The position numbers and the translations under genes are program-made. Of a DNA stretch of 64,000 nucleotides, positions 1-64,000 are shown in pieces; positions within the stretch are counted from its first letter, which is position 1; every line of letters begins with the position of its first letter. The notes beneath the pieces were generated by a model. It had not been told where the DNA came from. It did not search any database and saw nothing but the letters and a program-made list of their open reading frames with translations. Location: NCBI GenBank assembly GCA_031265685.1, contig JAISCI010000028.1, positions 31 through 64,030 on the forward strand, read 5' to 3'. This DNA comes from Clostridiales bacterium (GTDB taxonomy: Bacteria > Bacillota > Clostridia > Lachnospirales > WRAX01).

Positions 1-28
1 AAAAACGCCGTGATCAGGCGAACTGTGA

Positions 29-86
29 GTAGCGGCTGGCGGATCTTAATTATAATGGGTGGTGGAAATTTCAATTAGCAAATACA
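29..86. repeat. Copy 1 of a ~58-bp conserved sequence; copy 2 is at 30629-30686 in the same orientation
   Basis: The two copies share GTAGCGGyTGGCGGATCTTAATTATAATGGGyGGyGGA...TTTCArTTrrCAAATACA, roughly 85 percent identical by eye. Both lie at the 3' end of a minus-strand ORF. Confidence 0.6.
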
Positions 87-446
87 CGGCGCTGAATATA
101 CCAGTCCGCTGTCCCAAAACAGCGATTGATCGGCAGTCGAAACCACCACGCGATACTCATTGAGCGCTTCACCTTGCTGCTGTGAGTATTGCAAAGTGAC
201 CGTGACCGAAGCGTTGCGCAAAGTTTGATCGGTGGCAATGCCGACAATACGCCATTCCGGAGTGGTCAGGCACGAGAACACGGCCTTGGCGCTTGTCGCA
301 GCGACGCCCGACATGTCATAGGCCGTGACGTCGCACGCGTAATCTTTGCCGTTTGCGAGCGTCCCCGCCGGTATGGTGTGAGCTAAGCGCAGTGTGCTGG
401 TTGTATTGTCGTAAACCGTTCCGTTTGTAGCGGAATCGTAAATCAC
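75..446 (-). CDS. Beta-rich hypothetical protein, possibly a truncated phage tail-associated protein
   Basis: The tracked ORF starts at a GTG. The frame stays open upstream to 587, with AAAGGAGG at 556-563 but no canonical start codon. The T/S/V/Y-rich sequence (TISIRTITPFDAAYDYTVYFDYSGNQ...) looks like Ig/FN3-type phage structural repeats. The 3' end runs into the 58-bp repeat. Confidence 0.35.
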   Translation of the reverse strand: MIYDSATNGTVYDNTTSTLRLAHTIPAGTLANGKDYACDVTAYDMSGVAATSAKAVFSCLTTPEWRIVGIATDQTLRNASVTVTLQYSQQQGEALNEYRVVVSTADQSLFWDSGLVYSAPCIC

Positions 447-1166
447 CAGCCTGTTTTTGACAGATTGGTTGCCGGAATAGTCGAAATAGACTGTATAGTC
501 ATACGCCGCGTCGAACGGCGTTATTGTTCGGATGGAGATTGTTGCTATTGGGGAGCCTCCTTTCGGCGAGCTTGCTCTATGATTTGTTTAACAATTATTC
601 TATATAATTATTCAAGAAATATGTTCTTATTATCTTATTCGGAATAACCCCATTGCGCGGCGTGATTTGCCACGGAGCCTCATCACGCATCATTGCGCGC
701 AGTTTCCAACTACACTCAATGTTATAAAACTGACCTGATCACTCGTATGGCTTCTGCGCAAGAAAAACCATATCTTAAGAAAGACGTACCCAAGCACGAA
801 ATATTGCAAAATGCTCGGAATAGCCTGAATTATTTTATCAATTTCCACTAGTATTATCCCACATATTAGTGTTATCGTTGCCATTGAATGGCCTTGTTTC
901 TGATATGATACACCAAAATATTCCCAACGTCAACAAAAGTCACGCCTTCCCAACAACATACCGCCTGTTCCAATCATTTCCCGCAAACAGCACCAGCACG
1001 CTTTCATTGACGACAAACGTCTGCCCGGTGGCGCAAGAAACGGTGTAGATCGTCCCCTGCATATTGACGGAATATTTGCCCCGCCCAAAACCGCCGTCAC
1101 GCTTCCTTGCCGCGTCACATCGTACGGCAGCGACCGGAGGCGTTCGTTCTATCTTGATCCGCCAAG

Positions 1167-1252
1167 GAATTTTGCGTGAATCATGCAAAATTCATCCAAG
1201 CGAAAATGCTTCGATTCAAGCGAACTTCGCCCAAGTAAACTTCACTTGTTGG
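1167..1252. repeat. Hairpin-module repeat block (X/Y word family)
   Basis: GAATTTTGC-GTGAATCAT-GCAAAATTC is followed by the degenerate words CGAAAATGC, TTCGATTCAA and GCGAACTTC. Confidence 0.7.
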
Positions 1253-1336
1253 CGAGGAGAGCTTCTATAAGAAGCAGGGATACGCGTTCAATGAGGCGGA
1301 TCATCGGGAGTTAAACCGCTTGTTAACGACGGTTGC

Positions 1337-1459
1337 GGATTTTGCTTGGTTCGAAGCATTATCGCGTGACAGAATTTCGCATCGCATTATCGTTTGAACT
1401 ACACGATAATGCTTCGAATAACGCGAAATTCACCCAAGCGATAATGCGATGCAAAATCC
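1337..1459. repeat. Four-stem nested palindrome (X/Y word family)
   Basis: Left arm: GGATTTTGC-10-GCATTATCG-7-GAATTTCGC-3-GCATTATCG. Loop: 11 nt. Right arm: CGATAATGC-10-GCGAAATTC-7-CGATAATGC-3-GCAAAATCC. All four stem pairs are perfectly complementary. Confidence 0.85.
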
Positions 1460-1824
1460 ATAGGCCGGTTCATACTGTCTTATAATGACTGTGAGTTTGT
1501 TCGGGAATTGTACGATGGGTTTAATATGGAGCCTGTCTCGCGGTAAAATAATCTGACAAGCCGGTATGAAAATCGAGAAAATTATAAGGAGTTGATCGTT
1601 TGGAATTACTAATAGTCGATTATTTATAGTAATTATTAGCGTTATTTCGATTCTGTTTGTTGTGTAAAATTGTAACAAATTATATATAAAAACGTTCTAT
1701 GTGTGCAGTGATTTAACGTGCATGTAGAATGTTTTTTCGTTTGTCGGAGAACAAAAAAGTTGGTGTTTTAAGTGGAGATGTTTGAACGTCTTGTTGAACG
1801 CTTACACTGAACGTCAGCCACTTT

Positions 1825-1978
1825 GACCGACGTTTGATGTTGTCGAAGACAACATCTGAATTTTGCTTGAATGAATTTTGCATCGCATTATCGTTTGAAC
1901 GAATTTTGCCTAAAGCCGCAAAATTCTGTCACACGATAATGCTTCGATTCACACAAAATTCATCAAGCCATCTTCTTA
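1825..1978 (+). repeat. G-type palindromic element, copy G1 (end1 to end2)
   Basis: End1 is GACGTTTGATGTTGTCGAAGACAACATC, itself a 9-bp hairpin. The core is made of X/Y words. End2 is CATCAAGCCATCTTCTT. Copies with the same ends occur at 3166-3243 and 5318-5460 in the opposite orientation. Confidence 0.8.
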
Positions 1979-2485
1979 CTCCAAGCCGGGAAATCTCCGA
2001 TCGCCGTCAGAGCGTTCCAAGGTACAGACAGCCTGAGCGGCTATGCCCTCGGACCGTCCCGTGAAGCCCATGCCTTCCTCGGTGGACGCCTTTACGTTTA
2101 CGCGGCGCGTCATCGGGTCGATCCCGAGCGCCGCCGCCACGTTACGCTCCATTTGCGGTATAAACGGCGCAAGCCGGGGCTTCTCGGCGACTATGACCGC
2201 GTCGATGTTGCCGACGAAGTATCCCCGCGCGAAAATCATGCCCCACGCCCGGCGCAGAAGTTCCAGACTGTCTATACCGTCATACGCCGGGTCGTCGTCC
2301 GGGAAAAACCTGCCGATGTCCCCCAAACCCGCCGCGCCGAGAAGCGCGTCGATAACGGCGTGAACCAAAACGTCCGCGTCCGAATGTCCCAGAAGGCCCC
2401 TTTCAAACTCAATCTCAACCCCGCCGAGCACAAGACGGCGCCCTTCCGCCAATCTGTGCGCGTCATAGCCTATGCCTGTACTCAT
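1976..2485 (-). CDS. ispF: 2-C-methyl-D-erythritol 2,4-cyclodiphosphate synthase
   Basis: Translation from the internal ATG at 2485 gives MSTGIGYDAHRL...GHSDADVLVHAVIDALLGA, the typical IspF sequence. The upstream 30 codons of the tracked ORF look non-coding. The stop codon lies at the edge of element G1. Confidence 0.9.
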   Translation of the reverse strand: MSTGIGYDAHRLAEGRRLVLGGVEIEFERGLLGHSDADVLVHAVIDALLGAAGLGDIGRFFPDDDPAYDGIDSLELLRRAWGMIFARGYFVGNIDAVIVAEKPRLAPFIPQMERNVAAALGIDPMTRRVNVKASTEEGMGFTGRSEGIAAQAVCTLERSDGDRRFPGLE

Positions 2486-3165
2486 GTTGATTCCCCTCTC
2501 CAGACTGTCCCCGCTAAGGTGATTCCGCGTCGCATTACCGAGAAATTCTTCAGCCGAGTTTGAGTTTGAACACAACCGGCTTATTAACCGCGGCCGCCTT
2601 CTTGAGCGAAAGGCTCGCTGTTTGGGGACCCCGGGTTGGATGTCGGCGGAGTCGTCGCCGCGGTGATTTCATCTAAACGCGCCCGCCGGAAGAAACCGCT
2701 CTTCCGCTGAAACAACCGACGCGCTTTCGGACGTATCTCGTCGATTCTATCGGCGACCTCAAACGCAAAACCATCCGTGTGCTCGACCAAGTTTTCCTTG
2801 AATATCAGCGTGTTTTCGGTAAAACGCCGAAAGAGTTACCGCTGCAACTCGGCGGACCCGCCGAGTTCGAGGGCGTTTCCGTCGATGTCTGACGTAATTT
2901 CCGACCAAGCTGAGCCGCCAAAAACTCGATCAAGATGAAGCCCGCGCACTCTACCGCGCCGCTGAATCCTCTTCCAGCTCGTCCCTCTTCTTCTCAAAAT
3001 GTATCTCACACGCCCGCCCGCATTGTTATTATAACATATTTATCCGATTATTTCAAGCTTCGCCTGGCCTAAAGACAATCTTCGCACCCCTCCGGGCTGC
3101 CCCGCCAATCCCGGAGCAGTCCGGCAATCACCGTTTCAATCCGCTTCGGCGAGTAATCGGGCGTC

Positions 3166-3243
3166 AAGAAGATGGTTTGATGAATTTTGCGTGAATCGAA
3201 GCAAAATTCAGATGTTGTCTTCGACAACATCAAACGTCGGTCA
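3166..3243 (-). repeat. G-type palindromic element, short copy G2 (end2 to end1)
   Basis: AAGAAGATGGTTTGATGAATTTTGC-GTGAATCGAA-GCAAAATTCAGATGTTGTCTTCGACAACATCAAACGTCGGTC. This is the reverse complement of the G1 termini with a single X hairpin as core. Confidence 0.8.
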
Positions 3244-3523
3244 AAGGCGTCGCCGTAAAACGTCCTTATGAACAATAACCGACAGCAACCGCAGATTTTA
3301 GCAATACAGACATTCTACAACTTCCGCGGAATCGGATTTTCAGCGGCACGCGTACTTCTTACTCGAATAATCGGCAGCAAAGTTAGCTTAAACCCGCGCT
3401 TTGTTATTCGGGCGGGTGATTTTGGGGTTGACATTTACAAAATTACCTCATTCCGCCGATATTATGACGCTTAGCGGCTATAATTACCGGGGTTTTTGGA
3501 GCGGTTACGGGATAGACATAAAC

Positions 3524-3578
3524 AAAAAACCGGAAAGCGGAACAGAGGGCGGATTCGGGATCCGTCCTCTGTTTTCCG
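3524..3578 (-). terminator. Rho-independent terminator after the cotF-like pair
   Basis: A long imperfect hairpin (AACAGAGGGCGGAT-TCGG-GATCCGTCCTCTGTT, extended by CCGGAAAGCGG pairing) is followed on the minus strand by a T6 run. Confidence 0.6.
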
Positions 3579-3598
3579 TTTCTGTTCTCCGCTTTTCG

Positions 3599-3862
3599 TT
3601 ATACCGCGCAGGGCTGTTGCAGATTCGCCTTGATCTGGTTCGACTCGAGCATATCCGAAGACGGCGGTTGGACGTAATAGCCCTTTTCCGAAGCCAGCTT
3701 GTACAGATCATACTGGAACTTCTCGTCGCCGTCGCGCATCTGCTGAAAAGTCATGCGCAGATCCTGATCGTTCGTCTCGGCGATGTTCTTGGCGTAGGAC
3801 GCAAGCCCCGCCTTCACGCCCGAGAGTATGTCCATAACCATGTCGCGTTCGCTCATTTTCAT
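3599..3862 (-). CDS. Spore coat protein, CotF-like
   Basis: 87 aa: MKMSERDMVMDILSGVKAGLASYAKNIAETNDQDLR...EKFQYDLYKLASEKGYY. This resembles the Coat_F domain. Confidence 0.65.
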   Translation of the reverse strand: MKMSERDMVMDILSGVKAGLASYAKNIAETNDQDLRMTFQQMRDGDEKFQYDLYKLASEKGYYVQPPSSDMLESNQIKANLQQPCAV

Positions 3863-3866
3863 CCTC

Positions 3867-4049
3867 CTACAGCATGTCTACTAATTTCTGGGCGGCCTTT
3901 CCCGATTCCTGCGCCGCGCTCGTGAACATCCGGCGCACTTTCTCGTCCTGGCACCTGCCCGCGTATTCGTTCAGCTTACTCGTGGTCGTCTGATGCGCCA
4001 TAACGGTCTCGCGTATCGCGTTTAACTCAGTCTGGCTGTACGTGGCCAT
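3867..4049 (-). CDS. Small spore-coat-associated protein, partner of the CotF-like gene
   Basis: 60 aa: TELNAIRETVMAHQTTTSKLNEYAGRCQDEKVRRMF. It lies 4 nt upstream of the CotF-like gene, an arrangement typical of two-gene coat loci. Confidence 0.5.
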   Translation of the reverse strand: MATYSQTELNAIRETVMAHQTTTSKLNEYAGRCQDEKVRRMFTSAAQESGKAAQKLVDML

Positions 4050-4103
4050 AATAATCGCGTCTCCCTTCCGTTTGGATAGGATTATTTTTGCCCCGGCGCG
4101 CGC

Positions 4104-5087
4104 TCAATATACGTATTTATTGACGTCGTCGACCGTCACGCCGGGATGCAGCGCGATATTAAGCGCGTTGGCGATAATATTCGACAGCCGCTCGACGACC
4201 GCGTCCGCATCCTTCGGAGCGACGAACATGCTTCCGAGGTACGGTTCAAGCAGACGACTGATTATCGCGCTCTTCTCGCGGCGCTCCAGGTTCTCGAGCG
4301 TCTCAAAGAAATCCGCGCCCTCCGGCATCTCCGCCCGCATACTGGAAACGGTGAGATCCAGGGAGTCTGACACGAGCGTCGCGGCGTCGATAACCGTCGG
4401 CACTCCGACCGCCAGAACCTTCCGTCCGAGCGACTTCTCGGTCAGTTCGGCGCGGTAATTACCCATGCCGGAGCCGGGGGCCAGTCCCGTGTCGCTGATC
4501 TGGATTGTGGAATTGAGCCGCGAGGTATTCCTCGCCGCCAGCGCGTCCACGCAAATCACAACCGCCGGGTCGATCGCGTCAGCCACCCCCTTGATTGTGT
4601 CGGCCGTCTCGATGCCGGTGATTCCCATCACGCCCGGCGTTATAGCGGCCACCGGGCGCACTCTCCCGGCAAGTTCCTCCGGGACGGTATCCATGATGTG
4701 CCGGGTCACGAGCGCCTTTTTTATCACTTTGGGCCCGAGCGCGTCCGGGGTTACGCTCCAGTTGCCCAAACCGACGATCAGAACGGTATCGCCGCCGGAG
4801 AGCTTCGCGATCTTGGCGATCTGCCGCGCGAGAATCGCGGCGATTTCCTCGTGCTTATCGCGGTTGTTATCTTTAAGGGCGTCGGATTCGATAGTGACGT
4901 AACTACCTATCGGCTTGCCCATTTTAGCTGAGCCGACGTCGTTTTCGATCTCAATCCATGTAATCTTGATTCCGTCGTTTTCGCGGACATCGACGCCGAC
5001 GCCCGTTTCGCCCGACTCCGCCTTTCGTTCAGCGTTTTCGTTCAATATCTCGGCCGCTTCGACGGCCAGGTCGGTAATCGGTTTCAT
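4104..5087 (-). CDS. gpr: Germination protease (spore endopeptidase GPR)
   Basis: Translation from ATG 5087 (GGGAGGG RBS) gives MKPITDLAVEA...LIVGLGNWSVTPDALGP...VICVDALAARNTSRLNSTIQISDTGLAPGSG, the GPR family pattern. The upstream 109 codons of the tracked ORF translate repeat DNA. Confidence 0.9.
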   Translation of the reverse strand: MKPITDLAVEAAEILNENAERKAESGETGVGVDVRENDGIKITWIEIENDVGSAKMGKPIGSYVTIESDALKDNNRDKHEEIAAILARQIAKIAKLSGGDTVLIVGLGNWSVTPDALGPKVIKKALVTRHIMDTVPEELAGRVRPVAAITPGVMGITGIETADTIKGVADAIDPAVVICVDALAARNTSRLNSTIQISDTGLAPGSGMGNYRAELTEKSLGRKVLAVGVPTVIDAATLVSDSLDLTVSSMRAEMPEGADFFETLENLERREKSAIISRLLEPYLGSMFVAPKDADAVVERLSNIIANALNIALHPGVTVDDVNKYVY

Positions 5088-5269
5088 AGCGCCCTCCCGA
5101 AGGTATTTGTCATTAAAGTAGCTTTTCCCGCGGGAAGGGATTGTATGTGAAATATGTATACGCTGACCTGGGCGTGTTTGAAAACTAGCCCTGACTCCCG
5201 GCCAAGCGGCGACCGCCGCGACTGAAAACGCTTCCCCGCTGTAATTTGTTAACCGACAAATCTGTCGAT

Positions 5270-5514
5270 TAAACAAAAACGCCGTGTACTCCGAGAGTAC
5301 GCAAGTTTTTGGCTGACGATGAAGAAGATGGCTTGATGAATTTTGCGTGACAGAATTTTGCGTGAATCGAAGCATTATCGTGTGGTTCAAACGATAATGC
5401 GATGCAAAATTCATTCAAGCAAAATTCAGATGTTGTATTCCACAACATCAAACGTCGATCAACGACGGGAAATCAGCCGAAAAGACGCCGATTCCATCTA
5501 TGAATACAGGTTCT
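5270..5514. repeat. F-type element, copy F', carrying a nested G-type insertion
   Basis: It shares AACGCCGyGTACTCmGAGAGTACGCAAGTTTTTGGCTGACG and TCAACGACGGGAAATCAGCCGAAAAGACGyCGATTCCATCTATGAATACAGGTTCT with 61680-61780. Those two halves are separated here by about 143 bp. Confidence 0.8.
5318..5460 (-). repeat. G-type palindromic element, copy G3, inserted inside F'
   Basis: GATGAAGAAGATGGCTTGAT...X-6-X-10-Y loop Y-3-X-6-X...CAGATGTTGTATTCCACAACATCAAACGTCG. It is near-identical to the reverse complement of G1. Confidence 0.8.
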
Positions 5515-5758
5515 GAATAGCTGGTCTCAATTATATTGAGCGGTCGATTTTTCGATTATAACGCGCGCCCGTTTTCAGTGATTACAAGAATTCTTTTGCG
5601 GGGGCGGAACTTCTCGCTGATTTTTTGCGTGCGGGTGTTTTTTTCATTTATATTGCCGCCGGGCTCCGAAAGGCGTTCAAGCGAATTTCCATCACGCGAA
5701 AACATGAAAATCGTGTCCGCGCCTGGGAACGGGATAGGCATAAAATCAAATCCCCGCA

Positions 5759-5786
5759 TTGACTTTCACGCGTAAAATGTTATAAT
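5759..5786 (+). promoter_or_regulatory. SigA-type promoter upstream of the ibrA-like gene
   Basis: TTGACT, a 16-nt spacer, then TATAAT preceded by TGT (extended -10). It lies about 27 nt upstream of the start codon. Confidence 0.6.
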
Positions 5787-5812
5787 AAGCTGGAGAATGT
5801 CGGAAGGGGGTG

Positions 5813-7132
5813 ATGTTATTGGCTAAAGTTTACACTGATCAAAATGTGTTCAACGCCTTCATGGACAGAATGGAGTATATATTTTCCAAGTTTGATCACG
5901 TCGTGGTCGCTTTTTCCGGAGGCAAGGATTCCGGCCTGATGCTGGAACTGGTTAACTTATATTACGCGAGGCGCCGCCCCGACGCCAAAGTCTCCGTATA
6001 CCACATCGACTATGAGGGCAATTATCAGTATACCATCGACTACGTATCGCGCTGCATGGGTAAATATCCTTATTTTGACTACTATCACCTTTGTATGCCG
6101 GTTTCGGCTTCATGCGGCGTATCCATGTATCAATCCACATGGATGCCCTGGAATCCGGACGAAAAGGACATCTGGCTCAAGGAACGCCCGCCGGGCGCGA
6201 TAACGCTGGAAAACCACGGCTTCGACTTCTTCAAGGTCGGTATGTCGGACTATGTTTTTCAGACAAAATTCGGCAAGTGGCTTCACAAACGCCGCGGTGC
6301 TAAAAGAACAGCCGTCCTTGTCGGCATACGCGCGCAGGAAAGCCTCAACCGCTATCACGCAGTGACCCGCGACAGCGCCTACCGGATGTTCGGCAAGATC
6401 GCCTACAGCACGCGCGTTTACACGGGTATCTACAATTTTTATCCGCTGTACGACTGGCTGGTCGAGGACATATGGACGGCCAACGCTAAGTTCGGGTTCG
6501 ATTACAATAAACTATACGACCTGTATTATTTGGCGGGCATACCGGTCGTGGAGATGCGCGTAGCCAACCCCTTCCATGAATGCGGAGTGGAAGCGCTCAA
6601 GCTGTTCCGCGCGATCGAGCCGAATACATGGAGCCGGCTGGTCGGACGCGTGAACGGCGCGAATTTCGGCGCGATTTACGGAGGCACGAAAGCGGTCGGC
6701 TACAAGGATATTTCCCTTCCGAAGGGCCACACGTGGAAAACCTACACGGAATTCCTCCTGAACACGCTGCCGTCGCGCACGCGGGAAATATATCGGCGCA
6801 AGTTTGAGACGTCTCTGCGTTACTGGCTTGATAAAGGCGGCGCTCTGCCCGTCAGGGTTGTGAACGAGCTTCGCAAGACGGATATTGTTTTCGAGCGGTT
6901 GGGCAAACCTACCGGAAAACGGAAATACAGGAGCGACCACGAGGTGGTCCGTTTCGCCGAATACCCCGACAGCGTCGATCTGCGGAACTTCCGGTCGCTG
7001 CCCAGTTATAAACGGATGTGCGTGACGATTATGAAGAACGACACGTCATGCCGTTATATGGGGTTCAGCCAGACCAAAGACGAACTGCAGAAAGGAAAGG
7101 AAGCGATGGCCGTATGGGAGAGCCTTATGTAA
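5813..7132 (+). CDS. PAPS-reductase-family ATP pyrophosphatase with a DUF3440-like C-terminal region (IbrA-like)
   Basis: The N-terminus carries the PP-loop VVVAFSGGKDSGLMLELV. The protein is about 440 aa, and its downstream ParB-like partner overlaps it by 19 nt. The exact start is uncertain (GTG 5810, ATG 5813 or TTG 5819). Confidence 0.75.
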   Translation: MLLAKVYTDQNVFNAFMDRMEYIFSKFDHVVVAFSGGKDSGLMLELVNLYYARRRPDAKVSVYHIDYEGNYQYTIDYVSRCMGKYPYFDYYHLCMPVSASCGVSMYQSTWMPWNPDEKDIWLKERPPGAITLENHGFDFFKVGMSDYVFQTKFGKWLHKRRGAKRTAVLVGIRAQESLNRYHAVTRDSAYRMFGKIAYSTRVYTGIYNFYPLYDWLVEDIWTANAKFGFDYNKLYDLYYLAGIPVVEMRVANPFHECGVEALKLFRAIEPNTWSRLVGRVNGANFGAIYGGTKAVGYKDISLPKGHTWKTYTEFLLNTLPSRTREIYRRKFETSLRYWLDKGGALPVRVVNELRKTDIVFERLGKPTGKRKYRSDHEVVRFAEYPDSVDLRNFRSLPSYKRMCVTIMKNDTSCRYMGFSQTKDELQKGKEAMAVWESLM

Positions 7133-7656
7133 GCCCGGTATACAGCGTCATACGCGTTCCGATCGGGAAAATCCAGGCGAACGCGCACAACCCGAACCGC
7201 GTGCCGCCGCCGGAGATGAGGCTGCTCATCAAGTCCATTCTGGAGGACGGCTACACAATGCCTATCGTCTGCTATTATCTGGCGGACGCCGACCGCTATG
7301 AGATTGTCGATGGGTTTCACCGGTATCAGGCCATGAGGCTTTGTCCCGAGATTGCCGAGCGGGAGGGAGAATGCCTGCCCGTGTCCGTGATTGACAAGCC
7401 GCTGACGAGCCGCATAGCCAGCACGATCCGTCATAACCGCGCGCGCGGCGTTCATTCCATTGATCTGATGGTGGACATCGTGGCGAAGCTCGCCGAGGCT
7501 GGGCGGAGCGACGCGTGGATTATGGACAATATCGGCATGGATTCCGACGAGCTGCTGCGGCTCAAGCAGATAAGCGGGCTGGCCTCGCTGTTCGCGGACA
7601 GGGAGTTTTCGCCGGCCTGGGAAAGCGACGCCGTCGCCGGGACAGTCGGAACCTAG
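7114..7656 (+). CDS. ParB-like nuclease domain protein (IbrB-like)
   Basis: Translation from ATG 7114 gives MGEPYVSPVYSVIRVPIGKIQANAHNPNRV...EIVDGFHRYQAM...IRHNRARG, which contains the ParB/Srx-type motifs. It overlaps the 3' end of the upstream gene. Confidence 0.75.
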   Translation: MGEPYVSPVYSVIRVPIGKIQANAHNPNRVPPPEMRLLIKSILEDGYTMPIVCYYLADADRYEIVDGFHRYQAMRLCPEIAEREGECLPVSVIDKPLTSRIASTIRHNRARGVHSIDLMVDIVAKLAEAGRSDAWIMDNIGMDSDELLRLKQISGLASLFADREFSPAWESDAVAGTVGT

Positions 7657-7746
7657 AGCCGAACACTTGGGGCGCCGCCCCGCACCCCGCCCGCTTTCCA
7701 TCCCGAAAGCGGGGCAAAGAACTTTCATTTATGAAGGAGCCGTTAT

Positions 7747-8280
7747 ATGGAAATTAAACTGATTGAGCAAAAGCCGCTGACTACTTTAGCTGTGCGTGAA
7801 ACCGCCTCCGGCGCGGAATTGCCGCGGGTTATCAGCGCGGGCTTCGCGCGGGTGTACGATTATATCGTCAAAACCGGCGCTCAAATCATCGACGCGCCCT
7901 ACGCCGCCTATATAAACATGGCCGGCGACAGCTGGGATATTGAAATCGGATTCCCCGTCGCTCGGGAAACGCCGGAAAACGGTTCGGAAGTTTGCGTGAA
8001 CCAGGCAAACTCCCCAGACACGAACCATCCAGAACAAATGTCAACCTTGATTCCGAAACAGCATGAGATTTTCCCGAGCGTAATCCCGGCGGGACGAGCC
8101 GCCGCCGCGCTTCACAAGGGTTCATACGCCGGTCTGGAAGCGGTTTACGGCGAGCTGTTCAAATGGGTCGGGGATAACGGCCTTAAACAGTCCGGAGCGC
8201 CGTATGACCGCTATCTCAACGACCCGTCGGTTACGCCGGAGGACGAGCTGCTGACTAACGTCGTTATACCGGTAATCTAA
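7747..8280 (+). CDS. GyrI-like small-molecule-binding domain protein with an internal ~26-aa insertion
   Basis: MEIKLIEQKPLTTLAVRE...EIGFPV...IPAGRAAAALHKGSY...YDRYLNDP...VVIPV matches the GyrI-like / AraC effector-binding fold pattern. A GGAG RBS is present. Confidence 0.7.
   Translation: MEIKLIEQKPLTTLAVRETASGAELPRVISAGFARVYDYIVKTGAQIIDAPYAAYINMAGDSWDIEIGFPVARETPENGSEVCVNQANSPDTNHPEQMSTLIPKQHEIFPSVIPAGRAAAALHKGSYAGLEAVYGELFKWVGDNGLKQSGAPYDRYLNDPSVTPEDELLTNVVIPVI
7987..8073. repeat. Hairpin-module sequence embedded in-frame in the GyrI-like CDS
   Basis: 7987-8013 (GAAGTTTGCGTGAACCAGGCAAACTCC) matches 19451-19477 (GAATTTTGCGTGAACCAAGCAAAATTC) at 23 of 27 positions, and the G/C changes fall at paired positions. 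The rest of the insert is degenerate. Confidence 0.6.
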
Positions 8281-8468
8281 TTCCACTTAGAATTTGCGCC
8301 GGATATTTTTTCGAGCTTGCGTGTCCGAATTTTGCTTAGTTCACACAAAATTCTCATCGGAATTTTGCTTGGTTCGCACAAAATTCTCATCGGAATTTTG
8401 CTTGGTTCACGCAAAATTCTTAGGGGCGGCCGAAAATATTCGGCGTCCTTTAGAGTGGAATTAGTATA
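8278..8468 (+). mobile_element. TIR-bounded non-coding element, copy A (MITE-like, no ORF)
   Basis: Left end: (ATC)TAATTCCACTTAGAATTTGCGCCGGATATTTTTT. Right end: CCGAAAATATTCGGCGTCCTTTAGAGTGGAATTAGTAT. Homologous ends occur at 59764-59931 and, inverted, at 18181-18415. It lies between two convergent genes. Confidence 0.75.
8327..8420 (+). repeat. Tandem array of a 33-bp hairpin unit, about 2.9 copies, inside element A
   Basis: The unit GAATTTTGCTTrGTTCrCrCAAAATTCTCATCG starts at 8327, 8360 and 8393. Confidence 0.9.
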
Positions 8469-8482
8469 AATAGGCTGCGCGG

Positions 8483-9649
8483 TTATCTCGCCAGTTCCAG
8501 TATTTGGGCGACATCGGCCCGCGTAAGCGGCGTGCTGGCTCCGATCAGACCGTTTTCCGGCATTTGCGTCATATCGGCGAGTTTGCCCAGCGAGTCCGTC
8601 GGTATGCCCGCCTGCGCGAAGCTGACCGGCATACCGAGACAGCGGAAGAATCCCTTGGTCGCCGCGATACATTCTCTCGCGGCGCCGGCGCCTTCAAGCC
8701 CGAACACACGCCGGCCGTACCGCGCGAACCGGGCTTCGTCGTTTTTGTAAACATATTGCATCCAGGCGGGCATTATCACCGAAAGCGACACTCCGTGCGG
8801 CGTGTCGTACAGCGCGCTCAGCTCGTTGGCTATTATATGCGTAGCCCAGTCCTGCGCCCGGCCGACGCCTAGCGTGTCGTTGTGGGCGATCGCAGCCGTC
8901 CACATGGCTTGGGCGCGCAGCTCGTAGCTGTCCAAATTTTCCAGAAGTTTCGGCCCGAACGACGCCACCGCGGCCATGGCGCCCTCCGCCATATGGTCTA
9001 TAATCCCGAATTCGGCGTCGTTCGTAAAATACCGCTCCGCGATGTGGCTGAACATATCCACAAGCCCGTTCGCCGTTACGGAAGCAGGCAGGCTCCGCGT
9101 AATATCGGGGTTCATTAAAGCCAGCTCCGGCTGTATGAACGGACTGCTCGCCAGCCGTTTTTCTGACGTTTCGGCGTTATTGATGACCATGACGCCGCTT
9201 GACTCGCTGCCGCTGGCCGGATTGGTCAGCAGCGCCGCCACCGGCAGCGCCGCGCGTATCGCGGCCCTGCCGGTAAAGAAGTCCCACACGTCTCCGTCAT
9301 ACGGGACTCCCGCGGCGACCGCCTTCGTATGGTCTATGACCGCGCCGCCGCCGATAGCCAGAAGTCCTCGCGATCCGGCGGCGCGGACCGCCTCGATACA
9401 CTGGTATACGCGGGAAAGGCGCGGGTTCGGCTCCGTTCCGCACATAAACTCGCCCCAGCGGACGCCCGCCGCGTCCAGCGCGTTCTTGACGCCGTCGAGC
9501 AGACCGCCGTCGTAAAGGAACCGGCTTCCGTTGTGGCAGATCGTCACCGCGGTAAGGCCTTTTGCCGCGAGTTCCGCGCCCGCGCGGGCGTCGGCGTGTT
9601 TCCCGAATATAAACCGCGTTTTAAGCGAAAACTCAAAATCCCTCATCAT
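8483..9649 (-). CDS. Iron-containing alcohol dehydrogenase (butanol-dehydrogenase-like)
   Basis: MRDFEFSLKTRFIFGKHA...LAIGGGAVIDHTKAVA...HGVSLSVIMPAWM matches the Fe-ADH family pattern. The start is taken at ATG 9649 or 9646, just after the upstream stop codon. Confidence 0.85.
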   Translation of the reverse strand: MMRDFEFSLKTRFIFGKHADARAGAELAAKGLTAVTICHNGSRFLYDGGLLDGVKNALDAAGVRWGEFMCGTEPNPRLSRVYQCIEAVRAAGSRGLLAIGGGAVIDHTKAVAAGVPYDGDVWDFFTGRAAIRAALPVAALLTNPASGSESSGVMVINNAETSEKRLASSPFIQPELALMNPDITRSLPASVTANGLVDMFSHIAERYFTNDAEFGIIDHMAEGAMAAVASFGPKLLENLDSYELRAQAMWTAAIAHNDTLGVGRAQDWATHIIANELSALYDTPHGVSLSVIMPAWMQYVYKNDEARFARYGRRVFGLEGAGAARECIAATKGFFRCLGMPVSFAQAGIPTDSLGKLADMTQMPENGLIGASTPLTRADVAQILELAR

Positions 9650-9654
9650 AACGC

Positions 9655-10341
9655 TCACAGCCCCCATTTAAGAGCGGCCTCGCGCGCCGCCCGAACAAAA
9701 GCCCGCACTTTTTCCGCGTCTTTGCGGACGCTTCCGTCCGGCAACGCGCGATTGGTACGAGTCATCGAATCCACGCCCCACGGTCTCACCGCCGCTATCG
9801 CCTCGGCCACGTTGTCCGGACCCAGGCCGCCCGCCAGAATGACGCGGCATTTAACCCGTTTGACGATTTTGGCGCACACGTCCCAGTCGTTGACAATACC
9901 CGACGCGCCTATTCCCGATATGTTGGGGTCGGACGAATCCAGTATGAGCGTGTCGCAGAACGAGGCGAAGTATTCGGCCTTATCAACCGCCTCCGGACCC
10001 GTTACGGATATAGCCTGCTCTACCAGGATACCCGGGCATACGCGCCTGATATCGGCGCAAAACGCCGGGTCGGCGGCGTAATTATTGCCGCACAGATGCA
10101 CTACGTCCGGATCGAGCGCCCGCGCCATCTCGTAAATCGGATCCGGCCCGTCGGCGACGGTCAGGGCGACGAGACCGATTCTGCCCCGCGCCGCGTCGAA
10201 AACAGCCCTGCCCTGTTCGAGCGATATTTCTGCGGGCAGTCCGGCGCCCGTTCCGGACGCGACGCCGATATAATCCACCCCCGCGCGGACGCACTCCAGC
10301 GCTTCCTCCACGGTCTGTATAGAATAAATCTGCGTAAACAT
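9655..10341 (-). CDS. Phosphoribosylanthranilate-isomerase-like (TrpF-like) TIM-barrel protein, paralog 1
   Basis: 228 aa: MFTQIYSIQTVEEALECVRAGVDYIGV...VILAGGLGPDNVAEAI...WGVDS. This is PRAI-like, but no other trp genes are nearby. Confidence 0.65.
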   Translation of the reverse strand: MFTQIYSIQTVEEALECVRAGVDYIGVASGTGAGLPAEISLEQGRAVFDAARGRIGLVALTVADGPDPIYEMARALDPDVVHLCGNNYAADPAFCADIRRVCPGILVEQAISVTGPEAVDKAEYFASFCDTLILDSSDPNISGIGASGIVNDWDVCAKIVKRVKCRVILAGGLGPDNVAEAIAAVRPWGVDSMTRTNRALPDGSVRKDAEKVRAFVRAAREAALKWGL

Positions 10342-10376
10342 GGTTAACCGTTCCTCTCCATATATAACATATATAA

Positions 10377-11027
10377 TCAGAAACGCCGCCCCAGCAGCAG
10401 GGGGAACAGCGCCGCGGCGCTCTCGGCCAGATAATCGGGGGACAGCTCGCCGCGGGGGTCGCCGTCGCCGTACAGCGCGCCGATAACCGGCATACCGTTG
10501 GCGCGCGCCGCCTCGACGTCGCCGTAAGAATCCCCGACATATACAGAAACTTTATCGGACAGCTCGTTTTCCATCAGCATCGCCAGAAGCTCGGACTTGC
10601 TGAGGTTCCAGCCGCCGGGGCCGTCCGGGGAGTACCACGCCCGGAAGAACTGGGCCAGCCCCAGCAGGCGTATGAGCTTGTCGGCGGCGCGGAACGCTTT
10701 GTTCGTTACGACATACAGTTCTCGGTTATCGCGCCTCAGCGCCTCGAGCAAATCGACGACGCCCGGATACACCGACGTGTTCTCAAACGCGTTGAGGCTG
10801 ACATAATGCCGGTCAAGCTCGCGCTCAAACACGCCGAATCCCTCGGAGCCGCCGCCAATCTCCCGCCAGATGTCGCGCCTCGGCAGGGCGAGATTGCGCG
10901 CGCAGGCGCGGAACTCCGGAGAGACGCGCCCCCCGGCGCGTGCCGCCGCGTATTCGACCGAACGCCATACGTCCTCGGCGGTATCGGCCAGAGTGCCGTC
11001 GAAATCGAATATAACGGCGTCATACAT
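10377..11027 (-). CDS. HAD-superfamily phosphatase (phosphoglycolate-phosphatase-like)
   Basis: MYDAVIFDFDGTLADT (motif I DxDGT), VVTNK, and GDSYGDVEAA (motif IV). Confidence 0.85.
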   Translation of the reverse strand: MYDAVIFDFDGTLADTAEDVWRSVEYAAARAGGRVSPEFRACARNLALPRRDIWREIGGGSEGFGVFERELDRHYVSLNAFENTSVYPGVVDLLEALRRDNRELYVVTNKAFRAADKLIRLLGLAQFFRAWYSPDGPGGWNLSKSELLAMLMENELSDKVSVYVGDSYGDVEAARANGMPVIGALYGDGDPRGELSPDYLAESAAALFPLLLGRRF

Positions 11028-11044
11028 AAGTCATCCGGCCTCCT

Positions 11045-11157
11045 CATACTAATCCCATTTAGATTTATGGATAAAAATTTTTCAAGCGTCAGCGCGTTCG
11101 CGCGGCTTTAAGCGCGAACTGAAAAATTTTTATCCGTCTTTTGAAATGGGATTAGTA
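11045..11157 (+). mobile_element. TIR-bounded element, sister subfamily, copy D
   Basis: ATACTAATCCCATTTAGATTTATGGATAAAAATTTTT ... AAAAATTTTTATCCGTCTTTTGAAATGGGATTAGTAT. The 15-bp termini are perfect inverted repeats. The right arm supplies the last codons of the EamA ORF. Confidence 0.75.
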
Positions 11158-12089
11158 TTAAGGCAATGGCCGCCCCAGAATACGCCCGCCGTCACCAGCA
11201 GCGAGCCGGCGACCACGGGAAGCGTGATCTTGGCGCCCAGGATAAGCGCCGACGCCAGCACGGAGATTATGGGCAGCATATTCGCGATCGCGACGACAAG
11301 GACGACGTTTCCCCTTCTCATCGACATATTCCAGAAGATCGTCGCGCACAGCGACGATAACAGGATCTGGAACGCCAGCTCTGCGCCGGATTCGATCGGG
11401 TTCAGGATCGAATTGCCTAAGGATTCGCGGCTGAACCCGCGCGAATACAGCTCGCTGCCTGTTTCCGGGCTGAACGTCAGGGCAAGCGCCATAAGCGCCC
11501 CCGCCGCCAGCATAAAATAGCCTACGCCGTCGAAATCCGAGCGGACATGTTCCATATATTTACGCGTCAGTATCGAGAACAGCGCCCACGCCGCGGCGGA
11601 AGCCAGAGCGATCAGCGCGGACGGCAGTATGAAGCCGTCGGAGAGGATGTACGCGGCGTCCTGCCCGTAGCCCCCGCCCCACACGGTTATCGCGGCAGCG
11701 CCCGACGCGCTCAGGGCGAAACTGCCCCAAATCCAGCGGGACGCCTTCTTCTTCAGGACAAGCGGAGTCAGCAGCATCGCGAAGACCGGCCACATGAACT
11801 TTATTACTCCGACGGCCAGAGCTTGCTGGCGCGTCTGCGCGACGGCGGTGGACACGTATGACGAGAGCACGTAAAAGACGTACAGCGCGCCGCAGACAAA
11901 GACGTACCGCCTGGGAAGGGCGCGCATATCCCCCCAGCTCCCGTGACGCAAGCGGGACGCCGCGCAGATCAGCGCGCCGGACAGCAGGTTGACCAGCGCG
12001 CCGGAGGTAAACAGTCCAAGACGTTCCGCCAGCGTGCGGGTAAACGCCCCGCTGACACCCCAAATCACGACGGCCGCCGCGCCCAGCAA
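11130..12089 (-). CDS. EamA/DMT-superfamily transporter
   Basis: 319 aa with about 10 hydrophobic segments and a two-fold EamA-like organisation. The start is TTG. The C-terminal NTNPISKDG is encoded by element D. Confidence 0.7.
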   Translation of the reverse strand: MLGAAAVVIWGVSGAFTRTLAERLGLFTSGALVNLLSGALICAASRLRHGSWGDMRALPRRYVFVCGALYVFYVLSSYVSTAVAQTRQQALAVGVIKFMWPVFAMLLTPLVLKKKASRWIWGSFALSASGAAAITVWGGGYGQDAAYILSDGFILPSALIALASAAAWALFSILTRKYMEHVRSDFDGVGYFMLAAGALMALALTFSPETGSELYSRGFSRESLGNSILNPIESGAELAFQILLSSLCATIFWNMSMRRGNVVLVVAIANMLPIISVLASALILGAKITLPVVAGSLLVTAGVFWGGHCLNTNPISKDG

Positions 12090-12124
12090 TGTATAATTGG
12101 TTTTTATATTTACGCGCCCCCCTT

Positions 12125-12174
12125 AGACCAATCCCATTTTCAAGGACGGATAAAAATCTAAATGGGATTAGTAT
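12125..12174 (-). mobile_element. Minimal copy E of the D-type element, termini only, inverted relative to D
   Basis: AGACCAATCCCATTTTCAAGGACGGATAAAAATCTAAATGGGATTAGTAT equals the reverse complements of the D right arm and D left arm joined at GGATAAAAAT. Confidence 0.7.
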
Positions 12175-13154
12175 CACGGGCAATCGCGCAGGGTCTGGAT
12201 CAGCAGATCCATAAATCCCGGGAAGTCCAGCCGCAGCGCGGCTTCGGCGTTGGGGCGCTCCCCGCGGAAGCCCATGGTCGGGCTTTCGGTTACGTCCGTG
12301 CCCGGCGTTTCGCAGCGCAGATGACGGTAGTCGCAGACGGTCATGCCGCGCGTGAACTCGCCTTTCAGCTCCACGGTTATGTGCATGGGAGCGGCGGTGA
12401 TAAGCTCGGGACGGATCAGCCACGCGACGGCGCAGGCGTCGTGCAGGTTGGCGGCCGGAAGCGAGGCCGCTTCTTTGGACGTACCCAAAAAGAAGTTCAG
12501 CAGATCGACGGCGAACTTGGCCGTTCGGGTCGGAATCTTCGCTATCTCATCGACGCGCTCCCGCGATACGGCGCACTGCCGCGTGAGGTTAACGCCCGAC
12601 ATTTTAATCGGCACGCCGGAGTTAAACACGCGGTACGCGGCCTCCGGATCGACGAAGATATTAAACTCCGCCGCCGGCGTCCAGTTGCCGAAAGTCACCG
12701 AGCCGCCCATGAGACAGATCTCACGTATCCTCCCCGCGATCTCGGGAGCGCGGTTAAGCGCCGCGGCTATATTCGTCAGCGGGCCGGTGGGCACAAGCGT
12801 AACGCCGTCGACGCTTTTCACGGTTTCAACTATAAAGTCCACGGCGTGTTCCTTTTGCGGCGCGGTAACGGGATCGGGCAGCACTGGGCCGTCCAGCCCG
12901 CTTTCCCCGTGGAACTGCGGCGCGGTCACAAGCTCGGCCACCATCGGGCGCGAATGCCCCGCGTACACGGGTATATCGGTCCGGTCTATAACCTCCAGCG
13001 TTTTGAGCGCGTTTTTCGTTACGTTCCCGAGACAGCAATTGCCGCCGATCGTCGTAACGCCCAGCACATCCAGATGGCTCGCGGCGAGTATAATGGCGAA
13101 AGCGTCGTCGTGCCCGGGGTCGCAATCCAGTATTATTTTACGTCTGGCCTCCAT
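12174..13154 (-). CDS. Inosine/uridine-preferring nucleoside hydrolase family protein
   Basis: Translation from ATG 13154 (AGGAG RBS) gives MEARRKIILDCDPGHDDAFAIILA, the N-terminal DxDxxxDD aspartate cluster. Length is about 326 aa. Confidence 0.85.
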   Translation of the reverse strand: MEARRKIILDCDPGHDDAFAIILAASHLDVLGVTTIGGNCCLGNVTKNALKTLEVIDRTDIPVYAGHSRPMVAELVTAPQFHGESGLDGPVLPDPVTAPQKEHAVDFIVETVKSVDGVTLVPTGPLTNIAAALNRAPEIAGRIREICLMGGSVTFGNWTPAAEFNIFVDPEAAYRVFNSGVPIKMSGVNLTRQCAVSRERVDEIAKIPTRTAKFAVDLLNFFLGTSKEAASLPAANLHDACAVAWLIRPELITAAPMHITVELKGEFTRGMTVCDYRHLRCETPGTDVTESPTMGFRGERPNAEAALRLDFPGFMDLLIQTLRDCP

Positions 13155-13171
13155 GGAATCAGCTCCTGTCG

Positions 13172-14158
13172 TTATTTGACGCACTGGCGCCGGCTCGCGC
13201 CGCGGATAAACTCGCTCAGCTGCTCCGCGGTCGGGGTGGCGCGGCCGCCCTTGCGGCTCACTTTGTATCCGGAAACACCGTTGCCCCAGATAAGGCAGTC
13301 ACGGAGGTCGCGCCCCTGAAGCCGCGCGGCGATAAAACCGGCGTTGAACACGTCGCCCGCCCCGACGGTGTCCGTTACGGGCACGTCGAACGGTTTCTCC
13401 TCATACTCGGCGCGGGGCGTCATAGCCACGGAGCCGTCCGCTCCCATCCTCGCTATAACGGTCCGGTCGCCGCGCGCGAAAGAACGCGCGCACTCCCGCC
13501 AGTCGTCATGCTCGGACAGATAATAAAACTCTTCCGGTCCCGAACCCAGCGCGTAATCGCACCATTCAAGCACATCCAGAACAGCCCGCCGGTACCCCTC
13601 GTCCAGCACTCCGTTATCCACGCGCAGGTTCAGATCGAACGAAGTCGGGATACCGAGCTCCTTCGCCCTTTTGAAAATTTCGGCGACGCTCCGCCGGGCC
13701 GAGGTGTCGCTTGTGAGCAGCATACCCGAGCTGTGTATCCATCCGGCGTTTTCGACCGACTTCCAGCAGATTCTGTCGAGATACTGAAACGACTGACGCT
13801 CGCGCGGCCAGCCCCAAAGATACCGCTCGCCGCGCTCGTCCACGAAGGCGAACACGCATACCGTGTTCAGATCCGCGTCCATTATCAGAGCGGACGTATT
13901 CACGCCGGCGCAGCGCAGCTCGTCAACGAGCATACGCCCGTAAGCGTCGTCGCCGACCGTACCCATGAACGCCGTCGGAACGCCCAGCTTGGCAAGCGCC
14001 ATCAGCGTGTTGCCGCACGTGCCTCCGCCGGTCAGTTCCGGATCCGGATACGCGACGCGCCCGTCCGGCGAAATCGCGGGGAACTTAACGATAAGATCCA
14101 CGTTGATGTCGCCGACGACCAGCACGCCGTCTTTCCGTACGCCCTCATAGCCGCGCAT
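13172..14158 (-). CDS. PfkB-family carbohydrate/nucleoside kinase
   Basis: VLVVGDINVDL...GGGTCGNTLMALAKLG...DTVGAGDVFNAGF contains PfkB signatures 1 and 2. The start is taken at ATG 14158, overlapping the upstream gene; the alternative is 14176. Confidence 0.85.
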   Translation of the reverse strand: MRGYEGVRKDGVLVVGDINVDLIVKFPAISPDGRVAYPDPELTGGGTCGNTLMALAKLGVPTAFMGTVGDDAYGRMLVDELRCAGVNTSALIMDADLNTVCVFAFVDERGERYLWGWPRERQSFQYLDRICWKSVENAGWIHSSGMLLTSDTSARRSVAEIFKRAKELGIPTSFDLNLRVDNGVLDEGYRRAVLDVLEWCDYALGSGPEEFYYLSEHDDWRECARSFARGDRTVIARMGADGSVAMTPRAEYEEKPFDVPVTDTVGAGDVFNAGFIAARLQGRDLRDCLIWGNGVSGYKVSRKGGRATPTAEQLSEFIRGASRRQCVK

Positions 14159-14846
14159 TTTGGGCAGCCTCCACAAAAGCCTTTACCTTCGCCATGTCTT
14201 TGACGTTCGTGCCCGACGGGTTATCAAGGTTGGTCAGGCTGTAGGAATCGACGCCGTAGGGCCTGGCCGTCTCGGCGGCGCGGGCCACGTTGCCCGCGGT
14301 AAGGCCTCCGGCGATGATACACGGCACCCGCGTGCTTTTAACAAGATCGCGGTCAATCTCCCAGTCGTGGGCGACACCGGTCGCGCCGATATCCGACGCG
14401 GCGGGAATTTTTGTGTCGATCAGGAAAAAATCGGCGACCGGCTCGTACATCCGGATATACTCGAAAGCCTTCTGTTCTTCCCTCGGCGCGCCGGGGAGGA
14501 CGGGGATGGCCTGCATAATCTTAAGCATGGGGAACCGCTCGCGCAGCTCAGCGGCGCGCCTCGGGCTGATACCGTCGATATCCCCCGAAAGGTGGAGTAC
14601 CTGCGGCAGCGTTTCGAGCAGGTCCTCCGTTATAACGTCTATATCCTCGGATACCGTCAGACCGACCCGCACGGCGTCCGGCTGAACTTTCTCAAATATT
14701 TCCTTCGCCTGTTCGCACGAAAGCTGTCCCGGCGTGCCCTTGATTTTGCCGTAGGAGACGCCGATATGGCGCGCGCCCAGATCGACCACGCCGCGCGCAT
14801 CCTCGACGGAGCGGATTCCGTAGATTTGCACTATGATATTGTTCAT
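14145..14846 (-). CDS. Phosphoribosylanthranilate-isomerase-like (TrpF-like) TIM-barrel protein, paralog 2
   Basis: 233 aa: IVQIYGIRSVEDARGVVDLGARHIGV...CIIAGGLTAGNVARAA...YGVDS. It is collinear with paralog 1, and an ATGA overlap joins it to ecfA'. Confidence 0.65.
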   Translation of the reverse strand: MNNIIVQIYGIRSVEDARGVVDLGARHIGVSYGKIKGTPGQLSCEQAKEIFEKVQPDAVRVGLTVSEDIDVITEDLLETLPQVLHLSGDIDGISPRRAAELRERFPMLKIMQAIPVLPGAPREEQKAFEYIRMYEPVADFFLIDTKIPAASDIGATGVAHDWEIDRDLVKSTRVPCIIAGGLTAGNVARAAETARPYGVDSYSLTNLDNPSGTNVKDMAKVKAFVEAAQNARL

Positions 14847-15658
14847 GCCATTTTCCTCCTTCTCGCCTTCATTGTCTCGACAAGCTCGTCCACGCTGAAC
14901 GCCGGCTTCTCAAAGCCCATGCCGAGCGAAACGCGGCTGATCGGCGGCGGCGACACGAAGCTTTTTTTCAGCAGCTCCGGTTTCGCGAACACTTCGCGGC
15001 TGTCCCCGTCAATCAAAACGCGCCCGTGGCACAGCGCGACGACGCGCGGAAAGTTCGCGGCCACGAATTTCATATCATGCGAAATAGTGACGCACAGCTT
15101 GCCGCGTTTCTCCAAATGACCGATTATCTCCGACAGCCTACGGCTGCCCTCGACGTCCTGCCCGCACGTCGGCTCGTCGAATATGATAACGTCCGGATCC
15201 ATCATCATTACCGAACCGATAGCGCAGAACTTTTTCTGCGTGGCGGTCAGGTCGAACGTATGCGAGTCCAGCTTATCGCCAAGGCCGCACAGCTCGGCGA
15301 TCTCGGGCAGCCTCTTTTGTATGTCCGCGGCTGGGACGCCCACGCGCTCCGGCCCGAACTCAAATTCCTTGCGCACGCTGTTCAGGAAGAGCTGATCGTC
15401 CGGGTTCTGGAACACGTACCCGACGCGTTTCGACCATTTGGCCGTCGATTGTTTAGTGGTTTCCACTCCGTCGATGAGCACCGCGCCGGAGGTGGGAGAC
15501 AAAATCCGGTTGAAGTGCTTTACGAGCGTCGTCTTCCCGCTGCCGTTCTGCCCCACGACGGCGACGGGCGTTACGCCTTCGATCGTAAAGCTCACGCCTT
15601 TTAACGCTTCTTCCCCCGTGGGGTACGTGTGGCGCAAATCCCGTATTTCTATCCTCAT
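14843..15658 (-). CDS. ECF transporter ATPase component (A')
   Basis: Contains Walker A GQNGSGKTT and Walker B IIFDEPT. An ATGA overlap is present at both ends. Confidence 0.9.
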   Translation of the reverse strand: MRIEIRDLRHTYPTGEEALKGVSFTIEGVTPVAVVGQNGSGKTTLVKHFNRILSPTSGAVLIDGVETTKQSTAKWSKRVGYVFQNPDDQLFLNSVRKEFEFGPERVGVPAADIQKRLPEIAELCGLGDKLDSHTFDLTATQKKFCAIGSVMMMDPDVIIFDEPTCGQDVEGSRRLSEIIGHLEKRGKLCVTISHDMKFVAANFPRVVALCHGRVLIDGDSREVFAKPELLKKSFVSPPPISRVSLGMGFEKPAFSVDELVETMKARRRKMA

Positions 15659-16509
15659 ACCGCGATCGCCGCCTTCCCCGCGTTGATGGCTTCCCGCTCC
15701 GTCAGCAGAGCCGGACCGCCGTACATGCCGGCGCCGCTCATCGCCGCGCCGAACCGGGCGTATTCCGGCATATCGACGCCGTGACTCTGGAATATTCCGT
15801 TAAATATGGCGCGCGGGGTGTCGATGGCGAGCAGCTGACCGTCGTTCATGACGAGCACCCGATCGGCGCAACGCGCCACGCGTTCCATATCATGATCCAC
15901 CATAACTACGGTAATGCCGTCTTTATTCAGGCGCTTTACAATATCAAACACTTCTTCGCTGCCGAGGGGATCGAGCTGAGTCGTGCATTCGTCCAGCACG
16001 AGAATCGACGGGCGCATAATAAGCGTGGACCCGATGGCCACCCGCTGTATCTGCCCGCCCGACAGCTCGAGGGGATTTTTTCGCAAAAGCCCCCCAACGC
16101 GTATGGTTTCCGCGATTTCCTTCACCCGGCGCCGCATCTCGTCCCGCGGCGCGCCGATGTTGCACAGGCCGTAGGCAAGTTCTTCCTCGACCGTGCTTGT
16201 CGTGTATGAAATCTGGTTGAAAGGATTCTGGAACACAAGGCCGATCTTGCTGGCCAGGTTCGCTACGCTCGTCCCCTCCGTGTCCTGCCCAAGGACGCTT
16301 ACGCCGCCTTTTTTGGCGCCGCTGAAATAAGACGGTATCAGCCCGACAAGCGCGTTGCACAGCGACGATTTGCCCGCTCCGTTAGGGCCTATGATACACA
16401 AAAACTCGCCGCGCCCGACGGTGAAGCTCAAATCTTTCAGCGCCTGTTTACGCTCCCCGGCGTACCTGAAGCTCAGGTTTTTGACCTCGATCACAGTGTC
16501 CACGCTCAT
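15655..16509 (-). CDS. ECF transporter ATPase component (A)
   Basis: Translation from ATG 16509 contains Walker A GPNGAGKSS, signature LSGGQ and Walker B LVLDECT. An ATGA overlap joins it to the T component. Confidence 0.9.
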   Translation of the reverse strand: MSVDTVIEVKNLSFRYAGERKQALKDLSFTVGRGEFLCIIGPNGAGKSSLCNALVGLIPSYFSGAKKGGVSVLGQDTEGTSVANLASKIGLVFQNPFNQISYTTSTVEEELAYGLCNIGAPRDEMRRRVKEIAETIRVGGLLRKNPLELSGGQIQRVAIGSTLIMRPSILVLDECTTQLDPLGSEEVFDIVKRLNKDGITVVMVDHDMERVARCADRVLVMNDGQLLAIDTPRAIFNGIFQSHGVDMPEYARFGAAMSGAGMYGGPALLTEREAINAGKAAIAV

Positions 16510-17333
16510 ACCCCCAATCCCAGTACCGGGCGCAGCGCCCAGAATACCGCGAATAATACGCACACAATCAAAAACGCCACAAGAACTTTCTTCGCGGCTT
16601 TTTCGCCCGGGGTTAAATACAGCGCCACAAAGCTTGTCGGGCGGACGTCTTTGACGCCGAACCCGCGCGTCTCCAGCGTCATGCCGCGCTCCTGCACGTC
16701 CACAAGGCTGCTCATGACCGTCGGCCCGATAATCGGCAAGAACGCTTTGAACCGCGTGGACATAGTGCCTTCCACCTCTACTCCGCGCGCCGTCTGAGCC
16801 TCCTGGATAACCGCGATGCGGCGCTGGATCTGCGGCACCACGTTAAGGCTGGCCAGCACCAGGTATCCCGCCTTCGAGTTTAACCCGGCGTCCTGCATGG
16901 CCGTCACCAGTTTCCCGGGGTATGTCGTCGTGGTCATAAGATAAAACCCGCCCAGGAATACCAGCAGCGTGCCCACGGTCTTAAACGCGTACACAACGCC
17001 CTCAAGGCCGAGCCGCGCGAAGCCGAAGTCGGCCAGAACCGTCACGTTTTTCGGGCTGTACAGTCCCTGGATAATCAGCAGCATACATGTTATTGGTACG
17101 GCGAAAGCTATGATGAATTTGCTGAACCTTCCCAGCAGCTTAGCCCGCCAGGCCACGCAGAAGAGGAACGCCACCACGGCGTAGGACAGCCACAGGAAAG
17201 GAAAGGCGGCGCATCCGATTCCAAGGCATAACACCCCATAGATTTTCACCATCGGGTGCATTCTGTCGATAGGCGAATCCAGCGGAATGTAACTTGATGT
17301 TTTTTTAGTTTTAATTTTATTTTGTTTCGACAT
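16506..17333 (-). CDS. ECF transporter transmembrane T component (EcfT/CbiQ family)
   Basis: 275 aa and polytopic, with the conserved ARG coupling motif (AQTARGVEVEG). Confidence 0.8.
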   Translation of the reverse strand: MSKQNKIKTKKTSSYIPLDSPIDRMHPMVKIYGVLCLGIGCAAFPFLWLSYAVVAFLFCVAWRAKLLGRFSKFIIAFAVPITCMLLIIQGLYSPKNVTVLADFGFARLGLEGVVYAFKTVGTLLVFLGGFYLMTTTTYPGKLVTAMQDAGLNSKAGYLVLASLNVVPQIQRRIAVIQEAQTARGVEVEGTMSTRFKAFLPIIGPTVMSSLVDVQERGMTLETRGFGVKDVRPTSFVALYLTPGEKAAKKVLVAFLIVCVLFAVFWALRPVLGLGV

Positions 17334-17364
17334 TTCGTCATCTCCCTTCCTTATTTTCGAGTCG

Positions 17365-17409
17365 GAGCCATGGGGTTACCGGACCTGTTCGGGGCGGACC
17401 CCATGGCTC
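17365..17409 (-). promoter_or_regulatory. Intercistronic stem-loop between the S and T genes
   Basis: GAGCCATGGGG (17365-17375) and CCCCATGGCTC (17399-17409) form a perfect 11-bp inverted repeat with a 23-nt loop. No U-run follows. Confidence 0.5.
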
Positions 17410-17442
17410 GTTACAAATCAGAGGCTTATACGGACAATCCGG

Positions 17443-18084
17443 TCACGCGGGCGAGCCGTCCGGGTCTTCCGCGAAATCGTCCGTACCGTCCAGGGAATAC
17501 TGGCTGCGCAGGCGCTTGGGTATGTACTTGAGGATAACGTAGGCGATGGCGAACGCGATAGCCCGGTCGATCAGGTTCTCGATCATGGACGAGGCGAAGA
17601 TGGATCCCAGTATTTCCTGCGTCGCCGCGATCAGCGTCACGGTCAGCAGGGACGATCCGGTCGCGCCCGTCGCGCCGCCGAAAACGAAATACGTCACGCT
17701 GCCCGCCAAAGCCGCCGATACCACGGTGGAGGCGAGCCAGATAATCACGACGCCCCAAATCTTTTTGAACAGCCCCGCCCTCATCATAAACCCGACGACC
17801 AGCGCCACGCCGACGCTGACGACGGAATACGGCAGGTAGACCGGATTGGAGACAAGAGCCAGGAAAATATTAGTAAGCAGACCGACCAGCGCCGCAACCC
17901 ACGGTCCGGCCAGCGCCGCCGAGACTATGGTGCCGATCATATCGAGAAATATCGGCAGCTTGAGATTGGAGGCAAGCATACCGCCGACCAGGTTTATACC
18001 CACCGCGATCGGGATGAGCACGATAGCCTTGACCGAAAACTGATCTTTGATGCCTTGGATAAAGCTTTTCTTGTTTTTGCCCAT
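17443..18084 (-). CDS. ECF transporter substrate-specific S component; substrate unknown
   Basis: Translation from ATG 18084 (GGGAGGA RBS) gives 213 aa with about 6 TM helices in an ECF S-type topology (YkoE/ThiW-like feel). The acidic C-terminal tail is DGTDDFAEDPDGS. Confidence 0.7.
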   Translation of the reverse strand: MGKNKKSFIQGIKDQFSVKAIVLIPIAVGINLVGGMLASNLKLPIFLDMIGTIVSAALAGPWVAALVGLLTNIFLALVSNPVYLPYSVVSVGVALVVGFMMRAGLFKKIWGVVIIWLASTVVSAALAGSVTYFVFGGATGATGSSLLTVTLIAATQEILGSIFASSMIENLIDRAIAFAIAYVILKYIPKRLRSQYSLDGTDDFAEDPDGSPA

Positions 18085-18180
18085 GATTAGTCCTCCCATT
18101 GACATGATTGATACTAATCTCAATTATCCCCTGATTGAGATCAGCGCAATGCATCCCGCGCGGGGATACAATCGTCTGTC

Positions 18181-18415
18181 ATACTAATTCCATTCTATAA
18201 GGACGCCAAATATTTTTTCGGTCCGCTCCTGGAATTGTGCATCGCATTATCGAGTGACAGAAGTTTGCGCGAATCGAAGCATTATCGTGTGGTTCAAACG
18301 ATAATGCGATGCAAACTTCGTCCAAGCGATAACGCTTCGAACCAAGCAAAATTCAGAGCCGCGCGGACGCACGCGCTTAAAGAATATCCGGCACAAATCT
18401 GAATGGAATTAGTAT
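18181..18415 (-). mobile_element. TIR-bounded non-coding element, copy C (inverted relative to A and B) with a four-stem X/Y core
   Basis: ATACTAATTCCATTCTATAAGGACGCCAAATATTTTTTCGG ... AAGAATATCCGGCACAAATCTGAATGGAATTAGTAT. The core at 18232-18354 is a nested palindrome. Confidence 0.8.
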
Positions 18416-18421
18416 CAGCGA

Positions 18422-19153
18422 TTAACGCTCGCTTTCATCTTCCGCTCCGATGTCCGCGACCGCCTGCTCTATGACCGAATCGAGCATCTCGCGGATCGAC
18501 CGCTCACCGAGAGCCGTATCTTTTTCCGCGATGGCTTGGACTATCTTCGTGTGCAGCGCGACGCCCTCCGCCGCGCCGACGGGCGAAAGCGTCAGGCGGA
18601 TGGATTTTTCCACTAACTCGCTTATGGCCTTGCACGCGTTGGAGATCAGCGGGTTTTGTGTCATCTGCGCCAGTTTCAGGTGAAACATCGTGTCGAAATA
18701 GGCGTAAGAGTTATAGTCGGACAGATTATCCCCCATCATGACCGTGTACCGCTTCAGTAGCTCCACATCGCCCGGGCGCGCCCTCTCTATCGCCAGCCGG
18801 ACCGTGCCGGCCTCCAATATCTTCCGATACTCCAGGAGGTTGAGTATGTCTTTACCGCCGGGCTTCGCCACGGAGAGCATCGTCTTGAAATAGTCCCCCG
18901 AGTTAAACTCTTTTACAAAAGATCCCCTGCCTTGCTGAGTCTCGATGAGATTCAGCGCGACGAGCTTTTGCAAAGCCTCGCGCACCGTGATGCGGCTGAC
19001 GCCCAGTTCGCCCGTGAGCTGGTTCTCGGAAGGTATTTTCCTTCCCGGTTTCCATTGCCCCGACGTTATCTTCTCGAGCAGAGTTTCATACACTTGAGTC
19101 CGGGCGTCGTTTTTATCCAAGCCATCTCCCTGAATGAATTCCAGGTTATCCAC
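18422..19153 (-). CDS. GntR-family transcriptional regulator (FadR/FCD subfamily)
   Basis: The start is GTG with an AAAGGAGG RBS. The wHTH is KIPSENQLTGELGVSRITVREALQKL, followed by an all-helical C-terminal FCD-like domain. Confidence 0.85.
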   Translation of the reverse strand: MDNLEFIQGDGLDKNDARTQVYETLLEKITSGQWKPGRKIPSENQLTGELGVSRITVREALQKLVALNLIETQQGRGSFVKEFNSGDYFKTMLSVAKPGGKDILNLLEYRKILEAGTVRLAIERARPGDVELLKRYTVMMGDNLSDYNSYAYFDTMFHLKLAQMTQNPLISNACKAISELVEKSIRLTLSPVGAAEGVALHTKIVQAIAEKDTALGERSIREMLDSVIEQAVADIGAEDESER

Positions 19154-19422
19154 CTCCTTTCCGACTTATAATACAAGTCGAGAAATTATATTATAACTTC
19201 GATATTTGTATTATAAGATAGATTTTTTATTTACGCAATACACGAAACCTACAAACTTTCGAGCGTATTGTTGTGCATATTGCCGCCGCGCGGTTGTCGC
19301 CGTAACCCAGTTGTATTTTCATTTCATAAACTTCGGTAACATCCAAGAAAACGGGCGGTCAGCGGAAATTCAGACTCATAAGCATTAAGGCGCGGCAAGA
19401 AGGCGCGGCAAACGCCGGCCAA

Positions 19423-19512
19423 GAATTTTGCATCGCATTATCGCTTGATGGAATTTTGCGTGAACCAAGCAAAATTCGTCCACGCGATAATGCTTCGAAC
19501 CGCGCAAAATTC
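19423..19512. repeat. Three-stem nested palindrome (X/Y word family)
   Basis: GAATTTTGC-ATC-GCATTATCG-7-GAATTTTGC-GTGAACCAA-GCAAAATTC-7-CGATAATGC-TTCGAACCGC-GCAAAATTC. Confidence 0.85.
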
Positions 19513-19700
19513 CGCAGCCACGGATATTTTGATAAGTGCAAAGAGGATGCGCTTGCGCGGATACGGCGGCGTCTGCCCGGAGGGGCGAAATATTATAACA
19601 TATATCGATCACTAAAGCCATGTATATTTCAATGATTTCATGTACTGAAGGGGCGAAAAGATATAATTTACGTCGCCCCGCCATCCATTGCACATTCCTA

Positions 19701-19729
19701 TTGACAAACGCCGCGCGCCGGTTTATAAT
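19701..19729 (+). promoter_or_regulatory. Consensus SigA promoter of the yceD-rpmF-plsX operon
   Basis: TTGACA (19701-19706), exactly 17 nt of spacer, then TATAAT (19724-19729). Confidence 0.8.
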
Positions 19730-19769
19730 ATTTTTCTGTGACGAATTCCGTGGGCTTGGCGGTGACAGT

Positions 19770-20228
19770 TTGATAGTCGATGTGGAAAAGCTCCGCGCGG
19801 GAGCGCGGCTGGACGTAGCTTTCACGAAAACATACCGCATTCCCGAGGAATACGGTCTGATCGGGAACTCGGCGGACGCGCGCGTAACCGGGCATATCGC
19901 CGAGGAAGCCGGCAGGTACGTTTTTGAAGCGGAGGCTGAAGCGTCGTTCCGGGCGGAATGCTCGCGGTGTCTCACGCCTGTCCGCGCCGGCGCGGCGTTC
20001 AAATTCCGCAGCGTGTTCGCGACCGAGCCTGAAAAGGAAGATTACGACGACGTGTATCCCGTCGCGGATGGCAAAGCCGATCTGTCGGCGGCGGCGGTTT
20101 CTAATCTGCTTATTGAGATTCCCGTCAAGTTCCTCTGCTCGAAGGATTGCAAGGGGCTTTGCCCCGTTTGCGGCGCGAACCTGAACGACGATCCCGGCCA
20201 CGGCCATTCGCCGCCGCAAGACGCCTGA
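19770..20228 (+). CDS. yceD: YceD/DUF177 family protein (large-subunit rRNA accumulation protein)
   Basis: The C-terminal CSKDCKGLCPVCGANLND motif and the position directly upstream of rpmF support the call. The start is placed at TTG 19770 (or GTG 19782) because the consensus promoter lies inside the longer tracked ORF. Confidence 0.75.
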   Translation: MIVDVEKLRAGARLDVAFTKTYRIPEEYGLIGNSADARVTGHIAEEAGRYVFEAEAEASFRAECSRCLTPVRAGAAFKFRSVFATEPEKEDYDDVYPVADGKADLSAAAVSNLLIEIPVKFLCSKDCKGLCPVCGANLNDDPGHGHSPPQDA

Positions 20229-20282
20229 TCGGGGCGCGCGGCGCGAGCGCCATAAACGTTATTTAATGAAGGGGAAATTCGC

Positions 20283-20471
20283 ATGTCTATCTGCCCGAAG
20301 GGTAAAATCTCGAAGGCGCGCCGCGACAAGCGCCGCGCGAACAGCTTTGTCATTCCCGCGATCAGTCTCGTCAAGTGCGCGAAGTGCGGCGAGCTTGTCC
20401 GCGCGCACGCCGCCTGCAAAGTCTGCGGGACGTACAAAAAGCAGACCGTGCTGACCATAAAGGAAAAGTGA
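20283..20471 (+). CDS. rpmF: 50S ribosomal protein L32
   Basis: 62 aa: KGKISKARRDKRRA...CAKCGELVRAHAACKVCGTY, a zinc-ribbon L32. Confidence 0.95.
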   Translation: MSICPKGKISKARRDKRRANSFVIPAISLVKCAKCGELVRAHAACKVCGTYKKQTVLTIKEK

Positions 20472-20479
20472 GCGCGCGC

Positions 20480-21481
20480 GTGAGAGTCGCGCTCGACGCG
20501 ATGGGCGGGGACAACGCCCCCCAAGCGGCGATTGCCGGAGCCGCCGCCGCGCTCTCGGCTTACCCGGAGATAGCGGTGGCGCTGGTAGGTAAATCGGACG
20601 TGGTCAAAAGCGCTCTCTCCGGTCATAGTGCGGACATGGGCCGCATAGAGATAATACACGCCAGCGAGGTTATCGGCGCGGACGAATCCCCGACGGCGGC
20701 TGTGCGCCGCAAGAAGGACTCGTCGATAGCGGTCGGCCTGAGGCTTCTTAAAGAAGACTCGGCGGACGCGTTCGTCTCCGCCGGGAGCACCGGCGCGCTG
20801 CTCACGGGCGCCGCCGTCACGCTGGACCGCTTGCCCGGCGTCGCGCGGCCCGCCTTGGCGACGCTGCTTCCGACCAAGACGGGCGGGCGCGTGCTTCTGC
20901 TTGACTCGGGCGCGAACGTGGATGCGAAGCCGGAGTATCTGGCGCAGTTCGCGGCAATGGGTTCGGTCTACATGGAGCGCGCGGAAGGAGTCTCCAATCC
21001 GCGCGTCGGCCTGATAAACATCGGCGCCGAAGCCGAAAAGGGCAACGCTCTCACGCGGGCGGCTTACGGTCTGCTCGCGGCCCTGCCGGGGATCAACTTC
21101 ATCGGCAACGCGGAGCCGCGGGATATTCCGGCGGGCGTCTGCGACGTAGCCGTCTGCGACGCTTTTGTCGGCAACGTGATCCTCAAATATTCGGAGGGTC
21201 TGGCGGGAGCGCTGATGTCGATGCTGAAGCGCGAACTGATGGCGACGCTGCCCTCGAAGATCGGCGCCGCGCTGTCTAAGGGCGCTTACAAGCGGCTGGC
21301 GCGGGCGTTCGACTACGAGGAGGTCGGCGGCGCACCGTTTCTTGGGCTGACGAAAGTCGTCGTCAAGGCGCACGGATCGTCCGGTGAGAAGGCTTTCAAG
21401 AACGCTTTGGGGCAGGCTCTCCGTTTCGCGTCCTCGGGCGCGGCGGGCGGCTTGGCGGCAAAATTGGCCGAAAGGCAGTGA
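20480..21481 (+). CDS. plsX: Phosphate acyltransferase PlsX
   Basis: Translation from GTG 20480 gives MRVALDAMGGDNAPQA...GNVILK..., the PlsX pattern. An alternative GTG at 20468 overlaps the rpmF stop codon. Confidence 0.9.
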   Translation: MRVALDAMGGDNAPQAAIAGAAAALSAYPEIAVALVGKSDVVKSALSGHSADMGRIEIIHASEVIGADESPTAAVRRKKDSSIAVGLRLLKEDSADAFVSAGSTGALLTGAAVTLDRLPGVARPALATLLPTKTGGRVLLLDSGANVDAKPEYLAQFAAMGSVYMERAEGVSNPRVGLINIGAEAEKGNALTRAAYGLLAALPGINFIGNAEPRDIPAGVCDVAVCDAFVGNVILKYSEGLAGALMSMLKRELMATLPSKIGAALSKGAYKRLARAFDYEEVGGAPFLGLTKVVVKAHGSSGEKAFKNALGQALRFASSGAAGGLAAKLAERQ

Positions 21482-21490
21482 TCGTTTTAT

Positions 21491-21742
21491 ATGGAATTTG
21501 ATGTAACGCGCGGGATATTGGCGCGGCTTCTTGATATTCCGGAAGGCAGAGCGAAAGAGACGATCAAGAAAGAATCGCGCCTGTCCGAAGATCTGGGCGC
21601 GGACTCGTTGGACGTGTACGCCGCCCTCGCCGAACTGGAGGGCGCTTTCGACGTGACGTTTCCGGCCGGCGCGTATAAACGCTACCGCACGGTGGGACAG
21701 ATAACCGAATTCATAAAAAAGGCCGTTGAATACTATGTGTAA
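21491..21742 (+). CDS. acpP: Acyl carrier protein
   Basis: 83 aa with the DLGADSLD phosphopantetheine-attachment motif, located between plsX and rnc. Confidence 0.8.
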   Translation: MEFDVTRGILARLLDIPEGRAKETIKKESRLSEDLGADSLDVYAALAELEGAFDVTFPAGAYKRYRTVGQITEFIKKAVEYYV

Positions 21743-22436
21743 AGAAATTAGCGGTGAATTTAAGTCGCGGATAGGCTATGAGTTTAATGACGGCGCGCTT
21801 CTCGCTCAGGCGCTGACGCACAGTTCCTATTCCAACGAGCGCAAACTGCCCATCAAAAGCTGTAACGAGCGTCTTGAATATCTTGGTGACGCCGTTTTGG
21901 AGCTATCCGTCAGCGACCACGTTTTCTCGGCGTATCCCGATCTTTCCGAGGGCGAGATGACGAAGCTCCGCGCCAGCGTCGTTTGCGAGCCGACGCTGGC
22001 GGGAGCGGCCCGGCGCGTCGGGTTGGGCGCCGCGCTGCGCATGGGACGCGGGGAGGACAACACCGGCGGGCGCGAACGCGACTCGATCCTCTCGGACGCG
22101 TTCGAGGCCGTTATCGGCGCGATCTACAAGGACGGGGGGTTCGGCGCCGCACGGGATTTCGTGAAGCGTCAGCTTACGCCGGATATTGAGACCATGCTGT
22201 ACCGATTCAACGTTGCCGACCCCAAAACTTTCCTTCAGGAACGCATTCAGGCGCGCTCGAAATCGCCGCTCGTTTACACCGTGATTGGCGAAAGCGGACC
22301 GGATCATGACAAGACATTCCGCGTGGCGGTATCGCATTGCGGAAGCGAAATCGGTCGCGGAGAGGGACGCAGCAAAAAAGAAGCCGAGCAGGCCGCGGCG
22401 AATGACGCGCTGAAAAAGGAAGGCGTCGGGGATTAG
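21735..22436 (+). CDS. rnc: Ribonuclease III
   Basis: Contains the signature NERLEYLGDAVLE and a C-terminal dsRBD (GEGRSKKEAEQAAA). ATG 21735 overlaps the acp stop codon. Confidence 0.95.
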   Translation: MCKEISGEFKSRIGYEFNDGALLAQALTHSSYSNERKLPIKSCNERLEYLGDAVLELSVSDHVFSAYPDLSEGEMTKLRASVVCEPTLAGAARRVGLGAALRMGRGEDNTGGRERDSILSDAFEAVIGAIYKDGGFGAARDFVKRQLTPDIETMLYRFNVADPKTFLQERIQARSKSPLVYTVIGESGPDHDKTFRVAVSHCGSEIGRGEGRSKKEAEQAAANDALKKEGVGD

Positions 22437-22446
22437 AGCCGGCGAG

Positions 22447-23154
22447 GTGATTTTTCGCGGGGTATTCGGCGTAAGCTTGTCTAATCTTGGTGCGTTTGGG
22501 TATTTGGCGCTGGCGTTGCTCGTTCCGGTCGCTGCCGCCGCAGGTTACGCCTTTTTGGGGCTGATTCGGAACGGACGGCTTCGCGGGGCGCTTAGGTCGC
22601 TGTTGTGGGGAGCCGGCGGAGCGGTATTGATCGTGTTCTCCGCCGCCTTCGCGGTCGTCGCTATGGACTCGGGCGGGGACCCCGCCCAGCGAAGCGACTA
22701 TGCCATCGTTCTCGGCGCGGGGATTCGCGGCGAGCAACTTTCGCTGCAGCTTCTCGAGAGGCTCACGGAAGCCCTCGGCTACCTCGCGCGTTACCCCGAT
22801 TCGACCGCGATACTTTCCGGCGGCCAAGGCGCGGGCGAGACGATCTCCGAAGCCGAGGCGATGTTCCGATGGCTGACAGACCACGGAATCGAGGCGGACC
22901 GGCTCGTCTTGGAGGACAAATCGACGTCCACGCTGGAGAATATCCGTTTCTCGAAGGCGCTGATACCCGGCGGCGCGACGGTATCCGTAATAACAAACGG
23001 GTATCACGCGCGACGCGCGGCCGAAATCGCGGCGGCGGAAGGCTTGGACGCCCGCGTCGCCGCGGCGGCAAGCCGCAGCGCGTTTATTGGACTCAACTAT
23101 ATGATACGCGAGGCGCTAATCGAGGTATACACAAACTGGCAGTCTCGCCGATAA
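22447..23154 (+). CDS. DUF218 (YdcF/SanA-like) membrane-anchored protein
   Basis: N-terminal TM helices are followed by YAIVLGAGI...ILSGGQG...ISEAEAM...STSTLENI...VITNGYH. Confidence 0.75.
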   Translation: MIFRGVFGVSLSNLGAFGYLALALLVPVAAAAGYAFLGLIRNGRLRGALRSLLWGAGGAVLIVFSAAFAVVAMDSGGDPAQRSDYAIVLGAGIRGEQLSLQLLERLTEALGYLARYPDSTAILSGGQGAGETISEAEAMFRWLTDHGIEADRLVLEDKSTSTLENIRFSKALIPGGATVSVITNGYHARRAAEIAAAEGLDARVAAAASRSAFIGLNYMIREALIEVYTNWQSRR

Positions 23155-23186
23155 AAACGCCCCCGCTGCCGCGGAGGCGTTTTTTG
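23153..23186. terminator. Bidirectional rho-independent terminator between the DUF218 gene and groEL
   Basis: AAAAACGCCCCCGC-TGC-CGCGGAGGCGTTTTTT: a GC-rich stem flanked by an A-run and a T-run. Confidence 0.8.
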
Positions 23187-23209
23187 TCTCTGTAATTCCG
23201 TAATCTGAC

Positions 23210-25128
<1,919 letters not shown>

Positions 25129-25153
25129 GCTTGCCGCCTCCTTTAGAATCTTA

Positions 25154-25180
25154 TCAGCACTCATGACGTGTGAGTGCTAA
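25154..25180 (-). promoter_or_regulatory. CIRCE operator (HrcA binding site)
   Basis: The minus strand reads TTAGCACTC-ACACGTCAT-GAGTGCTGA, against the consensus TTAGCACTC-N9-GAGTGCTAA. Confidence 0.9.
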
Positions 25181-25190
25181 ACCGTTAATT

Positions 25191-25219
25191 ATAATACTAA
25201 TACGCAAGGATATTGGCAA
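25191..25219 (-). promoter_or_regulatory. Probable SigA promoter of groESL
   Basis: The minus strand reads TTGCCA, 17 nt of spacer, then TATTAT, immediately upstream of CIRCE. Confidence 0.6.
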
Positions 25220-25352
25220 GGGCGATATTGGCGGATATACGGGATATATTCGCTAAATATCGGAAATATCCCGCGTTTTATCGCTGTCGCTTTTGAAATC
25301 TCAATATTTCGTTGTGATCTGATCTTTTAACAAAAATTCATATCTAAAACCA

Positions 25353-25381
25353 TTGCTAAAAAAACTCTTTTGTATTAGAAT
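25353..25381 (+). promoter_or_regulatory. Probable SigA promoter of the LCP gene
   Basis: TTGCTA, 17 nt of spacer, then TAGAAT, about 45 nt upstream of ATG 25430. Confidence 0.5.
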
Positions 25382-25429
25382 AAAGATGTGCGTTGTTTCC
25401 ATTCTTAAAATAATTTGAGGTGCATATAT

Positions 25430-26878
25430 ATGGAAAACAGAAATACAAATGTCAACGCGGCGGACAACGGACCGGGCGCTCCGAACGGGAAGGGCGGTCG
25501 TTCCCGCCGCAGGGCTGTCAAATTCCTTATCACCGCCGCTATCAGCGTAGTCGTCTTTATCTCGGTGGTGTTCGTCAGCCTGGCCGCGTTCATCGTCGTC
25601 AACGGCAAGAAGAACGTGTCGCAGCAGGCCGACCGCGGGCCTATCGACATCACCGTCGATCAGCTGCCCGTCGTCAACGGCGCCACGAGGGATCCAGACG
25701 CCGCCGATTCCGACGACGGCGGGGATTGGCTCGGGAGTCTGATCCCCAATTTAATCGAGGCGCCCCGCAAGACCAACGTACTTATCATGGGGACGGATCA
25801 GGGCGGCTTTCTATCGGATGTCGTCGTTTTCGTGACGTTCGATTCGGCGACGAAGAAGATCGACTTTATCTCCATACCGCGCGATACGAAGGTGTACATC
25901 ACCGACGAGCAGTACGAGACGCTTCGCGGCAACGGGTCGCAGATCCACACGACCGGCCCTATCAAGATCAACGAGCTGCACAGCTACGCGGGAGTCAAAT
26001 ACGGCATACCGTACACCAAAGCGAAAGTGGAGGAACTGCTCGGCGTAAGCGTCGATTACACCGTACAGGTGGATATAAAGGGATTCCGCGCCATAGTGGA
26101 CGCCGTCGGCGGTATATACGTGGACGTGCCGTCGCCCGGGCTTTATTATAACGACGCCGACCAAGGCCTCAACATAGCGTTGCCCGCGGGGCGGCAGCTG
26201 CTTACGGGTCGCGACGCGGAAGGGCTGGTGCGGTACCGTCAGCCGGACAAGGGCAAGCCCACCCCCGCGGGGTACGAGCGCGGCGACGTGGCGCGCGTGG
26301 ACATGCAGAAGCGCTTTATGAAGGAGTTCTTCTCGCAGGTGATCCAGCCGGAGATACTGGCTGGCAATATCCCCGCGATTCTCGACGTCATGTATAAATA
26401 TGTCAAGACCGACTTCAACCTCACCGACGTGCCGCAGTACATGACCAGTCTGGACGGTATAAGCGCCGACAACGTGAGCTTCTACACCATGCCGGGCGAA
26501 TCGGTCTACCAGATCGCGTGGTACTATATTCAGGACGTCAGGGCCACGGACGCGCTAGTGGCGCGGACGGCGCTCAATTACGTCGTCTCGGAGGAGGATA
26601 CGTCCGCCCCGAAAGTCCGCGTGTACAACGGTTCCTACACCCCTGTGAAGGGGATCGAGGTGTGCGAATCGCTCGAATCGATCGGCTACGCCGCCGAGGA
26701 CATGGGCGACTGGACGGGCGCGAGGAAGCGCCAGACGATCGTCTACGCGTCCGACGAGTATGTTGGCTCGGCCATCGCTAAGCTTTTTGTCAACGCCAAA
26801 GTGGATACCGCGTCGGACGAGGTGCCCGACGGATACGAGGCCTTGGTAATTGTTGGTACATCCGAGAGTGACGAGTAG
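25430..26878 (+). CDS. LytR-CpsA-Psr (LCP) family cell-wall polymer ligase with a C-terminal LytR_C-like domain
   Basis: An N-terminal TM anchor is followed by VLIMGTDQGG...FISIPRDT...INELHSYAG...GRDAEGLVRYR. Confidence 0.85.
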   Translation: MENRNTNVNAADNGPGAPNGKGGRSRRRAVKFLITAAISVVVFISVVFVSLAAFIVVNGKKNVSQQADRGPIDITVDQLPVVNGATRDPDAADSDDGGDWLGSLIPNLIEAPRKTNVLIMGTDQGGFLSDVVVFVTFDSATKKIDFISIPRDTKVYITDEQYETLRGNGSQIHTTGPIKINELHSYAGVKYGIPYTKAKVEELLGVSVDYTVQVDIKGFRAIVDAVGGIYVDVPSPGLYYNDADQGLNIALPAGRQLLTGRDAEGLVRYRQPDKGKPTPAGYERGDVARVDMQKRFMKEFFSQVIQPEILAGNIPAILDVMYKYVKTDFNLTDVPQYMTSLDGISADNVSFYTMPGESVYQIAWYYIQDVRATDALVARTALNYVVSEEDTSAPKVRVYNGSYTPVKGIEVCESLESIGYAAEDMGDWTGARKRQTIVYASDEYVGSAIAKLFVNAKVDTASDEVPDGYEALVIVGTSESDE

Positions 26879-28022
26879 CGGCCAGGCGCCGGGCATCCTC
26901 TTGACAATTGACAGTCTGCCAACTCCGTGCTACGTCGTTTATGAAGATAAGCTTGAGCGGAACCTGTCCAAGCTCCGGCGCGTAGCCGACGAAGCCGGGT
27001 GCAGGGTGCTTCTCGCGCAGAAAGCGTTCTCGATGTGGGCGATGTATCCGCTCGCCGCGCGTTATCTCGACGGTGCCGCCGCCAGCGGGCTGTTCGAGGC
27101 GCGCCTGTCGAGCGAGGAGATGGGCAAGGAGACCCATGTCTTTTCCGCCGCCTATCGACCCGCAGAATTCCCGGAGATATTATCGTATGCCGATCATGTT
27201 GTATTCAACTCATTCGGGGAGTGGCGGCGTTACCGGGGCGCGGCGCTCGCGGCGGGCGTGTCGCCTGGCATACGCGTCAATCCGGAGCATTCGACCGGGA
27301 GCAATCCGATTTATGACCCGTGTTCCCCGATGTCGCGTCTTGGAGTGACGCGCGCCGAATTCCGCGCGGACGAGATGGATGGAATTTCCGGGATTCATTT
27401 CCACACCTTGTGCGAGCGTAACGCCGACGCACTGGCCGAGACGCTGGCCGTCGTCGAGGCGAAGTTTGGCGAGTTCTTCCCGAGGATACGCTGGATAAAC
27501 ATGGGCGGCGGCCACAATATCACGCGCGCGGATTACGACGACGCGCTCCTCATCAGGACGATCCGCGCTTTCCGCGAGCGGCACGGTTTGGACGTCTACA
27601 TCGAGCCGGGCGAGGCGATCGCTCTCGATGCGGGGTATCTTGCCGCGACTGTGCTTGATATAGCGCGCAACGGCGCGGAAACGGCGATTCTGGACGCTTC
27701 GGCGGCCTGCCATATGCCGGACGTCATTGAGGGACCTTACCGGCCGCCTGTGCTGGGCGGGGCGGCACCCGGAGCGAAGGCGTTCACATATCGTCTGGCC
27801 GGCCCGACGTGTCTCGCGGGGGACGTCGTCGGAGATTACAGCTTCGACGAGCCGCTTCGTCCGGGTTCGCGCGTTGTTTTCGAGGATATGGCGATATACA
27901 CTATGGTAAAAAACAACACTTTTAACGGTATCTCCCTGCCGCCTATAGCCGTCCTTCGCGGCGGCGAAGCGAGGGTTATCCGAGAGTTTGGGTATTCGGA
28001 TTTTAAGGACAGGCTGTCGTGA
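26850..28022 (+). CDS. nspC: Carboxynorspermidine/carboxyspermidine decarboxylase
   Basis: LPTPCYVVYEDKLERNL...LLAQKAFS...INMGGGH...CLAGDV matches the NspC pattern. The start is uncertain (TTG 26850 with a GAGG RBS, GTG 26868, or TTG 26901). Confidence 0.85.
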   Translation: MLVHPRVTSSGQAPGILLTIDSLPTPCYVVYEDKLERNLSKLRRVADEAGCRVLLAQKAFSMWAMYPLAARYLDGAAASGLFEARLSSEEMGKETHVFSAAYRPAEFPEILSYADHVVFNSFGEWRRYRGAALAAGVSPGIRVNPEHSTGSNPIYDPCSPMSRLGVTRAEFRADEMDGISGIHFHTLCERNADALAETLAVVEAKFGEFFPRIRWINMGGGHNITRADYDDALLIRTIRAFRERHGLDVYIEPGEAIALDAGYLAATVLDIARNGAETAILDASAACHMPDVIEGPYRPPVLGGAAPGAKAFTYRLAGPTCLAGDVVGDYSFDEPLRPGSRVVFEDMAIYTMVKNNTFNGISLPPIAVLRGGEARVIREFGYSDFKDRLS

Positions 28023-28024
28023 AC

Positions 28025-28498
28025 TTACTCGCCCTTGCCGTCATTCTCCAGCAGGATCGCCACCCAACGGCCGCCGTCGCCGGGGGCGTACCCCACTCCG
28101 ATCTCGGTAAAATCCTCGGACAGGATGCTCGCGCGGTTGACTTCGGACGCCATCCACGCCGCCACGGCATCCTCCGGCGCGATCTGTCCGGCGGCTACGA
28201 CCTCTCCCAACGCGCGGAATGGTATGTGGAACGCCGTCAGCATGTCGGCGGGCGTGCCGTATCTGAGCGAACGGTGCCCGAGGCGGCCGCTGTCACGCAT
28301 ATCCTCCGCCTTGTACCGCGCCGCGCGCGCCAGCTGCCAGTTGACCACCAGCGGCGGCGCCCCGTATTCTTCCCGGCGGGCGTTGATTTCGTCCGCCACC
28401 CTTTTCTCGGCTTCGCGGGTGACGCTGTCGTCCGCTATGGCCGCGCACATCAGGATCGCCAGCCCCGCCGCCGCGCATACCGCCAGCAATCGTTTCAT
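28025..28498 (-). CDS. Secreted CAP/SCP-domain protein (YkwD-like)
   Basis: Translation from ATG 28498 (AAGGAAGGG RBS) gives the signal peptide MKRLLAVCAAAGLAILMCAA, followed by INARREEYGAPPL...HRSLRYGT...GEVVAAG. Confidence 0.7.
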   Translation of the reverse strand: MKRLLAVCAAAGLAILMCAAIADDSVTREAEKRVADEINARREEYGAPPLVVNWQLARAARYKAEDMRDSGRLGHRSLRYGTPADMLTAFHIPFRALGEVVAAGQIAPEDAVAAWMASEVNRASILSEDFTEIGVGYAPGDGGRWVAILLENDGKGE

Positions 28499-28538
28499 CG
28501 CGTTCCCTTCCTTTATATACAGAGGCTTTTTTGCTATG

Positions 28539-28567
28539 AAAAACCCGGGCACACCGTTGTGCCCGGG
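28539..28567 (-). terminator. Rho-independent terminator of the small ORF 28584-28769
   Basis: CCCGGGCACA-CCGT-TGTGCCCGGG (10-bp stem) is followed on the minus strand by TTTTT. Confidence 0.75.
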
Positions 28568-28583
28568 TTCGGAAACGATGCTT

Positions 28584-28769
28584 TTAGTTATCGCCGCGAA
28601 GCAGGTTCTCGGCATAGTCCTTAAGGCTCGTAAACGAATTGACGTTCGTTCCGCGCTGGTTGATCTGCTCGCGCACATGATCCGGCAGGGAAGAGAAGTA
28701 CTGTCCCGCCTGAGCGTCATTCTGGAGCAGCTCGTTGAGGCTCTTATACTTATCCGGCACTTGATTCAC
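28584..28769 (-). CDS. Small hypothetical protein (61 aa)
   Basis: The ORF is followed by its own terminator. The sequence is hydrophilic (KYKSLNELLQNDAQAGQYFSSLPDHVREQIN) and I recognise no family. The start is GTG. Confidence 0.4.
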   Translation of the reverse strand: MNQVPDKYKSLNELLQNDAQAGQYFSSLPDHVREQINQRGTNVNSFTSLKDYAENLLRGDN

Positions 28770-28969
28770 CCCATTCGATTTCCGAATTTTGAATTCGGGG
28801 GCAGGGCGTCCCCTGCCCGTAACGCTATTATTTGCGGTTTCAGTTAAATTATGCGGGTTTTGTCAATTATCTCTCAGTATTGCCTCTCATCGACTAGAGA
28901 CAGCCGCGCCTGTCTATGATATTATTATTCACATAAATGAAGTAGGAAAAACAGACAGGGGGGCGTAAA

Positions 28970-30409
28970 ATGTTCGATAAAACGATAAGCGCCATGAAAA
29001 ATCGCTTCGCGCCGGGCGGCAAGACAAAGGAAAAGAACCGGAAAGAACAGTTCACCCCCGTGGAATCCCGGATGAAATTCTCGGATGTGGCCGGAAACGA
29101 CGAAGCTAAAGCCGCCGTCGCCGATGTAGTGGACTTTATCCGAGACCCCGGGAAATACGAGCGCTATGGAGCCCGGATGCCCAAGGGCGTCCTGCTGTAC
29201 GGACCCCCGGGTACGGGCAAAACGCTGATGGCCAAAGCCGTCGCGGGGGAATCTGGCGCGGCATTCTTTTCGGTCTGCGGATCGGACTTCGTGCATATGT
29301 ACGTGGGCGTCGGGGCCGAGCGGGTGCGCGCGCTGTTTGGGGCCGCCCGAGAGAAGGGCAAAGCCGTCGTCTTCATCGACGAGATTGACGCGATGGGTAA
29401 AAAACGCGGCGCCGCCCCGGGCGGCGGTTCCGACGAGCGCGATCAGACATTGAACGCCTTGCTGACCGAAATGAGCGGATTCGCGTCGTCCGAGGGCATC
29501 GTCGTTATCGCGGCCACTAACCGGATCGACACGCTGGACGAGGCTCTGCTGCGGCCCGGGCGCTTCGACCGCCAGATCGAGATCGGCCTGCCCGATATGG
29601 ACGGCCGCCGCCGAATTCTCTCGCTCTACGCGAAGAACAAGCCGCTCTCCTCCGAAGTGGATTTGGGCGCGATCGCGCGTCAGACGGTGTTTTTCAGCGG
29701 GGCGATGCTCGAGAATCTGATGAACGAGGCCGCCATATCAGCCGCGAAGAACGGTCTCGGCAACGTACGCGCGTCCGACGTGGACGAAGCGTATTACACG
29801 GTCGTCGCCGGATCCAAGAAAATGAACCGTGACGGTGAGATCGAGCGCGAGCGCCGCGTCACGGCGTATCACGAAGCGGGACACGCGCTGGCCGGCAAGC
29901 TGCTGACGCCCGAGAACAGGATCGCCAAGCTGACGATAATTCCATCGACGAAGGGTGCGGCGGGATTTTGCGTCAGCATTCCGCCGGATCGGATGTTCCA
30001 GACGAAGTCCGACCTGAAAGCTCGCGCGGCTGTGGCGCTAGCGGGAAGGGCGGCGGAGGAACTGACCTTCGGCGCGGATAACGTGACAACGGGCGCTTCC
30101 AACGACATTGAAAAGGCGACGGCGATTGCCGCCGACATTGTGGCAAAATACGGCATGTCCGAGACGTTTGGCCTGGTGTCGCCGGATGCCGCCAGGCTCG
30201 CGTCCGATACGGCGCTGCTCCGCGAAACGCGCGCCCTGACCTCCGAATGCTACGTCGCCGCCAAACGGTTGCTTAACGAGAACATACATATTCTGCGCGC
30301 CCTTGCTGAGGAGTTGCTTACGAAGGAGACTCTCACGGGCGACGAGATTGACGCTATCTGCGATCAGACCGGCAAAGATCAATCCTGTGTATTTACAGGA
30401 GAAAAATAG
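28970..30409 (+). CDS. FtsH-like AAA+ ATPase / M41 zinc metalloprotease lacking the N-terminal transmembrane region
   Basis: Contains Walker A GPPGTGKT, Walker B VVFIDEIDA, SRH ATNRIDTLDEALLRPGRFD and zinc site HEAGHAL. Only about 35 aa precede the AAA module. Confidence 0.85.
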   Translation: MFDKTISAMKNRFAPGGKTKEKNRKEQFTPVESRMKFSDVAGNDEAKAAVADVVDFIRDPGKYERYGARMPKGVLLYGPPGTGKTLMAKAVAGESGAAFFSVCGSDFVHMYVGVGAERVRALFGAAREKGKAVVFIDEIDAMGKKRGAAPGGGSDERDQTLNALLTEMSGFASSEGIVVIAATNRIDTLDEALLRPGRFDRQIEIGLPDMDGRRRILSLYAKNKPLSSEVDLGAIARQTVFFSGAMLENLMNEAAISAAKNGLGNVRASDVDEAYYTVVAGSKKMNRDGEIERERRVTAYHEAGHALAGKLLTPENRIAKLTIIPSTKGAAGFCVSIPPDRMFQTKSDLKARAAVALAGRAAEELTFGADNVTTGASNDIEKATAIAADIVAKYGMSETFGLVSPDAARLASDTALLRETRALTSECYVAAKRLLNENIHILRALAEELLTKETLTGDEIDAICDQTGKDQSCVFTGEK

Positions 30410-30468
30410 TATTTATTCGCGCCGCGCCTGAACAGCGTTTTTGTGCCGAACAATTTAATAAGAATGAG

Positions 30469-30515
30469 CAAACCCGCATGAACACTGCGTTTGCGCGGGT
30501 TTGTTCTTTGCTCTT
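30469..30515 (+). terminator. Rho-independent terminator of the ftsH-like gene
   Basis: CAAACCCGC ... GCGGGTTTG (9-bp stem, 17-nt loop) is followed by TTCTTTGCTCTTT. Confidence 0.6.
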
Positions 30516-30628
30516 TCGCGGCTGCCCACGCGCCTGAATGGTGCCTGAGCTTAGTAAATACCGCATAAGCGCAAATAGTATATGTCAAGCAAAAAATCGG
30601 CCACGACCATAACAAAGCGCAAGTTACT

Positions 30629-30686
30629 GTAGCGGTTGGCGGATCTTAATTATAATGGGCGGCGGATTTTTCAGTTGACAAATACA
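30629..30686. repeat. Copy 2 of the ~58-bp conserved sequence (see 29-86)
   Basis: GTAGCGGTTGGCGGATCTTAATTATAATGGGCGGCGGATTTTTCAGTTGACAAATACA, located 22 nt beyond the stop codon of the FrhB-like gene. Confidence 0.6.
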
Positions 30687-30707
30687 AGCTCGCCGAATGG
30701 CTCGCTT

Positions 30708-31897
30708 TCAGGCGTTTCCCTTCCTTAGCGCCGAGCGCGCCTTCCAGAGAGCGTACCGCGCCCAATTCACAGCCTCCTTCGGCACAAACCGCCGGATCAT
30801 ATTGGTTGCAGACTTTCCCGCCGTCTTTCTGTAAAGCTCGCCGAACGGCTCGCTGTCAAGCCCCGCGAAGAAATCCCCGCGCCGCTTATTTGTGCCGCTC
30901 GAAGCGTATATGCCGTGGTTGAAGGCGCAAGCTTCCCCAACGCTCGAAGCGATTGTATCGCAAAACGGCGCCAATCGCCCAAACAGCTCCTCGCCTTTGG
31001 CGGTATTTACCATGACGAGCGATACGCCCCGACCATCGTCGAAACGCCCGAGCATCTGCCTGCCGCCCCAGAAATCCCCTATGGTCACGTCCGCGCCCGA
31101 GCGAAATCCTTTGGCCGCGCAGTCGCGGCACGACGGCCGCAGGAACAGATTTACCATGAAGCCCAGCATGTACGGCGAATCGTCGTCCCGCTCCGTTTTG
31201 CCGTCAACAACCAGAAGCGTGTCGAGCGCGGTCTGCCAGCGCTTCCGCTTATGCCGGAACGCGAGGCCAGTCGGCGCGGAACCAAAACGCCGCGCCGCGT
31301 CTTTGATGTATTTGTCAAGAACTTTCTGGCTGGGCACGCCATGACATACAAAATCGACAATAGTCAAGCGGTCTCGGTTCACGCTGAATTCCGCCAAAAA
31401 GCGACGCAACCCCAGTGCCTGGCACGGCGTACCAGTGAAGAGGACGCGCTCGCCCCTGTCAAGAAATTCCTTGCAACGGACGTAACTGTCTCCGATGTCG
31501 GACTGTACATATTTGGAACCGCGAAAGCGTGCGTACGATCCATCCGTGACGAAGGAGTGCCGGCAGCGCATTCCGCGCATCTCGCTGCCAAATATTGCCC
31601 CCCCCCTATCATAAAGTCCTCAGCGATCAGCGAGAAAACGCCGCCCGAGGTGGACGCGCCGCGAATGGCGTCGTCTCGGGCTTTAACGCCCCAGACCGAG
31701 ATAGGGCCGCCGCCAAGGGCCAGCGACGCGTACTGGCAAACCCTCTCGCAGATCCCGCACTCGGAGCACCTGTCTTTTGCCGCGACAGGATACGCAAAGC
31801 CCTCTCCGTCGCTTACCATGGAAATGGCCCCATGCGGACACGCTGCCTGGCAGGCAGAGCATCCGCAGCAAGCCCCTTTATTAATTATATCAATCAT
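30708..31897 (-). pseudogene. Coenzyme F420 hydrogenase/dehydrogenase beta-subunit-like protein (N-terminal 2x[4Fe-4S] ferredoxin), interrupted by a frameshift in a G9 tract
   Basis: The N-terminal frame reads MIDIINKGACCGCSACQAACPHGAI...CSECGICERVC...TSGGVFSLIAEDFMIGGG. The C-terminal frame (30708-31580) resumes with ...FRGSKYVQSD...FTGTPCQ...VCHGVPS. One extra G would join them into about 396 aa. Confidence 0.8.
31598..31606 (-). repeat. Homopolymeric tract: C9 on the plus strand, G9 on the coding strand
   Basis: Read directly as ATTG-CCCCCCCCC-TATC. It sits exactly at the point where the frame changes. Confidence 0.95.
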
Positions 31898-33143
31898 CAG
31901 CCAACGCCCTTTCGAGATAATCGGCGGAGAACCGGCGCAACTCGCCCAGCGCGGCGTTGGACGCCGAGAAATCCACTTCCGCGGCGCCCGGCGTCAGCCA
32001 CTTAGACCAATCCCCGGACAGATCCGCCATGCGGTCCATCAGCCCGGTCTGCGACAGCAGCGAGGACGCCCGCTCGTTACGGTAACACGCGACCGCATAG
32101 AACGGGATATTGAAGTTGACGGCGAAAGCCGTGCCATGGAACGAATTGGTCACGACGAACCGCGCGCGGGCCAACAGCTCCACGAACCGCCTGGGATCGG
32201 CCGTGGATTCGTAGCGCGTGGATGGTGAAAGATCCGCCAGAAACCGCTGGTCGATGATAACGGGTGTAAGGCCCAGTATCTTCGCCAGCTTTTTGGCGAA
32301 GCCGTATACGCGCACACGGTTCGACAGCGCGTACACGACAAGCGTATCATCTCGGGATTTCGCCTGATTCACGCAAAATTCCCTTTCGTCCTCAATACCG
32401 AGCGAGGAGAGCCATTCCCCTCGCGTGAGCATCAGCGTCGGGTCAAGCGCGCAGACTGCCTCAATCCCCAGCGCCTCGCGGACTTTCCCGACATGCTGCG
32501 CTTCCCGCACGGAAACGGCGGAGTACGCCCGCAAATAACCCGCGATCCTCTCATTGACGGCTCGGTCGGCGAATTTATAGTTACCGAACGAAGCGGAATA
32601 CGCGACGCGCCTGACACCCTCGGGTAGGAATCCAAGGAAATAAACCGGCGTCACGCCGAAATACATCGGATTCCATATTTGGTCGCTGCCGCTTACCGCC
32701 GCGTCATAACCTGAAAATCCCTCGGCGACGCTTTCCTCCGCATACTCCTGTGTATAGGCTATGTACGTATCCCAAAACCTACGGTAATTCGCGATAAGGC
32801 GACGGCGCTTTCCGTAGTTGACAATATCGGAAACCATCCCGTAGACGCGGTTCATCAGTTCCGGCAACAGCTCGGACTTCTCGAGCTTAGCCGCTCCCCC
32901 GCCGATCTTTTTGCGCGAAAATACGGATCTCACTGTAGAAAAAGCTATCACTATGAATCCGACCCGCACCGGCCTAACGGTAGCGGCGACCATGCCGTGC
33001 CGGTAATCCAAGCACTTTACGTCAAAGCGGCGGCTCAGGCACGCGAACAGCGCGAACTCCTGCAGACTGCCGCCGTAGTTGACGTTACGGCTGAACGTTA
33101 CTAACAGTATCTTCCTCGCGCCCGGCTTCGGATTGTCTGACAA
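31890..33143 (-). CDS. Polysaccharide pyruvyl transferase family protein (CsaB/WcaK-like)
   Basis: ILLVTFSRNVNYGGSLQEFAL...GSDQIWNP...VVTNSFHGTAFAVNFNIPF matches the PS_pyruv_trans pattern. The start is TTG and overlaps the upstream gene. Confidence 0.8.
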   Translation of the reverse strand: MSDNPKPGARKILLVTFSRNVNYGGSLQEFALFACLSRRFDVKCLDYRHGMVAATVRPVRVGFIVIAFSTVRSVFSRKKIGGGAAKLEKSELLPELMNRVYGMVSDIVNYGKRRRLIANYRRFWDTYIAYTQEYAEESVAEGFSGYDAAVSGSDQIWNPMYFGVTPVYFLGFLPEGVRRVAYSASFGNYKFADRAVNERIAGYLRAYSAVSVREAQHVGKVREALGIEAVCALDPTLMLTRGEWLSSLGIEDEREFCVNQAKSRDDTLVVYALSNRVRVYGFAKKLAKILGLTPVIIDQRFLADLSPSTRYESTADPRRFVELLARARFVVTNSFHGTAFAVNFNIPFYAVACYRNERASSLLSQTGLMDRMADLSGDWSKWLTPGAAEVDFSASNAALGELRRFSADYLERALADD

Positions 33144-34107
33144 AGCGCTCGCCCTCCTTGACTATGTTAGTCTCGCGGCGAAGGTAGATCGGGCGGCGTT
33201 TAATCTCCATATATATGCGCGCTATGTATTCGCCGATTATCCCCAGCAGCGATATGACTATACCACCCAGAAACAGCATGATTATTATGGTTGTGGCGAA
33301 GCCGGACGTGACCGCCCCGTAAATCGCCGTCCGGAAAAAGATGAACAGCCCGTACGCGACAGCCGCGAGCACGACGACCGCGCCCAAAATATACGACAGC
33401 CGGAGCGGAGCGGTCGAGAACGCGACAATCCCCGAGACGGCATACTTGAGCAGGGACCAGAACGACCACTTGGACGTTCCGGCGGCGCGCGGCACGTGCT
33501 CATACTCGATCCATTTGACCTTGAACCCCACCCACTCGAATAGTCCTTTGGAGAAGCGCTCCCTCTCGCCCATCGCCAGCATGGCGTCCGCCACCGCCCG
33601 CGTCATCAGCCTGCAATCGCGCGCGCCCGGCTTCAGCTTGACGCTCGAAGCCTTGTTTATCAAGCGGTAAAACATGTTGGCGAAAAAGCTCCTTATGGGC
33701 GGTTCGCCTTTTCGGTCGGACCGGCACAGCGCCACGCAGTCGTAGCCCTCGTCTATCCCCTCCAGCATTTCCGGCAATACGCCCGGCGGATCCTGCAAAT
33801 CGGCGTCCATTATCGCCAGCAAGTCGCCCCGGCTCTCGCTGAATCCGGCGAACAGCGCGGCTTCTTTGCCGAAATTGCGCGAGAACGATATGTAGCGGAT
33901 ACGGTCGTTCCCATGCGTGAACGCCAGTTTCTTTATCTCGGCCAGCGTGTCGTCGCGGCTGCCGTCGTCCACGAACAGGATGGACCACGTGTACGGAAGA
34001 GGCGCCATGTCTTTCGCGAGCGCCTCGTAGAACAGCGGCACGCATTCCTCCTCGTTGTAGCACGGAACGATTACCTCGATATGCCGTTTATTGCTCACGC
34101 GATCCAT
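33085..34107 (-). CDS. GT2 polyprenyl-phosphate glycosyltransferase (GtrB/CsbB-like)
   Basis: IEVIVPCYNEEE...VDDGSRD...MDADLQDPP, followed by two C-terminal TM helices. Confidence 0.85.
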   Translation of the reverse strand: MDRVSNKRHIEVIVPCYNEEECVPLFYEALAKDMAPLPYTWSILFVDDGSRDDTLAEIKKLAFTHGNDRIRYISFSRNFGKEAALFAGFSESRGDLLAIMDADLQDPPGVLPEMLEGIDEGYDCVALCRSDRKGEPPIRSFFANMFYRLINKASSVKLKPGARDCRLMTRAVADAMLAMGERERFSKGLFEWVGFKVKWIEYEHVPRAAGTSKWSFWSLLKYAVSGIVAFSTAPLRLSYILGAVVVLAAVAYGLFIFFRTAIYGAVTSGFATTIIIMLFLGGIVISLLGIIGEYIARIYMEIKRRPIYLRRETNIVKEGERFVRQSEAGREEDTVSNVQP

Positions 34108-35356
34108 CCCCCTTTATTATGTAAATCATATTGATCACGAACACAGCTCCGCCGACCGACGCGACACAGACGGCGATCGCTTCCGGCGACGTCTGATTAT
34201 ACCCCAGCCAGAACGCCAGCGCCGCGCCCGCCACGCTCACCGCGAGCGGAAACCGCAGCCTGCCCCGCGCCACGGCATAGTTCATATTCAGCATATTGAG
34301 CGTCGTCGAAACGCCGATGGCGCACGAATAATTGATGTACCCGACCGCCGATATATACTTTCCCCCTACCAGAATCGACACGATCTGGCCGGGGAACAGC
34401 AGTATCGGCGCCATGAACACGGCGCTGGTAAGCAGGATGTACAGCAGCGCGCGCAGATACAGCGGGACGACCCCGCCCTTGTCCGACATGTTCGACCGGG
34501 AGACCATCGGCAGAAAGACGTTTATGAGCGCCGTAACCGCGAACACCAGTATCTTGCCGAACTGCGCCGCAGAGCCGTACAGCCCGGACACCCCCTCGTC
34601 GAAGCGTAGCCGAACGATGAGTACGTCCGAATACATCATGAACACGACGCACAGGTTGAGCGCGAGCGACGCGCCCAGCAAGCGGCCCCTCCTTACAGAT
34701 TCCCGCAGCCCGCCGATTGCCTCCGAAAACGAAGGCTTGTCCCCGCCCAGCTTACGGCGCAGGGCGAACCATCCGAATACGACGGCCAGCACGCTGCCCA
34801 GCGCCAGGAAGATCAGCATAGCGAACAGCCTGTCCCCGCCCGTCACGAACAGCACGGCGAAGCCTATGCCGGCCACTTTGAGAACGGCCTCGATCATGGT
34901 TATGACCGGCATTATCACGAAGCGCTGCAAACCCTGCGCGACACCCGTAGCGACATAGCGCGGGTACGCGACGGCGACGCACGCGGTCATGAGCGCGCAT
35001 AGCGCCAGACTTCCGACGCTCATAGCGCCGTCGATAACGGGCGACAACGCGAGACCGACGGCAAGCATACCGCACACGACGACAGCCGTAAACACCGCGA
35101 ACCCGGCGACAAACAGCCGCGATCCGCCCCCGCCGGACTCCTTCTCGGACACCGTCTTCGCGACGTACAGCTGAAACGCCTGCCCCGGCACGCCCAAGAT
35201 GAAGATAATGGATATTATCGTATTCAGCAATCCGTAATCCGCGACGGTGAGCGCCCGGGCGGACAGTATCTGGAAAGCGTAGTTGACGACATTAGTCAGC
35301 ATTGAAAAACCAAACAGCAACAGCGAGCGCTTTTCAAAGCTTGCCTCACTCTTCAA
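34088..35356 (-). CDS. MOP/Wzx-type polysaccharide flippase
   Basis: About 12-14 TM helices. The start is placed at TTG 35356, because the longer tracked N-terminus is Arg-rich and overlaps the yfhO 3' end. Confidence 0.7.
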   Translation of the reverse strand: MKSEASFEKRSLLLFGFSMLTNVVNYAFQILSARALTVADYGLLNTIISIIFILGVPGQAFQLYVAKTVSEKESGGGGSRLFVAGFAVFTAVVVCGMLAVGLALSPVIDGAMSVGSLALCALMTACVAVAYPRYVATGVAQGLQRFVIMPVITMIEAVLKVAGIGFAVLFVTGGDRLFAMLIFLALGSVLAVVFGWFALRRKLGGDKPSFSEAIGGLRESVRRGRLLGASLALNLCVVFMMYSDVLIVRLRFDEGVSGLYGSAAQFGKILVFAVTALINVFLPMVSRSNMSDKGGVVPLYLRALLYILLTSAVFMAPILLFPGQIVSILVGGKYISAVGYINYSCAIGVSTTLNMLNMNYAVARGRLRFPLAVSVAGAALAFWLGYNQTSPEAIAVCVASVGGAVFVINMIYIIKGDGSREQ

Positions 35357-38342
35357 GCGGACCGCCCTCTTCCGTCTCGGACTCCTCCGCGCCGACGATA
35401 TATTCGGCGGTGTACGGCAGTTCTTCGGCTGTATCCGTGAATTCCGCGCCGTCGTCCCCGTAAGCGCCGTCAGCCGGTTCCGGCCAGCCGGTCGGATCAC
35501 GCAAATCCTCTATCTCATCCGCCTCCGCGATCTCATCGCGCCCCTTAAACTCTTCGACCGGCGTGACGGGCGATTCGCTCTTCCCGCCCCGGCCCCTTCT
35601 CTTTCTCCCGCCAGGCAGCCTGATGATTGTTTCGCCGAAGAATGTCGCGAACAAAGCTATTCCCGAGACGGCGAACGACTCGGCCAAGCCGTATACGCGG
35701 AACTCAAGCCTTATATCGTGCCGCCCCGCCCGGACGCTGAAAGCCAGGAACGCTTCCGCGACCTTCTCCGTAGCCACCTCCGCGCCGTCCACATAGACAT
35801 GCCAGCGCTTGTCGTAAGGTATCGTCGTAAACATAACGCCGCCTCGGCCGGCGTTGACGAACCCCTCCACGTGAGTGTCGTCGTAGTGCGTAACCTCGAA
35901 CGGACTCCGGGACAGCTCGTCTATCGTCTCAAGGTAGCGCTCCTCGTCCATCTGGAACAGATCGACGAAGAACGTTCCCGATTCCCTCGACGCGACGACC
36001 GCCTCGCGTTCCCTGTCGTACAGTCCGAGCAGGAACAGCGGGTTCTGGCTCTTGGTCTCGTCGAGCGTCCGCTCCACGTACGCCGACTCCGGCTTCAGCG
36101 GGTTCTGGAAAAACAAGCCGAGCACAACCTCGTCTCCGGCTTCAAGTTTCCCCAAGCCGATTATCTCGTTCTGCGTGTTGATCTGTATGCCAGATATATT
36201 TTCCCCATTTATTTTGACATACACGCCTCTGAGATTGTCTATGTTCAGCGTCAGGAACGTCGAACGATTCGCCGGTATCTTAAAACGAAGGTACACATAA
36301 ATATGATCCGTAGTTTTTATGGTCGGCGAAACTTCATAAGTTCCTGAAATACCGTCATCACTCAACTCGACCGAACAGTTGCGGGTATACGCGCTTCCGT
36401 CAGATTTTATCGCGCCAAGGAGCAGATTACCCTCTATGCCCGCCAAAGCTTTCGCGAAGTCATTTTGGGTGCGCTTAGCCGTCTTCATGACGCTATACGG
36501 GTCGTAATCCAGAATATTCTTATCGACGACAAATCCGAGCGGCAATACTTTCGTGTTCTCGTAAAGCGTTACTTTGTCGAACACCGCCGCTTCCTCGTAA
36601 TACTCGGGCGGCTTGTTTCTGTTATACGCTCTGTTTATAGAGTATTTGACCGCGAACACGGAGTTGAGCAGCGGCGTAGGGAAACGATAGTCAATACGGC
36701 TCTGTGTCGCTCCAACTCCCAGATTCCTGCAGAACTCGGTGACGCTTTCATAGCTGATCGCAAACGAGGAAATGGAATTATAACCAAACAAGGATCCTCC
36801 GCTGGATAACCTCTTCGGAGACATATCCGCGCGGTATAAAGCGTCCTCCGCGCCAAGCAACTCGCTTACCTTCTCCATGTCGTCGTTCAGCTCTATAGCG
36901 TACTGCTCCCGTGTAGTCTCAACCATATGAATCTGCATATTCTTCGCCGCGCCCGTAGACACCTCGACAAGCGCTAACGCGAACACGAACCCAAGCAACA
37001 CCTTTCGGCGCTCCGGCACCCTCGACGCATAGTACAGCAACGCTACATATATCAGTATAAATACAAAATTCTCGAACACCGCCGCGACGGTTACGTAGCC
37101 CGAAAGACTCCATGAAACGGCGGGAAACATTATCCATAACAACACAACTCCGCCAAGCATTGCCAATGTCGTAATGCGGAAGCTTTTCAGCGGCACCGCC
37201 TGGATCTTTTCGAAGCTTTGCGCCGCAAGGAACAGCGTGAAGAAGCACATGATGAACAGCACCCTGTGCGGAAAGCCCGTCGGATAGCGCATACCGTTGA
37301 GAACGTAGCCCAGTATGTTGACCGAAGCCGCGAGAATGAGAAACAGCAGAACGCCGCCGTACACCAGCTTCTGTTTTTTGGGTATGGCCGGGTTGACGAA
37401 ATAGAACACCGCGAGCACAAGCGCGAACACTCCGACATATATATTGGGCGTACCGTTCGCGTTGGAGAGCAGAACCGACGGCGCTACGTCGAAGAGATAC
37501 CCTGTGAGCACCTGCGGTATTGAGAAAAAGAATTCCAGCGGGGGTATGGAAGAACCCGCCGAGGCGTACTTGGTGTTTCCGAGCAACAGCGCCGCCGGAA
37601 CCAGCACTACCCCAGCTATCCCAACCGCGAGAACAGACGACACGGCGTATTTGAGAATCGTCTTCCAGTAATACGCGCGGCTCTGGCTCTCCTTAAGGTA
37701 CAGCTCGGCAATGAAATACAGCCCGGAGAAGACGCACAGGAACATCCCGAAAAGATAATTCGTTATGATGGCCGCGCCCAGGACGACAGCGTAAAATTTA
37801 TATTTGCCGTCTTTTATAATATTATCCACGCCGACCGCTACGAGCGGGAGCATCGCTATGCAGGGCAGCCAATAAAACACCACGAAATAAGCCGTCACAA
37901 AAGACGACAGCCCATAAGCGATTGACAGCGCTATCGCGACGATATCCCCGCGCCCGAAGCGTTTCTTCATATAATAAGCGAAGCCCGCCGATATCGCCGG
38001 AATATGTATCAGGTAATAGAGCGAAAAGAATTCCGTTATATATTCGTTACCGAACAGCGGCGCCAGCAATACGAACGGGTTCATCAGCGACGTTATCATT
38101 AGCAGATAATTGTCAACGCCGAACTGCGCCTGCCATGTATAAAAGGGACTGCCGCCCTCGGTGAGTCGGCGCGCCAGCTCGGCTATACGCGGCGCGTACG
38201 ATTGAAACGAGTCGTAGAATAAAACGTGCCTGTCGCCGAACGGATATACCCACGCGAGCATGTAGACGAGAATCACGATCCCCATCGTTATGATATACGA
38301 CAGGAATATTGCCGAGCCGAAAAACCGTTTGAGTCCGTTCAT
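35346..38342 (-). CDS. yfhO: YfhO-family (GT-C type) membrane glycosyltransferase with a long extracytoplasmic C-terminal domain
   Basis: Translation from ATG 38342 gives MNGLKRFFGSAIFLSYII...VYPFGDRHVLFYDSFQSYAP. It has about 13 TM helices, is about 998 aa, and pairs with the CsbB-like GT2. Confidence 0.8.
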   Translation of the reverse strand: MNGLKRFFGSAIFLSYIITMGIVILVYMLAWVYPFGDRHVLFYDSFQSYAPRIAELARRLTEGGSPFYTWQAQFGVDNYLLMITSLMNPFVLLAPLFGNEYITEFFSLYYLIHIPAISAGFAYYMKKRFGRGDIVAIALSIAYGLSSFVTAYFVVFYWLPCIAMLPLVAVGVDNIIKDGKYKFYAVVLGAAIITNYLFGMFLCVFSGLYFIAELYLKESQSRAYYWKTILKYAVSSVLAVGIAGVVLVPAALLLGNTKYASAGSSIPPLEFFFSIPQVLTGYLFDVAPSVLLSNANGTPNIYVGVFALVLAVFYFVNPAIPKKQKLVYGGVLLFLILAASVNILGYVLNGMRYPTGFPHRVLFIMCFFTLFLAAQSFEKIQAVPLKSFRITTLAMLGGVVLLWIMFPAVSWSLSGYVTVAAVFENFVFILIYVALLYYASRVPERRKVLLGFVFALALVEVSTGAAKNMQIHMVETTREQYAIELNDDMEKVSELLGAEDALYRADMSPKRLSSGGSLFGYNSISSFAISYESVTEFCRNLGVGATQSRIDYRFPTPLLNSVFAVKYSINRAYNRNKPPEYYEEAAVFDKVTLYENTKVLPLGFVVDKNILDYDPYSVMKTAKRTQNDFAKALAGIEGNLLLGAIKSDGSAYTRNCSVELSDDGISGTYEVSPTIKTTDHIYVYLRFKIPANRSTFLTLNIDNLRGVYVKINGENISGIQINTQNEIIGLGKLEAGDEVVLGLFFQNPLKPESAYVERTLDETKSQNPLFLLGLYDREREAVVASRESGTFFVDLFQMDEERYLETIDELSRSPFEVTHYDDTHVEGFVNAGRGGVMFTTIPYDKRWHVYVDGAEVATEKVAEAFLAFSVRAGRHDIRLEFRVYGLAESFAVSGIALFATFFGETIIRLPGGRKRRGRGGKSESPVTPVEEFKGRDEIAEADEIEDLRDPTGWPEPADGAYGDDGAEFTDTAEELPYTAEYIVGAEESETEEGGPLEE

Positions 38343-38390
38343 TTGCGCGTGTCCCCCCAATAAAATCTCTATGTGCCTTTTTTAACATCA

Positions 38391-38429
38391 GTCAGTAATT
38401 AACGGGTGCGAAGCCCGTTAATTACTGAC
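38391..38429 (-). terminator. Stem-loop downstream of the SLH gene, a possible terminator or processing site
   Basis: GTCAGTAATTAACGGG-TGCGAAG-CCCGTTAATTACTGAC is a perfect 16-bp stem. No clear U-run follows on the minus strand. Confidence 0.5.
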
Positions 38430-38453
38430 CCGCCCCAAATACGGGCTATAAAT

Positions 38454-39800
38454 TTAGAACCCCAGAGCCGGCGTCTCGTCGTAGAAACCTGCCGCCGTAT
38501 AATCCTCATCCTCATAAGCGCTGTTAACCTTGCCGCTGTTAACCTTGCTGCGGAACGCGAGGGTTTTTTTAGCCGCCTCGGCGGGCGCTTCTTCGGAACT
38601 GCTGACGCCTGAATCAACATCGCTTATCACGCCAAGATCAATCGTGATGGCGACCTTAATCTCGGGATCAACCGGGATTATGACTACCCTAAGTTCCGCC
38701 TCGTTATGCGCGGAAGTGGGCGTGAATTCATCGCCCTCTTCGACAGTTACCCACGTCTGGCCGCCGTCTGTCGATATCTGCCACAGTATCCTGACCTTGC
38801 TGTTGCTCGTCAGGGCGTCCGGGGCTTGTACTGATCCGCTGATTGTGATGCTGCCTATCAGCGCCTCTAACTCGCCCCTCGCTTCCAGCACTTCCTCCTC
38901 GGTGATTATGGACTCCCCGTCCTCGTCCGTAATTTCATTCCCGCCGTCTTCGTACTCTCCAAGTTCCCCCAGATCAATCACATCTACAGGCGGCTCGGAG
39001 GTCGGAACCGGAGCCGACGTAGCCGGAGCCGCTGTCGGAGCCGCTGTAGCCGGAGCCGACGTCGAGGGCGTATCGGTGCTGGGCCTGTGCCAGCCCTGCG
39101 CGCCGCTTCCTCCCCCGCTGCCGGCGGGCGCGGCTGTTGGCGCGCTTGATGCCGGAGCTGTCGGAGCTACCGCCACGCCCGGGGTGGCCAGCGCCACTAC
39201 CAGTATCTCGGCGCGGCTTATCGTGCGCGTCGGACGAAGCGTGTTGTCCTCAGGGTACCCGCCGATTACGCCCGCCCCCACAAGGTAGCGGAAAGCGTTA
39301 GCGTAACGGGACGACACGAGGGACGCGTCCGAGAACCGCGTGATGGAATCCCCAGCTTTGGGGGCGGGGCTTCCCATCAGCGTGTAAAGCCACAGGAACG
39401 CGTCCTGCCGCGTGATGTTGACGCCGGGATTGAAGGCGCCCTTTGACGGCGCCGTTTTGGTTATGTATCCGAACGCCTCGGCGTCCGCCACGATCTGGTA
39501 ATACCAGGCGCCGGGCAGAACGTCGGTGTAGCTGGGCGTGTTTTTCGTCTCCGGCACTTTGTAGTACCGATTGTAAATACTGACAAGCTCTACGTTTGTC
39601 ACCTTATCGTCCGGTCTGAAAAGATCGCCCGTAGTATTGATTATGTCTTTGTCCGCCCCGCTGATGATGCTCGCCTGCGCCCAGTGCCCGGATATATCAT
39701 TGAAAACGGGAGCGCCGGAAGCAATCGGCGACAAAACTAAGGCAAGAACCAAAACCACGCTCAAGGCAAACGATCCCAGGTAAAGCTTTCCCTTCCTCAA
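38454..39800 (-). CDS. Cell-wall-anchored protein with three N-terminal SLH domains, a P/A/T/S linker and an acidic C-terminal domain
   Basis: Translation from TTG 39800 (GGAGAGG RBS 9 nt upstream) gives the signal peptide MRKGKLYLGSFALSVVLVLALVLSPIASGA. SLH motifs follow: FNDISGHWAQ..., YTDVLPGAWYY..., FSDASLVSSRYANAFRYLVGAGVIGGY. Confidence 0.85.
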   Translation of the reverse strand: MRKGKLYLGSFALSVVLVLALVLSPIASGAPVFNDISGHWAQASIISGADKDIINTTGDLFRPDDKVTNVELVSIYNRYYKVPETKNTPSYTDVLPGAWYYQIVADAEAFGYITKTAPSKGAFNPGVNITRQDAFLWLYTLMGSPAPKAGDSITRFSDASLVSSRYANAFRYLVGAGVIGGYPEDNTLRPTRTISRAEILVVALATPGVAVAPTAPASSAPTAAPAGSGGGSGAQGWHRPSTDTPSTSAPATAAPTAAPATSAPVPTSEPPVDVIDLGELGEYEDGGNEITDEDGESIITEEEVLEARGELEALIGSITISGSVQAPDALTSNSKVRILWQISTDGGQTWVTVEEGDEFTPTSAHNEAELRVVIIPVDPEIKVAITIDLGVISDVDSGVSSSEEAPAEAAKKTLAFRSKVNSGKVNSAYEDEDYTAAGFYDETPALGF

Positions 39801-39833
39801 TACAATGCACCTCTCCTGCAATCTCCGTCTGTT

Positions 39834-39935
39834 CGCTCGGAAAAGCAGGTTCGCGACGCCTGATCTCAGGGTGAACGAGTCCGGCTAAAATTCCCAATCC
39901 TTCTAATGTCACGCGGATTGAGCCACATATCTTGA
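39834..39935 (-). repeat. 5'-leader repeat, unit 1 (proximal to the SLH start)
   Basis: About 100 nt, matching 40047-40146. The first 40 nt (CGCTCGGAAAAGCAGGTTCGCGACGCCTGATCTCAGGG) differ at one position. Confidence 0.85.
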
Positions 39936-40046
39936 CTAATTCTCGTGGCGGCCTACCATTAAGAGTATGCCACTTCCGCGTTATCCACCCCCTGCCGAAC
40001 ATAGCTTCACAATATGATACGCCTCTTTTGCGATCATCCGGCCATC

Positions 40047-40146
40047 CGCTCGGAAAAACAGGTTCGCGACGCCTGATCTCAGGGCAAACGGAACCGAATA
40101 AAATCCCCAATCCCGCCAATATCACGATGATTGGGCCGCATCTTAA
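40047..40146 (-). repeat. 5'-leader repeat, unit 2 (distal)
   Basis: A direct repeat of 39834-39935 at a 213-nt period. Confidence 0.85.
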
Positions 40147-40178
40147 ATAAATCCTCATGGTGACCTGCCATCACAATG

Positions 40179-40210
40179 AGTATAACATTTCCACCCCCCC
40201 CCCCTGTCAA
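40179..40210 (-). promoter_or_regulatory. Near-consensus SigA promoter with a G11 tract in the spacer, upstream of the SLH gene
   Basis: The minus strand reads TTGACA-GGGGGGGGGGG-TGGAAATGT-TATACT, with TGT-TATACT forming an extended -10. The spacer as read is 20 nt, against an optimum of 17. Confidence 0.6.
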
Positions 40211-40987
40211 GCAAAATTTCTCAATTTTTCGTGCTGTACACGGATAAGCAAAATGCCGAAATAACGGGATTGCGGGGGGATAGCGGACTATTTTCAGCGT
40301 CTGACGCAATATTAACGCAATAAAAACTATAAACTAACGGCGGCAGAGATGAGATGGAATCAATCGCAAACTTATGACGGGGAACGCGATGGGAGAAATT
40401 GTTGCTATGAGTTACTATAAAACCGCAAAAGCGCCTTAGATAAAAAGCTGTGTATTTCGCCTGCGAACAACAAAAATGATCCTGAAACAAGCGCAACAGT
40501 TATGCAAAATTACGAATTCTCCGAAAAGCGTTGCTGGATAATAGGCACAACTCAGATTAAGCGGTAACGCTACGGGAACAATCACTTGAAAACAGAGGGT
40601 ACGCCCTGGGACGCGCAACTGAATCTACTCGGATTTCATTGAACTGAATCTATACTGACGGATGAAAGATACGCGTAAAAGAAAAACGGCGTTGGTTGGC
40701 GAGCGGAGGCGCCGTAAATTTATACTTTTCACGCCGCCAACATCACGCCAAAGAACGAAACAGACGCTCCATATACCCCGGAGATTCAGCTATTCTGTCA
40801 CCTTCCTAAATATTGGCGGTCGGGGGAATGCCCCAAATTAAGCTTGACATAATCGAGTTAGAAGTGATAGACTATAGAGTTATGGCTGCATGCGAGCTGT
40901 CGGCAGCAATTTCTATCAGATTAGGTCAGCCGCCGACACCAACAACGGACGCCGCCTTATCCGGCGTCCGTTGTTGTAAGTTCTACG

Positions 40988-42331
40988 CTATTGCCGCGCT
41001 TCCAGCTTCACCATGATGGTAAGATTTCCCTTTCCCCGGATCAGCTTCACCTCTACCTCGTCGCCGATCTCGCATCCGCGAACCTCCTGAGTCAGCTGCT
41101 CGCTCGTCAGAATCGGCATACCGTTGAACCCGGTAATGACGTCATTCTCCTCAATCCCGGCCTTATCCGCGGGCGACCCGTCCACAACGCCGCTTACGAA
41201 GGCGCCCGCCGAGGGCAGGTTGTACTGCTTCGCCGTCTCGTCGTTTATCGTCGAGACCGTTACGCCGAGATACGGTTTGTTGATCGAGTCCATAATGCTC
41301 TGGATAATCGGCTGGGCGATGTTCGAGGGGATGCTGTATCCCATGCCCTCCGTGTCAGTCTGCTCGATCTTGGCGGTGTTGATGCCGATCACCTTGCCGG
41401 AGAGGTTGATAAGCGGCCCTCCCGAGTTGCCGGGGTTGATCGCGGCGTTAGTCTGCAGCACCACCAGATCGCGCCCCTCGACCGATATTTCCTTATTCAT
41501 GGCGCTGACGATACCGTTGGTAGCGGTATTGCCCTCACCGAGAGCGTTGCCGATCGCGAGCACCTCGTCGCCGACGCGCAGCCCGTCGGAGTTGCCGAAC
41601 TCCGCTATGACGGCTGTTTCGACGCCCGCCTCCCTGGCGTCGGCCTTGGCCACGGACGCAACCGCCAGATCCTGGGCGGAATCGAAGCCGACAATCGCCG
41701 CTGGGATCGGCTCGCAACCCGAAATAGACACCGATACGCCCGAGGCGTCCTGCACGACGTGGTAGTTCGTCACGATATAATATTTCTGGTCGTTCTCATG
41801 AAACAGTATTCCCGAGCCAAGCCCCGTGGACCGTCCGCCGAAATAATCCCCGAACCCGCCGTAGCCGCCGTACCCTCCGCCCTCGACCGTAGAGACTATC
41901 GACACCACCGACGGCTCCACATTGTCGATGATGGCGGCGTATCCGACGCGCGGTTGGGCGGCCGTATCGCTGACGACGGACGAACTTTGCTTGAATATGT
42001 CGCCCGATACGACCGGGACCGCCGTCGGATCAGGCTCGGGCGCCGCGGCCAGCGCCCCCGGCAGAATCGCCTCCGCGACTCTCTGTCCGAAGCCTACGCT
42101 GAACCCGAAACTCGGCGCCGCTATCAGCGCCGCGACGACGACCAGCGCCAGCGCTCGCTTGAACGTCTGACTGCGGCGCTTGTCGCCGTCGCGCTTGACG
42201 GTCTCCTTATAGAACGGCTCCGGCTCGGGCGGCTCGGCGCTCGCCGGAGCGTAGACCAGCTCGCCGGAGGGCGTTTCTTCCCGTTGTTCCCCAGGGCGCT
42301 CCCCGTCAAACTCATCCTCAAAATATGTCAT
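40988..42331 (-). CDS. htrA: HtrA/DegP-family serine protease (trypsin-like domain plus PDZ), membrane-anchored
   Basis: Contains TNYHVV, DLAV, GNSGGPLIN and a C-terminal PDZ domain. One N-terminal TM helix. Confidence 0.9.
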   Translation of the reverse strand: MTYFEDEFDGERPGEQREETPSGELVYAPASAEPPEPEPFYKETVKRDGDKRRSQTFKRALALVVVAALIAAPSFGFSVGFGQRVAEAILPGALAAAPEPDPTAVPVVSGDIFKQSSSVVSDTAAQPRVGYAAIIDNVEPSVVSIVSTVEGGGYGGYGGFGDYFGGRSTGLGSGILFHENDQKYYIVTNYHVVQDASGVSVSISGCEPIPAAIVGFDSAQDLAVASVAKADAREAGVETAVIAEFGNSDGLRVGDEVLAIGNALGEGNTATNGIVSAMNKEISVEGRDLVVLQTNAAINPGNSGGPLINLSGKVIGINTAKIEQTDTEGMGYSIPSNIAQPIIQSIMDSINKPYLGVTVSTINDETAKQYNLPSAGAFVSGVVDGSPADKAGIEENDVITGFNGMPILTSEQLTQEVRGCEIGDEVEVKLIRGKGNLTIMVKLEARQ

Positions 42332-42345
42332 GCCGTTTCCCTCCC

Positions 42346-43584
42346 CTAAAAGTCAAGCCCCTTGTTTTTGAGCGTAACGGTTACTTCCTGCGCCTGCCTT
42401 CCGCCGCGCGTTATCGAAACCTTCAGCTTGTCGCCGACATTGCTCTTCTGCACGGACTCGGTAAGCTGTTCGGACGTCGCGATAGTCTTGCCGTCGATAG
42501 CCGTTATGATGTCCCCTTGGCGAAGTCCCGCGTCCGCCGCGCTCGACCCGGGCTGCACGTAATTGATATAGACGCCGACCGAAGGCAGGTTGTACATCCA
42601 TTTCAGCTGTTCCGTCACGGTCACGGTCTCGACGCCGAGATAGGGCGTGGACGTTTTGCCGGCGCTAACGATGCTGTCGGCGATCTCGGCCACGGTGTTT
42701 GATGGTATCGCGTACCCCATGCCCTCGATGCCGACCGACGACAGCTTGGCGGTGTTTATCCCGATGACATGGCCGGACGTATCGACGAGCGCCCCGCCCG
42801 AGTTGCCGGGATTGATCGCCGCGTCGGTCTGTATCGTCGTGATCAGCTGGTCGTCCTCTGTCTTGATCTTCTTGTCCACGGCGGAAATGATTCCGAATGT
42901 CGCGGATTTGCCCTCGCCAAGGGCGTTGCCGATCGCGACGACGAAATTGCCGACCTCTATCTTGGATGAATCCGCGAACACCGCCGCGTTGTACTGCCCC
43001 TTGAAGTTTTTCTCCATCTCCGCCTTAGGCGCGGATATAACCGCTATGTCGTTGGACTCGCTGCCGCCGACGTAGTTGGCGGAGACGCTCGTCGTATCGT
43101 CTAGCGAGACCTCGCAGCTGGTGGCGCCGTTGATGACATGGTAGTTGGTCAGGATGTAAACCTTATCGTCGTCCTGCTTGAAAATTATGCCGCTGCCCGC
43201 GCCGCTCGTCTCGTACTGCTGATTGAACCATCCCGCGACCGTCACCTTGACACTGATGGAGACCACGCTCTTCGCGACGGTCTTGTAGATGTCCGAGACC
43301 AGCGCCGCGCCGTCTCCGGACAGCGCGAGATATGTAGGCGCGGAACTATTCTCCGTGACCGTCATCGCCGCCGATACCGACGTGCCGGCAGGAGCGATCG
43401 CCCGTCCCACGGACAGACCTATCCCGAAACATCCGCTGCCGACGGCGACGGTCAGCAGCAGCGCCGTCACGGCTCGGAGCGCCTTCCCGCCGCGGAGATC
43501 CCGCCTGGCCTTCGGCGCGCTCTGGCTCGCGACCGGCACCGCCGGGATGATCTCGTATCCAAAATCGTCGTTGTCGTATACCAT
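42346..43584 (-). CDS. htrA: HtrA/DegP-family serine protease, tandem paralog
   Basis: Contains TNYHVI, DIAV, GNSGGALVD and a PDZ domain. One N-terminal TM helix. Confidence 0.9.
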   Translation of the reverse strand: MVYDNDDFGYEIIPAVPVASQSAPKARRDLRGGKALRAVTALLLTVAVGSGCFGIGLSVGRAIAPAGTSVSAAMTVTENSSAPTYLALSGDGAALVSDIYKTVAKSVVSISVKVTVAGWFNQQYETSGAGSGIIFKQDDDKVYILTNYHVINGATSCEVSLDDTTSVSANYVGGSESNDIAVISAPKAEMEKNFKGQYNAAVFADSSKIEVGNFVVAIGNALGEGKSATFGIISAVDKKIKTEDDQLITTIQTDAAINPGNSGGALVDTSGHVIGINTAKLSSVGIEGMGYAIPSNTVAEIADSIVSAGKTSTPYLGVETVTVTEQLKWMYNLPSVGVYINYVQPGSSAADAGLRQGDIITAIDGKTIATSEQLTESVQKSNVGDKLKVSITRGGRQAQEVTVTLKNKGLDF

Positions 43585-44267
43585 ATCCTGGCCTTCCTCT
43601 CCGATAGTTGGTAAGATCGTATCCTGTTTTTATCTATGGCCTTAGTATACCTCCCGATTTTTACGAATATTAGCGGATTTTGTGTCTAAATTGTAAACAT
43701 TGGGCTCGGATGATTTCTTAATTACAGCGGCGGTGTGGGGAGTGTCAAAATTCAAGCTGCGGTCGTTTGAAAGAAATTGATGAGAGTAAGGGGAAGCCCG
43801 GAGTATTTGCGCAGGCGGGTTTGGCTTGCCGGCTTGCGGTCGGATAGCTTTTGGCTTGGACTTGTACGCGCCTGTGTATTACAATCGAAAAATCGGCCAG
43901 TCAAGTTGTGCGCCAACACAAATGACAGCAAAATAATTATCTATCCTACAAAAACTAATCGTTACAACCCGTTATCCGCCGTTGTTCAGTGTTTAATTAT
44001 GCATTATCAGCGTTTCCCGCCGTTACCGGACCGCTCGTAAAACACGTATTGTCGGCACGTTTTTTATCGCTACAAACGACATTAACCATTCAAAAAGTGT
44101 CTACAAAAACTCGTAGACACTTTCAACCTCATACATTTACCGCCCTCTCAGCCTAGCTCAATTTCCTGTCCGCGATACGGATTACGGCGTCGGAAATCCG
44201 CGGCTGTTCTCACGGTCACTTAAAAGACGCTTCTTTCAATTCTCTTATGGAAATTTCAAACACGCTT

Positions 44268-44373
44268 GAATTTTGCGTGAATTGAAGCATTATCGTGTGG
44301 TTTGAACACGTGAAGCGCCTCAACCCGAGGGCTTACGAACATGACAGAATTTTGCTTGATTCACGCAAAATTC
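44268..44373. repeat. X/Y-word repeat block (partly degenerate)
   Basis: GAATTTTGC-GTGAATTGAA-GCATTATCG-TGTGGTTTGAAC ... GAATTTTGC-TTGATTCAC-GCAAAATTC. Confidence 0.75.
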
Positions 44374-44383
44374 GCTCACCATT

Positions 44384-44653
44384 GTGGCGCACAGGCTGGC
44401 CGCTATCGCCGTGAGTGAGGCCAGGGCGGCGCTGGACGGAGCCGGCGCGCTGAATGCGCCAATTCTACCCGGCGTCTATTCGCTGTCGCCGGTTGCGTCT
44501 GCCCGGCGTGTTCATCCGACGGAAAAGCCGCTGATGAATTTTGCGGGTTCAGGCAAAATTCAGGCGCTTATGCGCGAACTGGTAAAGATTGCTGGCAACC
44601 GCTTTGTACGCGTACGAGGTTTTGACGATTCAAACGCGCCAGAGCGTTGTTGA
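44384..44653 (+). pseudogene. Fragment of an N4/N6 DNA methyltransferase (HPTxKP motif) carrying a hairpin-module insertion
   Basis: ...ARRVHPTEKPL[MNFAGSGKIQ]ALMRELVKIAGN.... The bracketed residues are encoded by GAATTTTGC-GGGTTCAG-GCAAAATTC (44536-44561). The flanking catalytic regions are absent or degenerate. Confidence 0.5.
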
Positions 44654-44692
44654 AGGGGTTCGCAAAATAAGTTGAGGGGGTTCGCAAAATAA
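44649..44692 (+). repeat. Tandem 22-bp direct repeat, two copies
   Basis: GTTGAAGGGGTTCGCAAAATAA followed by GTTGAGGGGGTTCGCAAAATAA. Confidence 0.9.
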
Positions 44693-44862
44693 AAGGGAAG
44701 AAATACCCGGTAGGCAAGATCGAATCGGCGCTTGATGAGTTTGGTTATTTTGGCAAAGTATTTTCTGGGGCATAAAATGCGACTTTATTTATTTTGCGGG
44801 AGGCAACGAAATGGCGACTAAGAGCGTTATGAAAATCGTTACAGTGCGGAGTGAACGCGCCA

Positions 44863-44952
44863 TGAATTTTCGCGGGTTCGAAGCATTATCGCTTGGACGA
44901 ATTTTGCTTGGATCCGCAAAATTCCATCACGCGATAATGCGATGCGAAAATT
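44863..44952. repeat. Three-stem nested palindrome (X/Y word family)
   Basis: GAATTTTCGC-GGGTTCGAA-GCATTATCG-7-GAATTTTGC-TTGGATCC-GCAAAATTC-7-CGATAATGC-GAT-GCGAAAATTG. Confidence 0.85.
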
Positions 44953-45113
44953 GCCTTACCAGACGCTTGCTGGGCGCGTTTGAGAACGGCGAGAAGAGGG
45001 CGGTTAGGCGGACTGAGTTAAGAGGTCCGGTTGTGGACGCAGGGCGCGAGGAGATAGGGCGGCTGTTGGGCGGGGCATGAGATTTGGACAACGATAAGAC
45101 AGCCACTCGATGA

Positions 45114-45284
45114 TTAATGAGTGGCTGTCGGCAGATCGTCGGTTAGCTTTCTGATCCCGCGCCGGATCGCCTCCGCACGGGTCACGCCGGTAAGCTTAAT
45201 GTAACTGCTGAGAGTATTCGCGTCATCCGCGCCTAAGCGGACGAGTACCGGTTTGCTTTTGGGGTCGCTGGTAGGACATCCCAT
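45114..45284 (-). CDS. Ribbon-helix-helix (CopG/Arc-like) small DNA-binding protein; not in the ORF track (56 aa)
   Basis: MGCPTSDPKSKPVLVRLGADDANTLSSYIKLTGVTRAEAIRRGIRKLTDDLPTATH shows a beta-strand / helix / helix pattern. The stop codon overlaps a 10-bp hairpin (ACAGCCACTC...GAGTGGCTGT). The start and RBS are uncertain. Confidence 0.45.
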   Translation of the reverse strand: MGCPTSDPKSKPVLVRLGADDANTLSSYIKLTGVTRAEAIRRGIRKLTDDLPTATH

Positions 45285-45429
45285 TTTTTCATAATTTCCA
45301 ATATAATTTCTCCTTGCAAAGTCGCAATGACCGCGTTATAATGATCTTGGTCTGTGGGGCGATGGTAAGCCCGCCCTAAGTTGTGCTTTAACGGCTTGGC
45401 ACTGTCTGGGCCGTTATTTGTTGTTTGTC

Positions 45430-45576
45430 CTACGCTTTGTGCGTGAGCCAATCCTTTATCCTATCGAACAGTTCCTCGAGATTTTTCGCATCGTGGATGG
45501 CTAACAGTACATCTTTATAAGCACTTTCCCGCGCTTGTTGCACCAATGCTTCGGTTTGATTCATATCGTCTTCCAT
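45430..45576 (-). CDS. Small hypothetical helical protein; not in the ORF track (48 aa)
   Basis: A GAGAGGTGA RBS is followed by ATG. The sequence is MEDDMNQTEALVQQARESAYKDVLLAIHDAKNLEELFDRIKDWLTHKA. It lies upstream of the RHH gene on the same strand. Confidence 0.4.
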   Translation of the reverse strand: MEDDMNQTEALVQQARESAYKDVLLAIHDAKNLEELFDRIKDWLTHKA

Positions 45577-45976
45577 ATGTTCACCTCTCTCGCCGCTTAC
45601 CCAGCTGATAGCGGTTATTTCCGCCTCTTACTTTCTTAGTATATACTTTTGTATCTCAAAAATCAAGTTTTTTAATCTGAACAAAAATTCCATTGATTCA
45701 GTTTGCATTTAAGTATGGCTGACAATTTCAGGCAATCGCCCGAAGCCACAGGAAGTTACGGCGGACAGACTGACAGTGTGTAAACCGTGTCGTTAACGTG
45801 TTACTAACGCCCACCACCGCAAGCCGCTTAACTTTGGCGGGGTTGGCGGGGGTGAAAATTAAGTGAATTGTGTTGTGTGATTTTTCGGGTAAGAAATACG
45901 ATTGGGGAAAATATTATAAAGGTGCTGAGGATCTATCGAAAATCTTTCACTCAATAAAATGATAAAAAACTAAATC

Positions 45977-46005
45977 TTGCAAAAAATCACCGAATGAGCT
46001 ATAAT
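45977..46005 (+). promoter_or_regulatory. Strong SigA-type promoter
   Basis: TTGCAA (45977-45982), exactly 17 nt of spacer, then TATAAT (46000-46005). The next convincing start codon on this strand is the TetR gene at 46423. Confidence 0.65.
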
Positions 46006-46422
46006 AGATTTATCGGTGAACAATATGCGCTAAGATCGCCGAACGGACAAAAGTCTCCCACGCAACGTCTCATTACTTGAAACAATCGGAGTGTTTATCC
46101 GTGGTTTCGTAGTGGATGAGAGCCGGCTGACTATGGAGATGTTGTTGTCTTATACGCTAATGCGGGTATGGGAATTATGGGATTTGATTCCATGCGCTAA
46201 AAAGTCCGCTAAAGTTCAAATGGCGGTAAAAAGGTGCGCTGAACGCGAAAACCCGCGCGCGGTTGCCGTAATAAAGTCCCGCTTGGCTTCGTTTTGTCAG
46301 TTAAAAAATGTTAACGGAGCAAAACATAGTTCGTGATATTATGAGCAATGGGCGCCGTCTTAAAAGGCGGGGCGTGACATAGAATATTATGGAATAATCG
46401 TCGATATGAGGAGCGTATCCCC

Positions 46423-46956
46423 ATGCCTGGTAATTTCAAAAAAGAGGATTTAAGGGTGGTAAAGACTAGAAAAGCGTTGTTCAACGCCCTGACAGCTCTT
46501 TTAGGACGTCGGACGTTCGCGAAGATTTCTGTTTTCGACATATGCGCGGAGGCGTTGGTCAGCCGCACCGCGTTCTACGCGCACTTTAAGGACAAATATG
46601 AATTGCTGGAACTATGGCTGAACGTCACGCGCGAACATGTGGCCAAAGAAATGGCGGACCTCTCGGTTACGGAGATAGGTATCCGCGCGTGCGCGCTGTT
46701 CCGGGAGCGTTTCAACATTATCGAGCGTCTGTTGAAAGATGCGGACAGGGAACAGATGAACATCATGCTGCGCTTCGTGGCGTCCAGTTGCGGACTGCTC
46801 GGCGGACAGGCGGTTGTGTCTAATTTTCTCGCGGGCGGCATCTTCTATGTGGTATACACCCAAACGCTTGAGAATCGAAACGCCTCGGACGAGGAAATAA
46901 TACTCGCGGTGTCGAACGTGTACCGCTTGACGCGCGCTATCGCGGATATGTCCTGA
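46423..46956 (+). CDS. TetR/AcrR-family transcriptional regulator
   Basis: A GAGGAG RBS is present. The N-terminal HTH is VVKTRKALFNALTALLGRRTFAKISVFDICAEALVSRTAFYAHFKDKYELL. Confidence 0.85.
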   Translation: MPGNFKKEDLRVVKTRKALFNALTALLGRRTFAKISVFDICAEALVSRTAFYAHFKDKYELLELWLNVTREHVAKEMADLSVTEIGIRACALFRERFNIIERLLKDADREQMNIMLRFVASSCGLLGGQAVVSNFLAGGIFYVVYTQTLENRNASDEEIILAVSNVYRLTRAIADMS

Positions 46957-46993
46957 AGAAGCGCGGCACCATTAATTTAAGGGGGAAACGAAC

Positions 46994-47896
46994 GTGGAGG
47001 AAAAAATTCGCCGCATTCTGGATGAGACGTCCGGAGCGCTTGGCAACCCTGTCGCTTTTTTCGACACCAGCTACCGTTTGCTGGCGCACACGGATAATCC
47101 CGTAGAGGACGATCCGATTTGGAACGAACTGATCCGCCTGGGTACGTTTTCTCACGAGACAGTTGATTTTTTCAACCGCGCCGGGTTCATTAAAGCCTAC
47201 GCCGAGTCCGAAACCATCGCGCTGATGCGTTCGGATGAGCTTGCGTATGACAGGATCAACGGCAAGATTTTCGACGAAAACGGCGTACAGATTGCCAATA
47301 TATCAATCGTGGCGTGCCAAAAGCCGTTTGAGGCGAAAGACTATGAGATAATCGAAGCCGCGTGCGAACGGATTGCGGAAGCGAACCGCGCCGGCGGCGA
47401 CGACCGCATAACCGAGCAGTTCTTCTCCGAAACATGGCTGATCGAATTGCTGGACGGCGGGCGCCCCGACGCTTTGCCGGACGCTATGACGAGAATTTCC
47501 GCGGGTTTGCGCGTCGCGGTCGTGGACGTATCCCAATATGAGCGCACCGTCACGCATCTGGCTTATTTCCGGGATACGTTCTCTAAACTCCGCTCCGATT
47601 TCTATTATTTCGTCTACCTTAACAGCGTCGTCATCATAATGAGCGGCGCGGATCAAACGGCGGCCGAACTGGAACTGGGAGCGCTCCGCGAATTTTTTGC
47701 TCAATACGATATTTACGCGGGCGTGAGCCAGCCGTTCCATAATATTCTGGAACTGCGAAAATACTATAAACAAGCTATACAAGCGCTGAACCGCGGCGCG
47801 GACGGCAATGCCGGCGGAAATATTTTCACGTACAAGTCGCGCGGAACGAAATCGGACAACCAAGCGGGAGTCGCGGAAAAGCCCGACGGCGTTTAG
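46994..47896 (+). CDS. PucR/CdaR-like regulator N-terminal and middle region without the C-terminal HTH, possibly truncated
   Basis: The start is GTG with an AAGGGGGA RBS. YAGVSQPFHNILELRKYYKQAIQAL resembles the GGDEF-like middle domain of PucR-family proteins. The ORF ends in a low-complexity tail with no HTH. Confidence 0.4.
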   Translation: MEEKIRRILDETSGALGNPVAFFDTSYRLLAHTDNPVEDDPIWNELIRLGTFSHETVDFFNRAGFIKAYAESETIALMRSDELAYDRINGKIFDENGVQIANISIVACQKPFEAKDYEIIEAACERIAEANRAGGDDRITEQFFSETWLIELLDGGRPDALPDAMTRISAGLRVAVVDVSQYERTVTHLAYFRDTFSKLRSDFYYFVYLNSVVIIMSGADQTAAELELGALREFFAQYDIYAGVSQPFHNILELRKYYKQAIQALNRGADGNAGGNIFTYKSRGTKSDNQAGVAEKPDGV

Positions 47897-48515
47897 GGCG
47901 TGTCGGCGCAATCACCCCGGCGAAATGGTTATACTCTGGCGCGGTCGGGGCGGACTCCCCGGCGGGTTTGCGCTCATATTCCAAACCGCTCCCTCATCGT
48001 ATTGTTGAGCAAAGCGCGCGCAAATTTCCGCGGTAAGTTTTGAGGGGACCTCTTCTATACGGTTCAGGGGATCCCCTCTTCCTTCGGTCGCCCGACCAGC
48101 ATGTCAAATACCGCTGACACAACTGATTATTGCGTGACAGAATTTCTGTAAGCCCTCATCAATATTGAGAAAATCTTTATTCATAAATGAGGTCTCATTC
48201 CCTTATCGGACGAACGAAAAAACACGCCATATATATGATTATTAATCGTACATATGGAACGCTTTTACTTGTTTGATAAAGATTTCCTTATACCGAGCCA
48301 AGGTTTACAGTGATGGCTGACTTGAAGCGCGCCGCGCTCTCATGCCTGGATACACGGCGAGTGAAAATCCTTCCATTTTTTATTGATCCTGGACAGCGCA
48401 TGTTAAAACATTAATTACCAGTATAAAACTACTATTAACTGTAAAAATTTATAAGGTGAAAGCGCGCGGGCATGAGGTTCCGCGCGCCAAAAAACAATAC
48501 TTGGGGGCTTGGGGA

Positions 48516-49292
48516 GTGTACGCGAACAAAGTCGAGATATGCGGCGTAAATACGTCGAAACTGCCCGTGCTAAAAAAGAATGAAAAAAAAGAGCTTTTCG
48601 ACCGCATAACCCAAGGCGACAGTGAAGCCCGGAAAGAATATATATACGGCAACCTGAGGCTCGTCCTCTCCGTTATCCAGAGGTTCAACAACCGCGGCGA
48701 ATATATTGACGACATATTCCAAGTGGGGTGTATCGGCCTGATCAAGGCCATAGACAATTTCGATACATCCCACGGCGTGCAGTTTTCGACATACGCCGTT
48801 CCGATGATAATCGGGGAGATCCGGCGTTACCTACGCGACAACAACGCCATACGCGTCAGCAGGTCGCTACGCGATACGGCGTACAAAGCGCTGGCCGCGA
48901 AAGAAAAGCTCACATCTAAGAACTCGAAGGAACCGACGATAGAGGAAATCGCCGCGGAACTCGGTCTGCCGAGGGAAGACGTGCTCTTCGCGCTGGACGC
49001 GATTCAGGATCCTATCTCGCTGTTTGAACCAGTCTATCACGACGGCAACGACGCGGTATTCGTCATGGATCAGGTGTCGGACGAGAAAAACTCGGATACG
49101 AGCTGGCTGGATAACATCTCCCTGTCCGAGGCGATGAAACGGTTGAACGACCGCGAGAAGCACATCCTCAACCTGCGGTTTTTCGAGGGCAAGACACAGA
49201 TGGAGGTCGCCGAGGAGATCGGCATATCCCAGGCACAGGTTTCGCGGCTGGAGAAGAGCGCCTTAAAAAATATGCGAAAATATATAGGGTAA
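48516..49292 (+). CDS. sigG: Sporulation (forespore) sigma factor SigG
   Basis: Translation from GTG 48516 gives NKVEICGVNTSKLPVLKKNEKKELF...GNLRLVLSVIQRFNNRGEYIDDIFQVGCIGLIKAIDNFD...TQMEVAEEIGISQAQVSRLEK. This is near-collinear with B. subtilis SigG. Confidence 0.9.
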   Translation: MYANKVEICGVNTSKLPVLKKNEKKELFDRITQGDSEARKEYIYGNLRLVLSVIQRFNNRGEYIDDIFQVGCIGLIKAIDNFDTSHGVQFSTYAVPMIIGEIRRYLRDNNAIRVSRSLRDTAYKALAAKEKLTSKNSKEPTIEEIAAELGLPREDVLFALDAIQDPISLFEPVYHDGNDAVFVMDQVSDEKNSDTSWLDNISLSEAMKRLNDREKHILNLRFFEGKTQMEVAEEIGISQAQVSRLEKSALKNMRKYIG

Positions 49293-49293
49293 A

Positions 49294-49312
49294 ACGGGCG
49301 CGTATCGCCCGT
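49294..49312. terminator. Short GC hairpin between the convergent sigG and 49318-49788 genes
   Basis: ACGGGCG-CGTAT-CGCCCGT, a 7-bp stem with weak U-runs. Confidence 0.4.
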
Positions 49313-49317
49313 CCGCT

Positions 49318-49788
49318 TTATCCCGCCGCAACCCCGATACTCCGCAAAAACCCCCGCGCAAACTCGTCCGCGGACCGCTCGGCCGCCCGGTCGAGCGAGA
49401 ACGTATGCTCGCTCGATCCCGCCGTGATCTGCGCGGCGCCGTCCTCATACACAATGTTGATGAAAAGCGAGGCGGCGTTCGGGTGGACTTCCGCCAACTT
49501 TTCTTTTGTCAGCGCGAAAACAATCTTCATATATTTCGGGGCGCCCCCCGCGCGCACTATCCCCAGAGCGATTGGCCGCGCGCGCGACCATTTGGTGGGT
49601 TCGCTCCGTACTGCGTCGGACTGATCTTTACCATCCGCGGGCGGCTGATCTTCGCCGCCTTCGATGAAGAACTTAGCGAACGATACCACCGTCGCCTGGC
49701 GCAGCTCGAAGGAATCAAACGCGTCCTCGCGCAGCAGCTTGTTCATCAACGCTTTTACGTCGGCTTTTGGAACGGCGGCGGCAATCAT
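49318..49788 (-). CDS. Hypothetical protein translationally coupled to iorB
   Basis: 156 aa, joined to the iorB stop codon by an ATGA overlap. I recognise no family. Confidence 0.55.
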   Translation of the reverse strand: MIAAAVPKADVKALMNKLLREDAFDSFELRQATVVSFAKFFIEGGEDQPPADGKDQSDAVRSEPTKWSRARPIALGIVRAGGAPKYMKIVFALTKEKLAEVHPNAASLFINIVYEDGAAQITAGSSEHTFSLDRAAERSADEFARGFLRSIGVAAG

Positions 49789-50369
49789 GACCCAACCGCG
49801 TATCCGGCTTCAAACGCGCGGATATTGACGTCCAAAAACCGCTTCGGCACGGACGCCTCGACGGCGGCCAGCCACTCCGCTTTCGAGAAGTCCGCGCGCC
49901 GCGCCGCGAGCAATCCGATCATGACGATGTTGGCGGCTTTCTGGCTGCCGCATTCGGCCGCGATCCCCGCCGCGTCCGCCTCGGCCACGTCGAAGCCCAA
50001 CGCGCGAAGCTTATCCGCTATACCCTCGGGATATTCCGCAACGCCAACCACGACGGGCATAGGGTCAACGCGGCGCGTATTCGTTATGACGGCGCCGCCG
50101 GGCTTTAGGAACGCCGCGCTTCGCAGCGCCTCAAGCGGCTCGAACGCCAAAACGAGATCCGCTCCGCCCAGACCGATGATAGGCGACGATACCGTCTGCC
50201 GCGAATATTTCACATACGTTACGACCGCGCCGCCGCGCTGGCTCATCCCGTGCACTTCCGAAACCTTCACGTCAAACCCGGCGGAGATGGCCGCGCCGCC
50301 CACTACGCGGCTGGCCAGAAGCGTACCCTGACCGCCGACACCCACGATCATTATGTTCGTCCCCGACAT
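49785..50369 (-). CDS. iorB: Indolepyruvate:ferredoxin oxidoreductase, beta subunit
   Basis: NIMIVGVGGQGTLLASRV...SEVHGMSQRGGAV, located downstream of iorA. Confidence 0.9.
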   Translation of the reverse strand: MSGTNIMIVGVGGQGTLLASRVVGGAAISAGFDVKVSEVHGMSQRGGAVVTYVKYSRQTVSSPIIGLGGADLVLAFEPLEALRSAAFLKPGGAVITNTRRVDPMPVVVGVAEYPEGIADKLRALGFDVAEADAAGIAAECGSQKAANIVMIGLLAARRADFSKAEWLAAVEASVPKRFLDVNIRAFEAGYAVGS

Positions 50370-50379
50370 TTCCCCGCTC

Positions 50380-52116
50380 CTACTCCACGCGCCCTATGGC
50401 GCCGAATTTGCACAGCCCCCGGCAGTAATCGCAGCCGACGCATTGCGCCGGATCTATGCGGGGCCGCCCGCTCCGCCGCGATATGGCCGGACAGCCCGAC
50501 CGTACGCAAGCGCCGCAATCGCGGCAATCTTCCGTTATGACACACTTGCCCGTGTACCTCACGCCTTTAAGCAGCGCGCACGGCCTCCGCGCGATGATGA
50601 CCGACGGCTCGTCGGCGTCCAGTTCGGCCTTGATCGCCGCCGCTGTCGCGCCGTCGTCGAACGGATCGACCACCGTGACGCGGTCAACGCCGACCGCGCG
50701 CACAAGCGCCTCCAAGTCGAGCTTTCGCGTCGGCTCGTTCCTCAGCGTCAGCCCGGTGGCCGGATTCTGCTGGTGGCCCGTCATGCCCGTAATCGAGTTG
50801 TCCAGTATGATAATCGTGGACGCGCCCTTGTTATACACTATATCGATCAGGCCGGTGATTCCGGAATGCAGGAACGTCGAGTCGCCGATGACGGCCACGG
50901 CTTTTTTCGAGAAATCGCGCCCGGCCGCCTTTTCCATGCCATGAGCCATCGAAACCGATCCGCCCATGCACAGGCACGTGTCGAGCGCGTTAAGCGGCGG
51001 CAGAGCGCCAAGAGTGTAGCACCCGATGTCGCCCAAAACAGTCAGCCGCATACGGCTGAGGACATTGAAAACGCCGCGGTGCGGGCATCCCGCGCACATG
51101 ACAGGCGGACGCCCCGGAATATTCTCCGGCGGATCCGCGCATACGGCGGGTTCTCCCAGTACAACCGCGCGTATCTCCTCGGATGTATACTCCCCGCACG
51201 GCGAAAAGTCCGTCTTGCCGCGAGCGGCTATTCCCATAGCCCGAACCTCGCGTTCAATAAATGGATCCAATTCCTCTATAATCCAAAGCTCTCCGACATT
51301 CGCGGCGAATTCGCGGATCAGGAGTTCCGGCAAGGGCCAGACCATACCCAATTTCAGGTAGCTGGCGCGTTCTCCGAGCGCTTCCCGGGCGTAGGCGTGC
51401 GCGATACCGGCGGCGATTATCCCGACGGATTTATCGTGGTACTCAATACGGTTAATATCCGCGCCCTCGGCGTACGCCATCGTGTCCGTCACGCGTTTTT
51501 CTACGACAAGATGGCGCAATTTAGCCATTCCGGGCATCATGACGTATTTCATGGGATCCTTCTTATACGCCTTACGTTCCACGCTTTCGCGTTCTCCCAA
51601 CTCAACCAAACTTTGGGAGTGAGACACGCGCGTGGATAGCCGCAGCAAAACTGGCGTGTCGAAGCGTTCGCTCAACTCGAAGGCCAGTTTTGTGAACGAC
51701 TTGCACTCGGCACTGTCCGCAGGCTCGAGCATCGGCAATTTAGCGGAACGCGCGTAATTGCGCGAATCCTGCTCGTTCTGACTCGAGTGCATCCCCGGAT
51801 CGTCCGCGACGACCAGCGCCAACCCGCCGTTCACTCCAGTATAACTTGCCGTGAAAACCGGGTCGGCGGCGACGTTCAGCCCCACGTGTTTCATGCATGT
51901 CATCGCGCGCGCGCCCGCGACCGAAGCGCCTATGGCGGTTTCAGCCGCCACTTTCTCATTCGGCGCCCACTCGGCGTAGAGTTCGGGATAGTCGGCGGCG
52001 CATTCGGTGATCTCCGTCGAGGGCGTCCCGGGGTAACTCGAGACGAACGCCGCGCCCGCCTCGTAGGCTCCGCGAGCCACGGCGGCGTTCCCGAGCATCA
52101 ATATCTTGCCGCTCAT
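50380..52116 (-). CDS. iorA: Indolepyruvate:ferredoxin oxidoreductase, alpha subunit
   Basis: 578 aa. GNAAVARGAYEAGAAFVSSYPGTPSTEI, a TPP-binding GDIGCYTLG...GDSTFLHSG, and a C-terminal 2x[4Fe-4S] region CxxCGxC...CxGCxxC. Confidence 0.9.
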   Translation of the reverse strand: MSGKILMLGNAAVARGAYEAGAAFVSSYPGTPSTEITECAADYPELYAEWAPNEKVAAETAIGASVAGARAMTCMKHVGLNVAADPVFTASYTGVNGGLALVVADDPGMHSSQNEQDSRNYARSAKLPMLEPADSAECKSFTKLAFELSERFDTPVLLRLSTRVSHSQSLVELGERESVERKAYKKDPMKYVMMPGMAKLRHLVVEKRVTDTMAYAEGADINRIEYHDKSVGIIAAGIAHAYAREALGERASYLKLGMVWPLPELLIREFAANVGELWIIEELDPFIEREVRAMGIAARGKTDFSPCGEYTSEEIRAVVLGEPAVCADPPENIPGRPPVMCAGCPHRGVFNVLSRMRLTVLGDIGCYTLGALPPLNALDTCLCMGGSVSMAHGMEKAAGRDFSKKAVAVIGDSTFLHSGITGLIDIVYNKGASTIIILDNSITGMTGHQQNPATGLTLRNEPTRKLDLEALVRAVGVDRVTVVDPFDDGATAAAIKAELDADEPSVIIARRPCALLKGVRYTGKCVITEDCRDCGACVRSGCPAISRRSGRPRIDPAQCVGCDYCRGLCKFGAIGRVE

Positions 52117-53408
52117 TCGCCGTTCCCCCTTAAATCCAGGACGCGCTTCGCCTTGCCCGCCGTCCGCTCAATCGATTTCGGCTCACGCAAGACGACGCGT
52201 ATATCCAAGCCCAACACTGAATGTATCTTTTCGCGCAGAGTCCGCTCAAGCGCCTCGAGTTCGGAATAACGTTCCAGCAACGCCGGGTCGTCCACTTCCA
52301 CGTGTACCTCCAGGTTGTCGAAGCGTCCTTTTTTTGTCACGACCAACTGATAGTATGGACTGATGTGCTCCATGCCGATTACGACGGACTCGACCTGACT
52401 AGGATACACGTTGACGCCCTTAATGATGAGCATGTCGTCGGTGCGCCCTTTCACCTTCGCCATGCGAAGGCTCGCGCGGCCGCATTCGCAACGCTCGGGG
52501 ATAAGCCGGGATATGTCGCGGGTACGGTACCTGAGAAGCGGCATACACTCCTTATTGATCGTCGTTATGACGAGTTCGCCCTCGGCACCCGGCGGCAGTA
52601 CCTCCAGCGTGTCCGGATCGATGATCTCACAGATGAAATTATCTTCATTAATATGCATTCCGCGCTTACACGGACATTCGCCGGATACGCCCGGGCCTCC
52701 TACCTCCGACAGCCCGTAATTTTCCAGTGCCAGCACTCCAAGCTTGCCCTCAATCTCGGCGTTCATCGAGAGCGTGTGCCCCTCCGCGCCAAGCAAACCG
52801 TATTTCAGCGTCAGATCGTCCTTAGACATTCCGTGCTCGGCCAGCGCGTCACCAAGGTGGATCGCGTAAGAAGGCGTCGCGATCAGCGTAGTGACGCCGA
52901 AATCCCTCATTATCATGAGTTGCTTCGCGGTGTTGCCCGACGAGATCGGGATCACCGCCGCGCCGACCCTCTCCAGCCCGTAATGCAAACCCAGCGCTCC
53001 TGTGAACAGGCCGTACCCGAACGATATTTGCGCGGTGTCGCGCTCGGTAACGCCCGCCATCGTTATGATGCGCGCCACGCATTCACTCCAGGAATCCAAG
53101 TCGGCGGCGGTATAGCCGACTACGGTCGGCTTGCCTGTAGTTCCGCTGGAGGCGTGTACGCGAACGACACGTTCTTTCGGTACAGCAAAAAATCCAAACG
53201 GATAGTTGTCACGCAGATCGGATTTCGTCGTAAAAGGCAATTTCCTCAAGTCGTCCGGAGTATGTATCACGTCCGAATCAAGCCGCTCGCGGTAGAACCG
53301 CACGCCGCCGGCATGCGCGACAGTAGCCTTCAGGCGCTCCAACTGTATCGACCGAATGTAATCCCGCGAACCCAATTCTATGCTTTCATTCCAAATTTTA
53401 TCGGACAT
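52113..53408 (-). CDS. paaK: Phenylacetate-CoA ligase family protein
   Basis: HASSGTTGKPTVVGYT is the AMP-binding motif. Length is 431 aa, and an ATGA overlap joins it to iorA. Confidence 0.85.
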   Translation of the reverse strand: MSDKIWNESIELGSRDYIRSIQLERLKATVAHAGGVRFYRERLDSDVIHTPDDLRKLPFTTKSDLRDNYPFGFFAVPKERVVRVHASSGTTGKPTVVGYTAADLDSWSECVARIITMAGVTERDTAQISFGYGLFTGALGLHYGLERVGAAVIPISSGNTAKQLMIMRDFGVTTLIATPSYAIHLGDALAEHGMSKDDLTLKYGLLGAEGHTLSMNAEIEGKLGVLALENYGLSEVGGPGVSGECPCKRGMHINEDNFICEIIDPDTLEVLPPGAEGELVITTINKECMPLLRYRTRDISRLIPERCECGRASLRMAKVKGRTDDMLIIKGVNVYPSQVESVVIGMEHISPYYQLVVTKKGRFDNLEVHVEVDDPALLERYSELEALERTLREKIHSVLGLDIRVVLREPKSIERTAGKAKRVLDLRGNGE

Positions 53409-53483
53409 TGCCCAGTCTCCTCATTCAAATCGGAGATTGGCATATCACCAATCTCCGAAATTCGAATCGTCATTCGGTTCGTG

Positions 53484-55568
53484 TCACGCTTCGTTTTCGG
53501 AATCTTGCGGATTCACACAAAACTCCTCCGATTCGTACTCGGATTCCCGCTCGGCGTCATAAGCTTCGCGTTCCGCGTCGGCAATGGCTCGATCCGCCAG
53601 CTTCTTCGAGAGACTCAGTTTTTTCTTCTCTACGTCAACGTTCGTAACCTGCACCCGCACGAACTGACCAAGCTCCAACTCATCCTCGGGCTTTTCAATG
53701 CGATGCTCGGCGATCTGGGATATGTGGACAAGGCCATCAATGCCATCGGGAAATTCAATGAAAGCGCCGAAGGGCACGAGACGCACTACTTTGCCCTCGA
53801 CAATAGACCCGACCGGATACCGTTCCACGGCGGAATACCACGGATTGTTCTCCTCCGTGCGCAAAGACAGCGAAATCTTTTCCTTATCGCGGTTGATGTT
53901 AATGACCGTAGCCGTAACCTCGTCGCCCTCGCTCAACGCGTCCGAGACGTGTTTGACACGGTTCCACCCCAACTCGGAGATGTGGATAAGCCCGTCTACG
54001 CCGCCCAGATCGACAAACGCGCCGAAATCCGCGATACGGCTCACCTTCCCCGTCACAACGGCGCCAATGTCGAGCGCGTTGAACACAAGCTCTTTCTTCT
54101 CGGCGGCCTGCCTGCGCGCAAGTTCACGCCGGCCCGCGATGACGCGGCGCTTGGATTTATCCACCTCAAGGATATTGAAATCCAGCTCCTGACCGACATA
54201 GGCTCTCGTGTCCTCTACATAACGCCCGGCAATCTGGCTCGAGGGCACAAAAGCCCGAACCTCGTTGATAACCGCGATAAGCCCGCCTTTGACCGCGTCT
54301 ACGACTTTTCCCGTAAAGACACTCTTCTCCGCCACGGCCGCCTCAAACTCATCGAGACTCTTCTGGCTGTCAACGCGCTTCTTCGAGAGCAGGACGTTTC
54401 CCTCGCCGTCGTTGACCCTGATGACAAAGACATCTATCTCGTCGCCGGGTTTAACATAGTCGGCGGGATTCTTGTTCGGATCATCGGAAAACTCAGAGCG
54501 TTGTATCAGCCCGTCGGACTTGAAACCGATATTGACCGAAACCTCGCCGGTCGGGGTGACGGAAATAACCGTACCTCGGATGTAATCGCCTGTATGTAAA
54601 GTGACCAGCGATTCGTTCAGCATCTGCTCAAACTCCGCCTCAGGCACGACGTCAACGCTCGCCTGGGCAATTTCGACATCCGGCGCGCCGCTGTCTTCGG
54701 CGCCTTGTCCGTTGGGGTTCTCAAATTCGCTCATCAGTCTGACAGCCTCCTTTATTATCGCCGGGGGCGTGGAAGCCCCCGCTGTGATACCAATTATATC
54801 CGGGCGGCAAACCGCCGCCCATTCGCGTATCCCGGAAAGCGCCTGCCATATATCCTCTCCAAAGAATACCCGATCCGAGCGTTCCGCGCAAACCTCGGCG
54901 AGCTTCCGCGCGTTTGAGCTGTCGGCGTCGCCAAGTACGACCATAGCGCCGCATTCGGCGGACAACCGCGCGGCTTCGTCCTGCCGCGCGCGCGTAGCGC
55001 CGCATATTGTCTCGCGGCACTCGACAGCAACACCCCTCGCGGACAAAACTTCGGCTATTTCCGCGTACGTGCCGTGTCTCAGCGTGGATTGCGCGAGCAG
55101 TACGCATTCGCCGACATCGGACAGATCGCTCGCCCGCGCTTCATCCGCCGAACCAAAGACGACAGCGCGGCCAGCCCAGCCGATAATCCCGATTACCTCG
55201 GGATGACTCGCGTCCCCGGCGACGATAACCGTCTTGCCGGACACCGAAGCTTCTCGCGCCAATCGTTGGATACCCGCGACGAACGGACATGTGCAGTCAA
55301 TAATATCGACGCCGCGTTTACGCAAATCTTCGTAAACCCGAGGCGGAACGCCGTGACTGCGTATCGCGACGCGCGACCCAACCGGAACGTCCGCCGCCGT
55401 CCGAGCGACACGAACGCCCAATCCCGCCAACCCTTCCGTGACGCGTCTGTTGTGGATGACGCTGCCCAACGTATATATCTTGCCTTTACGCGCTTCATTA
55501 TATACACGCCGCACGGCGGAGCGGACGCCGCCGCAGAAACCGGCGGACATCGCCAGCGAAACTTTCAC
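53484..55568 (-). CDS. ispH: Fusion of 4-hydroxy-3-methylbut-2-enyl diphosphate reductase with 30S ribosomal protein S1
   Basis: The N-terminal IspH part ([17 protein letters not shown]) is followed by four S1 repeats (e.g. [64 protein letters not shown]). Confidence 0.9.
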
Positions 55569-55694
55569 GGCATATCAACTCAATCTTGTTTCATCTCTAT
55601 ATAATACAACTACCTGACACCATAGTCAACAACTTTTTCGGTAGAAAGTCAAATGTTCTAATGTTCTGACATTTTCCCAATATTTTCTTGTTTG

Positions 55695-56282
55695 CTAACT
55701 ATTGCCAAGATTGATAATATCGGACATAATCCGCTCGGCCATAGCCGATATCTCCGCCGAGCCAACGCGCCCGCCCGCCCAATCCGAAAAGTCCACAGGC
55801 TTGCCGAAATCGATAAAAACGCGCGAAAACGGGCGATAGCTCGCCCGGATGAGCACAGGTACGACCGGAGCGCCCGTGCGGTTCGCGAAAAGCGCCGCGC
55901 CGCCCTTCGCCTGATCAGCGGCCAAGCCGCTCTCATACATACGGTGTCCTTGTATAAATATACCGAGAAGCCTGCCGCCCTTAACCGATTTGACGCCGGC
56001 GCGGAACGCCTTTATATCGGAAGCGCCCCGGTCGATCTCAATCGCGCCGAGTTTGCGTAACGCCCAAGCCGCAATCCGGTTCCTGAATAATTCTTTTTTA
56101 GCCAGAAACACGATCTTCCGGCGAACGACCACTCCCAGCGCGATAGGATCCGCCGCGGAGACGTGGTTGGAACATATGATCGCGCCGCCCTCCGACGGTA
56201 TATTCTCAAGCCCCGTTACGCGGAGCCGGTAGACGGCGTGAAACCAAACCCAGACTATCGCTCTGCCGACCGTATACAGCAT
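55695..56282 (-). CDS. plsC: 1-acyl-sn-glycerol-3-phosphate acyltransferase
   Basis: Contains the NHVSAADP (HX4D) motif. 195 aa. Confidence 0.85.
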   Translation of the reverse strand: MLYTVGRAIVWVWFHAVYRLRVTGLENIPSEGGAIICSNHVSAADPIALGVVVRRKIVFLAKKELFRNRIAAWALRKLGAIEIDRGASDIKAFRAGVKSVKGGRLLGIFIQGHRMYESGLAADQAKGGAALFANRTGAPVVPVLIRASYRPFSRVFIDFGKPVDFSDWAGGRVGSAEISAMAERIMSDIINLGNS

Positions 56283-56283
56283 G

Positions 56284-56955
56284 TCAACCGCCCCGCTTTT
56301 CCTCGATTATAGCAGCCGCCGCCGCCAGTACTTCGTCGGCGGACATCGCGCTCGTGTCTATTTCGACGGCGTCCGCCGCTTTCGCCAGCGGCGAGTGCGC
56401 CCTGTGAGTGTCGGCGTAATCCCGGCGCTCAATCTCGCTCAGCGTCTCCGCCGGATCCGACGCTATGCCCTTCGCGGCGTTCTCCGCCGCGCGCCGCGCC
56501 GCGCGAATCCCGGCGCCGGCCGTCAGGAAGAGCTTTACTTCCGCGTCCGGCAAAACAACGGTGCCGATGTCGCGCCCATCAAGCACTACGTCGCGCCCGG
56601 CGGCTATCGCCCGCTGCCGAGCGACCAGTTCCTCACGGATCGCCCGAACCTTGCCCGCCGCGCTGGATGCGTGATCGCCGTCCGGAGTCCGAAGTACCGG
56701 CGTAAAGTCGCGCTCGTTGATAAAAACGCGCTGGCCGTCCGCGCCGAGTTCCACGCGTATATCCATCCCGCGGAGCGCTTCGACTGCCGCCGCGTTATCC
56801 GAGAACGCGGCCCCAAGACCGATCAGGTACAATCCGCAGGCGCGGTACATCGCGCCAGTGTCCAAATGCAGGAAGCCAAAACGCGCCGCCAGCCCCTTCG
56901 CCAGCGTCGATTTGCCGACCCCGGACGGACCGTCTATCGCGACCTTAAACCCCAC
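56284..56955 (-). CDS. cmk: Cytidylate kinase
   Basis: IDGPSGVGKSTLAKGLA...LDTGAMYRA. Confidence 0.95.
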   Translation of the reverse strand: MGFKVAIDGPSGVGKSTLAKGLAARFGFLHLDTGAMYRACGLYLIGLGAAFSDNAAAVEALRGMDIRVELGADGQRVFINERDFTPVLRTPDGDHASSAAGKVRAIREELVARQRAIAAGRDVVLDGRDIGTVVLPDAEVKLFLTAGAGIRAARRAAENAAKGIASDPAETLSEIERRDYADTHRAHSPLAKAADAVEIDTSAMSADEVLAAAAAIIEEKRGG

Positions 56956-58161
56956 CGACGATTCCCCTTCCTATGGCTTCGCCCGCCGCCCAGCCCGTCG
57001 CGAACGCGATCATCAGATTGAATCCGCCCGTCACGGCGTCCAGATCGAGCGTCTCACCGACGAAGTACATCCCCGGCGCGATTTTCGATTCCATCGCGCG
57101 CGGATTGACCTCGTTCGCGGACACGCCGCCGCGCGTTATGATCGCCTCGTCGAACCCGGCCTTGCCGGATACCGATACTCTAAGTCCTTTGAGCGCCGCG
57201 ACAAGCGCCGATCGCTCCGCTCGCGTAACGCCGTTTATCCGGCGCTCGGACGCGATCCCGGCCTGTCCCAGAACCGCCGGGATCAACCGCGCCGGAAGCA
57301 GATCCGTCAGCGCGTTCGCGGCGGTTTTGTTCTTATACAGCCCGAAGTCCCGCAGCGCGCGGGCGTCCAGCGCTTCCGGGGTCAGTGCCGGCTTTAGGTC
57401 TATGAAAAGCTCCGCCGCGCCGTCCGGCATATGGGCGCTCGCGGTAAGTATGATCGGGCCGGAGACGCCCTTCGCCGTGAACAGCATCTCGCCGAACCCG
57501 GAATACGCCTCACGGCCGCCCGACCTCAGCGACACGCGGACATTCCGCAGGCTCAGCCCTTCCGCGTCCGCTATCCACGCGTCGTCCGACAACAGCGGCA
57601 CGAGCGACGGCGATAGCCGCGAGACCGTGTGTCCGACGGACTTCGCGAAGCGGTACCCGTCTCCGGAGGAACCCGTCGCGGGATAACTCCTGCCGCCTGC
57701 CGCGACGACCACCGCCCGCGACGGAATCATCCGCCCTCCGACCGTAACGCCGCCCGGACGCGCGTCCGCGGCGCGCGTATCCGTCATAATCCTGACACCG
57801 TTAGCCCGGCAGTACCCCGCGAGGGCGTCCGCGACGTCGGAGGCTCTGTCCGACGCGGGGAACACCCTGTTTCCGCGCTCTGTCTTAAGCGGTACGCCAA
57901 GCCGCTCGAAAAACGCCATAATCTCCGACGGAGGGAAGCGCCGGATCGCCGAGTTGAGAAAACTGCCGTTCGAGACGCAGTTCGCGACGACCGTCTCCGG
58001 CGGGCAGTTGTTGGCGATATTGCAGCGACCCTTGCCCGTTATGCGCAGCTTGCGCCCCAGAAGAGCGTTGCGCTCGATGAGCAGGACTTCCGCGCCCAGC
58101 TCGGCTGCCCGACCGGCGCACACCATTCCGGACGCGCCGCCCCCAATCACTATGACATCCG

Positions 58162-58165
<4 letters not shown>
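56945..58165 (-). CDS. HI0933-like NAD(P)/FAD-dependent flavoprotein (BaiN/aminoacetone-oxidase family)
   Basis: VIVIGGGASGMVCAGRAAELG...ITGKGRCNIAN...FVGETLDLDAVTGGFNL. Confidence 0.85.
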
Positions 58166-59748
<1,583 letters not shown>

Positions 59749-59763
59749 TTCGTCGTCTCCTTC

Positions 59764-59931
59764 ATACTAACGCCACTTAGATTTGCGCCGAATATTTTTT
59801 TGAGCTTGCGTGTCCGCGCGGATCTGAATTTTGCCTGGAAGAATTTTTCTTGATCACGCAACATTCTATCGCGCAAAATTCCAGGCGCGGACCGAAAAAA
59901 TATTCGGCGTCCTTTAGAGTGGAATTAGTAT
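59764..59931 (+). mobile_element. TIR-bounded non-coding element, copy B
   Basis: ATACTAACGCCACTTAGATTTGCGCCGAATATTTTTTTGAGCTTGCGTGTCCG ... GACCGAAAAAATATTCGGCGTCCTTTAGAGTGGAATTAGTAT, with an internal X hairpin at 59826-59881. It lies between two co-directional genes. Confidence 0.8.
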
Positions 59932-60449
59932 CAGATGTCGGCGGGGCGGTAGATCCCGTCGCCGTATACTGCGATTATGGAAGCGTCAACTATATCGCCG
60001 CTGATCGTCAGCGCCGCGTAGGTTGGCGCGGGGAAACCTCTCGGCCGGGACAGGCTGCCCGGATTGACCGTCAGGAGACCGCCGCCGCGCTCGATCACCG
60101 GGAAATGCGTATGACCGAAGAGACAGACGTCCGCGCCGCGCTCCAAGGCGGCGTAATACAGCCGTGTCGTGTCGCCCGCCGATACGCCGTACCGATGTCC
60201 GTGCGTCATAAAAACGACATGCCCGTCCGCCGGGATGGCAAGCCAGTCCCGATACGCCGGATCGCTCCCGTCACAGTTGCCGCGAACGGCGAACACCTCC
60301 GACCCCGGCGCGGCGGACGCCGCCGCCAGCGAATCCGGCGCGCAGTCCCCCAAGTGCAGAATCATATCGAACCCGCCCCGCGCGGCGCGGATTATCTTCA
60401 CCAGCGACGACGTTTCGCGGTGCGTGTCCGATACCACGAGAATTCTCAC
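59931..60449 (-). CDS. YfcE/MJ0936-family metallophosphoesterase
   Basis: The start is GTG. MRILVVSDTHRE...LHLGDC...GNCD...HGH...GHTH. Confidence 0.85.
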   Translation of the reverse strand: MRILVVSDTHRETSSLVKIIRAARGGFDMILHLGDCAPDSLAAASAAPGSEVFAVRGNCDGSDPAYRDWLAIPADGHVVFMTHGHRYGVSAGDTTRLYYAALERGADVCLFGHTHFPVIERGGGLLTVNPGSLSRPRGFPAPTYAALTISGDIVDASIIAVYGDGIYRPADI

Positions 60450-61039
60450 GGCGATCCGCCCGCGATCCTGGCCAGCATTTTTCGCAGCGCCTTCCCGCGG
60501 TGACTCACGGCATCCTTCTCGGCGGGGGAAAGCTCGGCGGCGGTTTTACCCAGCTCCGGGATAAGAAAAATCGGATCGTAACCGAAACCGCCGCCGCCCG
60601 ACGGTTCTTTCGCGATAACCCCGGCGACCTCGCCCGTTTCGGTTATGACGGTCCCGTCCGGCGCGGAGAGCGCGATGACGCAGACGAACCGCGCGCCGCG
60701 CCCTTCCTCCCCCGTGCCCTCAAGCAACCGGATGATTTCGGCGTTCTTTACCGAATATGGCGTGTCCTCGCCCATGAACCGCGCGGACAGCGCGCCGGGC
60801 GCTCCGCCCAGATAATCGACGCAAAGCCCCGAATCATCGGCCAGCGCGTACCGCCCGGTCGCCCGCGCGGCGGCGAGCGCCTTGATCGCGGCGTTCTCGG
60901 CGAACGTCGCTCCGTCCTCCGCTATATCAAGGTCGGCGCCCGCGTCTTTCATCGACACGAAAGCGACGCCCGAACCCGCGGCGATACGGCGTAATTCTTC
61001 CAGCTTATGGGCGTTACCGGTCGCGAATACATATTCCAT
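60446..61039 (-). CDS. rdgB: Non-canonical purine NTP pyrophosphatase (RdgB/HAM1)
   Basis: FATGNAHKLEE...GGFGYDPIF...SHRGKAL. Confidence 0.9.
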   Translation of the reverse strand: MEYVFATGNAHKLEELRRIAAGSGVAFVSMKDAGADLDIAEDGATFAENAAIKALAAARATGRYALADDSGLCVDYLGGAPGALSARFMGEDTPYSVKNAEIIRLLEGTGEEGRGARFVCVIALSAPDGTVITETGEVAGVIAKEPSGGGGFGYDPIFLIPELGKTAAELSPAEKDAVSHRGKALRKMLARIAGGSP

Positions 61040-61042
61040 CGC

Positions 61043-61594
61043 TTACGCCCCCGGCTCGATAAGGCCGTAGCCGTCGGAACGCCTGTAGACCACGTTCACC
61101 TCGTCGGTGTCGGCGTTGCGGAATACGAAGAAACCGTGGCCGAGCAGTTCCATCTCCATAACGGCCTCCTCGGGATCCATCGGCTTGATCGAAATCCGCT
61201 TGGATTTGCGTATGACAGGCTCGTCCGGTTCGTCGTCGTATGGCTCTGCCTGGAACGCGAACCGCAACTCTTCCTTCGCGGCGGAGGCCTGCAACGCTCC
61301 CCGGCGCGCGCGGTCGCTCAGCCGCTTCTTATATTTGACCATCTGTCTGTCCAGGGAATCCACCACTATATCGATGGCGGCGTACGCGTCCCGCGCGGAC
61401 GCTTCGGCGCGGAGAACGCGCTTTTTCAGCGGCACGGTTATCTCCACCTTGAAATCAATCTTGCCCGAAGACAGCGTAACAAATATCTCGCTGTTTTCAG
61501 GCAATACGCGCGAAACGCGCCCGATCTTCTTCTCAACCTGCTCCTTCACGCGTTCGGATACCGCGACGTTCTTGCCGGAATAATTAAATTTCAT
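61043..61594 (-). CDS. hpf: Ribosome hibernation promoting factor, long form
   Basis: MKFNYSGKNVAVSERVKEQVEKKIGRV... plus the C-terminal dimerisation domain KPMDPEEAVMEMELLGHGFFVFRNADTDEVNVVYRRSDGYGLIEP. Confidence 0.9.
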   Translation of the reverse strand: MKFNYSGKNVAVSERVKEQVEKKIGRVSRVLPENSEIFVTLSSGKIDFKVEITVPLKKRVLRAEASARDAYAAIDIVVDSLDRQMVKYKKRLSDRARRGALQASAAKEELRFAFQAEPYDDEPDEPVIRKSKRISIKPMDPEEAVMEMELLGHGFFVFRNADTDEVNVVYRRSDGYGLIEPGA

Positions 61595-61614
61595 AAAATC
61601 GCCCTTCCTTATTT

Positions 61615-61780
61615 AGAACCTGTATTCATTAGTGGAATCGGCGGATTTTCGCGATGATTTCCTGCCGGGCGAGGAAGCGGAAAACGCCGCGTACTCAGAG
61701 AGTACGCAAGTTTTTGGCTGACGGTCAACGACGGGAAATCAGCCGAAAAGACGTCGATTCCATCTATGAATACAGGTTCT
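61615..61780. mobile_element. F-type inverted-repeat element, the uninterrupted copy
   Basis: Left arm AGAACCTGTATTCATTAGTGGAATCGGCGGATTTTCG and right arm CGAAAAGACGTCGATTCCATCTATGAATACAGGTTCT are ~37-nt imperfect inverted repeats. There is an internal 8-bp hairpin, GCGTACTC-AGA-GAGTACGC. The right arm encodes the last 6 codons of the DUF4330 gene. Confidence 0.75.
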
Positions 61781-62258
61781 TAGAATGCACATCGTCAATA
61801 ATACCCTGGACGACGATCCAGCGCGTCATGAACGGTATCTCCGATCCGGCCTTCAGCTCGTAGTTGCCGCCGGAATAATACGCCGCGCCGGTCTCTCGCC
61901 CCTCCGTCTCTATATCGACATAAACCGTGATAAGATCCGGAACCGGCGCGAAAACGACGCTGCCGTCCTCCAGAATCGTGCGCTGCTCAAACTGTTCCTG
62001 CCGGACGCCGGCGATAGCGCCGATCGCCTCCTCGGTCTTGCGGTCGAAGCAGAGGTCGCCCGGATGATAGTAATCAAACGTGAACGCGCGGACGCCCTCG
62101 ACGCGCAGGGTGTAGACGATCGTCGCCCTGTTCTGGCCGGACGCGGTCTCGGGGGATGTAAATTTATAAATCCCGCCGGCGATCACCCCGAGGACGACTA
62201 TAAGCACGAATATATCGATAAGGCTGACATTACCGAACAATTTGCCCTGTTTTATCAT
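61764..62258 (-). CDS. DUF4330-like membrane-anchored protein
   Basis: The N-terminus GKLFGNVSLIDIFVLIVVLGVIAGGIY forms a TM anchor. It is a paralog of the upstream gene. Confidence 0.6.
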   Translation of the reverse strand: MIKQGKLFGNVSLIDIFVLIVVLGVIAGGIYKFTSPETASGQNRATIVYTLRVEGVRAFTFDYYHPGDLCFDRKTEEAIGAIAGVRQEQFEQRTILEDGSVVFAPVPDLITVYVDIETEGRETGAAYYSGGNYELKAGSEIPFMTRWIVVQGIIDDVHSKNLYS

Positions 62259-62261
62259 TCC

Positions 62262-62744
62262 TTAGTCCTCCCGCAGTTCGACGATGTAGCCCGTGCCGGC
62301 GTATCCCTTGCCTTTTATGCTCGTCTCGCGGCCGATCTTGACGGCGATCTCCCCGGCGTATATCGCGCGCTCGTTCATAACGCCGTCCGCGGCTATTTCC
62401 ACCCTGACGGTTTTCCTCCCCGGCACGACCGATTTAACGTATGCCTCCGTCCGCGAGTCCCAGTTGTTCAGAACGTACTCTTCGGGCCGGACGTCCGACA
62501 CCTTACCGAGGTAGTACCCTTTTACGCTGTCTTTTATGTCGTCGCCGACGCGTATCTTGCCAATAAACTCGTCCGTGACGTCGTTCAGCTCGACGGTGAA
62601 ATGGATCGGCCCGCGCTCGCCGCCAAGCGCCCCGCCCGAAACATACCGCCACGCGACGAACCCCGCCGCGGCAACGGCCAGAATTATGATAATATCCAAG
62701 AGGTTAAGCGCGCCGAACAGCCTGCCGTCCCTGACAATTTTCAC
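62262..62744 (-). CDS. DUF4330-like membrane-anchored protein
   Basis: The start is GTG. GRLFGALNLLDIIIILAVAAAGFVAW forms a TM anchor. It overlaps the stop codon of the upstream ligase-like gene. Confidence 0.6.
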   Translation of the reverse strand: MKIVRDGRLFGALNLLDIIIILAVAAAGFVAWRYVSGGALGGERGPIHFTVELNDVTDEFIGKIRVGDDIKDSVKGYYLGKVSDVRPEEYVLNNWDSRTEAYVKSVVPGRKTVRVEIAADGVMNERAIYAGEIAVKIGRETSIKGKGYAGTGYIVELRED

Positions 62745-64000
62745 GCGGTATCCTCCTTCCCCGAAATCGGCGCCCCGGCGGACATCGCCGCCATCAGCCA
62801 GAAAAACATCACTACGCGATAGTTGAACCAGACGTTATCCGTAAGCCCCTGAACAAGAAAACCGAACATTCCCGCGGCGGCCGCGGCAAGCACCGCCCCG
62901 GCGCGGTCCCTTCCGCCGACGCGCGCCCGCGAGAATATATCCTTAAAGAACACCGCGAGAAACGCCAGTAGCGCGATCAGGCCCCATACGCCCGTATCGA
63001 TTATCACCTGCAGGAACAAGTTGTGCGAATGCGGCGCGTTGACGGCGTTGTAGGCGTACTTGCCGTATACGTATATGAAGGTTTTCGTGCCCATACCTAT
63101 ACCGATCGGCCAAAACACGCCGATCATAGTAAGCGACGCCATCCAGATATTGACGCGGTAGCTGGTCGAACCGTCGGACATATTGCCGATCGAGGTAAAC
63201 CGCTCGATTATGTCCGGAGGCAGTATGAACGGCGCGGCCAGCAACGCCGGTACCGCCAGCCACACAAGCCGCCTGTCGTACACGAGCGCGAACAGCGCCA
63301 GCGCGGCCAGCAGCCCAAGCCACGCCCCGCGCGACTGCGTAAGCGCCATGCAATACGCCGAAAGCCCAAGCGCGGAGACCACCAGCAGCTTGTTAAGCGG
63401 CCTTTTGAAGAAGTACAGACCCGCGAACGACGCCGTCACCGAGAAGATCAGGAACTCGCCCAGCACGTTCGGGTTCTCGAGCGTCGAGTATACGCGGTTA
63501 GCCGACCCGAACATATCCTCGTCGAGCCAGGCCTCGTTGACGGCGAAGCTGCCCGTAAGTTTCTGGTATATGCCGTAGAGCGACACCAGCGCCCCCGCCG
63601 CGACGACCAGCGACATGACGGCGCGCAGACGGTTCTCGGTGTTAAGGCAGTGCCGCGCGGCTATATATAACAGTATGAACAGGACGTATGTCGAAACCGT
63701 CACGGCGCTGTCCACGGGAAAGTATGACAGCGCGGCGCCGGCAATCATTATCAGCGCGAACAGCAGGGCGAACAAATCCTGCAGCCGGAAGGCGAGCCGC
63801 GCCTTGCCCGTCGCCATCAGCTGAACCGCGAACGCGAGAACCGTCAGCGCCGATATGGCCAGCATTATCTTGGTCGGCAGTATCGCCGCGAAGAATACCG
63901 ACGCGTATACGCCGATAAGCGCCAAATCGGTCTCCCGGGAGAGCGACAGCAGGGCGCTGGACGAGGACAGACGCTCGAGCTTTGCGGACGACGCGGCGAA
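62741..64000 (-). CDS. O-antigen ligase / Wzy_C-domain polytopic membrane protein; the 5' end probably lies beyond the window
   Basis: Ten or more TM helices, with a loop containing PHSHNLFLQVIIDTG. The reading frame stays open from TTG 63925 to the window edge. Confidence 0.7.
   Translation of the reverse strand, partial: FAASSAKLERLSSSSALLSLSRETDLALIGVYASVFFAAILPTKIMLAISALTVLAFAVQLMATGKARLAFRLQDLFALLFALIMIAGAALSYFPVDSAVTVSTYVLFILLYIAARHCLNTENRLRAVMSLVVAAGALVSLYGIYQKLTGSFAVNEAWLDEDMFGSANRVYSTLENPNVLGEFLIFSVTASFAGLYFFKRPLNKLLVVSALGLSAYCMALTQSRGAWLGLLAALALFALVYDRRLVWLAVPALLAAPFILPPDIIERFTSIGNMSDGSTSYRVNIWMASLTMIGVFWPIGIGMGTKTFIYVYGKYAYNAVNAPHSHNLFLQVIIDTGVWGLIALLAFLAVFFKDIFSRARVGGRDRAGAVLAAAAAGMFGFLVQGLTDNVWFNYRVVMFFWLMAAMSAGAPISGKEDTA

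What the first reader, a model, noticed from the sequence alone, without database searches (positions are those of the whole stretch)
8483..19153. Twelve-gene ECF-transporter operon combining nucleoside hydrolase, PfkB kinase, two TrpF-like isomerases, HAD phosphatase and Fe-ADH
All twelve genes are co-directional on the minus strand. Four junctions are ATGA overlaps (16506/16509, 15655/15658, 14843/14846) or similar overlaps (14145/14158). The order is:

GntR(FCD) regulator - [element C] - ECF S - T - A - A' - TrpF-like - PfkB kinase - IUNH-type N-ribohydrolase - [E] EamA [D] - HAD phosphatase - TrpF-like - iron ADH.

I cannot map this combination to a known pathway:
- It is not tryptophan biosynthesis, because no trpA-E/G/D/C genes are present.
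- It is not pseudouridine catabolism (psuKG).
- It is not ribose utilisation (rbs).
- It is not queuosine salvage, because there is no radical-SAM lyase.

TrpF chemistry is an Amadori rearrangement of an N-ribosylamine 5-phosphate. PfkB kinase plus a GntR regulator is also the logic of fructosamine (frl) catabolism.

Working hypothesis, by inference only: the operon imports an N-glycosyl or Amadori-type (ribulosamine-like) compound and processes it. The steps would be phosphorylation, (reverse) Amadori isomerisation and N-glycosidic hydrolysis, with phosphatase and dehydrogenase handling the products.
Basis: inference. Interest (0 to 1): 0.62.

Follow-up and report, generated by a model that had tools for sequence, protein, structure and literature searches.

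The report
Conserved nucleoside-scavenging operon, odd TrpF-like enzyme
This is a real twelve-gene operon, conserved across several bacterial phyla, that most likely imports and breaks down RNA-derived nucleosides; its "tryptophan" isomerase belongs to a large, uncharacterised enzyme subfamily that is always paired with its own kinase and probably acts on an unusual nucleotide such as pseudouridine phosphate.

Summary
**Observation confirmed.** Twelve co-directional minus-strand genes (8483-19153) carry the stated domains and overlapping junctions.

**Conservation.** The core S-T-A-A'-TrpF-like-PfkB-IUNH-(EamA)-HAD-FeADH is syntenic in about 45 genomes. These include Oscillospiraceae, Lachnospiraceae, Bifidobacterium, Gardnerella, Collinsella, Treponema, Levilactobacillus and Enterococcus. 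The second TrpF-like gene is an addition specific to this window. The regulator is replaceable: GntR here, a LacI-ribokinase fusion elsewhere.

**The TrpF-like proteins are not TrpF.**
- The catalytic Cys is Tyr (motif "QIY") and the anthranilate-binding Arg is lost.
- Scores fall far below the equivalog cut-offs, and there is no trp gene context.
- They define a large subfamily (at least 76 clusters at 50% identity).
- 70 of 74 members with sequence on both sides sit next to a dedicated, co-evolving PfkB kinase that is distinct from ribokinase.

**Context of the pair.**
- It is recruited again into Bmp/PnrA-type ABC nucleoside operons that carry 2-4 nucleoside hydrolases.
- It is linked three times (one fusion, two adjacencies) to Maf, a pyrophosphatase for modified NTPs.

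**Best reading (inference).** The operon scavenges RNA-derived pyrimidine nucleosides. The kinase/QIY pair processes a hydrolase-resistant nucleoside 5'-phosphate in a PsuK/PsuG-like way, with pseudouridine the leading candidate.

**Unexplained or unsupported.** The roles of HAD and Fe-ADH remain unexplained. No paper describing this cluster was found.

The parts
18422..19153 (-). GntR-family regulator with FCD effector domain. It is the replaceable regulator of the cluster.
   Evidence: PF00392 77 bits and PF07729 75 bits. Homologues sit upstream of the cluster in about 16 of 45 loci. About 25 loci have a LacI-ribokinase fusion instead.
19165..19217 (.). 26-nt inverted repeat directly upstream of the gntR start. 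Candidate autoregulatory operator (inference only).
   Evidence: the repeat finder pair I12, 81% complementary with a 1-nt spacer; sequence read.
18183..18415 (.).
   Evidence: Terminal inverted repeats ACTAATTCCATT at 18183 and 18402. The motif occurs 7 times in the window against 0.01 expected.
17443..18084 (-). ECF transporter S (substrate-capture) component. The ORF extends to 18123; ATG 18084 with a GGGAGGA ribosome-binding site is the likelier start.
   Evidence: PF12822 22.9 bits (below cut-off). NCBIfam NF045596 'CD3073 family' 111 bits (cut-off 180). No solved-structure relative at E<=1. 50-74% identical across the related loci.
16506..17333 (-). ECF T (CbiQ-type) transmembrane component.
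   Evidence: PF02361 56 bits; syntenic in all complete loci.
15655..16509 (-). ECF ATPase A. Its start ATG 16509 overlaps the T stop codon (ATGA).
   Evidence: PF00005 95 bits; junction read.
14843..15658 (-). ECF ATPase A'. ATGA overlaps at both ends.
   Evidence: PF00005 89 bits; junctions read.
14145..14846 (-). TrpF-fold 'QIY' protein no. 1: (beta-alpha)8 barrel with Tyr9 in place of the catalytic Cys. This is the conserved partner of the kinase.
   Evidence: PF00697 56.8 bits. Best TrpF equivalog 102 bits (cut-off 216). The alignment to T. maritima TrpF shows KICG changed to QIYG, with D126 matching D144. AF2 model pLDDT 92.4; top PDB folds are all TrpF, TM 0.71-0.90 at 21-25% identity. 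Orthologues are 54-78% identical across phyla.
13172..14158 (-). PfkB-family kinase of the 'QIY-partner' subfamily; not a ribokinase.
   Evidence: PF00294 153 bits. Best NCBIfam hits are R1P kinase 131 bits and IolC 124 bits, all far below cut-off. Ribokinase scores only 91 bits. It is 32-36% identical (146-179 bits) to the partners of the sister QIY clade, against 31-54 bits to the RbsK-like paralogues. The GGKGxNQ ribokinase motif is replaced by GGTxxN[TS].
12174..13154 (-). RihA-like inosine/uridine-type nucleoside N-ribohydrolase.
   Evidence: PF01156 327 bits. RihA model 317 bits (cut-off 433). About 50% identical to E. coli RihA structures, with the DCDPGHDD, HGESG, TGPLTN, AEFN and LHD motifs kept.
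12120..12174 (.). It replaces the native EamA start.
   Evidence: Repeat families D6, D11, I3 and I11. The in-frame TAA immediately upstream of TTG 12089 was read.
11130..12089 (-). EamA/DMT transporter (YddG-like), probable exporter. Both gene ends are remodelled by MITE insertions.
   Evidence: PF00892 69 bits; YddG model 120 bits (cut-off 194). Homologues at the same position in 16 loci.
11046..11158 (.). It supplies the EamA C-terminus and stop codon.
   Evidence: Inverted repeat I1, 39-nt arms, 85% complementary.
10377..11027 (-). HAD-IA phosphatase (phosphoglycolate-phosphatase-like). Substrate unknown.
   Evidence: PF13419 84.5 bits. Best NCBIfam hit PGP_bact 83 bits (cut-off 180). Closest structures are uncharacterised HAD phosphatases. 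Present next to Fe-ADH in 41 related loci.
9655..10341 (-). TrpF-fold 'QIY' protein no. 2, 37% identical to no. 1. It belongs to a sister clade and is an insertion specific to this window.
   Evidence: PF00697 49 bits; identity. Absent at this position in all 50 loci. Its family has 1889 hits, and members are normally followed by their own PfkB partner.
8483..9649 (-). Iron-type alcohol dehydrogenase of the butanol-DH/YqhD group (aldehyde reductase). Substrate unknown.
   Evidence: PF00465 and PF25137. YqhD-type model 228 bits (cut-off 645). Closest structures: TM0820 BDH 281 bits and YqhD 211-213 bits.
8280..8467 (.). MITE/REP-like element downstream of the last gene, with three tandem 33-nt palindromic units.
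   Evidence: Repeat families D1 and D3; TIR at 8454-8465; palindromic unit hits.

Best explanation
**The operon.** It scavenges and catabolises RNA-derived, mainly pyrimidine-type, nucleosides.

1. A dedicated ECF importer (S-T-A-A') takes up the nucleoside(s).
2. The RihA-like N-ribohydrolase splits ordinary N-ribosides into base and ribose. In most relatives a ribokinase-like paralogue or a LacI-ribokinase fusion in the same locus handles the ribose.
3. EamA here, or MFS/MatE/AEC transporters elsewhere, are read as base or product exporters (inferred).

**The kinase/QIY pair.** The translationally coupled TrpF-like 'QIY' protein and its dedicated PfkB kinase form an ancient two-gene module. 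The kinase makes a 5'-phosphate. The QIY enzyme uses TrpF-type acid/base chemistry (Asp144 as acid, Tyr9 instead of Cys as base) to open and process the 5-phosphoribosyl ring.

The pair most likely handles a nucleoside that the hydrolase cannot cleave. In that case it works like PsuK/PsuG on pseudouridine: pseudouridine to pseudo-UMP, then to uracil + ribose-5-P or a ring-opened isomer.

HAD and Fe-ADH are accessory to the ECF-type operon only. Their substrates are unknown; a nucleotide or sugar-phosphate phosphatase and an aldehyde reductase are the family-level readings.

**Shown:** gene content, synteny, the subfamily signature, the kinase coupling, and the nucleoside and Maf contexts.

**Inferred:** that the QIY substrate is a nucleoside 5'-monophosphate, that it is pseudouridine, the reaction outcome, and the direction of transport.

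**My probabilities:**
- operon is nucleoside/riboside scavenging: about 0.75
- QIY acts on a nucleoside 5'-monophosphate: about 0.5
- the substrate is pseudouridine: about 0.3
For: **Synteny.** Conserved across phyla.

**Hydrolase.** The IUNH keeps all RihA catalytic and ribose-binding motifs.

**Ribokinase-like genes alongside PfkB1.** RbsK-like kinases (GGKGxNQ motif, 216-265 bits to the ribokinase model) and LacI-RbsK regulators co-occur with PfkB1 in 28 loci. PfkB1 is therefore not simply the ribose kinase.

**Kinase coupling.**
- 70 of 74 QIY genes with sequence on both sides have a PfkB of the same special subfamily within 150 bp.
- The kinases of the two QIY clades are each other's closest relatives.

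**Second recruitment.** The pair also sits in Bmp/PnrA-type nucleoside ABC operons with 2-4 IUNH paralogues, exporters and GntR-FCD regulators.

**Three independent links to Maf.**
- Fusion protein P0324.
- Overlapping QIY-Maf genes in L101.
- QIY-PfkB-Maf in L068.
- Two of the three Mafs carry the YhdE-type R-T-Q motif. That type hydrolyses UTP, dTTP, m5UTP, pseudo-UTP and m5CTP to the monophosphates (PMC3899018).
- Both partner types therefore deliver a nucleoside 5'-monophosphate.

**The QIY signature.**
- It keeps the phosphate loops, the catalytic Asp and His85.
- It replaces Cys with Tyr.
- It adds conserved polar or acidic pocket residues (T64, Q112, D139) and no new basic ones.
- The fold is TrpF.

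**Precedent.** RbsR paralogues control pyrimidine-nucleoside utilisation genes in Bifidobacterium (PMC4746261).
Against: - No biochemical data exist for any member.
- PfkB1 is not close to PsuK (31 bits against a cut-off of 540). It is nearer to IolC, fructokinase and R1P-kinase types, which are sugar kinases.
- TrpF chemistry is an isomerisation, not a C-C cleavage, and there is no conserved Schiff-base Lys as in PsuG.
- HAD and Fe-ADH are conserved in 41 loci, and the pseudouridine model does not explain them.
- Maf linkage is rare: 3 of about 100 loci. Two further clade-10 contexts lack it.
- Desulfobacterales members stand alone without a kinase.
- I could not test whether genomes with the pair lack psuKG.
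- ECF transporters usually carry micronutrients, not carbon sources.
Confidence: 0.4

Rival explanations
1. Ribose route. The PfkB partner is a ribose 5-kinase of a divergent type. The QIY enzyme is a TrpF-fold ribose-5-phosphate isomerase (R5P to Ru5P) that feeds hydrolase-released ribose into the pentose-phosphate or phosphoketolase pathway.
For: - TrpF chemistry applied to R5P is exactly an aldose-ketose isomerisation.
- In the Bmp-type operons and the stand-alone pairs, the partner is the only kinase present.
- The conserved pocket residues are polar, not aromatic.
Against: - 28 loci carry RbsK-like kinases in addition to PfkB1.
- PfkB1 lacks the ribokinase GGKGxNQ motif.
- The strict two-gene coupling suggests a private intermediate rather than R5P.
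- A free-ribose route leaves the Maf fusion and adjacencies unexplained.
Confidence: 0.15
2. Bacterial analogue of the haloarchaeal non-carboxylating pentose bisphosphate pathway:
- PfkB1 is a ribose-1-phosphate kinase.
- QIY is a ribose-1,5-bisphosphate isomerase (non-homologous to the eIF2B-type enzyme).
- HAD is a RuBP phosphatase.
- Fe-ADH is a glycolaldehyde reductase that yields ethylene glycol.
For: - The best NCBIfam hit of PfkB1 is the haloarchaeal ATP-R1P kinase (131 bits).
- The archaeal pathway uses a PfkB kinase, a HAD phosphatase and an enzyme annotated as sn-glycerol-1-phosphate dehydrogenase as glycolaldehyde reductase (PMC9700705). That family belongs to the Fe-ADH superfamily by my own knowledge.
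- R15P to RuBP is formally the same 1-substituted aldose-to-ketose shift as the TrpF reaction.
Against: - No nucleoside phosphorylase and no FucA-type aldolase lies among the recurrent neighbours of the ~97 QIY genes surveyed in related loci.
- The operon's entry enzyme is a hydrolase, which gives ribose and not R1P.
- The 131 bits is far below the 330 cut-off. Kinases of the sister clade score higher to IolC.
- No conserved Arg/Lys is available for a second phosphate.
- HAD and Fe-ADH are absent from the Bmp-type and stand-alone versions.
Confidence: 0.1
3. Catabolism of 2'-O-methyl (or otherwise sugar-modified) ribonucleosides:
1. The hydrolase releases 2-O-methylribose.
2. PfkB1 phosphorylates it.
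3. The QIY enzyme isomerises the product, with oxygen-independent loss of methanol through the enol ether. Alternatively it cleaves the product.
4. Fe-ADH reduces the resulting aldehyde.
For: - Candidate 2'-O-methylnucleoside clusters with the logic GntR + ribokinase + TIM-barrel (DERA-like) enzyme + nucleoside hydrolase have been described. Their catabolism is said to be largely unexplored (PMC6278475, PMC12709175).
- PfkB1 keeps the cis-diol-binding Asp/Asn but has lost other residues of the ribokinase motifs. By my recollection of the E. coli ribokinase structure, those lost residues contact O1/O4.
- An aldehyde reductase would make sense after a cleavage step.
Against: - The window's IUNH keeps the DxDxxxDD motif that binds the 2'-OH in RihA-type enzymes.
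- The stand-alone pairs have no hydrolase.
- The Maf link points to base-modified pyrimidine nucleotides, not sugar-modified ones.
- The chemistry is my inference only.
Confidence: 0.1
4. An Amadori-type (ribulosamine) or N-ribosylamine compound is imported and phosphorylated by the PfkB kinase in an FrlD-like way. The TrpF-like enzyme then de-glycates it by a reverse Amadori reaction.
For: - TrpF catalyses an Amadori rearrangement.
- FrlD is a PfkB kinase, and FrlB shows that a reverse Amadori reaction coupled to hydrolysis is feasible (established knowledge).
- The conserved acidic residues D139 and E/Q41 could bind an ammonium group.
Against: - FrlD similarity is weak (83 bits against a cut-off of 247).
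- The regulator is FCD-type, whereas FrlR, from my own knowledge, is HutC/UTRA-type.
- All recurrent partners are nucleoside or nucleotide functions.
- No amino-acid or amine-handling gene is conserved.
Confidence: 0.08
5. The TrpF-like genes are genuine phosphoribosylanthranilate isomerases that happen to lie in the operon.
For: PF00697 match above the gathering score, and a TrpF fold. Public annotations call them PRAI.
Against: - Catalytic Cys is Tyr, and Arg36 is Gln/Glu.
- Scores of 86-102 bits against equivalog cut-offs of about 215.
- No trp neighbours.
- Canonical KICG TrpFs form a separate, lower-scoring group in the library search.
- The family is present in Gardnerella and Collinsella nucleoside loci.
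Confidence: 0.02

Closest known systems
PsuK/PsuG pseudouridine catabolism (E. coli yeiC/yeiN)
   Same: - A two-gene unit: a PfkB-family kinase plus an enzyme that acts on the resulting 5'-phosphoribosyl compound.
- It occurs alone or with a nucleoside transporter.
- It handles what N-ribohydrolases cannot.
   Different: - The kinase is not a PsuK orthologue (31 bits).
- The second enzyme has a TrpF (beta-alpha)8 fold with a Tyr/Asp pair. PsuG has its own fold with a Schiff-base Lys and a metal.
- Activity on pseudouridine is untested.
Canonical TrpF (phosphoribosylanthranilate isomerase, PF00697)
   Same: Same fold (TM 0.71-0.90). It keeps the 5-phosphate-binding loops, the general-acid Asp and the His of the QLHG-type motif.
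   Different: - Cys7 is Tyr and Arg36 is Gln/Glu.
- The DVSSGVE motif is DSxSxT[NSD].
- Extra conserved T64, Q112 and D139.
- No trp context; always paired with a kinase.
RbsR-controlled ribonucleoside utilisation loci of Bifidobacterium (rihC-rbsK-rihT/rihP; PMC4746261)
   Same: A LacI/RbsR-type regulator, a ribokinase, an IUNH-family hydrolase and an MFS transporter, used for RNA-derived nucleosides. The actinobacterial versions of this cluster have the same parts.
   Different: This cluster adds an ECF importer, the QIY/PfkB1 pair, HAD and Fe-ADH. The regulator is fused to a ribokinase domain, or replaced by GntR-FCD as in this window.
Haloarchaeal non-carboxylating pentose bisphosphate pathway (PMC9700705)
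   Same: It converts the ribose moiety of nucleosides using a PfkB kinase, an isomerase of a 1-substituted ribose 5-phosphate, a HAD phosphatase and a glycolaldehyde reductase annotated as sn-glycerol-1-phosphate dehydrogenase. That family belongs to the Fe-ADH superfamily by my own knowledge.
   Different: - No phosphorylase and no FucA aldolase here.
- The isomerase fold differs.
- Entry is by hydrolase.
- HAD and Fe-ADH are not part of the wider QIY/PfkB module.
Putative 2'-O-methylnucleoside clusters (RK9NH/RK9DPA; PMC6278475)
   Same: GntR regulator, ribokinase-like kinase, nucleoside hydrolase and a TIM-barrel enzyme acting on the sugar phosphate.
   Different: The TIM-barrel enzyme there is DERA-like (class I aldolase), not TrpF-like. 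Those clusters have no ECF importer, HAD or Fe-ADH.

Membership tests
Canonical TrpF / PRAI (EC 5.3.1.24) | (beta-alpha)8 PRAI fold and a Pfam PF00697 match | tested here: met
   56.8 and 49.1 bits against a cut-off of 22.7. AF2 model pLDDT 92.4. Top Foldseek hits are TrpF structures, TM 0.71-0.90.
Canonical TrpF / PRAI (EC 5.3.1.24) | Catalytic general base Cys (Cys7 of T. maritima TrpF, motif K-I-C-G) | tested here: not met
   QIYG/QIYS in both window proteins and in 76 cluster representatives. The KICG proteins form a separate, lower-scoring set.
Canonical TrpF / PRAI (EC 5.3.1.24) | General acid Asp (Asp126) and 5-phosphate-binding loops | tested here: met
   D144 aligns with D126. The AGGL and GVDS loops are conserved.
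Canonical TrpF / PRAI (EC 5.3.1.24) | Arg that binds the anthranilate carboxylate (Arg36) | tested here: not met
   Gln41 in clade 1 and Glu in clade 2 at the aligned position. The local alignment contains a gap, so the assignment is approximate.
Canonical TrpF / PRAI (EC 5.3.1.24) | Score above the NCBIfam equivalog cut-off, and a trp-operon context | tested here: not met
   Best scores are 102 and 86 bits against a cut-off of 216. No trp gene appears among the recurrent neighbours in ~100 loci.
Canonical TrpF / PRAI (EC 5.3.1.24) | PRA to CdRP isomerase activity, or trpF complementation | not testable with these tools
   Needs an enzyme assay or complementation of an E. coli trpF deletion.
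ECF transporter (dedicated, group I type) | S, T and two A components encoded together | tested here: met
   PF12822 (weak), PF02361 and two PF00005 genes in one translationally coupled block.
ECF S component 'CD3073 family' (NF045596) | Score above the curated cut-off | tested here: not met
   111 bits against a cut-off of 180. It is a relative but not a member. No ligand is known for that family, and no paper was found.
IUNH / RihA-type nucleoside N-ribohydrolase | The N-terminal DxDxxxDD motif, the catalytic His, and the Asn/Glu/Asp residues that bind ribose and Ca2+ | tested here: met
   DCDPGHDD, HGESG, TGPLTN, AEFNIFVDPEA and LHDA are all aligned with RihA and RihB structures at about 50% identity. 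PF01156 327 bits. The RihA equivalog cut-off is not reached (317 against 433).
PsuK/PsuG pseudouridine catabolism | PsuK-type kinase (NF007355) | tested here: not met
   31 bits against a cut-off of 540. The match holds only at PfkB superfamily level.
PsuK/PsuG pseudouridine catabolism | PsuG (indigoidine synthase A-like) glycosidase | tested here: not met
   None of the twelve genes matches that family. The claim here is 'works like', not membership.
PsuK/PsuG pseudouridine catabolism | Phosphorylation of pseudouridine and cleavage of pseudo-UMP | not testable with these tools
   Needs in-vitro assays or growth tests.
Non-carboxylating pentose bisphosphate pathway | ATP-R1P kinase equivalog, eIF2B-type R15P isomerase, nucleoside phosphorylase and FucA-type Ru1P aldolase | tested here: not met
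   R1PK model 131 bits against a cut-off of 330. No isomerase of that family, no phosphorylase and no aldolase lies in the window cluster or among the recurrent neighbours.
Fructosamine (frl) catabolism | FrlD kinase equivalog, FrlB SIS-domain deglycase, and a GntR regulator of the HutC/UTRA type | tested here: not met
   FrlD model 83 bits against a cut-off of 247. There is no SIS-domain gene. The regulator has an FCD domain.
Ribokinase (RbsK) | GGKGxNQ sugar-binding motif and a best hit to the ribokinase models | tested here: not met
   PfkB1 has GGTCGN and scores 91 bits to TIGR02152. The extra PfkB2 and LacI-PfkB genes of related loci have GGKGxNQ and score 216-265 bits.

The most novel reading that the evidence does not exclude
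The 'QIY' proteins are a TrpF-fold enzyme family that degrades pseudouridine 5'-phosphate, or another hydrolase-resistant modified pyrimidine nucleotide, without cofactors. That would make them a non-homologous replacement of PsuG. Together with a dedicated PfkB kinase and, in places, Maf, they would form the main route by which many anaerobes recycle or feed on the most abundant modified RNA nucleoside. These anaerobes include Oscillospiraceae, Lachnospiraceae, Erysipelotrichaceae, Anaerolineae, Bifidobacterium, Gardnerella and Collinsella. Thousands of database entries now called 'phosphoribosylanthranilate isomerase' would then be misannotated.
Probability: 0.3. Interest if true: 0.8.

Novelty: new variant of a known kind. 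Interest (0 to 1): 0.68.

Why it matters
- If the reading holds, a large protein subfamily is wrongly annotated as a tryptophan-biosynthesis enzyme. It covers at least 76 clusters at 50% identity and thousands of sequences.
- It would add a new reaction to one of the best-studied (beta-alpha)8 scaffolds, through a Cys-to-Tyr change of the catalytic base.
- It would fill in how gut, oral and vaginal anaerobes use RNA-derived, possibly modified, nucleosides. The literature I found still describes parts of this area as largely unexplored.
- The operon occurs in cultivable species (Anaerostipes hominis, Schaedlerella arabinosiphila, Bifidobacterium spp., Gardnerella piotii, Levilactobacillus, Enterococcus), so the hypothesis can be tested directly.
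- Metabolic reconstructions that count these genes as trpF would over-predict tryptophan prototrophy.

Tried and rejected
**Literature.** Ten searches found no paper describing this cluster or the QIY subfamily. They covered CD3073, TrpF-like proteins, nucleoside hydrolase + ECF, Gardnerella, Bifidobacterium regulons and others. The Lactobacillus buchneri 2'-O-methylnucleoside hydrolase paper is not held.

**S component.**
- No relative in the PDB at E<=1, so no ligand clue.
- I ran no further search on its distant homologues, because the top 120 hits would all have been orthologues.

**Promoter and terminator scan.** The counts were at chance level and were not used.

**Rosetta-stone search among 150 representatives.** Only one informative fusion emerged (PRAI-Maf). 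The long actinobacterial proteins P0306 and P0336 look like mis-called starts. P0347 (610 aa) has Ala instead of Tyr and no second known domain.

**Aldolase role for the TrpF-like protein.** I rejected this as less likely. There is no conserved Lys in the barrel and no metal ligands. The only invariant Lys residues lie in the C-terminal KD motif shared with true TrpF.

**R15P isomerase role.** I down-weighted this because no conserved basic residue is available for a second phosphate.

**Cluster as a MITE-bounded mobile unit.** I rejected this:
- The 27-nt palindromic unit also occurs at 1167 and 44347.
- The TIR motif is absent from all related loci.
- The elements therefore look like lineage-specific intergenic insertions.

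**Contexts of other QIY clades.** Desulfobacterales members stand alone between guaA and efp. L102 and L103 were uninformative.

**Not possible with these tools.**
- A whole-genome co-occurrence test against psuG, rpiA or rpiB.

Full report
**1. Observation**

The ORF list and Pfam/NCBIfam scans confirm twelve co-directional minus-strand genes between 8483 and 19153:

| Gene | Coordinates |
|---|---|
| GntR-FCD regulator | 18422-19153 |
| ECF S | 17443-18123 |
| ECF T | 16506-17333 |
| ECF A | 15655-16563 |
| ECF A' | 14843-15658 |
| PRAI-like no. 1 | 14145-14846 |
| PfkB kinase | 13172-14176 |
| IUNH hydrolase | 12174-13184 |
| EamA transporter | 11130-12089 |
| HAD phosphatase | 10377-11027 |
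| PRAI-like no. 2 | 9655-10341 |
| Fe-ADH | 8483-9667 |

I re-read the junctions in the sequence.

Likely true starts differ from the mechanical ORFs for several genes:
- ATPase A: ATG 16509
- IUNH: ATG 13154, behind an AGGAG
- S: ATG 18084
- Fe-ADH: about 9649

MITE-like elements with the terminal repeat ATACTAAT[CT]CCA[CT]T lie in four intergenic spaces. The core motif (ACTAATYCCAYT) occurs 7 times in the window against 0.01 expected. They have remodelled both ends of the EamA gene.

**2. Conservation**

The first PRAI-like protein has orthologues of 62-78% identity. They are annotated in Clostridiales, Oscillospiraceae, Spirochaetes, Bifidobacterium and Coriobacteriaceae. Gene neighbourhoods in B. 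lemurum, a Coriobacteriaceae MAG and a Treponema MAG show the same order: S-T-A-A'-PRAI-PfkB-IUNH-HAD-FeADH.

A scan of one genome per species returned 45 loci. They include:
- Anaerostipes hominis and Schaedlerella arabinosiphila
- Bifidobacterium imperatoris and B. colobi
- Gardnerella piotii
- Collinsella, Olsenella and Atopobium
- Treponema
- Levilactobacillus, Enterococcus, Vagococcus and Oceanobacillus

A tblastn table of the twelve window proteins against all loci shows near-perfect synteny of the core.

Variable parts:
- GntR in about 16 loci
- a divergent LacI-ribokinase fusion regulator in about 25
- EamA in 16
- a second, ribokinase-like PfkB after Fe-ADH in about 25
- a DHA2-type MFS transporter in 25
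- a second IUNH in 11

The second PRAI-like gene of the window is found at that position nowhere else. The closest relative, L006 (an Oscillospiraceae MAG), has GntR-S-T-A-A'-PRAI-PfkB-IUNH-HAD followed by a ribokinase-like gene. It has no EamA, no second PRAI and no Fe-ADH.

**3. The TrpF-like proteins are not TrpF**

Both window proteins match PF00697 but score only 102 and 86 bits against TrpF equivalog models whose cut-offs are about 216.

In the alignment with T. maritima TrpF:
- KICG is replaced by QIYG/QIYS. The catalytic Cys7 is therefore Tyr.
- The general-acid Asp126 (D144), the His of the QLHG-type motif and the phosphate loops are kept.
- The Arg that binds the anthranilate carboxylate aligns with Gln/Glu.

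An AlphaFold model is confident (pLDDT 92.4). Its nearest solved folds are all TrpF, with TM 0.71-0.90 at 21-25% identity.

A profile search of 1.84 billion representatives found 125 clusters at E<=1e-30. I read out the key columns:
- 76 of the roughly 120 full-length representatives share Q-I-Y, H85, D139, D144 and DSxSxT[NSD].
- Canonical K-I-C-G / DVSSGVE TrpFs appear only at weaker scores.

The 'QIY' group is therefore a large, distinct subfamily with several clades.

**4. The kinase partner**

The sister clade contains the window's second copy and has 1889 hits. In Longilinea, Erysipelotrichaceae and many metagenome contigs it occurs as a two-gene unit with its own PfkB kinase in housekeeping surroundings.

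These kinases and the window's PfkB1 are each other's closest relatives: 32-36% identity and 146-179 bits. Against the ribokinase-like paralogues they score only 31-54 bits. They also lack the ribokinase GGKGxNQ motif.

Over all loci held, 70 of 74 QIY genes with at least 1.1 kb on both sides have such a kinase within 150 bp. The pair is therefore an old, co-evolving module. The window's second copy is an exception, having no partner of its own.

**5. What the pair is associated with**

- **The ECF-type operon described here.**
- **A second operon type.** Loci L086-L089, L095 and L096 have a Bmp/PnrA-type ABC nucleoside transporter, two to four IUNH paralogues and the QIY-PfkB pair. Some also carry a GntR-FCD regulator, MatE/AEC/YitT membrane proteins and a LUD-domain protein.
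- **Maf, three times.**
  - A QIY::Maf fusion (P0324, a singleton).
  - QIY and Maf with overlapping stop and start codons in L101.
  - QIY-PfkB-Maf in L068, downstream of ftsEX and uvrB.

  Maf proteins are nucleoside-triphosphate pyrophosphatases. They prefer m5UTP, pseudo-UTP, m5CTP or m7GTP and yield the monophosphates (PMC3899018). Two of the three linked Mafs carry the YhdE-type R-T-Q signature of the pyrimidine-specific group. For a single-copy housekeeping gene, three independent linkages in about 100 loci is far above chance. It is still a small number, and two more clade-10 contexts lack Maf.

**6. The other enzymes**

- **IUNH.** It is about 50% identical to E. coli RihA. It keeps the DxDxxxDD, HGESG, TGPLTN, EFN and LHD motifs, so it should hydrolyse ordinary (pyrimidine) ribonucleosides.
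- **Fe-ADH.** It belongs to the butanol-DH/YqhD aldehyde-reductase group.
- **HAD.** It is a phosphoglycolate-phosphatase-like IA member without a characterised close relative.
- **MFS of related loci.** It is DHA2/Tet38-like.

In Bifidobacterium, comparative genomics has already tied RbsR paralogues, rbsK, rihC and MFS transporters to the use of RNA-derived nucleosides (PMC4746261). This fits the actinobacterial versions of the cluster.

**7. Most likely mechanism**

*Shown:* the operon couples an importer, an N-ribohydrolase and, in relatives, ribokinases and ribose-type regulators. It is a nucleoside or riboside utilisation operon.

*Inferred:*
- Ribokinase-like genes co-occur with PfkB1.
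- Both kinds of QIY partner, kinase and Maf, produce a nucleoside 5'-monophosphate.
- From these two points, the QIY enzyme most likely acts on a 5'-phosphorylated nucleoside that the hydrolase cannot deal with.
- Pseudouridine is the obvious candidate. It is the most abundant modified nucleoside and has a C-C glycosidic bond. Elsewhere it is handled by a kinase + glycosidase pair (PsuK/PsuG), and pseudo-UTP is a Maf substrate.
- TrpF-type chemistry starts with acid-catalysed opening of the furanose, pushed by an electron-rich aglycone. The enamine-like C5 of pseudouridine could provide that push, whereas an amide-type N1 could not. This last point is my chemical inference.

*Unknown:* whether the outcome is cleavage to uracil + R5P or an Amadori-like isomer. 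The HAD and Fe-ADH genes are conserved in the ECF-type operon (41 loci) but absent from the other contexts. This model does not explain them.

**8. Rivals**

- **(a) Divergent ribose kinase plus a TrpF-fold R5P isomerase.** This is chemically simple. It does not explain the extra ribokinases, the strict coupling or Maf.
[quoted passage not shown] That family belongs to the Fe-ADH superfamily by my own knowledge.
  - It is attractive because PfkB1's best NCBIfam hit is that R1P kinase and because HAD and Fe-ADH would then have roles.
  - Against it, no phosphorylase or aldolase is ever present, the hit is far below cut-off, and there is no basic residue for a second phosphate.
- **(c) Catabolism of 2'-O-methyl nucleosides.** Clusters with similar logic are known (PMC6278475) and the field is open (PMC12709175).
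None of the recurrent partners supports it.
- **(e) Genuine TrpF.** Effectively excluded.

**9. Novelty and verdict**

I found no publication on the cluster or the subfamily (ten searches). The operon belongs to a known kind, nucleoside scavenging. It contains an uncharacterised, widely distributed enzyme pair and an ECF importer of unknown ligand. I therefore rate it a new variant of a known kind, with a realistic chance of a new reaction on the TrpF scaffold.

The finding is a good, experimentally tractable lead. The precise substrate remains unresolved.

Noticed in passing
window 8280-8467, 11046-11158, 12120-12174, 18183-18415, 59918-59929: A family of MITE-like elements with terminal inverted repeats ATACTAAT[CT]CCA[CT]T. 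The core motif ACTAATYCCAYT occurs 7 times against 0.01 expected. Four copies sit in the intergenic spaces of this operon. The extended 14-nt form ATACTAATYCCAYT is absent from all 101 related loci, so the insertions are lineage-specific.
   Followed up: partly
window 11130-12174: Both ends of the EamA gene are remodelled by the elements. An in-frame TAA from element 'E' sits directly upstream of the TTG start at 12089, and there is no Shine-Dalgarno sequence. The last ~10 codons and the stop come from element 'D'. The gene may be poorly expressed or decaying.
   Followed up: partly
window 1167-1193, 8327-8419 (three tandem 33-nt units), 19451-19477, 44347-44373: A 27-nt palindromic REP-like unit, GAATTTTGC...GCAAAATTC, is scattered through the window. 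Copies lie on both flanks of the operon: 12 strand-hits against 0 expected.
   Followed up: partly
window 19165-19217: A 26-nt inverted repeat (CTTATAATACAAGTCGAG... / ...TTGTATTATAAG) lies immediately upstream of the gntR start codon. It is a candidate GntR operator. A TTGTAT half-site also lies upstream of the S gene near 18165.
   Followed up: no
window 5810-7132 and 7018-7656 (+ strand): A PAPS-reductase/DUF3440 protein is followed by an overlapping ParB_N-domain protein. From my own knowledge this resembles the IbrA/IbrB-type pair. A GyrI-like effector-binding protein follows at 7747-8280.
   Followed up: no
L001, L003, L044, L040 and about 20 other loci (e.g. L001 4627-6510): The divergent regulator of most versions of the cluster is a ~630-aa fusion of a LacI-type repressor with a complete ribokinase-like domain (265 bits to the ribokinase model). 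Either the regulator senses through a kinase fold, or it is a bifunctional regulator and enzyme.
   Followed up: partly
L088, L089, L092, L095 (e.g. L095 9635-10306); L053 2345-3052: In four metagenome loci a stand-alone LUD-domain protein lies within about 1 kb downstream of the QIY gene. In L089 and L095 it directly follows the QIY-PfkB pair. In one Oscillospiraceae locus a ComB-like 2-phosphosulfolactate phosphatase replaces the kinase next to the QIY gene.
   Followed up: no
L099 and L100 8001-8831: A Desulfobacterales clade of QIY proteins (motif QIYE) stands alone between guaA and efp, with no kinase partner. This clade may have a different role or take a substrate that is already phosphorylated.
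   Followed up: partly
L059 4664-5428: A uridine/purine nucleoside phosphorylase-like gene (judged from the N-terminal sequence only) lies 2.5 kb upstream of a PfkB-QIY pair arranged in reversed gene order.
   Followed up: no

What the first reader, a model, noticed from the sequence alone, without database searches (positions are those of the whole stretch)
11045..12174. EamA transporter gene bracketed by inverted copies of the D/E element in the middle of an operon
The only gene of the 12-gene operon that is not tightly packed against its neighbours is the EamA/DMT transporter (11130-12089). It is flanked by element D (11045-11157) on one side. On the other side lies the minimal, oppositely oriented copy E (12125-12174).

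The arrangement is D(L to R) - gene - E(R' to L'), which is the geometry of a composite cassette. The last nine codons of the EamA ORF (NTNPISKDG) and its stop codon are supplied by the right arm of D, so the insertion remodelled the C-terminus.

Either the transporter gene was delivered or captured between two elements, or the two hairpin elements insulate or process this cistron within the polycistronic RNA.
Basis: partly seen in the sequence, partly recalled or inferred. Interest (0 to 1): 0.55.

Follow-up and report, generated by a model that had tools for sequence, protein, structure and literature searches.

The report
Two small transposon relics flanking a transporter gene
The transporter gene sits between two copies of a small mobile hairpin repeat, but it most likely already belonged to the operon and each copy most likely landed separately at a stop-codon/ribosome-site junction, so this is an ordinary transposon relic and not a delivered gene cassette.

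Summary
D (11047-11157) and E (12126-12173) are inverted copies of one repeat family. They bracket the EamA gene, and D supplies its last nine codons and its stop codon.

The family has five copies in the window. Each is AT-rich, non-coding and bounded by terminal inverted repeats. The three solitary copies carry a 3-bp direct duplication of the form TNA, which marks a miniature transposon with an IS5/IS1031-type target.

The "delivered cassette" reading is not supported. Relatives L002 and L001 have EamA next to the HAD gene, tightly packed, with no elements. L002 also shows the nucleoside hydrolase gene (NucH) just upstream. EamA diverges in step with HAD, and its GC3 matches its neighbours.

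Two points keep a composite move alive at about 10%. First, D and E each have mismatched duplications (tca|D|tta, tta|E|tca), yet the outer pair matches and the inner pair matches. Second, two other relatives (L018, L151) join NucH directly to HAD.

Best reading: two independent insertions at stop-codon/ribosome-site junctions. They are co-transcribed as hairpins; D folds at -57 kcal/mol. Any role in RNA processing is untested.

The rest of the genome could not be reached, so copy number and a matching transposase are unknown.

The parts
11047..11157 (.). Element D: a 111-nt family copy made of the left-end and right-end modules with no internal hairpin modules. GC is 0.36.
   Evidence: (I21). 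The RNA fold is -57.4 kcal/mol with z = -11. An identical sequence appears in the independent contig L150.
11044..11046 (.). Outer 3-bp flank of D: tca on the + strand, TGA on the coding strand. It lies directly 5' of the HAD ribosome-binding site GGAGG (11039-11043).
   Evidence: It matches the outer flank of E.
11158..11160 (.). Inner 3-bp flank of D: tta on the + strand, TAA on the coding strand, out of frame inside the EamA codons CTT AAT.
   Evidence: It does not match D's other flank. It matches the inner flank of E.
12126..12173 (.). Element E: a 48-nt internally deleted D-type copy in the opposite orientation. Its left terminus is degenerate (GACCAAT).
   Evidence: The RNA fold is a 13-bp stem at -23.6 kcal/mol with z = -2.4.
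12123..12125 (.). Inner 3-bp flank of E: tta on the + strand, TAA on the coding strand. It lies directly 5' of the EamA ribosome-binding site GGGGGG.
   Evidence: L001 has TAA at the homologous position (CGC TAA AGGGG).
12174..12176 (-). Outer 3-bp flank of E: tca on the + strand. On the coding strand it is the TGA stop codon of the nucleoside hydrolase gene.
11130..12089 (-). EamA/DMT transporter gene. Its last 8-9 codons and its TAA stop come from D. The true start may lie upstream at ATA 12104.
   Evidence: Pfam EamA at 4.8e-19. Translation. Homologues.
12174..13154 (-). Nucleoside hydrolase gene (NucH), the upstream neighbour of EamA.
   Evidence: Pfam IU_nuc_hydro at 1.4e-97. Its C-terminus ends at the same position as in relatives.
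10377..11027 (-). HAD phosphatase gene, the downstream neighbour of EamA. Its ribosome-binding site lies 1-3 nt from the base of the D hairpin.
8276..8466 (.). Family copy at the 3' end of the operon, carrying three tandem 33-nt hairpin modules. Its flanks are taa|..|taa.
18182..18414 (.). Family copy between the GntR regulator gene and the first operon gene. Its flanks are tca|..|tca.
59765..59930 (.). Family copy between a Metallophos gene and an iPGM gene. Its flanks are tca|..|tca, and the right flank is the stop codon of the upstream gene.

Best explanation
D and E are two separate insertions of a lineage-specific, non-autonomous miniature transposon (MITE).

**What the family looks like**
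- It has terminal inverted repeats beginning TACTAATYCCAYT, conserved left and right end modules, and an optional middle made of small hairpin modules.
- It makes a 3-bp direct duplication of a TNA target. This is the target type of the IS1031 group of the IS5 family, so a transposase of that kind acting in trans is inferred.

**Why copies sit where they do**
- In this 57% GC genome, TNA sites that tolerate an insertion are mostly stop codons and the few bases before a ribosome-binding site. That is where the copies are found.
- E landed on the stop codon of the nucleoside hydrolase gene, and the duplication regenerated that stop.
- D landed on a T(A/G)A a few codons before the original EamA stop, just ahead of the HAD ribosome-binding site. 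It replaced a short, unconserved tail with nine element-encoded residues and a TAA stop.

**Status of EamA**
- EamA was already a resident gene of the operon.

**Consequences, all inferred**
- Both elements are co-transcribed with the operon, since no promoter or terminator consensus lies at either.
- They fold into RNA hairpins. The long, near-perfect stem of D contains the EamA stop codon and abuts the HAD ribosome-binding site.
- D is therefore expected to damp or couple translation of the downstream genes. It could also act as a 3'-exonuclease barrier or an RNase III site. These would be side effects, not the reason the elements are there.
For: **Family membership and mobility**
- There are five copies in 64 kb with shared end modules.
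- Their GC is 0.35-0.44 against 0.57 for the window.
- No copy is found in about 54 kb of relatives' loci.
- The three solitary copies have perfect 3-bp direct flanks (tca/tca, tca/tca, taa/taa). Copies in opposite orientations show the same flanks, so these are target duplications and not part of the inverted repeat.
- The TNA target with a 3-bp repeat is the stated property of the IS1031 group (PMC12016507).

**EamA is resident**
- L002 has NucH-EamA-HAD, and L001 has EamA-HAD-PRAI2. Both are tightly packed and have no elements.
- EamA identity runs parallel to HAD identity.
- EamA GC3 is like its neighbours.
- With D and one flank copy removed, the window aligns without a break to L001 across the insertion point: CTTAAGG-AGGCCGGAT against GTTAAGGAAAGGGCGGAT.
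- L001 has TAA at both homologous target positions.

**C-terminus and RNA**
- Removing D restores a stop after 0-9 codons, and the tails of the homologues are unconserved.
- No promoter, terminator or Rfam family matches at D or E.
Against: - Each of D and E has a mismatched duplication (tca|D|tta and tta|E|tca). This reading therefore needs two point changes, for example TAA to TGA in both outer copies. Meanwhile the three solitary copies keep perfect duplications, and D's own ends are otherwise pristine.
- EamA is absent from this junction in L018 and in L151/L152, so the gene has been lost or gained here more than once.
- No matching transposase has been seen. The rest of the genome could not be reached.
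- Nothing here measures RNA.
Confidence: 0.7

Rival explanations
1. Composite mobilisation. D and E first inserted at TAA sites on either side of EamA in a donor operon. Later a transposase used the two intact outer ends (D left and E right, identical for 20 nt). It moved the whole 1.13-kb unit into the TGA stop codon of NucH in an operon that had NucH joined directly to HAD. The unit carries its own ribosome-binding site, the ORF and an element-supplied stop codon.
For: - The flank pattern needs no mutation under this reading. The outer flanks tca/tca would be the new duplication, and the inner flanks tta/tta would be remnants of the older ones.
- Removing the unit and one tca leaves CCG-TGA-GGAGG-11 nt-ATG, a canonical tight junction.
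- NucH-HAD direct junctions exist in L018 and in L151/L152.
- The only degenerate terminus is an inner one, E left.
- MITE pairs are known to mobilise integrons (PMC10969869).
Against: - It would have to recreate exactly the gene order that L002 and L001 have without any element.
- EamA co-diverges with HAD and shows no compositional difference from its neighbours.
- The sequence just outside D aligns with the EamA-HAD junctions of L001 and L002. It does not align with the NucH-HAD junction of L018.
- Only the middle base of each flank is informative. The matched outer and inner pattern has a chance probability of about 1/16 if that base were random.
- No second copy of the unit and no close EamA homologue elsewhere were found.
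Confidence: 0.1
2. Exapted RNA elements. The hairpins are kept by selection because they set apart the membrane-protein cistron within the polycistronic RNA. They could do this by RNase III cleavage, by blocking exonucleases, or by occluding ribosome-binding sites.
For: - D forms a long stem (14 + 16 + 8 bp, -57.4 kcal/mol, z = -11) that holds the EamA stop codon. Its base pairs with part of the HAD ribosome-binding site.
- E sits 4 nt upstream of the EamA ribosome-binding site.
- Four of the five copies lie in or at the ends of this one operon.
- Precedents exist for Correia elements with RNase III and for ERIC elements with RNase E (PMC10969869).
Against: - Relatives run the same operon without the elements.
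- Copy orientation relative to transcription is not fixed.
- The fold of E is barely better than shuffled sequence (z = -2.4; with flanks z = -1.4).
- The L- and R-specific 8-nt segments are conserved in sequence but are never complementary. This fits protein-binding ends better than a selected RNA structure.
- L017 has unrelated repeats in the same spacers, which suggests the spacers simply tolerate inserts.
Confidence: 0.15
3. Assembly artefact. A repeat-induced misjoin placed the EamA segment in the operon.
For: Assemblers do break at these repeats. L150 starts at the centre of D and ends inside the copy at 8276-8466.
Against: - The gene order is the same in L002 (NucH-EamA-HAD), and L001 shows the same EamA-HAD adjacency.
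- The D-HAD junction in an independent assembly is identical to the window.
- D (111 nt) and E (48 nt) share only about 20-38 nt with each other.
Confidence: 0.02

Closest known systems
Prokaryotic MITEs, in particular Correia elements of Neisseria
   Same: - Both are about 50-235 bp, non-coding and AT-rich, with terminal inverted repeats and a short target duplication.
- Both are dispersed in intergenic DNA and inside operons, are co-transcribed, and fold into long hairpins.
- Correia-containing transcripts are cut by RNase III (PMC10969869).
   Different: - Correia elements duplicate TA and have a 26-bp inverted repeat of unrelated sequence. Here the duplication is 3 bp (TNA), and a TA model does not restore an EamA stop.
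- The host here is an uncultured Clostridia lineage.
- No RNA data exist for this family.
IS1031 group of the IS5 family (the eukaryotic Tourist / PIF-Harbinger MITEs, recalled from memory, have a similar 3-bp TWA duplication)
   Same: Both prefer a TNA target and make an exclusive 3-bp direct repeat (PMC12016507, compared).
   Different: - The one IS1031-group inverted repeat read here (ISLrh, GAACCTGTCTAGTATCT) does not resemble TACTAATYCCAYT.
- No transposase with matching ends was found, and none lies in the window.
MITE-flanked mobilisation units (MITE pairs flanking class 1 integrons or bla genes in Acinetobacter and others)
   Same: - Two copies of one MITE bracket a cargo.
- A matching short repeat lies outside the pair (PMC10969869).
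   Different: - The cargo here is a single operon cistron that relatives carry at the same place without any MITE.
- No second location of the unit is known.
REP/BIME elements and Rickettsia palindromic elements
   Same: - REPs are intercistronic palindromes that can shape mRNA stability and downstream translation (from general knowledge).
- Rickettsia palindromic elements contribute coding sequence to host genes (PMC10969869), as D does for the EamA tail.
- The mosaic build, end modules plus nested hairpin modules, recalls BIMEs.
   Different: - REPs are 20-40 nt, lack inverted-repeat ends with a target duplication, and depend on RAYT transposases.
- Rickettsia palindromic elements insert in frame inside genes, not at their ends.

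Membership tests
Prokaryotic MITE | Small (under about 500 bp) with no coding capacity of its own | tested here: met
   The copies measure 48, 111, 166, 191 and 233 nt. Only short spurious ORFs lie in them.
Prokaryotic MITE | Terminal inverted repeats | tested here: met
   Ten termini share TACTAATYCCAYT plus about 30 more conserved bases.
Prokaryotic MITE | Direct target-site duplication | tested here: met
   - The solitary copies show tca/tca, tca/tca and taa/taa. The repeats are direct, not inverted.
- The sample is only three, and only the middle base is independent of the palindrome (chance about 1/64).
- D and E individually have mismatched flanks.
Prokaryotic MITE | Multiple dispersed copies in one genome | tested here: met
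   There are five copies in 64 kb. The genome-wide number is unknown.
Prokaryotic MITE | Presence/absence at orthologous sites | tested here: met
   The junctions in L001, L002, L018 and L151 lack any copy. These relatives are distant (36-79% protein identity). No same-species empty site was available.
Prokaryotic MITE | A related autonomous IS with the same ends | not testable with these tools
   No IS-sized pair of termini lies in the window. The source genome is not in the searchable collections.
IS5 family, IS1031 group (as parent of the MITE) | TNA target and 3-bp duplication | tested here: met
   One search compared with PMC12016507.
IS5 family, IS1031 group (as parent of the MITE) | Inverted repeats like those of group members, and a DDE transposase | tested here: inconclusive
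   The ends are unlike the one inverted repeat read (ISLrh). Other group members and a transposase could not be examined.
Correia-like (TA-duplicating) MITE | TA duplication | tested here: not met
   The flanks are 3-bp TNA. Removing D under a TA model leaves EamA without a stop for more than 50 codons.
REP/BIME | 20-40-nt palindromic units with no inverted-repeat ends and no target duplication | tested here: not met
   Conserved asymmetric end modules and a 3-bp duplication are present.
Composite transposon / MITE-flanked mobilisation unit | Two copies in inverted orientation with intact outer ends bracket the cargo | tested here: met
   D left and E right are perfect and identical for 20 nt.
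Composite transposon / MITE-flanked mobilisation unit | Target duplication flanking the whole unit | tested here: met
   The outer flanks are tca/tca. This is weak, because tca is also the commonest target of the family.
Composite transposon / MITE-flanked mobilisation unit | Cargo absent from the site where the elements are absent | tested here: inconclusive
   - L002 and L001 carry EamA upstream of HAD without elements, and L002 also shows NucH just upstream.
- L018 and L151/L152 lack EamA here.
- EamA co-diverges with HAD.
Composite transposon / MITE-flanked mobilisation unit | The same unit at another locus | not testable with these tools
   Only three EamA homologues exist in the protein collection, and none is close apart from the source itself.
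Known structured RNA (Rfam) or intrinsic terminator | A match to a curated model, or a GC hairpin followed by a U-run | tested here: not met
   Rfam gave nothing relevant. No terminator-like site lies at D or E.

The most novel reading that the evidence does not exclude
D-EamA-E is, or recently was, a MITE-pair composite. It carries a ready-to-express transporter cistron with its own ribosome-binding site, the ORF and an element-supplied stop codon. It inserted into the TGA stop codon of the nucleoside hydrolase gene, leaving matched outer flanks (tca/tca) and older inner flanks (tta/tta). If so, small transposon relics could shuttle single cistrons into operons, and this might explain why EamA is present only patchily at this junction among relatives.
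Probability: 0.1. Interest if true: 0.55.

Novelty: new member of a known kind. Interest (0 to 1): 0.27.

Why it matters
As it stands, this is a tidy example of a known process in an uncultured Clostridia lineage.
- A TNA-targeting miniature transposon settles on stop-codon/ribosome-site junctions.
- Its target duplication regenerates the stop codon.
- It can rewrite a protein tail and leave large hairpins inside an operon transcript.

The find matters for annotation. Three gene ends in this window are supplied or touched by these elements, and assemblers break at them.

It would matter more if the flank pattern proves to record a composite move of a single cistron. Mobilisation by MITE pairs is documented mainly for integrons and resistance genes.

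Tried and rejected
**Searches that led nowhere**
- The species-representative genomes were scanned with the L-arm pattern. This gave 14 single hits in unrelated taxa, which are chance. The source species is not in that collection.
- The metagenome contigs were scanned with a two-part arm pattern. The scan was therefore wasted and the family's distribution stays unknown. A GC-aware or two-ended pattern would have been better.
- The viral contig scan gave chance hits only, and BLAST against plasmids found nothing.
- Exact look-ups of the window's EamA and NucH proteins were not on record. Only HAD gave an independent contig.
- Rfam gave no relevant match.

**Models rejected**
- A TA-duplication (Tc1/IS630/Correia-type) model is rejected by the flanks and by the excision test.
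- Inversion of EamA by recombination between D and E would give flanks a/rc(b) and rc(a)/b. The observed flanks do not fit this, and the gene has the same orientation as in relatives.
- The idea that TCA belongs to the inverted repeat is rejected, because the repeat is direct and is the same in copies of both orientations.
- A foreign origin for EamA judged by composition is rejected.
- The short similarity between the NucH tail and the EamA tail (ATTGCC) was judged a coincidence. The EamA tail HCL matches KCF in the L002 homologue.

Full report
**What is there**

The window comes from a MAG labelled Clostridiales bacterium. Its proteins include MDR1209076.1 and MDR1209077.1, and the contig is 73,765 bp.

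On the minus strand lies a GntR regulator gene followed by eleven genes:
- four ECF transporter genes (S, T, A and A' components)
- a PRAI-like gene
- a PfkB kinase gene
- a nucleoside hydrolase gene (NucH, 12174-13154)
- an EamA transporter gene (11130-12089)
- a HAD phosphatase gene (10377-11027)
- a second PRAI-like gene
- an Fe-ADH gene

D (11047-11157) lies between EamA and HAD. E (12126-12173) lies between NucH and EamA. The EamA reading frame runs into D and ends ...HCLNTNPISKDG-TAA inside it.

One correction applies. The ECF-S to CbiQ spacer is also long, at 109 nt, and has its own unrelated hairpin.

**The repeat family**

- The terminal 14-mer occurs 7 times with up to 2 mismatches, against 0.21 expected.
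- A profile of the termini finds exactly ten ends, that is five elements. They are D, E, 8276-8466, 18182-18414 and 59765-59930.
- Aligned, the copies share a left-end module of about 55 nt and a right-end module of about 45 nt. The middle is variable and holds zero to several small hairpin modules.
- D is left plus right with no middle. E is a D-type copy that lacks the central ~65 nt and lies in the opposite orientation.
- D and E share the CCC variant of the terminus and are each other's closest relatives.
- The elements have 35-44% GC, against 57% for the window.
- Nothing matches Rfam, and no promoter or terminator consensus lies at D or E.
- The profile finds no copy in about 54 kb of related loci.

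**Target duplication**

The three solitary copies have perfect 3-bp direct flanks: tca|..|tca, tca|..|tca and taa|..|taa.

The repeat is direct. An extension of the inverted repeat would give TGA on one side and TCA on the other. The flanks are also the same for copies in opposite orientations. They are therefore target duplications of a TNA site.

This is the stated behaviour of the IS1031 group of the IS5 family (PMC12016507).

A TA model, as for Correia or IS630-type elements, fails. Removing D under that model leaves EamA with no stop for more than 50 codons. Removing the 111-113-nt unit restores a stop within 0-9 codons.

The sites are stop codons or the bases just before a ribosome-binding site:
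- E abuts the NucH stop codon.
- The copy at 59765-59930 abuts the stop codon of a Metallophos gene.
- The copy at 8276-8466 supplies the stop codon of a GyrI-like gene.

**Was EamA delivered?**

Relatives were found through the EamA, NucH and HAD proteins.

| Locus | Gene order at the junction | D/E-type elements |
|---|---|---|
| L002 | NucH-EamA-HAD-FeADH, spacers 20 and 13 nt | none |
| L001 | EamA-HAD-PRAI2, overlapping; probably the NucH end about 15 nt upstream | none |
| L018 | NucH joined directly to HAD | none |
| L151/L152 | NucH joined directly to HAD | L151 not searched with the termini profile; L152 not examined |
| L140 | NucH followed by PfkB | none |
| L017 | NucH followed by a toxin-antitoxin pair | none |

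- EamA identity to the window runs parallel to HAD identity. To L001 the figures are 54% and 66%. To L002 they are 36% and 36%.
- EamA GC3 is 0.79, within the 0.71-0.80 range of its neighbours.
- With D and one flank copy removed, the window aligns without a break to L001 across the insertion point. That stretch resembles the EamA-HAD junctions of L001 and L002. It does not resemble the NucH-HAD junction of L018.
- L001 has TAA at both positions where D and E sit in the window.

Together these results make EamA a resident gene, with the elements inserted on either side of it.

EamA presence at this junction is patchy. On the crude identity ladder it needs two losses or two gains.

**The unexplained point**

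D has flanks tca|D|tta, and E has tta|E|tca. Each element alone is mismatched. The outer pair matches and the inner pair matches.

A composite move of D-EamA-E into the TGA stop of NucH would leave exactly this pattern. Removing the unit gives a canonical NucH-TGA-GGAGG-11 nt-ATG junction.

The alternative is two A-to-G changes in the outer copies. One of these is a neutral TAA-to-TGA stop switch. TGA is the commonest stop here, in 20 of 40 long ORFs.

An inversion model does not fit the flanks.

Only the middle base of each flank carries information. By chance the matched pattern has odds of about 1 in 16.

I weight synteny and co-divergence more heavily than the flanks. The composite reading stays at about 0.1.

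**How it works, as inferred**

- D folds as RNA at -57.4 kcal/mol with z = -11. The EamA stop codon lies in its 5' arm. The base of the stem pairs with part of the HAD ribosome-binding site.
- E forms a 13-bp stem 4 nt upstream of the EamA ribosome-binding site, but this fold is weak statistically.
- By analogy with Correia, ERIC and REP elements (PMC10969869), D could be an RNase III site, an exonuclease barrier, or a brake on downstream translation.
- Relatives manage without the elements, and copy orientation is not fixed relative to transcription. I therefore treat these effects as by-products.

**Limits**

- The source genome is not in the searchable genome or metagenome collections. My metagenome scan was swamped by AT-rich chance hits.
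- Copy number, a cognate transposase and other gene-flanking pairs remain untested.
- An independent Logan contig is 100% identical to the window. It begins at the centre of D and ends inside the copy at 8276-8466. This confirms the sequence and shows that assemblers break at these repeats.

**Verdict**

This is a new member of a known kind, a TNA-duplicating MITE family. The cassette interpretation is not supported but is not excluded. Interest is low to moderate.

Noticed in passing
window 1160-1460, 1820-1980, 3160-3250, 5330-5470, 8324-8422, 19420-19520, 44260-44310, 44860-44950: A second layer of short palindromic modules (GAATTTTGC-N-GCAAAATTC and GCATTATCG-N-CGATAATGC) fills many intergenic spacers. 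They stand alone or are nested inside the larger TACTAAT-ended elements, and include three tandem 33-mers at 8324-8422. The arrangement is a BIME-like mosaic.
   Followed up: partly
window 29-86, 5510-5567, 30629-30686; and 5456-5514 / 61722-61780: Two further dispersed repeats are present. One is a 58-nt unit in three copies at 60-86% identity. The other is a 59-nt pair at 97% identity.
   Followed up: no
L017 4029-4160, 4866-4992, 6130-6347: A relative with 79% NucH identity has unrelated tandem and palindromic repeats in the spacers of the same operon. Operon spacers in this clade seem generally open to repeat insertion.
   Followed up: partly
window 12090-12122 (minus strand): The residues IKT(N/S)YT at the EamA N-terminus are conserved with L001 but lie upstream of the first ATG, GTG or TTG in both. 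The only candidate start is ATA at 12104-12102, with GGGGGG 9 nt upstream. This may be a non-canonical start codon.
   Followed up: partly
window 8273-8280 and 59931-59933: Two more gene ends touch family copies. The GyrI-like gene (7747-8280) reads through the flank and stops at a TAA inside the element terminus. The TGA stop of the Metallophos gene (59931-60449) is the element's target duplication.
   Followed up: yes
window 8276-8466 and 18182-18414: The two large copies bracket the eleven structural genes of the operon, again in inverted orientation. The copy at 18182-18414 fills most of the spacer between the GntR regulator gene and the operon, where a promoter and operator would be expected. 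Relatives have GntR directly upstream without any element.
   Followed up: partly
L150 1-60 and 2640-2666 (Logan SRR14710922): An independent assembly of the same strain breaks at the centre of D and inside the right end of the copy at 8276-8466. The break inside D hints that further D-type copies exist elsewhere in the genome.
   Followed up: partly
L018 10982-11000; L151 2111-2120; L140 924-938; L017 7329-7475: The gene that follows the nucleoside hydrolase differs among relatives: HAD, HAD, PfkB, and a YoeB/RelB pair. The distal half of this operon is evolutionarily fluid.
   Followed up: partly

What the first reader, a model, noticed from the sequence alone, without database searches (positions are those of the whole stretch)
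18232..18354. Nested-hairpin repeat family built from two 9-nt stem words, with compensatory stem substitutions
At least 13 loci in this window are assembled from the same two words and their complements: X = GAATTTTGC/GCAAAATTC and Y = GCATTATCG/CGATAATGC.

The loci are 1167-1252, 1337-1459, 1858-1961, 3182-3209, 5338-5427, 7987-8013, 8327-8420, 18232-18354, 19423-19512, 44268-44373, 44536-44561, 44863-44952 and 59826-59881. The words are arranged as concentric stems. For example, 18232-18354 reads X1 Y1 X2 Y2 - loop - Y2' X2' Y1' X1'.

Where a stem word departs from consensus, its partner departs in the complementary way:
- GAAGTTTGC (18260-18268) with GCAAACTTC (18311-18319)
- GAATTTCGC (1372-1380) with GCGAAATTC (1423-1431)
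- GGATTTTGC (1337-1345) with GCAAAATCC (1451-1459)
- GAATTTTCGC (44863-44872) with GCGAAAATTG (44943-44952)

This covariation fits the nested pairing scheme. It argues that base pairing, in folded ssDNA or RNA, is what is being maintained. I do not recognise this as a named repeat family, and no transposase, RAYT-type or integrase gene is present in the window.
Basis: seen in the sequence. Interest (0 to 1): 0.78.

Follow-up and report, generated by a model that had tools for sequence, protein, structure and literature searches.

The report
Tiny nested mobile hairpin DNA repeats
An uncultured Clostridia genome carries a family of very small (27 to 60 base) hairpin-forming DNA elements that have copied themselves between genes, into the loops of each other and even in-frame into genes; it is a new example of a known class of selfish palindromic repeats, and what moves it is unknown.

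Summary
GAATTTTGC (X) occurs 31 times and GCATTATCG (Y) 16 times, against about 1 expected for each. All 13 reported loci exist and fold as concentric stems.

The grammar is richer than two words:
- The basic unit is a 27-nt hairpin, X-KTGRWYCAM-X'.
- A fixed 60-nt two-tier composite, which I call U, reads X-GTGAATCGAA-Y-loop-Y'-GAT-X'.
- Either unit can sit in the apical loop of another copy, or of unrelated palindromes.

It is in a pyruvyl transferase and a GyrI-like protein, and in both the segment is absent from 10 homologs. A degenerate copy lies in the IspH/S1 tail. In a second Oscillospiraceae MAG, two copies disrupt a PAPS-reductase gene. The family is therefore mobile DNA.

Compensated stem changes are real: 3 positions, 4 cells, about 0.1 expected. 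Arm-to-arm template switching could also produce them, and flipped loops point to that process.

There is no Rfam match, no hit in viral or JGI contigs, and no copy in the loci sampled from the nearest relatives. No transposase lies in the window.

Verdict: a new, ultra-short, self-nesting variant of the REP/RPE/SDR class. The mobilising enzyme is unidentified.

The parts
1167..1252 (.). Simple X hairpin (1167-1193), followed by decayed right-hand arms (Y'*, X'*, X'*) of a nested stack whose left half is missing
   Evidence: 45.3 bits
1337..1459 (.). Double composite: an outer U with an inverted U in its Y loop. Both X layers carry compensated substitutions (A2G, T7C).
   Evidence: 85% reverse-complement copy of 18232-18354
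1858..1961 (.). U with a simple X hairpin (1901-1926) filling its Y loop, plus an unpaired outer X. It lies in the carrier element 1821-1977.
3182..3209 (.). Simple X hairpin with the loop GTGAATCGAA, inside the carrier element 3166-3246
5319..5458 (.). A ~140-nt carrier element that is an insertion relative to the paralogous empty site at 61723/61725. It holds X around U at 5338-5427 and a second hairpin, GATGTTGT..ACAACATC.
7987..8013 (+). Variant X hairpin read in-frame as EVCVNQANS. It lies inside an 81-nt (27-aa) insertion, about 7981-8061, in the GyrI-like gene 7747-8280.
   Evidence: confirmed in an independent Logan assembly
8327..8419 (.). Three tandem X hairpins (period 33 nt) at the centre of the long palindrome 8283-8467, between convergent genes
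18232..18354 (.). The reported locus: an outer U (inverted) with a U in its Y loop. It sits at the centre of the 235-nt palindrome 18181-18415, whose outer arms are ATACTAATTCCATTC/GAATGGAATTAGTAT.
19423..19512 (.). U with a simple X hairpin (19451-19477) in its Y loop. It is a 92% reverse-complement copy of 44864-44952.
32355..32381 (-). X hairpin read in-frame as EFCVNQAKS inside the polysaccharide pyruvyl transferase gene 31890-33143
   Evidence: 39.6 bits
44268..44373 (.). Truncated left half of a U (44268-44310), then a simple X hairpin (44347-44373), in a gene-poor, decayed region
44536..44561 (.). Simple X hairpin inside the short ORF 44384-44653 (HPTEKPL[MNFAGSGKIQ]ALMRELV). This may be a methyltransferase remnant; that is not confirmed.
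   Evidence: no Pfam hit
44863..44952 (.). U with an X hairpin in its Y loop. The outer stem carries a compensated 1-nt insertion.
53500..53525 (-). Degenerate X hairpin read in-frame as EFCVNPQDS in the C-terminal tail of the IspH/S1 fusion gene. The tail lies beyond the part matched by NCBIfam (1-678 of 694).
   Evidence: 34 bits
59826..59881 (.). X around a degenerate X, at the centre of the palindrome 59773-59931
   Evidence: the Logan contig ends here

Best explanation
This is a family of non-autonomous, ultra-short palindromic mobile DNA elements.

**Units.** The minimal unit is a 27-nt hairpin: a 9-bp stem X and the loop KTGRWYCAM. The loop adds a conserved G.A or T.C mismatch, two more pairs and a triloop. 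A 60-nt derivative (U) carries a Y hairpin fixed inside X. Any complete hairpin, whatever it contains, seems able to be copied as a unit.

**Targets.** New copies land preferentially in single-stranded apical loops. These include their own Y and X loops and the loops of unrelated long palindromes. This builds concentric stacks. Occasionally a copy lands in a coding sequence, where in-frame copies survive.

**After insertion.** Three processes reshape the stacks:
- slippage deletions between direct word repeats;
- spacer inversions between the arms;
- arm-to-arm template switching, which keeps the arms complementary.

**Shown versus inferred.**
- Shown: the repeat family; the nested anatomy; filled versus empty paralogous sites; insertions into genes; an excess of double-sided stem changes.
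- Inferred: movement as a folded single strand, catalysed in trans by a structure-recognising enzyme encoded elsewhere in the genome. An HUH/Y1 transposase of the RAYT or IS200/IS605 kind is the leading candidate.
For: **Over-representation and nesting.**

**Insertions into genes.**
- A 9-aa EFCVNQAKS segment is absent from 10 pyruvyl-transferase homologs.
- A 27-aa segment containing the hairpin is absent from 10 aligned GyrI-like homologs. Nearly all of the 119 other listed hits are 149-157 aa, against 177 aa here.
- In L021, two hairpins inside a PAPS-reductase gene are absent from phage homologs. One introduces a stop codon and the other a +1 frameshift.

**Paralogous filled and empty sites.**
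- The Y loop TGTG^GTTCAAA is empty at 5372-5400 and 18279-18307. It is filled by ACA plus an X hairpin at 1885-1942.
- The carrier 5319-5458 is absent at 61723.

**Loop targeting.** Five of 8 complete U units have an occupant in an 11-nt loop, whereas about 0.02 would be expected for random placement of about 15 events in 64 kb (derived).

**Composites copied whole.**
- 1337-1459 matches 18232-18354 at 85%.
- 19424-19512 matches 44864-44952 at 92%.

**Pairing.** Four compensated cells were seen against about 0.1 expected. The covariation score exceeded all 500 shuffles.

**Sequence reality.** Independent Logan contigs are 100% identical over the in-gene copies and break inside repeat loci.

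**Restricted distribution.**
- The covariance model finds family-grade hits (39-48 bits) only in the window and L021. Stem-only chance matches score 28-34 bits.
- The GroEL-flanking loci of four relatives lack the words.
Against: - No mobilising enzyme was found in the window or in the 5.4 kb beyond it.
- There is no target-site duplication and no consistent flanking motif, so the chemistry is open.
- The direction of the filled/empty differences between paralogous copies cannot be polarised. Some simple forms can be derived from complex ones by deletion between short direct repeats.
- Only about 70 kb of one genome and 5 kb of another were available, so copy number, strand bias and polymorphism are unknown.
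- Loop enrichment could partly reflect survival: insertions into stems destroy recognisable copies.
Confidence: 0.75

Rival explanations
1. The family is a REP/REPIN-type or IS200/IS605-derived element in the strict sense. Hairpins would be cut and rejoined as single-stranded DNA by a single-copy RAYT/TnpA(Y1) enzyme encoded elsewhere in the genome. This is a more specific form of the best explanation.
For: - The stem-loops are short and carry a conserved mismatch that gives them polarity.
- They have no TSD.
- They are tolerant of sequence but not of pairing changes.
- They insert in single-stranded loops.
- TTGAT or TGAT lies directly 5' of several outermost copies. From memory, TTGAT is the ISDra2 target.
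Against: - There is no Y1_Tnp or RAYT gene in the window.
- There is no conserved GTAG-like 5' tetranucleotide.
- Flanks are heterogeneous.
- REPINs are inverted doublets of REPs, not concentric stacks.
- A literature search found no paper linking RAYT, REPIN and Firmicutes.
Confidence: 0.3
2. There is no dedicated enzyme. Copies would spread and nest by replication or repair template switching and gene conversion between loci that share loop microhomology (KTG...CAM) and 9-nt words. The same process would homogenise arms and flip spacers.
For: - Spacer inversions are seen. In L021 the loop is TTG-AAC-CAC in one copy and TTG-GTT-CAC in the other, with identical flanks. The linkers of 18232-18354 are flipped relative to 1337-1459.
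- Slippage deletions occur between direct words.
- Template switching is documented to homogenise inverted-repeat arms, invert spacers and create compensatory changes (PMC8604942, PMC8794818).
Against: Insertions into unrelated coding sequences show no visible homology to the element. They are hard to obtain by homology- or microhomology-driven copying alone.
Confidence: 0.15
3. The hairpins are functional host elements kept for a cellular role, and their spread is secondary. Candidate roles are RNA stabilisers, RNase III or terminator structures, or binding sites for a host protein.
For: - Most copies are intergenic, and several sit between convergent genes or just after stop codons.
- The predicted folds are strong (z = -3.7 and -5.6).
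- An RNase III gene is present in the window.
Against: - Copies occur in both orientations and in divergent promoter regions.
- They disrupt a gene in L021 and sit inside ORFs.
- No T-tract follows the stems.
- No Rfam family matches.
- The family is absent from the loci sampled from the closest relatives, so it is not a conserved host function.
Confidence: 0.08

Closest known systems
REP / BIME / REPIN elements of Proteobacteria (mobilised by RAYT Y1 transposases)
   Same: Both are short (about 20-40 nt) imperfect palindromes and highly repeated. They are mostly extragenic. A conserved mismatch gives them polarity. They are combined into mosaics through a small set of linker motifs and have no TSD.
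   Different: - There is no GTAG-type 5' motif and no RAYT in view.
- Units here are concentric (stem inside loop), not side-by-side inverted doublets.
- The host is an uncultured Clostridia lineage.
- Some copies lie in-frame in genes.
Rickettsia palindromic elements (RPE)
   Same: Both are palindromic selfish repeats inserted in-frame into unrelated protein-coding genes as well as between genes (PMC10969869). Their mobilising agent is unknown.
   Different: RPEs are about 100-150 bp. This unit is 27 nt (9 aa) and nests in itself.
Cyanobacterial small dispersed repeats (SDR; Elhai et al. 2008, Genome Res 18:1484). The paper was not held, so the comparison is from memory.
   Same: Both are mobile-looking repeats of only 21-27 nt. 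They are associated with hairpin contexts and found within one another.
   Different: The sequences and the host phylum are unrelated. I could not re-read the paper, so the detailed comparison is untested.
Short palindromic repeats of Volvox carteri organelle genomes
   Same: [quoted passage not shown] They occur in both orientations and their mechanism is unknown (PMC2670323).
   Different: [quoted passage not shown] The family here is bacterial, has a defined two-word composite and has in-gene copies.
IS1397/ISKpn1-type insertion into REP loops (known from the literature cited in PMC3116915)
   Same: A mobile element targets the apical loop of a palindromic unit.
   Different: Those are full insertion sequences with a transposase. 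Here the inserting element is itself a 27-60 nt hairpin.

Membership tests
REP/REPIN (RAYT-associated) | Short imperfect palindrome, highly repeated, mainly extragenic | tested here: met
REP/REPIN (RAYT-associated) | Conserved 5' tetranucleotide (GTAG-like) next to the hairpin foot | tested here: not met
   Flanks are heterogeneous. Only a loose KTG+2-3 nt or TGAT context is present.
REP/REPIN (RAYT-associated) | A cognate RAYT (Y1 HUH) gene in the genome, typically flanked by REPs | not testable with these tools
   There is none among about 55 window ORFs.
REP/REPIN (RAYT-associated) | Replicating unit is an inverted doublet of two REPs (REPIN) | tested here: not met
   Units are single hairpins or concentric stacks.
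Classical MITE (DDE-transposase derived) | Terminal inverted repeats plus a target-site duplication of fixed length | tested here: not met
   The arms are inverted repeats. However, no duplication longer than 1 nt is seen at the Y-loop filled/empty pair or at 5319-5458 versus 61723.
Rickettsia palindromic elements (by behaviour) | In-frame insertion of a palindromic repeat into unrelated ORFs, absent from orthologs or homologs | tested here: met
   disruptive insertions
Rickettsia palindromic elements (by sequence or size) | About 100-150 bp elements of the RPE-1 to RPE-10 sequence families | tested here: not met
   The unit is 27-60 nt and the host is unrelated. Sequence comparison with RPE consensus sequences was not run.
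Integron attC sites | R''/L''...L'/R' imperfect palindrome with a GTTRRRY core, bounding gene cassettes next to an integrase | tested here: not met
   There is no GTTRRRY core (the loops read GTTCAAA), no cassettes between copies and no integrase.
Described structured RNA families (Rfam 15) | Match to a curated covariance model | tested here: not met
   There were 0 hits at gathering score over the window. There were 0 hits at E<=1 over 1000-8600. Over 18000-19700 only chance-level hits with E >= 0.5 appeared.
Intrinsic terminators | GC-rich stem followed by a T-run | tested here: not met
   The X and Y stems are AT-rich with no trailing T-run. The only terminator-like hits are the carrier's GATGTTGT hairpin followed by the T-run inside X.

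The most novel reading that the evidence does not exclude
The element is a self-targeting hairpin. Its integration would be directed by structure to the apex of any DNA hairpin, including its own. That would make stacks grow recursively from the centre outward. A 27-nt stem-loop would be the complete cis-requirement. This implies either a new structure-specific integrase or nuclease, or an enzyme-free route through host replication and repair. The fixed reading frame and orientation of all four in-gene copies (E-F-C-V-x-Q-x-x-x) would then reflect a mechanistic coupling rather than selection.
Probability: 0.25. Interest if true: 0.8.

Novelty: new variant of a known kind. Interest (0 to 1): 0.58.

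Why it matters
How the very smallest bacterial repeats (REP-like, RPE, SDR) move is still largely unresolved outside the REP/RAYT case.

This family offers an unusually clean system:
- The unit is only 27 nt.
- The 60-nt composite is clearly defined.
- Nesting events can be read directly.
- There are recent gene-disrupting insertions and in-frame survivors.
- A covariance model separates true copies from chance hairpins.

If complete genomes of the two carrier lineages reveal a linked enzyme, or none, the mechanism becomes directly testable with oligonucleotides.

Practically, these loci break short-read assemblies and inflate ORF calls in MAGs of this lineage.

Tried and rejected
- **Exact 21-mer X-ATC-Y.** There were 0 hits in viral contigs and 0 in one genome per species. 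The 2 hits in JGI metagenomes were chance matches in AT-rich coding DNA.
- **Gapped X-hairpin scan of genomes.** Only L021 is family-like.
- **Viral scans** with a loop-constrained X hairpin and with a Y hairpin found nothing related.
- **Synthetic 1198-aa query** made of six-frame translations of the repeats, meant to fish out spurious ORFs on other copies: no hit at E<=10. That search was wasted.
- **Nearest GroEL relatives** (next four hits by score; BLASTP identity about 81-82% for two and not reported for the other two) were fetched to look for the family or for orthologous empty sites. There was no synteny and no X or Y words.
- **Extending the contig.** 5.4 kb past the window end holds no copies. 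The ispF look-up found nothing.
- **The Elhai 2008 SDR paper** could not be read.
- **Rejected readings:** integron attC sites, CRISPR, terminators, riboswitch or sRNA, and DNA-uptake sequences. The anatomy and context do not fit.
- **Methyltransferase remnant at 44384-44653.** This idea got no Pfam support.
- **Flank comparison.** I searched for a consistent target motif or TSD by tabulating all flanks. Nothing emerged beyond a loose KTG+2-3 nt context.

Full report
**Observation**

The two 9-mers are massively over-represented. GAATTTTGC (X) and its complement occur 31 times, against 0.99 expected. GCATTATCG (Y) occurs 16 times, against 1.04 expected.

The reported locus 18232-18354 reads X Y X Y loop Y' X' Y' X'. 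It folds as predicted, at -26.7 kcal/mol as DNA with z = -3.7. Together with the larger palindrome around it (18181-18415) the fold is -80.4 kcal/mol as RNA, z = -5.6.

**Host and context**

The window has 57% G+C. It encodes a GPR spore protease, an IspH/S1 fusion, GroEL and RNase III, so the host is a spore-forming member of the Clostridia. The identical GroEL is on record as 'MAG: Clostridiales bacterium' on a 73,765-nt contig.

Independent Logan contigs from run SRR14710922 are 100% identical to the window. They end inside repeat loci at about 59901 and 8373, as expected for multi-copy DNA.

Pfam and NCBIfam scans of about 55 ORFs found no transposase, HUH/Y1 enzyme or integrase.

**Anatomy**

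Tabulating what follows and precedes every word shows that the grammar is tighter than two words.

- **The simple unit** is a 27-nt hairpin, GAATTTTGC-KTGRWYCAM-GCAAAATTC.
  - One loop end reads GTG and the other CAA, or TTG and CAC.
  - The 9-bp stem is therefore followed by a conserved G.A or T.C mismatch, two more pairs (TG/CA) and a triloop.
  - The mismatch gives the hairpin a polarity.
- **Y never occurs on its own.** It is always embedded in X through the same two linkers, giving a 60-nt composite U = X-(GTGAATC/TTGGTTC)GAA-Y-TGTGGTTCAAA-Y'-GAT-X'. An example is 5353-5412.
- **Inner layers** are joined to outer ones by 7-nt spacers of the form N-K-T-G-R-N-N on both sides. An inner layer can be inverted relative to the outer one.
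- **Other palindromes carry the stacks.** The stacks often sit at the centre of other, unrelated palindromes. The two-word description therefore covers only the inner layers.
  - One is a family with outer arms ATACTAATYCCATT and inner arms CCGAATATTTTTTCGG and GTCCGCGC. It occurs at 8283-8467, 18181-18415 and 59773-59931. Hairpin-free relatives lie at 11046-11158 and 12125-12174.
  - The other is a ~140-nt carrier element present three times (1821-1977, 3166-3246, 5319-5458). Each copy holds different hairpin content: 104, 28 and 90 nt.

**Evidence that the family is mobile DNA**

1. The 27-nt hairpin at 32355-32381 is translated in-frame as EFCVNQAKS inside a polysaccharide pyruvyl transferase. 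All ten aligned homologs have an 8-10 residue gap exactly there.
2. The hairpin at 7987-8013 (EVCVNQANS) lies in a 27-residue segment of a GyrI-like protein. That segment is absent from ten aligned homologs. The protein is 177 aa, whereas nearly all of the 119 other listed hits are 149-157 aa.
3. A degenerate copy (EFCVNPQDS) sits in the C-terminal tail of IspH/S1, beyond the conserved part.
4. The only other carrier found is contig L021 of an Oscillospiraceae MAG. There, two hairpins lie inside a phage-type PAPS-reductase gene.
   - Phage homologs read GCIGCPMAG..R..EF..FP.Y straight through.
   - L021 has a hairpin after GCIGCP that brings a TGA stop, and a second one 40 nt later that shifts the frame.
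   - A third copy reads EFCVVQAKL in a small ORF.
5. Paralogous copies give filled and empty sites.
   - The Y loop TGTG^GTTCAAA is empty at 5372-5400 and 18279-18307. It holds 'ACA + X hairpin' at 1885-1942.
   - The 140-nt carrier at 5319-5458 is missing from the otherwise 95-98% identical sequence at 61681-61780.

No target-site duplication longer than 1 nt is visible at these junctions.

**Nesting is not random**

Five of the eight complete U units have an occupant in their 11-nt Y loop. Random placement of about 15 events over 64 kb would put about 0.02 there (my arithmetic).

Some composites are themselves copied as units. 1337-1459 and 18232-18354 are 85% identical reverse-complement copies. 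19424-19512 and 44864-44952 are 92% identical. There are therefore at least five independent nesting events, and any complete hairpin appears able to be the copied unit.

**Covariation**

I scored 30 stem layers, or 270 base-pair positions.

| Class | Positions |
|---|---|
| Both arms consensus | 256 |
| Compensated double changes | 4 |
| Change in one arm only | 10 |

The compensated changes are A2G, T7C and T4G, the last seen twice. With independent arms, about 0.1 compensated positions are expected.

On the distinct X stems, three pairs and four cells change on both sides. These values were reached in 13/500 and 4/500 shuffles. The covariation score was reached in 0/500 shuffles, and none of the slid registers reaches it.

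So the signal is real, but it rests on few events. It does not prove selection for pairing. Template switching between inverted-repeat arms is documented to homogenise arms, invert spacers and generate apparent compensatory substitutions (PMC8604942, PMC8794818).

Spacer inversion is visible here in two places:
- The two L021 copies share flanks (AAG...ATCG) and the outer loop bases, but have GTT versus AAC at the centre.
- The 7-nt linkers of 18232-18354 are flipped relative to those of its copy at 1337-1459.

**Distribution**

- The 21-mer X-ATC-Y is absent from viral contigs and from one genome per species. It appears in JGI metagenomes only as two chance matches.
- A gapped X-hairpin scan of genomes returned mostly unrelated hairpins.
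- A covariance model built from 15 copies (R1) scores true copies at 33-48 bits. It finds 14 simple hairpins in the window and three in L021. The other 99 loci, which were selected for perfect X stems, reach only 28-34 bits.
- The GroEL-flanking loci of four relatives lack the words.
- Rfam has no match.
- A full-text search for the words found only an unrelated paper.

**Interpretation**

The best reading is a lineage-restricted family of ultra-short, non-autonomous palindromic mobile elements. They prefer single-stranded hairpin loops as targets, and so build concentric stacks. They occasionally land in genes.

I infer, but did not show, three further steps. The hairpin would move as folded single-stranded DNA. 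An enzyme encoded elsewhere would handle it. An HUH/Y1 enzyme is the leading candidate, because it explains three things:
- structure rather than sequence recognition;
- the absence of duplications;
- a liking for single-stranded targets.

An enzyme-free route by template switching is the main rival. It explains arm homogenisation and flips well, but explains insertions into unrelated ORFs poorly. A host-function reading (RNA stabiliser or protein-binding site) is weak, given gene disruption, both orientations and absence from the relatives' loci I could fetch.

**Comparison with known systems**

- It behaves like REP/BIME mosaics: polarised short palindromes joined by fixed linkers.
- It behaves like Rickettsia RPEs: in-frame insertions (PMC10969869).
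- From memory, it resembles cyanobacterial SDRs: 21-27 nt, hairpin context.
- It resembles Volvox organelle palindromes, which are explicitly described as inserted within one another (PMC2670323).
- It fails the tested defining features of REPINs (doublet structure, GTAG motif), classical MITEs (TSD), attC sites and terminators.

I therefore file it as a new variant of the short palindromic selfish-repeat class, not as a member of a named family.

**Unexplained**

All four intact in-gene copies use the same orientation and reading frame (E-F/V-C-V-x-...). Five of the six orientation-and-phase combinations are open. The chance of this is about 0.008 given the first copy (my arithmetic). Whether it reflects selection on the peptide or a mechanistic bias is unknown.

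Noticed in passing
window 8283-8467, 11046-11158, 12125-12174, 18181-18415, 59773-59931: A separate family of long palindromes has outer arms ATACTAATYCCATT/AATGGRATTAGTAT (9 hits against 0.4 expected). Their interior ranges from a 20-nt loop to 200 nt of nested stems. The '+' arm lies within 0-15 nt of the stop codon of a minus-strand gene in 5 of 5 cases. This may be another mobile or regulatory palindrome that acts as a landing pad for the X/Y hairpins.
   Followed up: partly
window 5319-5458 (also 1821-1977 rc, 3166-3246); empty site at 61723-61725: A ~140-nt element, AAGAAGATGGCTTGAT[X stack]AGATGTTGTCTTCGACAACATCAAACGTCG, carries a second 9-bp hairpin. It is inserted in one of two otherwise 95-98% identical sequences. 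It has no clear target duplication.
   Followed up: partly
window 5459-5519, 61610-61780; both ends of L106: Another repeat, CGATTCCATCTATGAATACAGGTTCT, forms a 172-nt imperfect palindrome at 61615-61780. It also bounds both ends of a 7.7-kb Logan contig, so it is multi-copy in the genome.
   Followed up: no
window 29-86, 5510-5567, 30629-30686: There are three copies (60-86% identical) of a 58-nt motif, GTAGCGGYTGGCGGATCTTAATTATAATGGG..GGA..TTTCA.TT..CAAATACA. It may be a shared promoter or leader.
   Followed up: no
window 5810-7132 and 7018-7656: This is an IbrA-like protein (PAPS_reduct + DUF3440) followed by a weak ParB_N protein. The pair resembles IbrA/IbrB and lies immediately next to a hairpin carrier. 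In L021 a different PAPS-reductase gene is the victim of two hairpin insertions. This is probably coincidence.
   Followed up: partly
window 7987-8013, 32355-32381, 53500-53525; L021 3953-3979: All four intact in-gene hairpins are read in the same frame and orientation (E-F/V-C-V-x-...), although five of the six orientation-and-phase combinations are open.
   Followed up: partly
L007, L017, L025, L032, L039, L044, L063, L064, L068, L083, L086 (various gut Clostridia MAGs): A different conserved hairpin uses the same stem word in a fixed context: ATAGTAATCGAT-GAATTTTGC-N7-GCAAAATTC-GCGCGTGAAAAA, with a variable loop. It recurs across many MAGs. It may be an undescribed cis-regulatory element.
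   Followed up: no
L121 1446-1990, 4969, 14452, 16435: A relative (GCA_031550435.1) carries 7 copies of TATTACCGCGGAAGTT within 21.6 kb. In 6 of them it continues as ~AAGTACCGTATAAAATACTTACGCGGTTAC, with variation. The motif is unrelated to X/Y.
   Followed up: no
window 43600-46420: This 2.8-kb gene-poor stretch has only short ORFs. They include an RHH-like antitoxin candidate (45114-45284) and three hairpin loci. It looks like a decayed mobile or prophage remnant.
   Followed up: partly
window 40988-43584; 39824-40171; 40190-40280: Two tandem paralogous HtrA-like protease genes lie here. Upstream is a 105-127 nt direct repeat (79-80% identical), next to a C-run and a G-run.
   Followed up: no
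L104 8996-11035, L105 5426-7663: GroEL genes of two relatives are called as 679 and 745 aa rather than about 540 aa. These are probably over-extended ORF calls.
   Followed up: no
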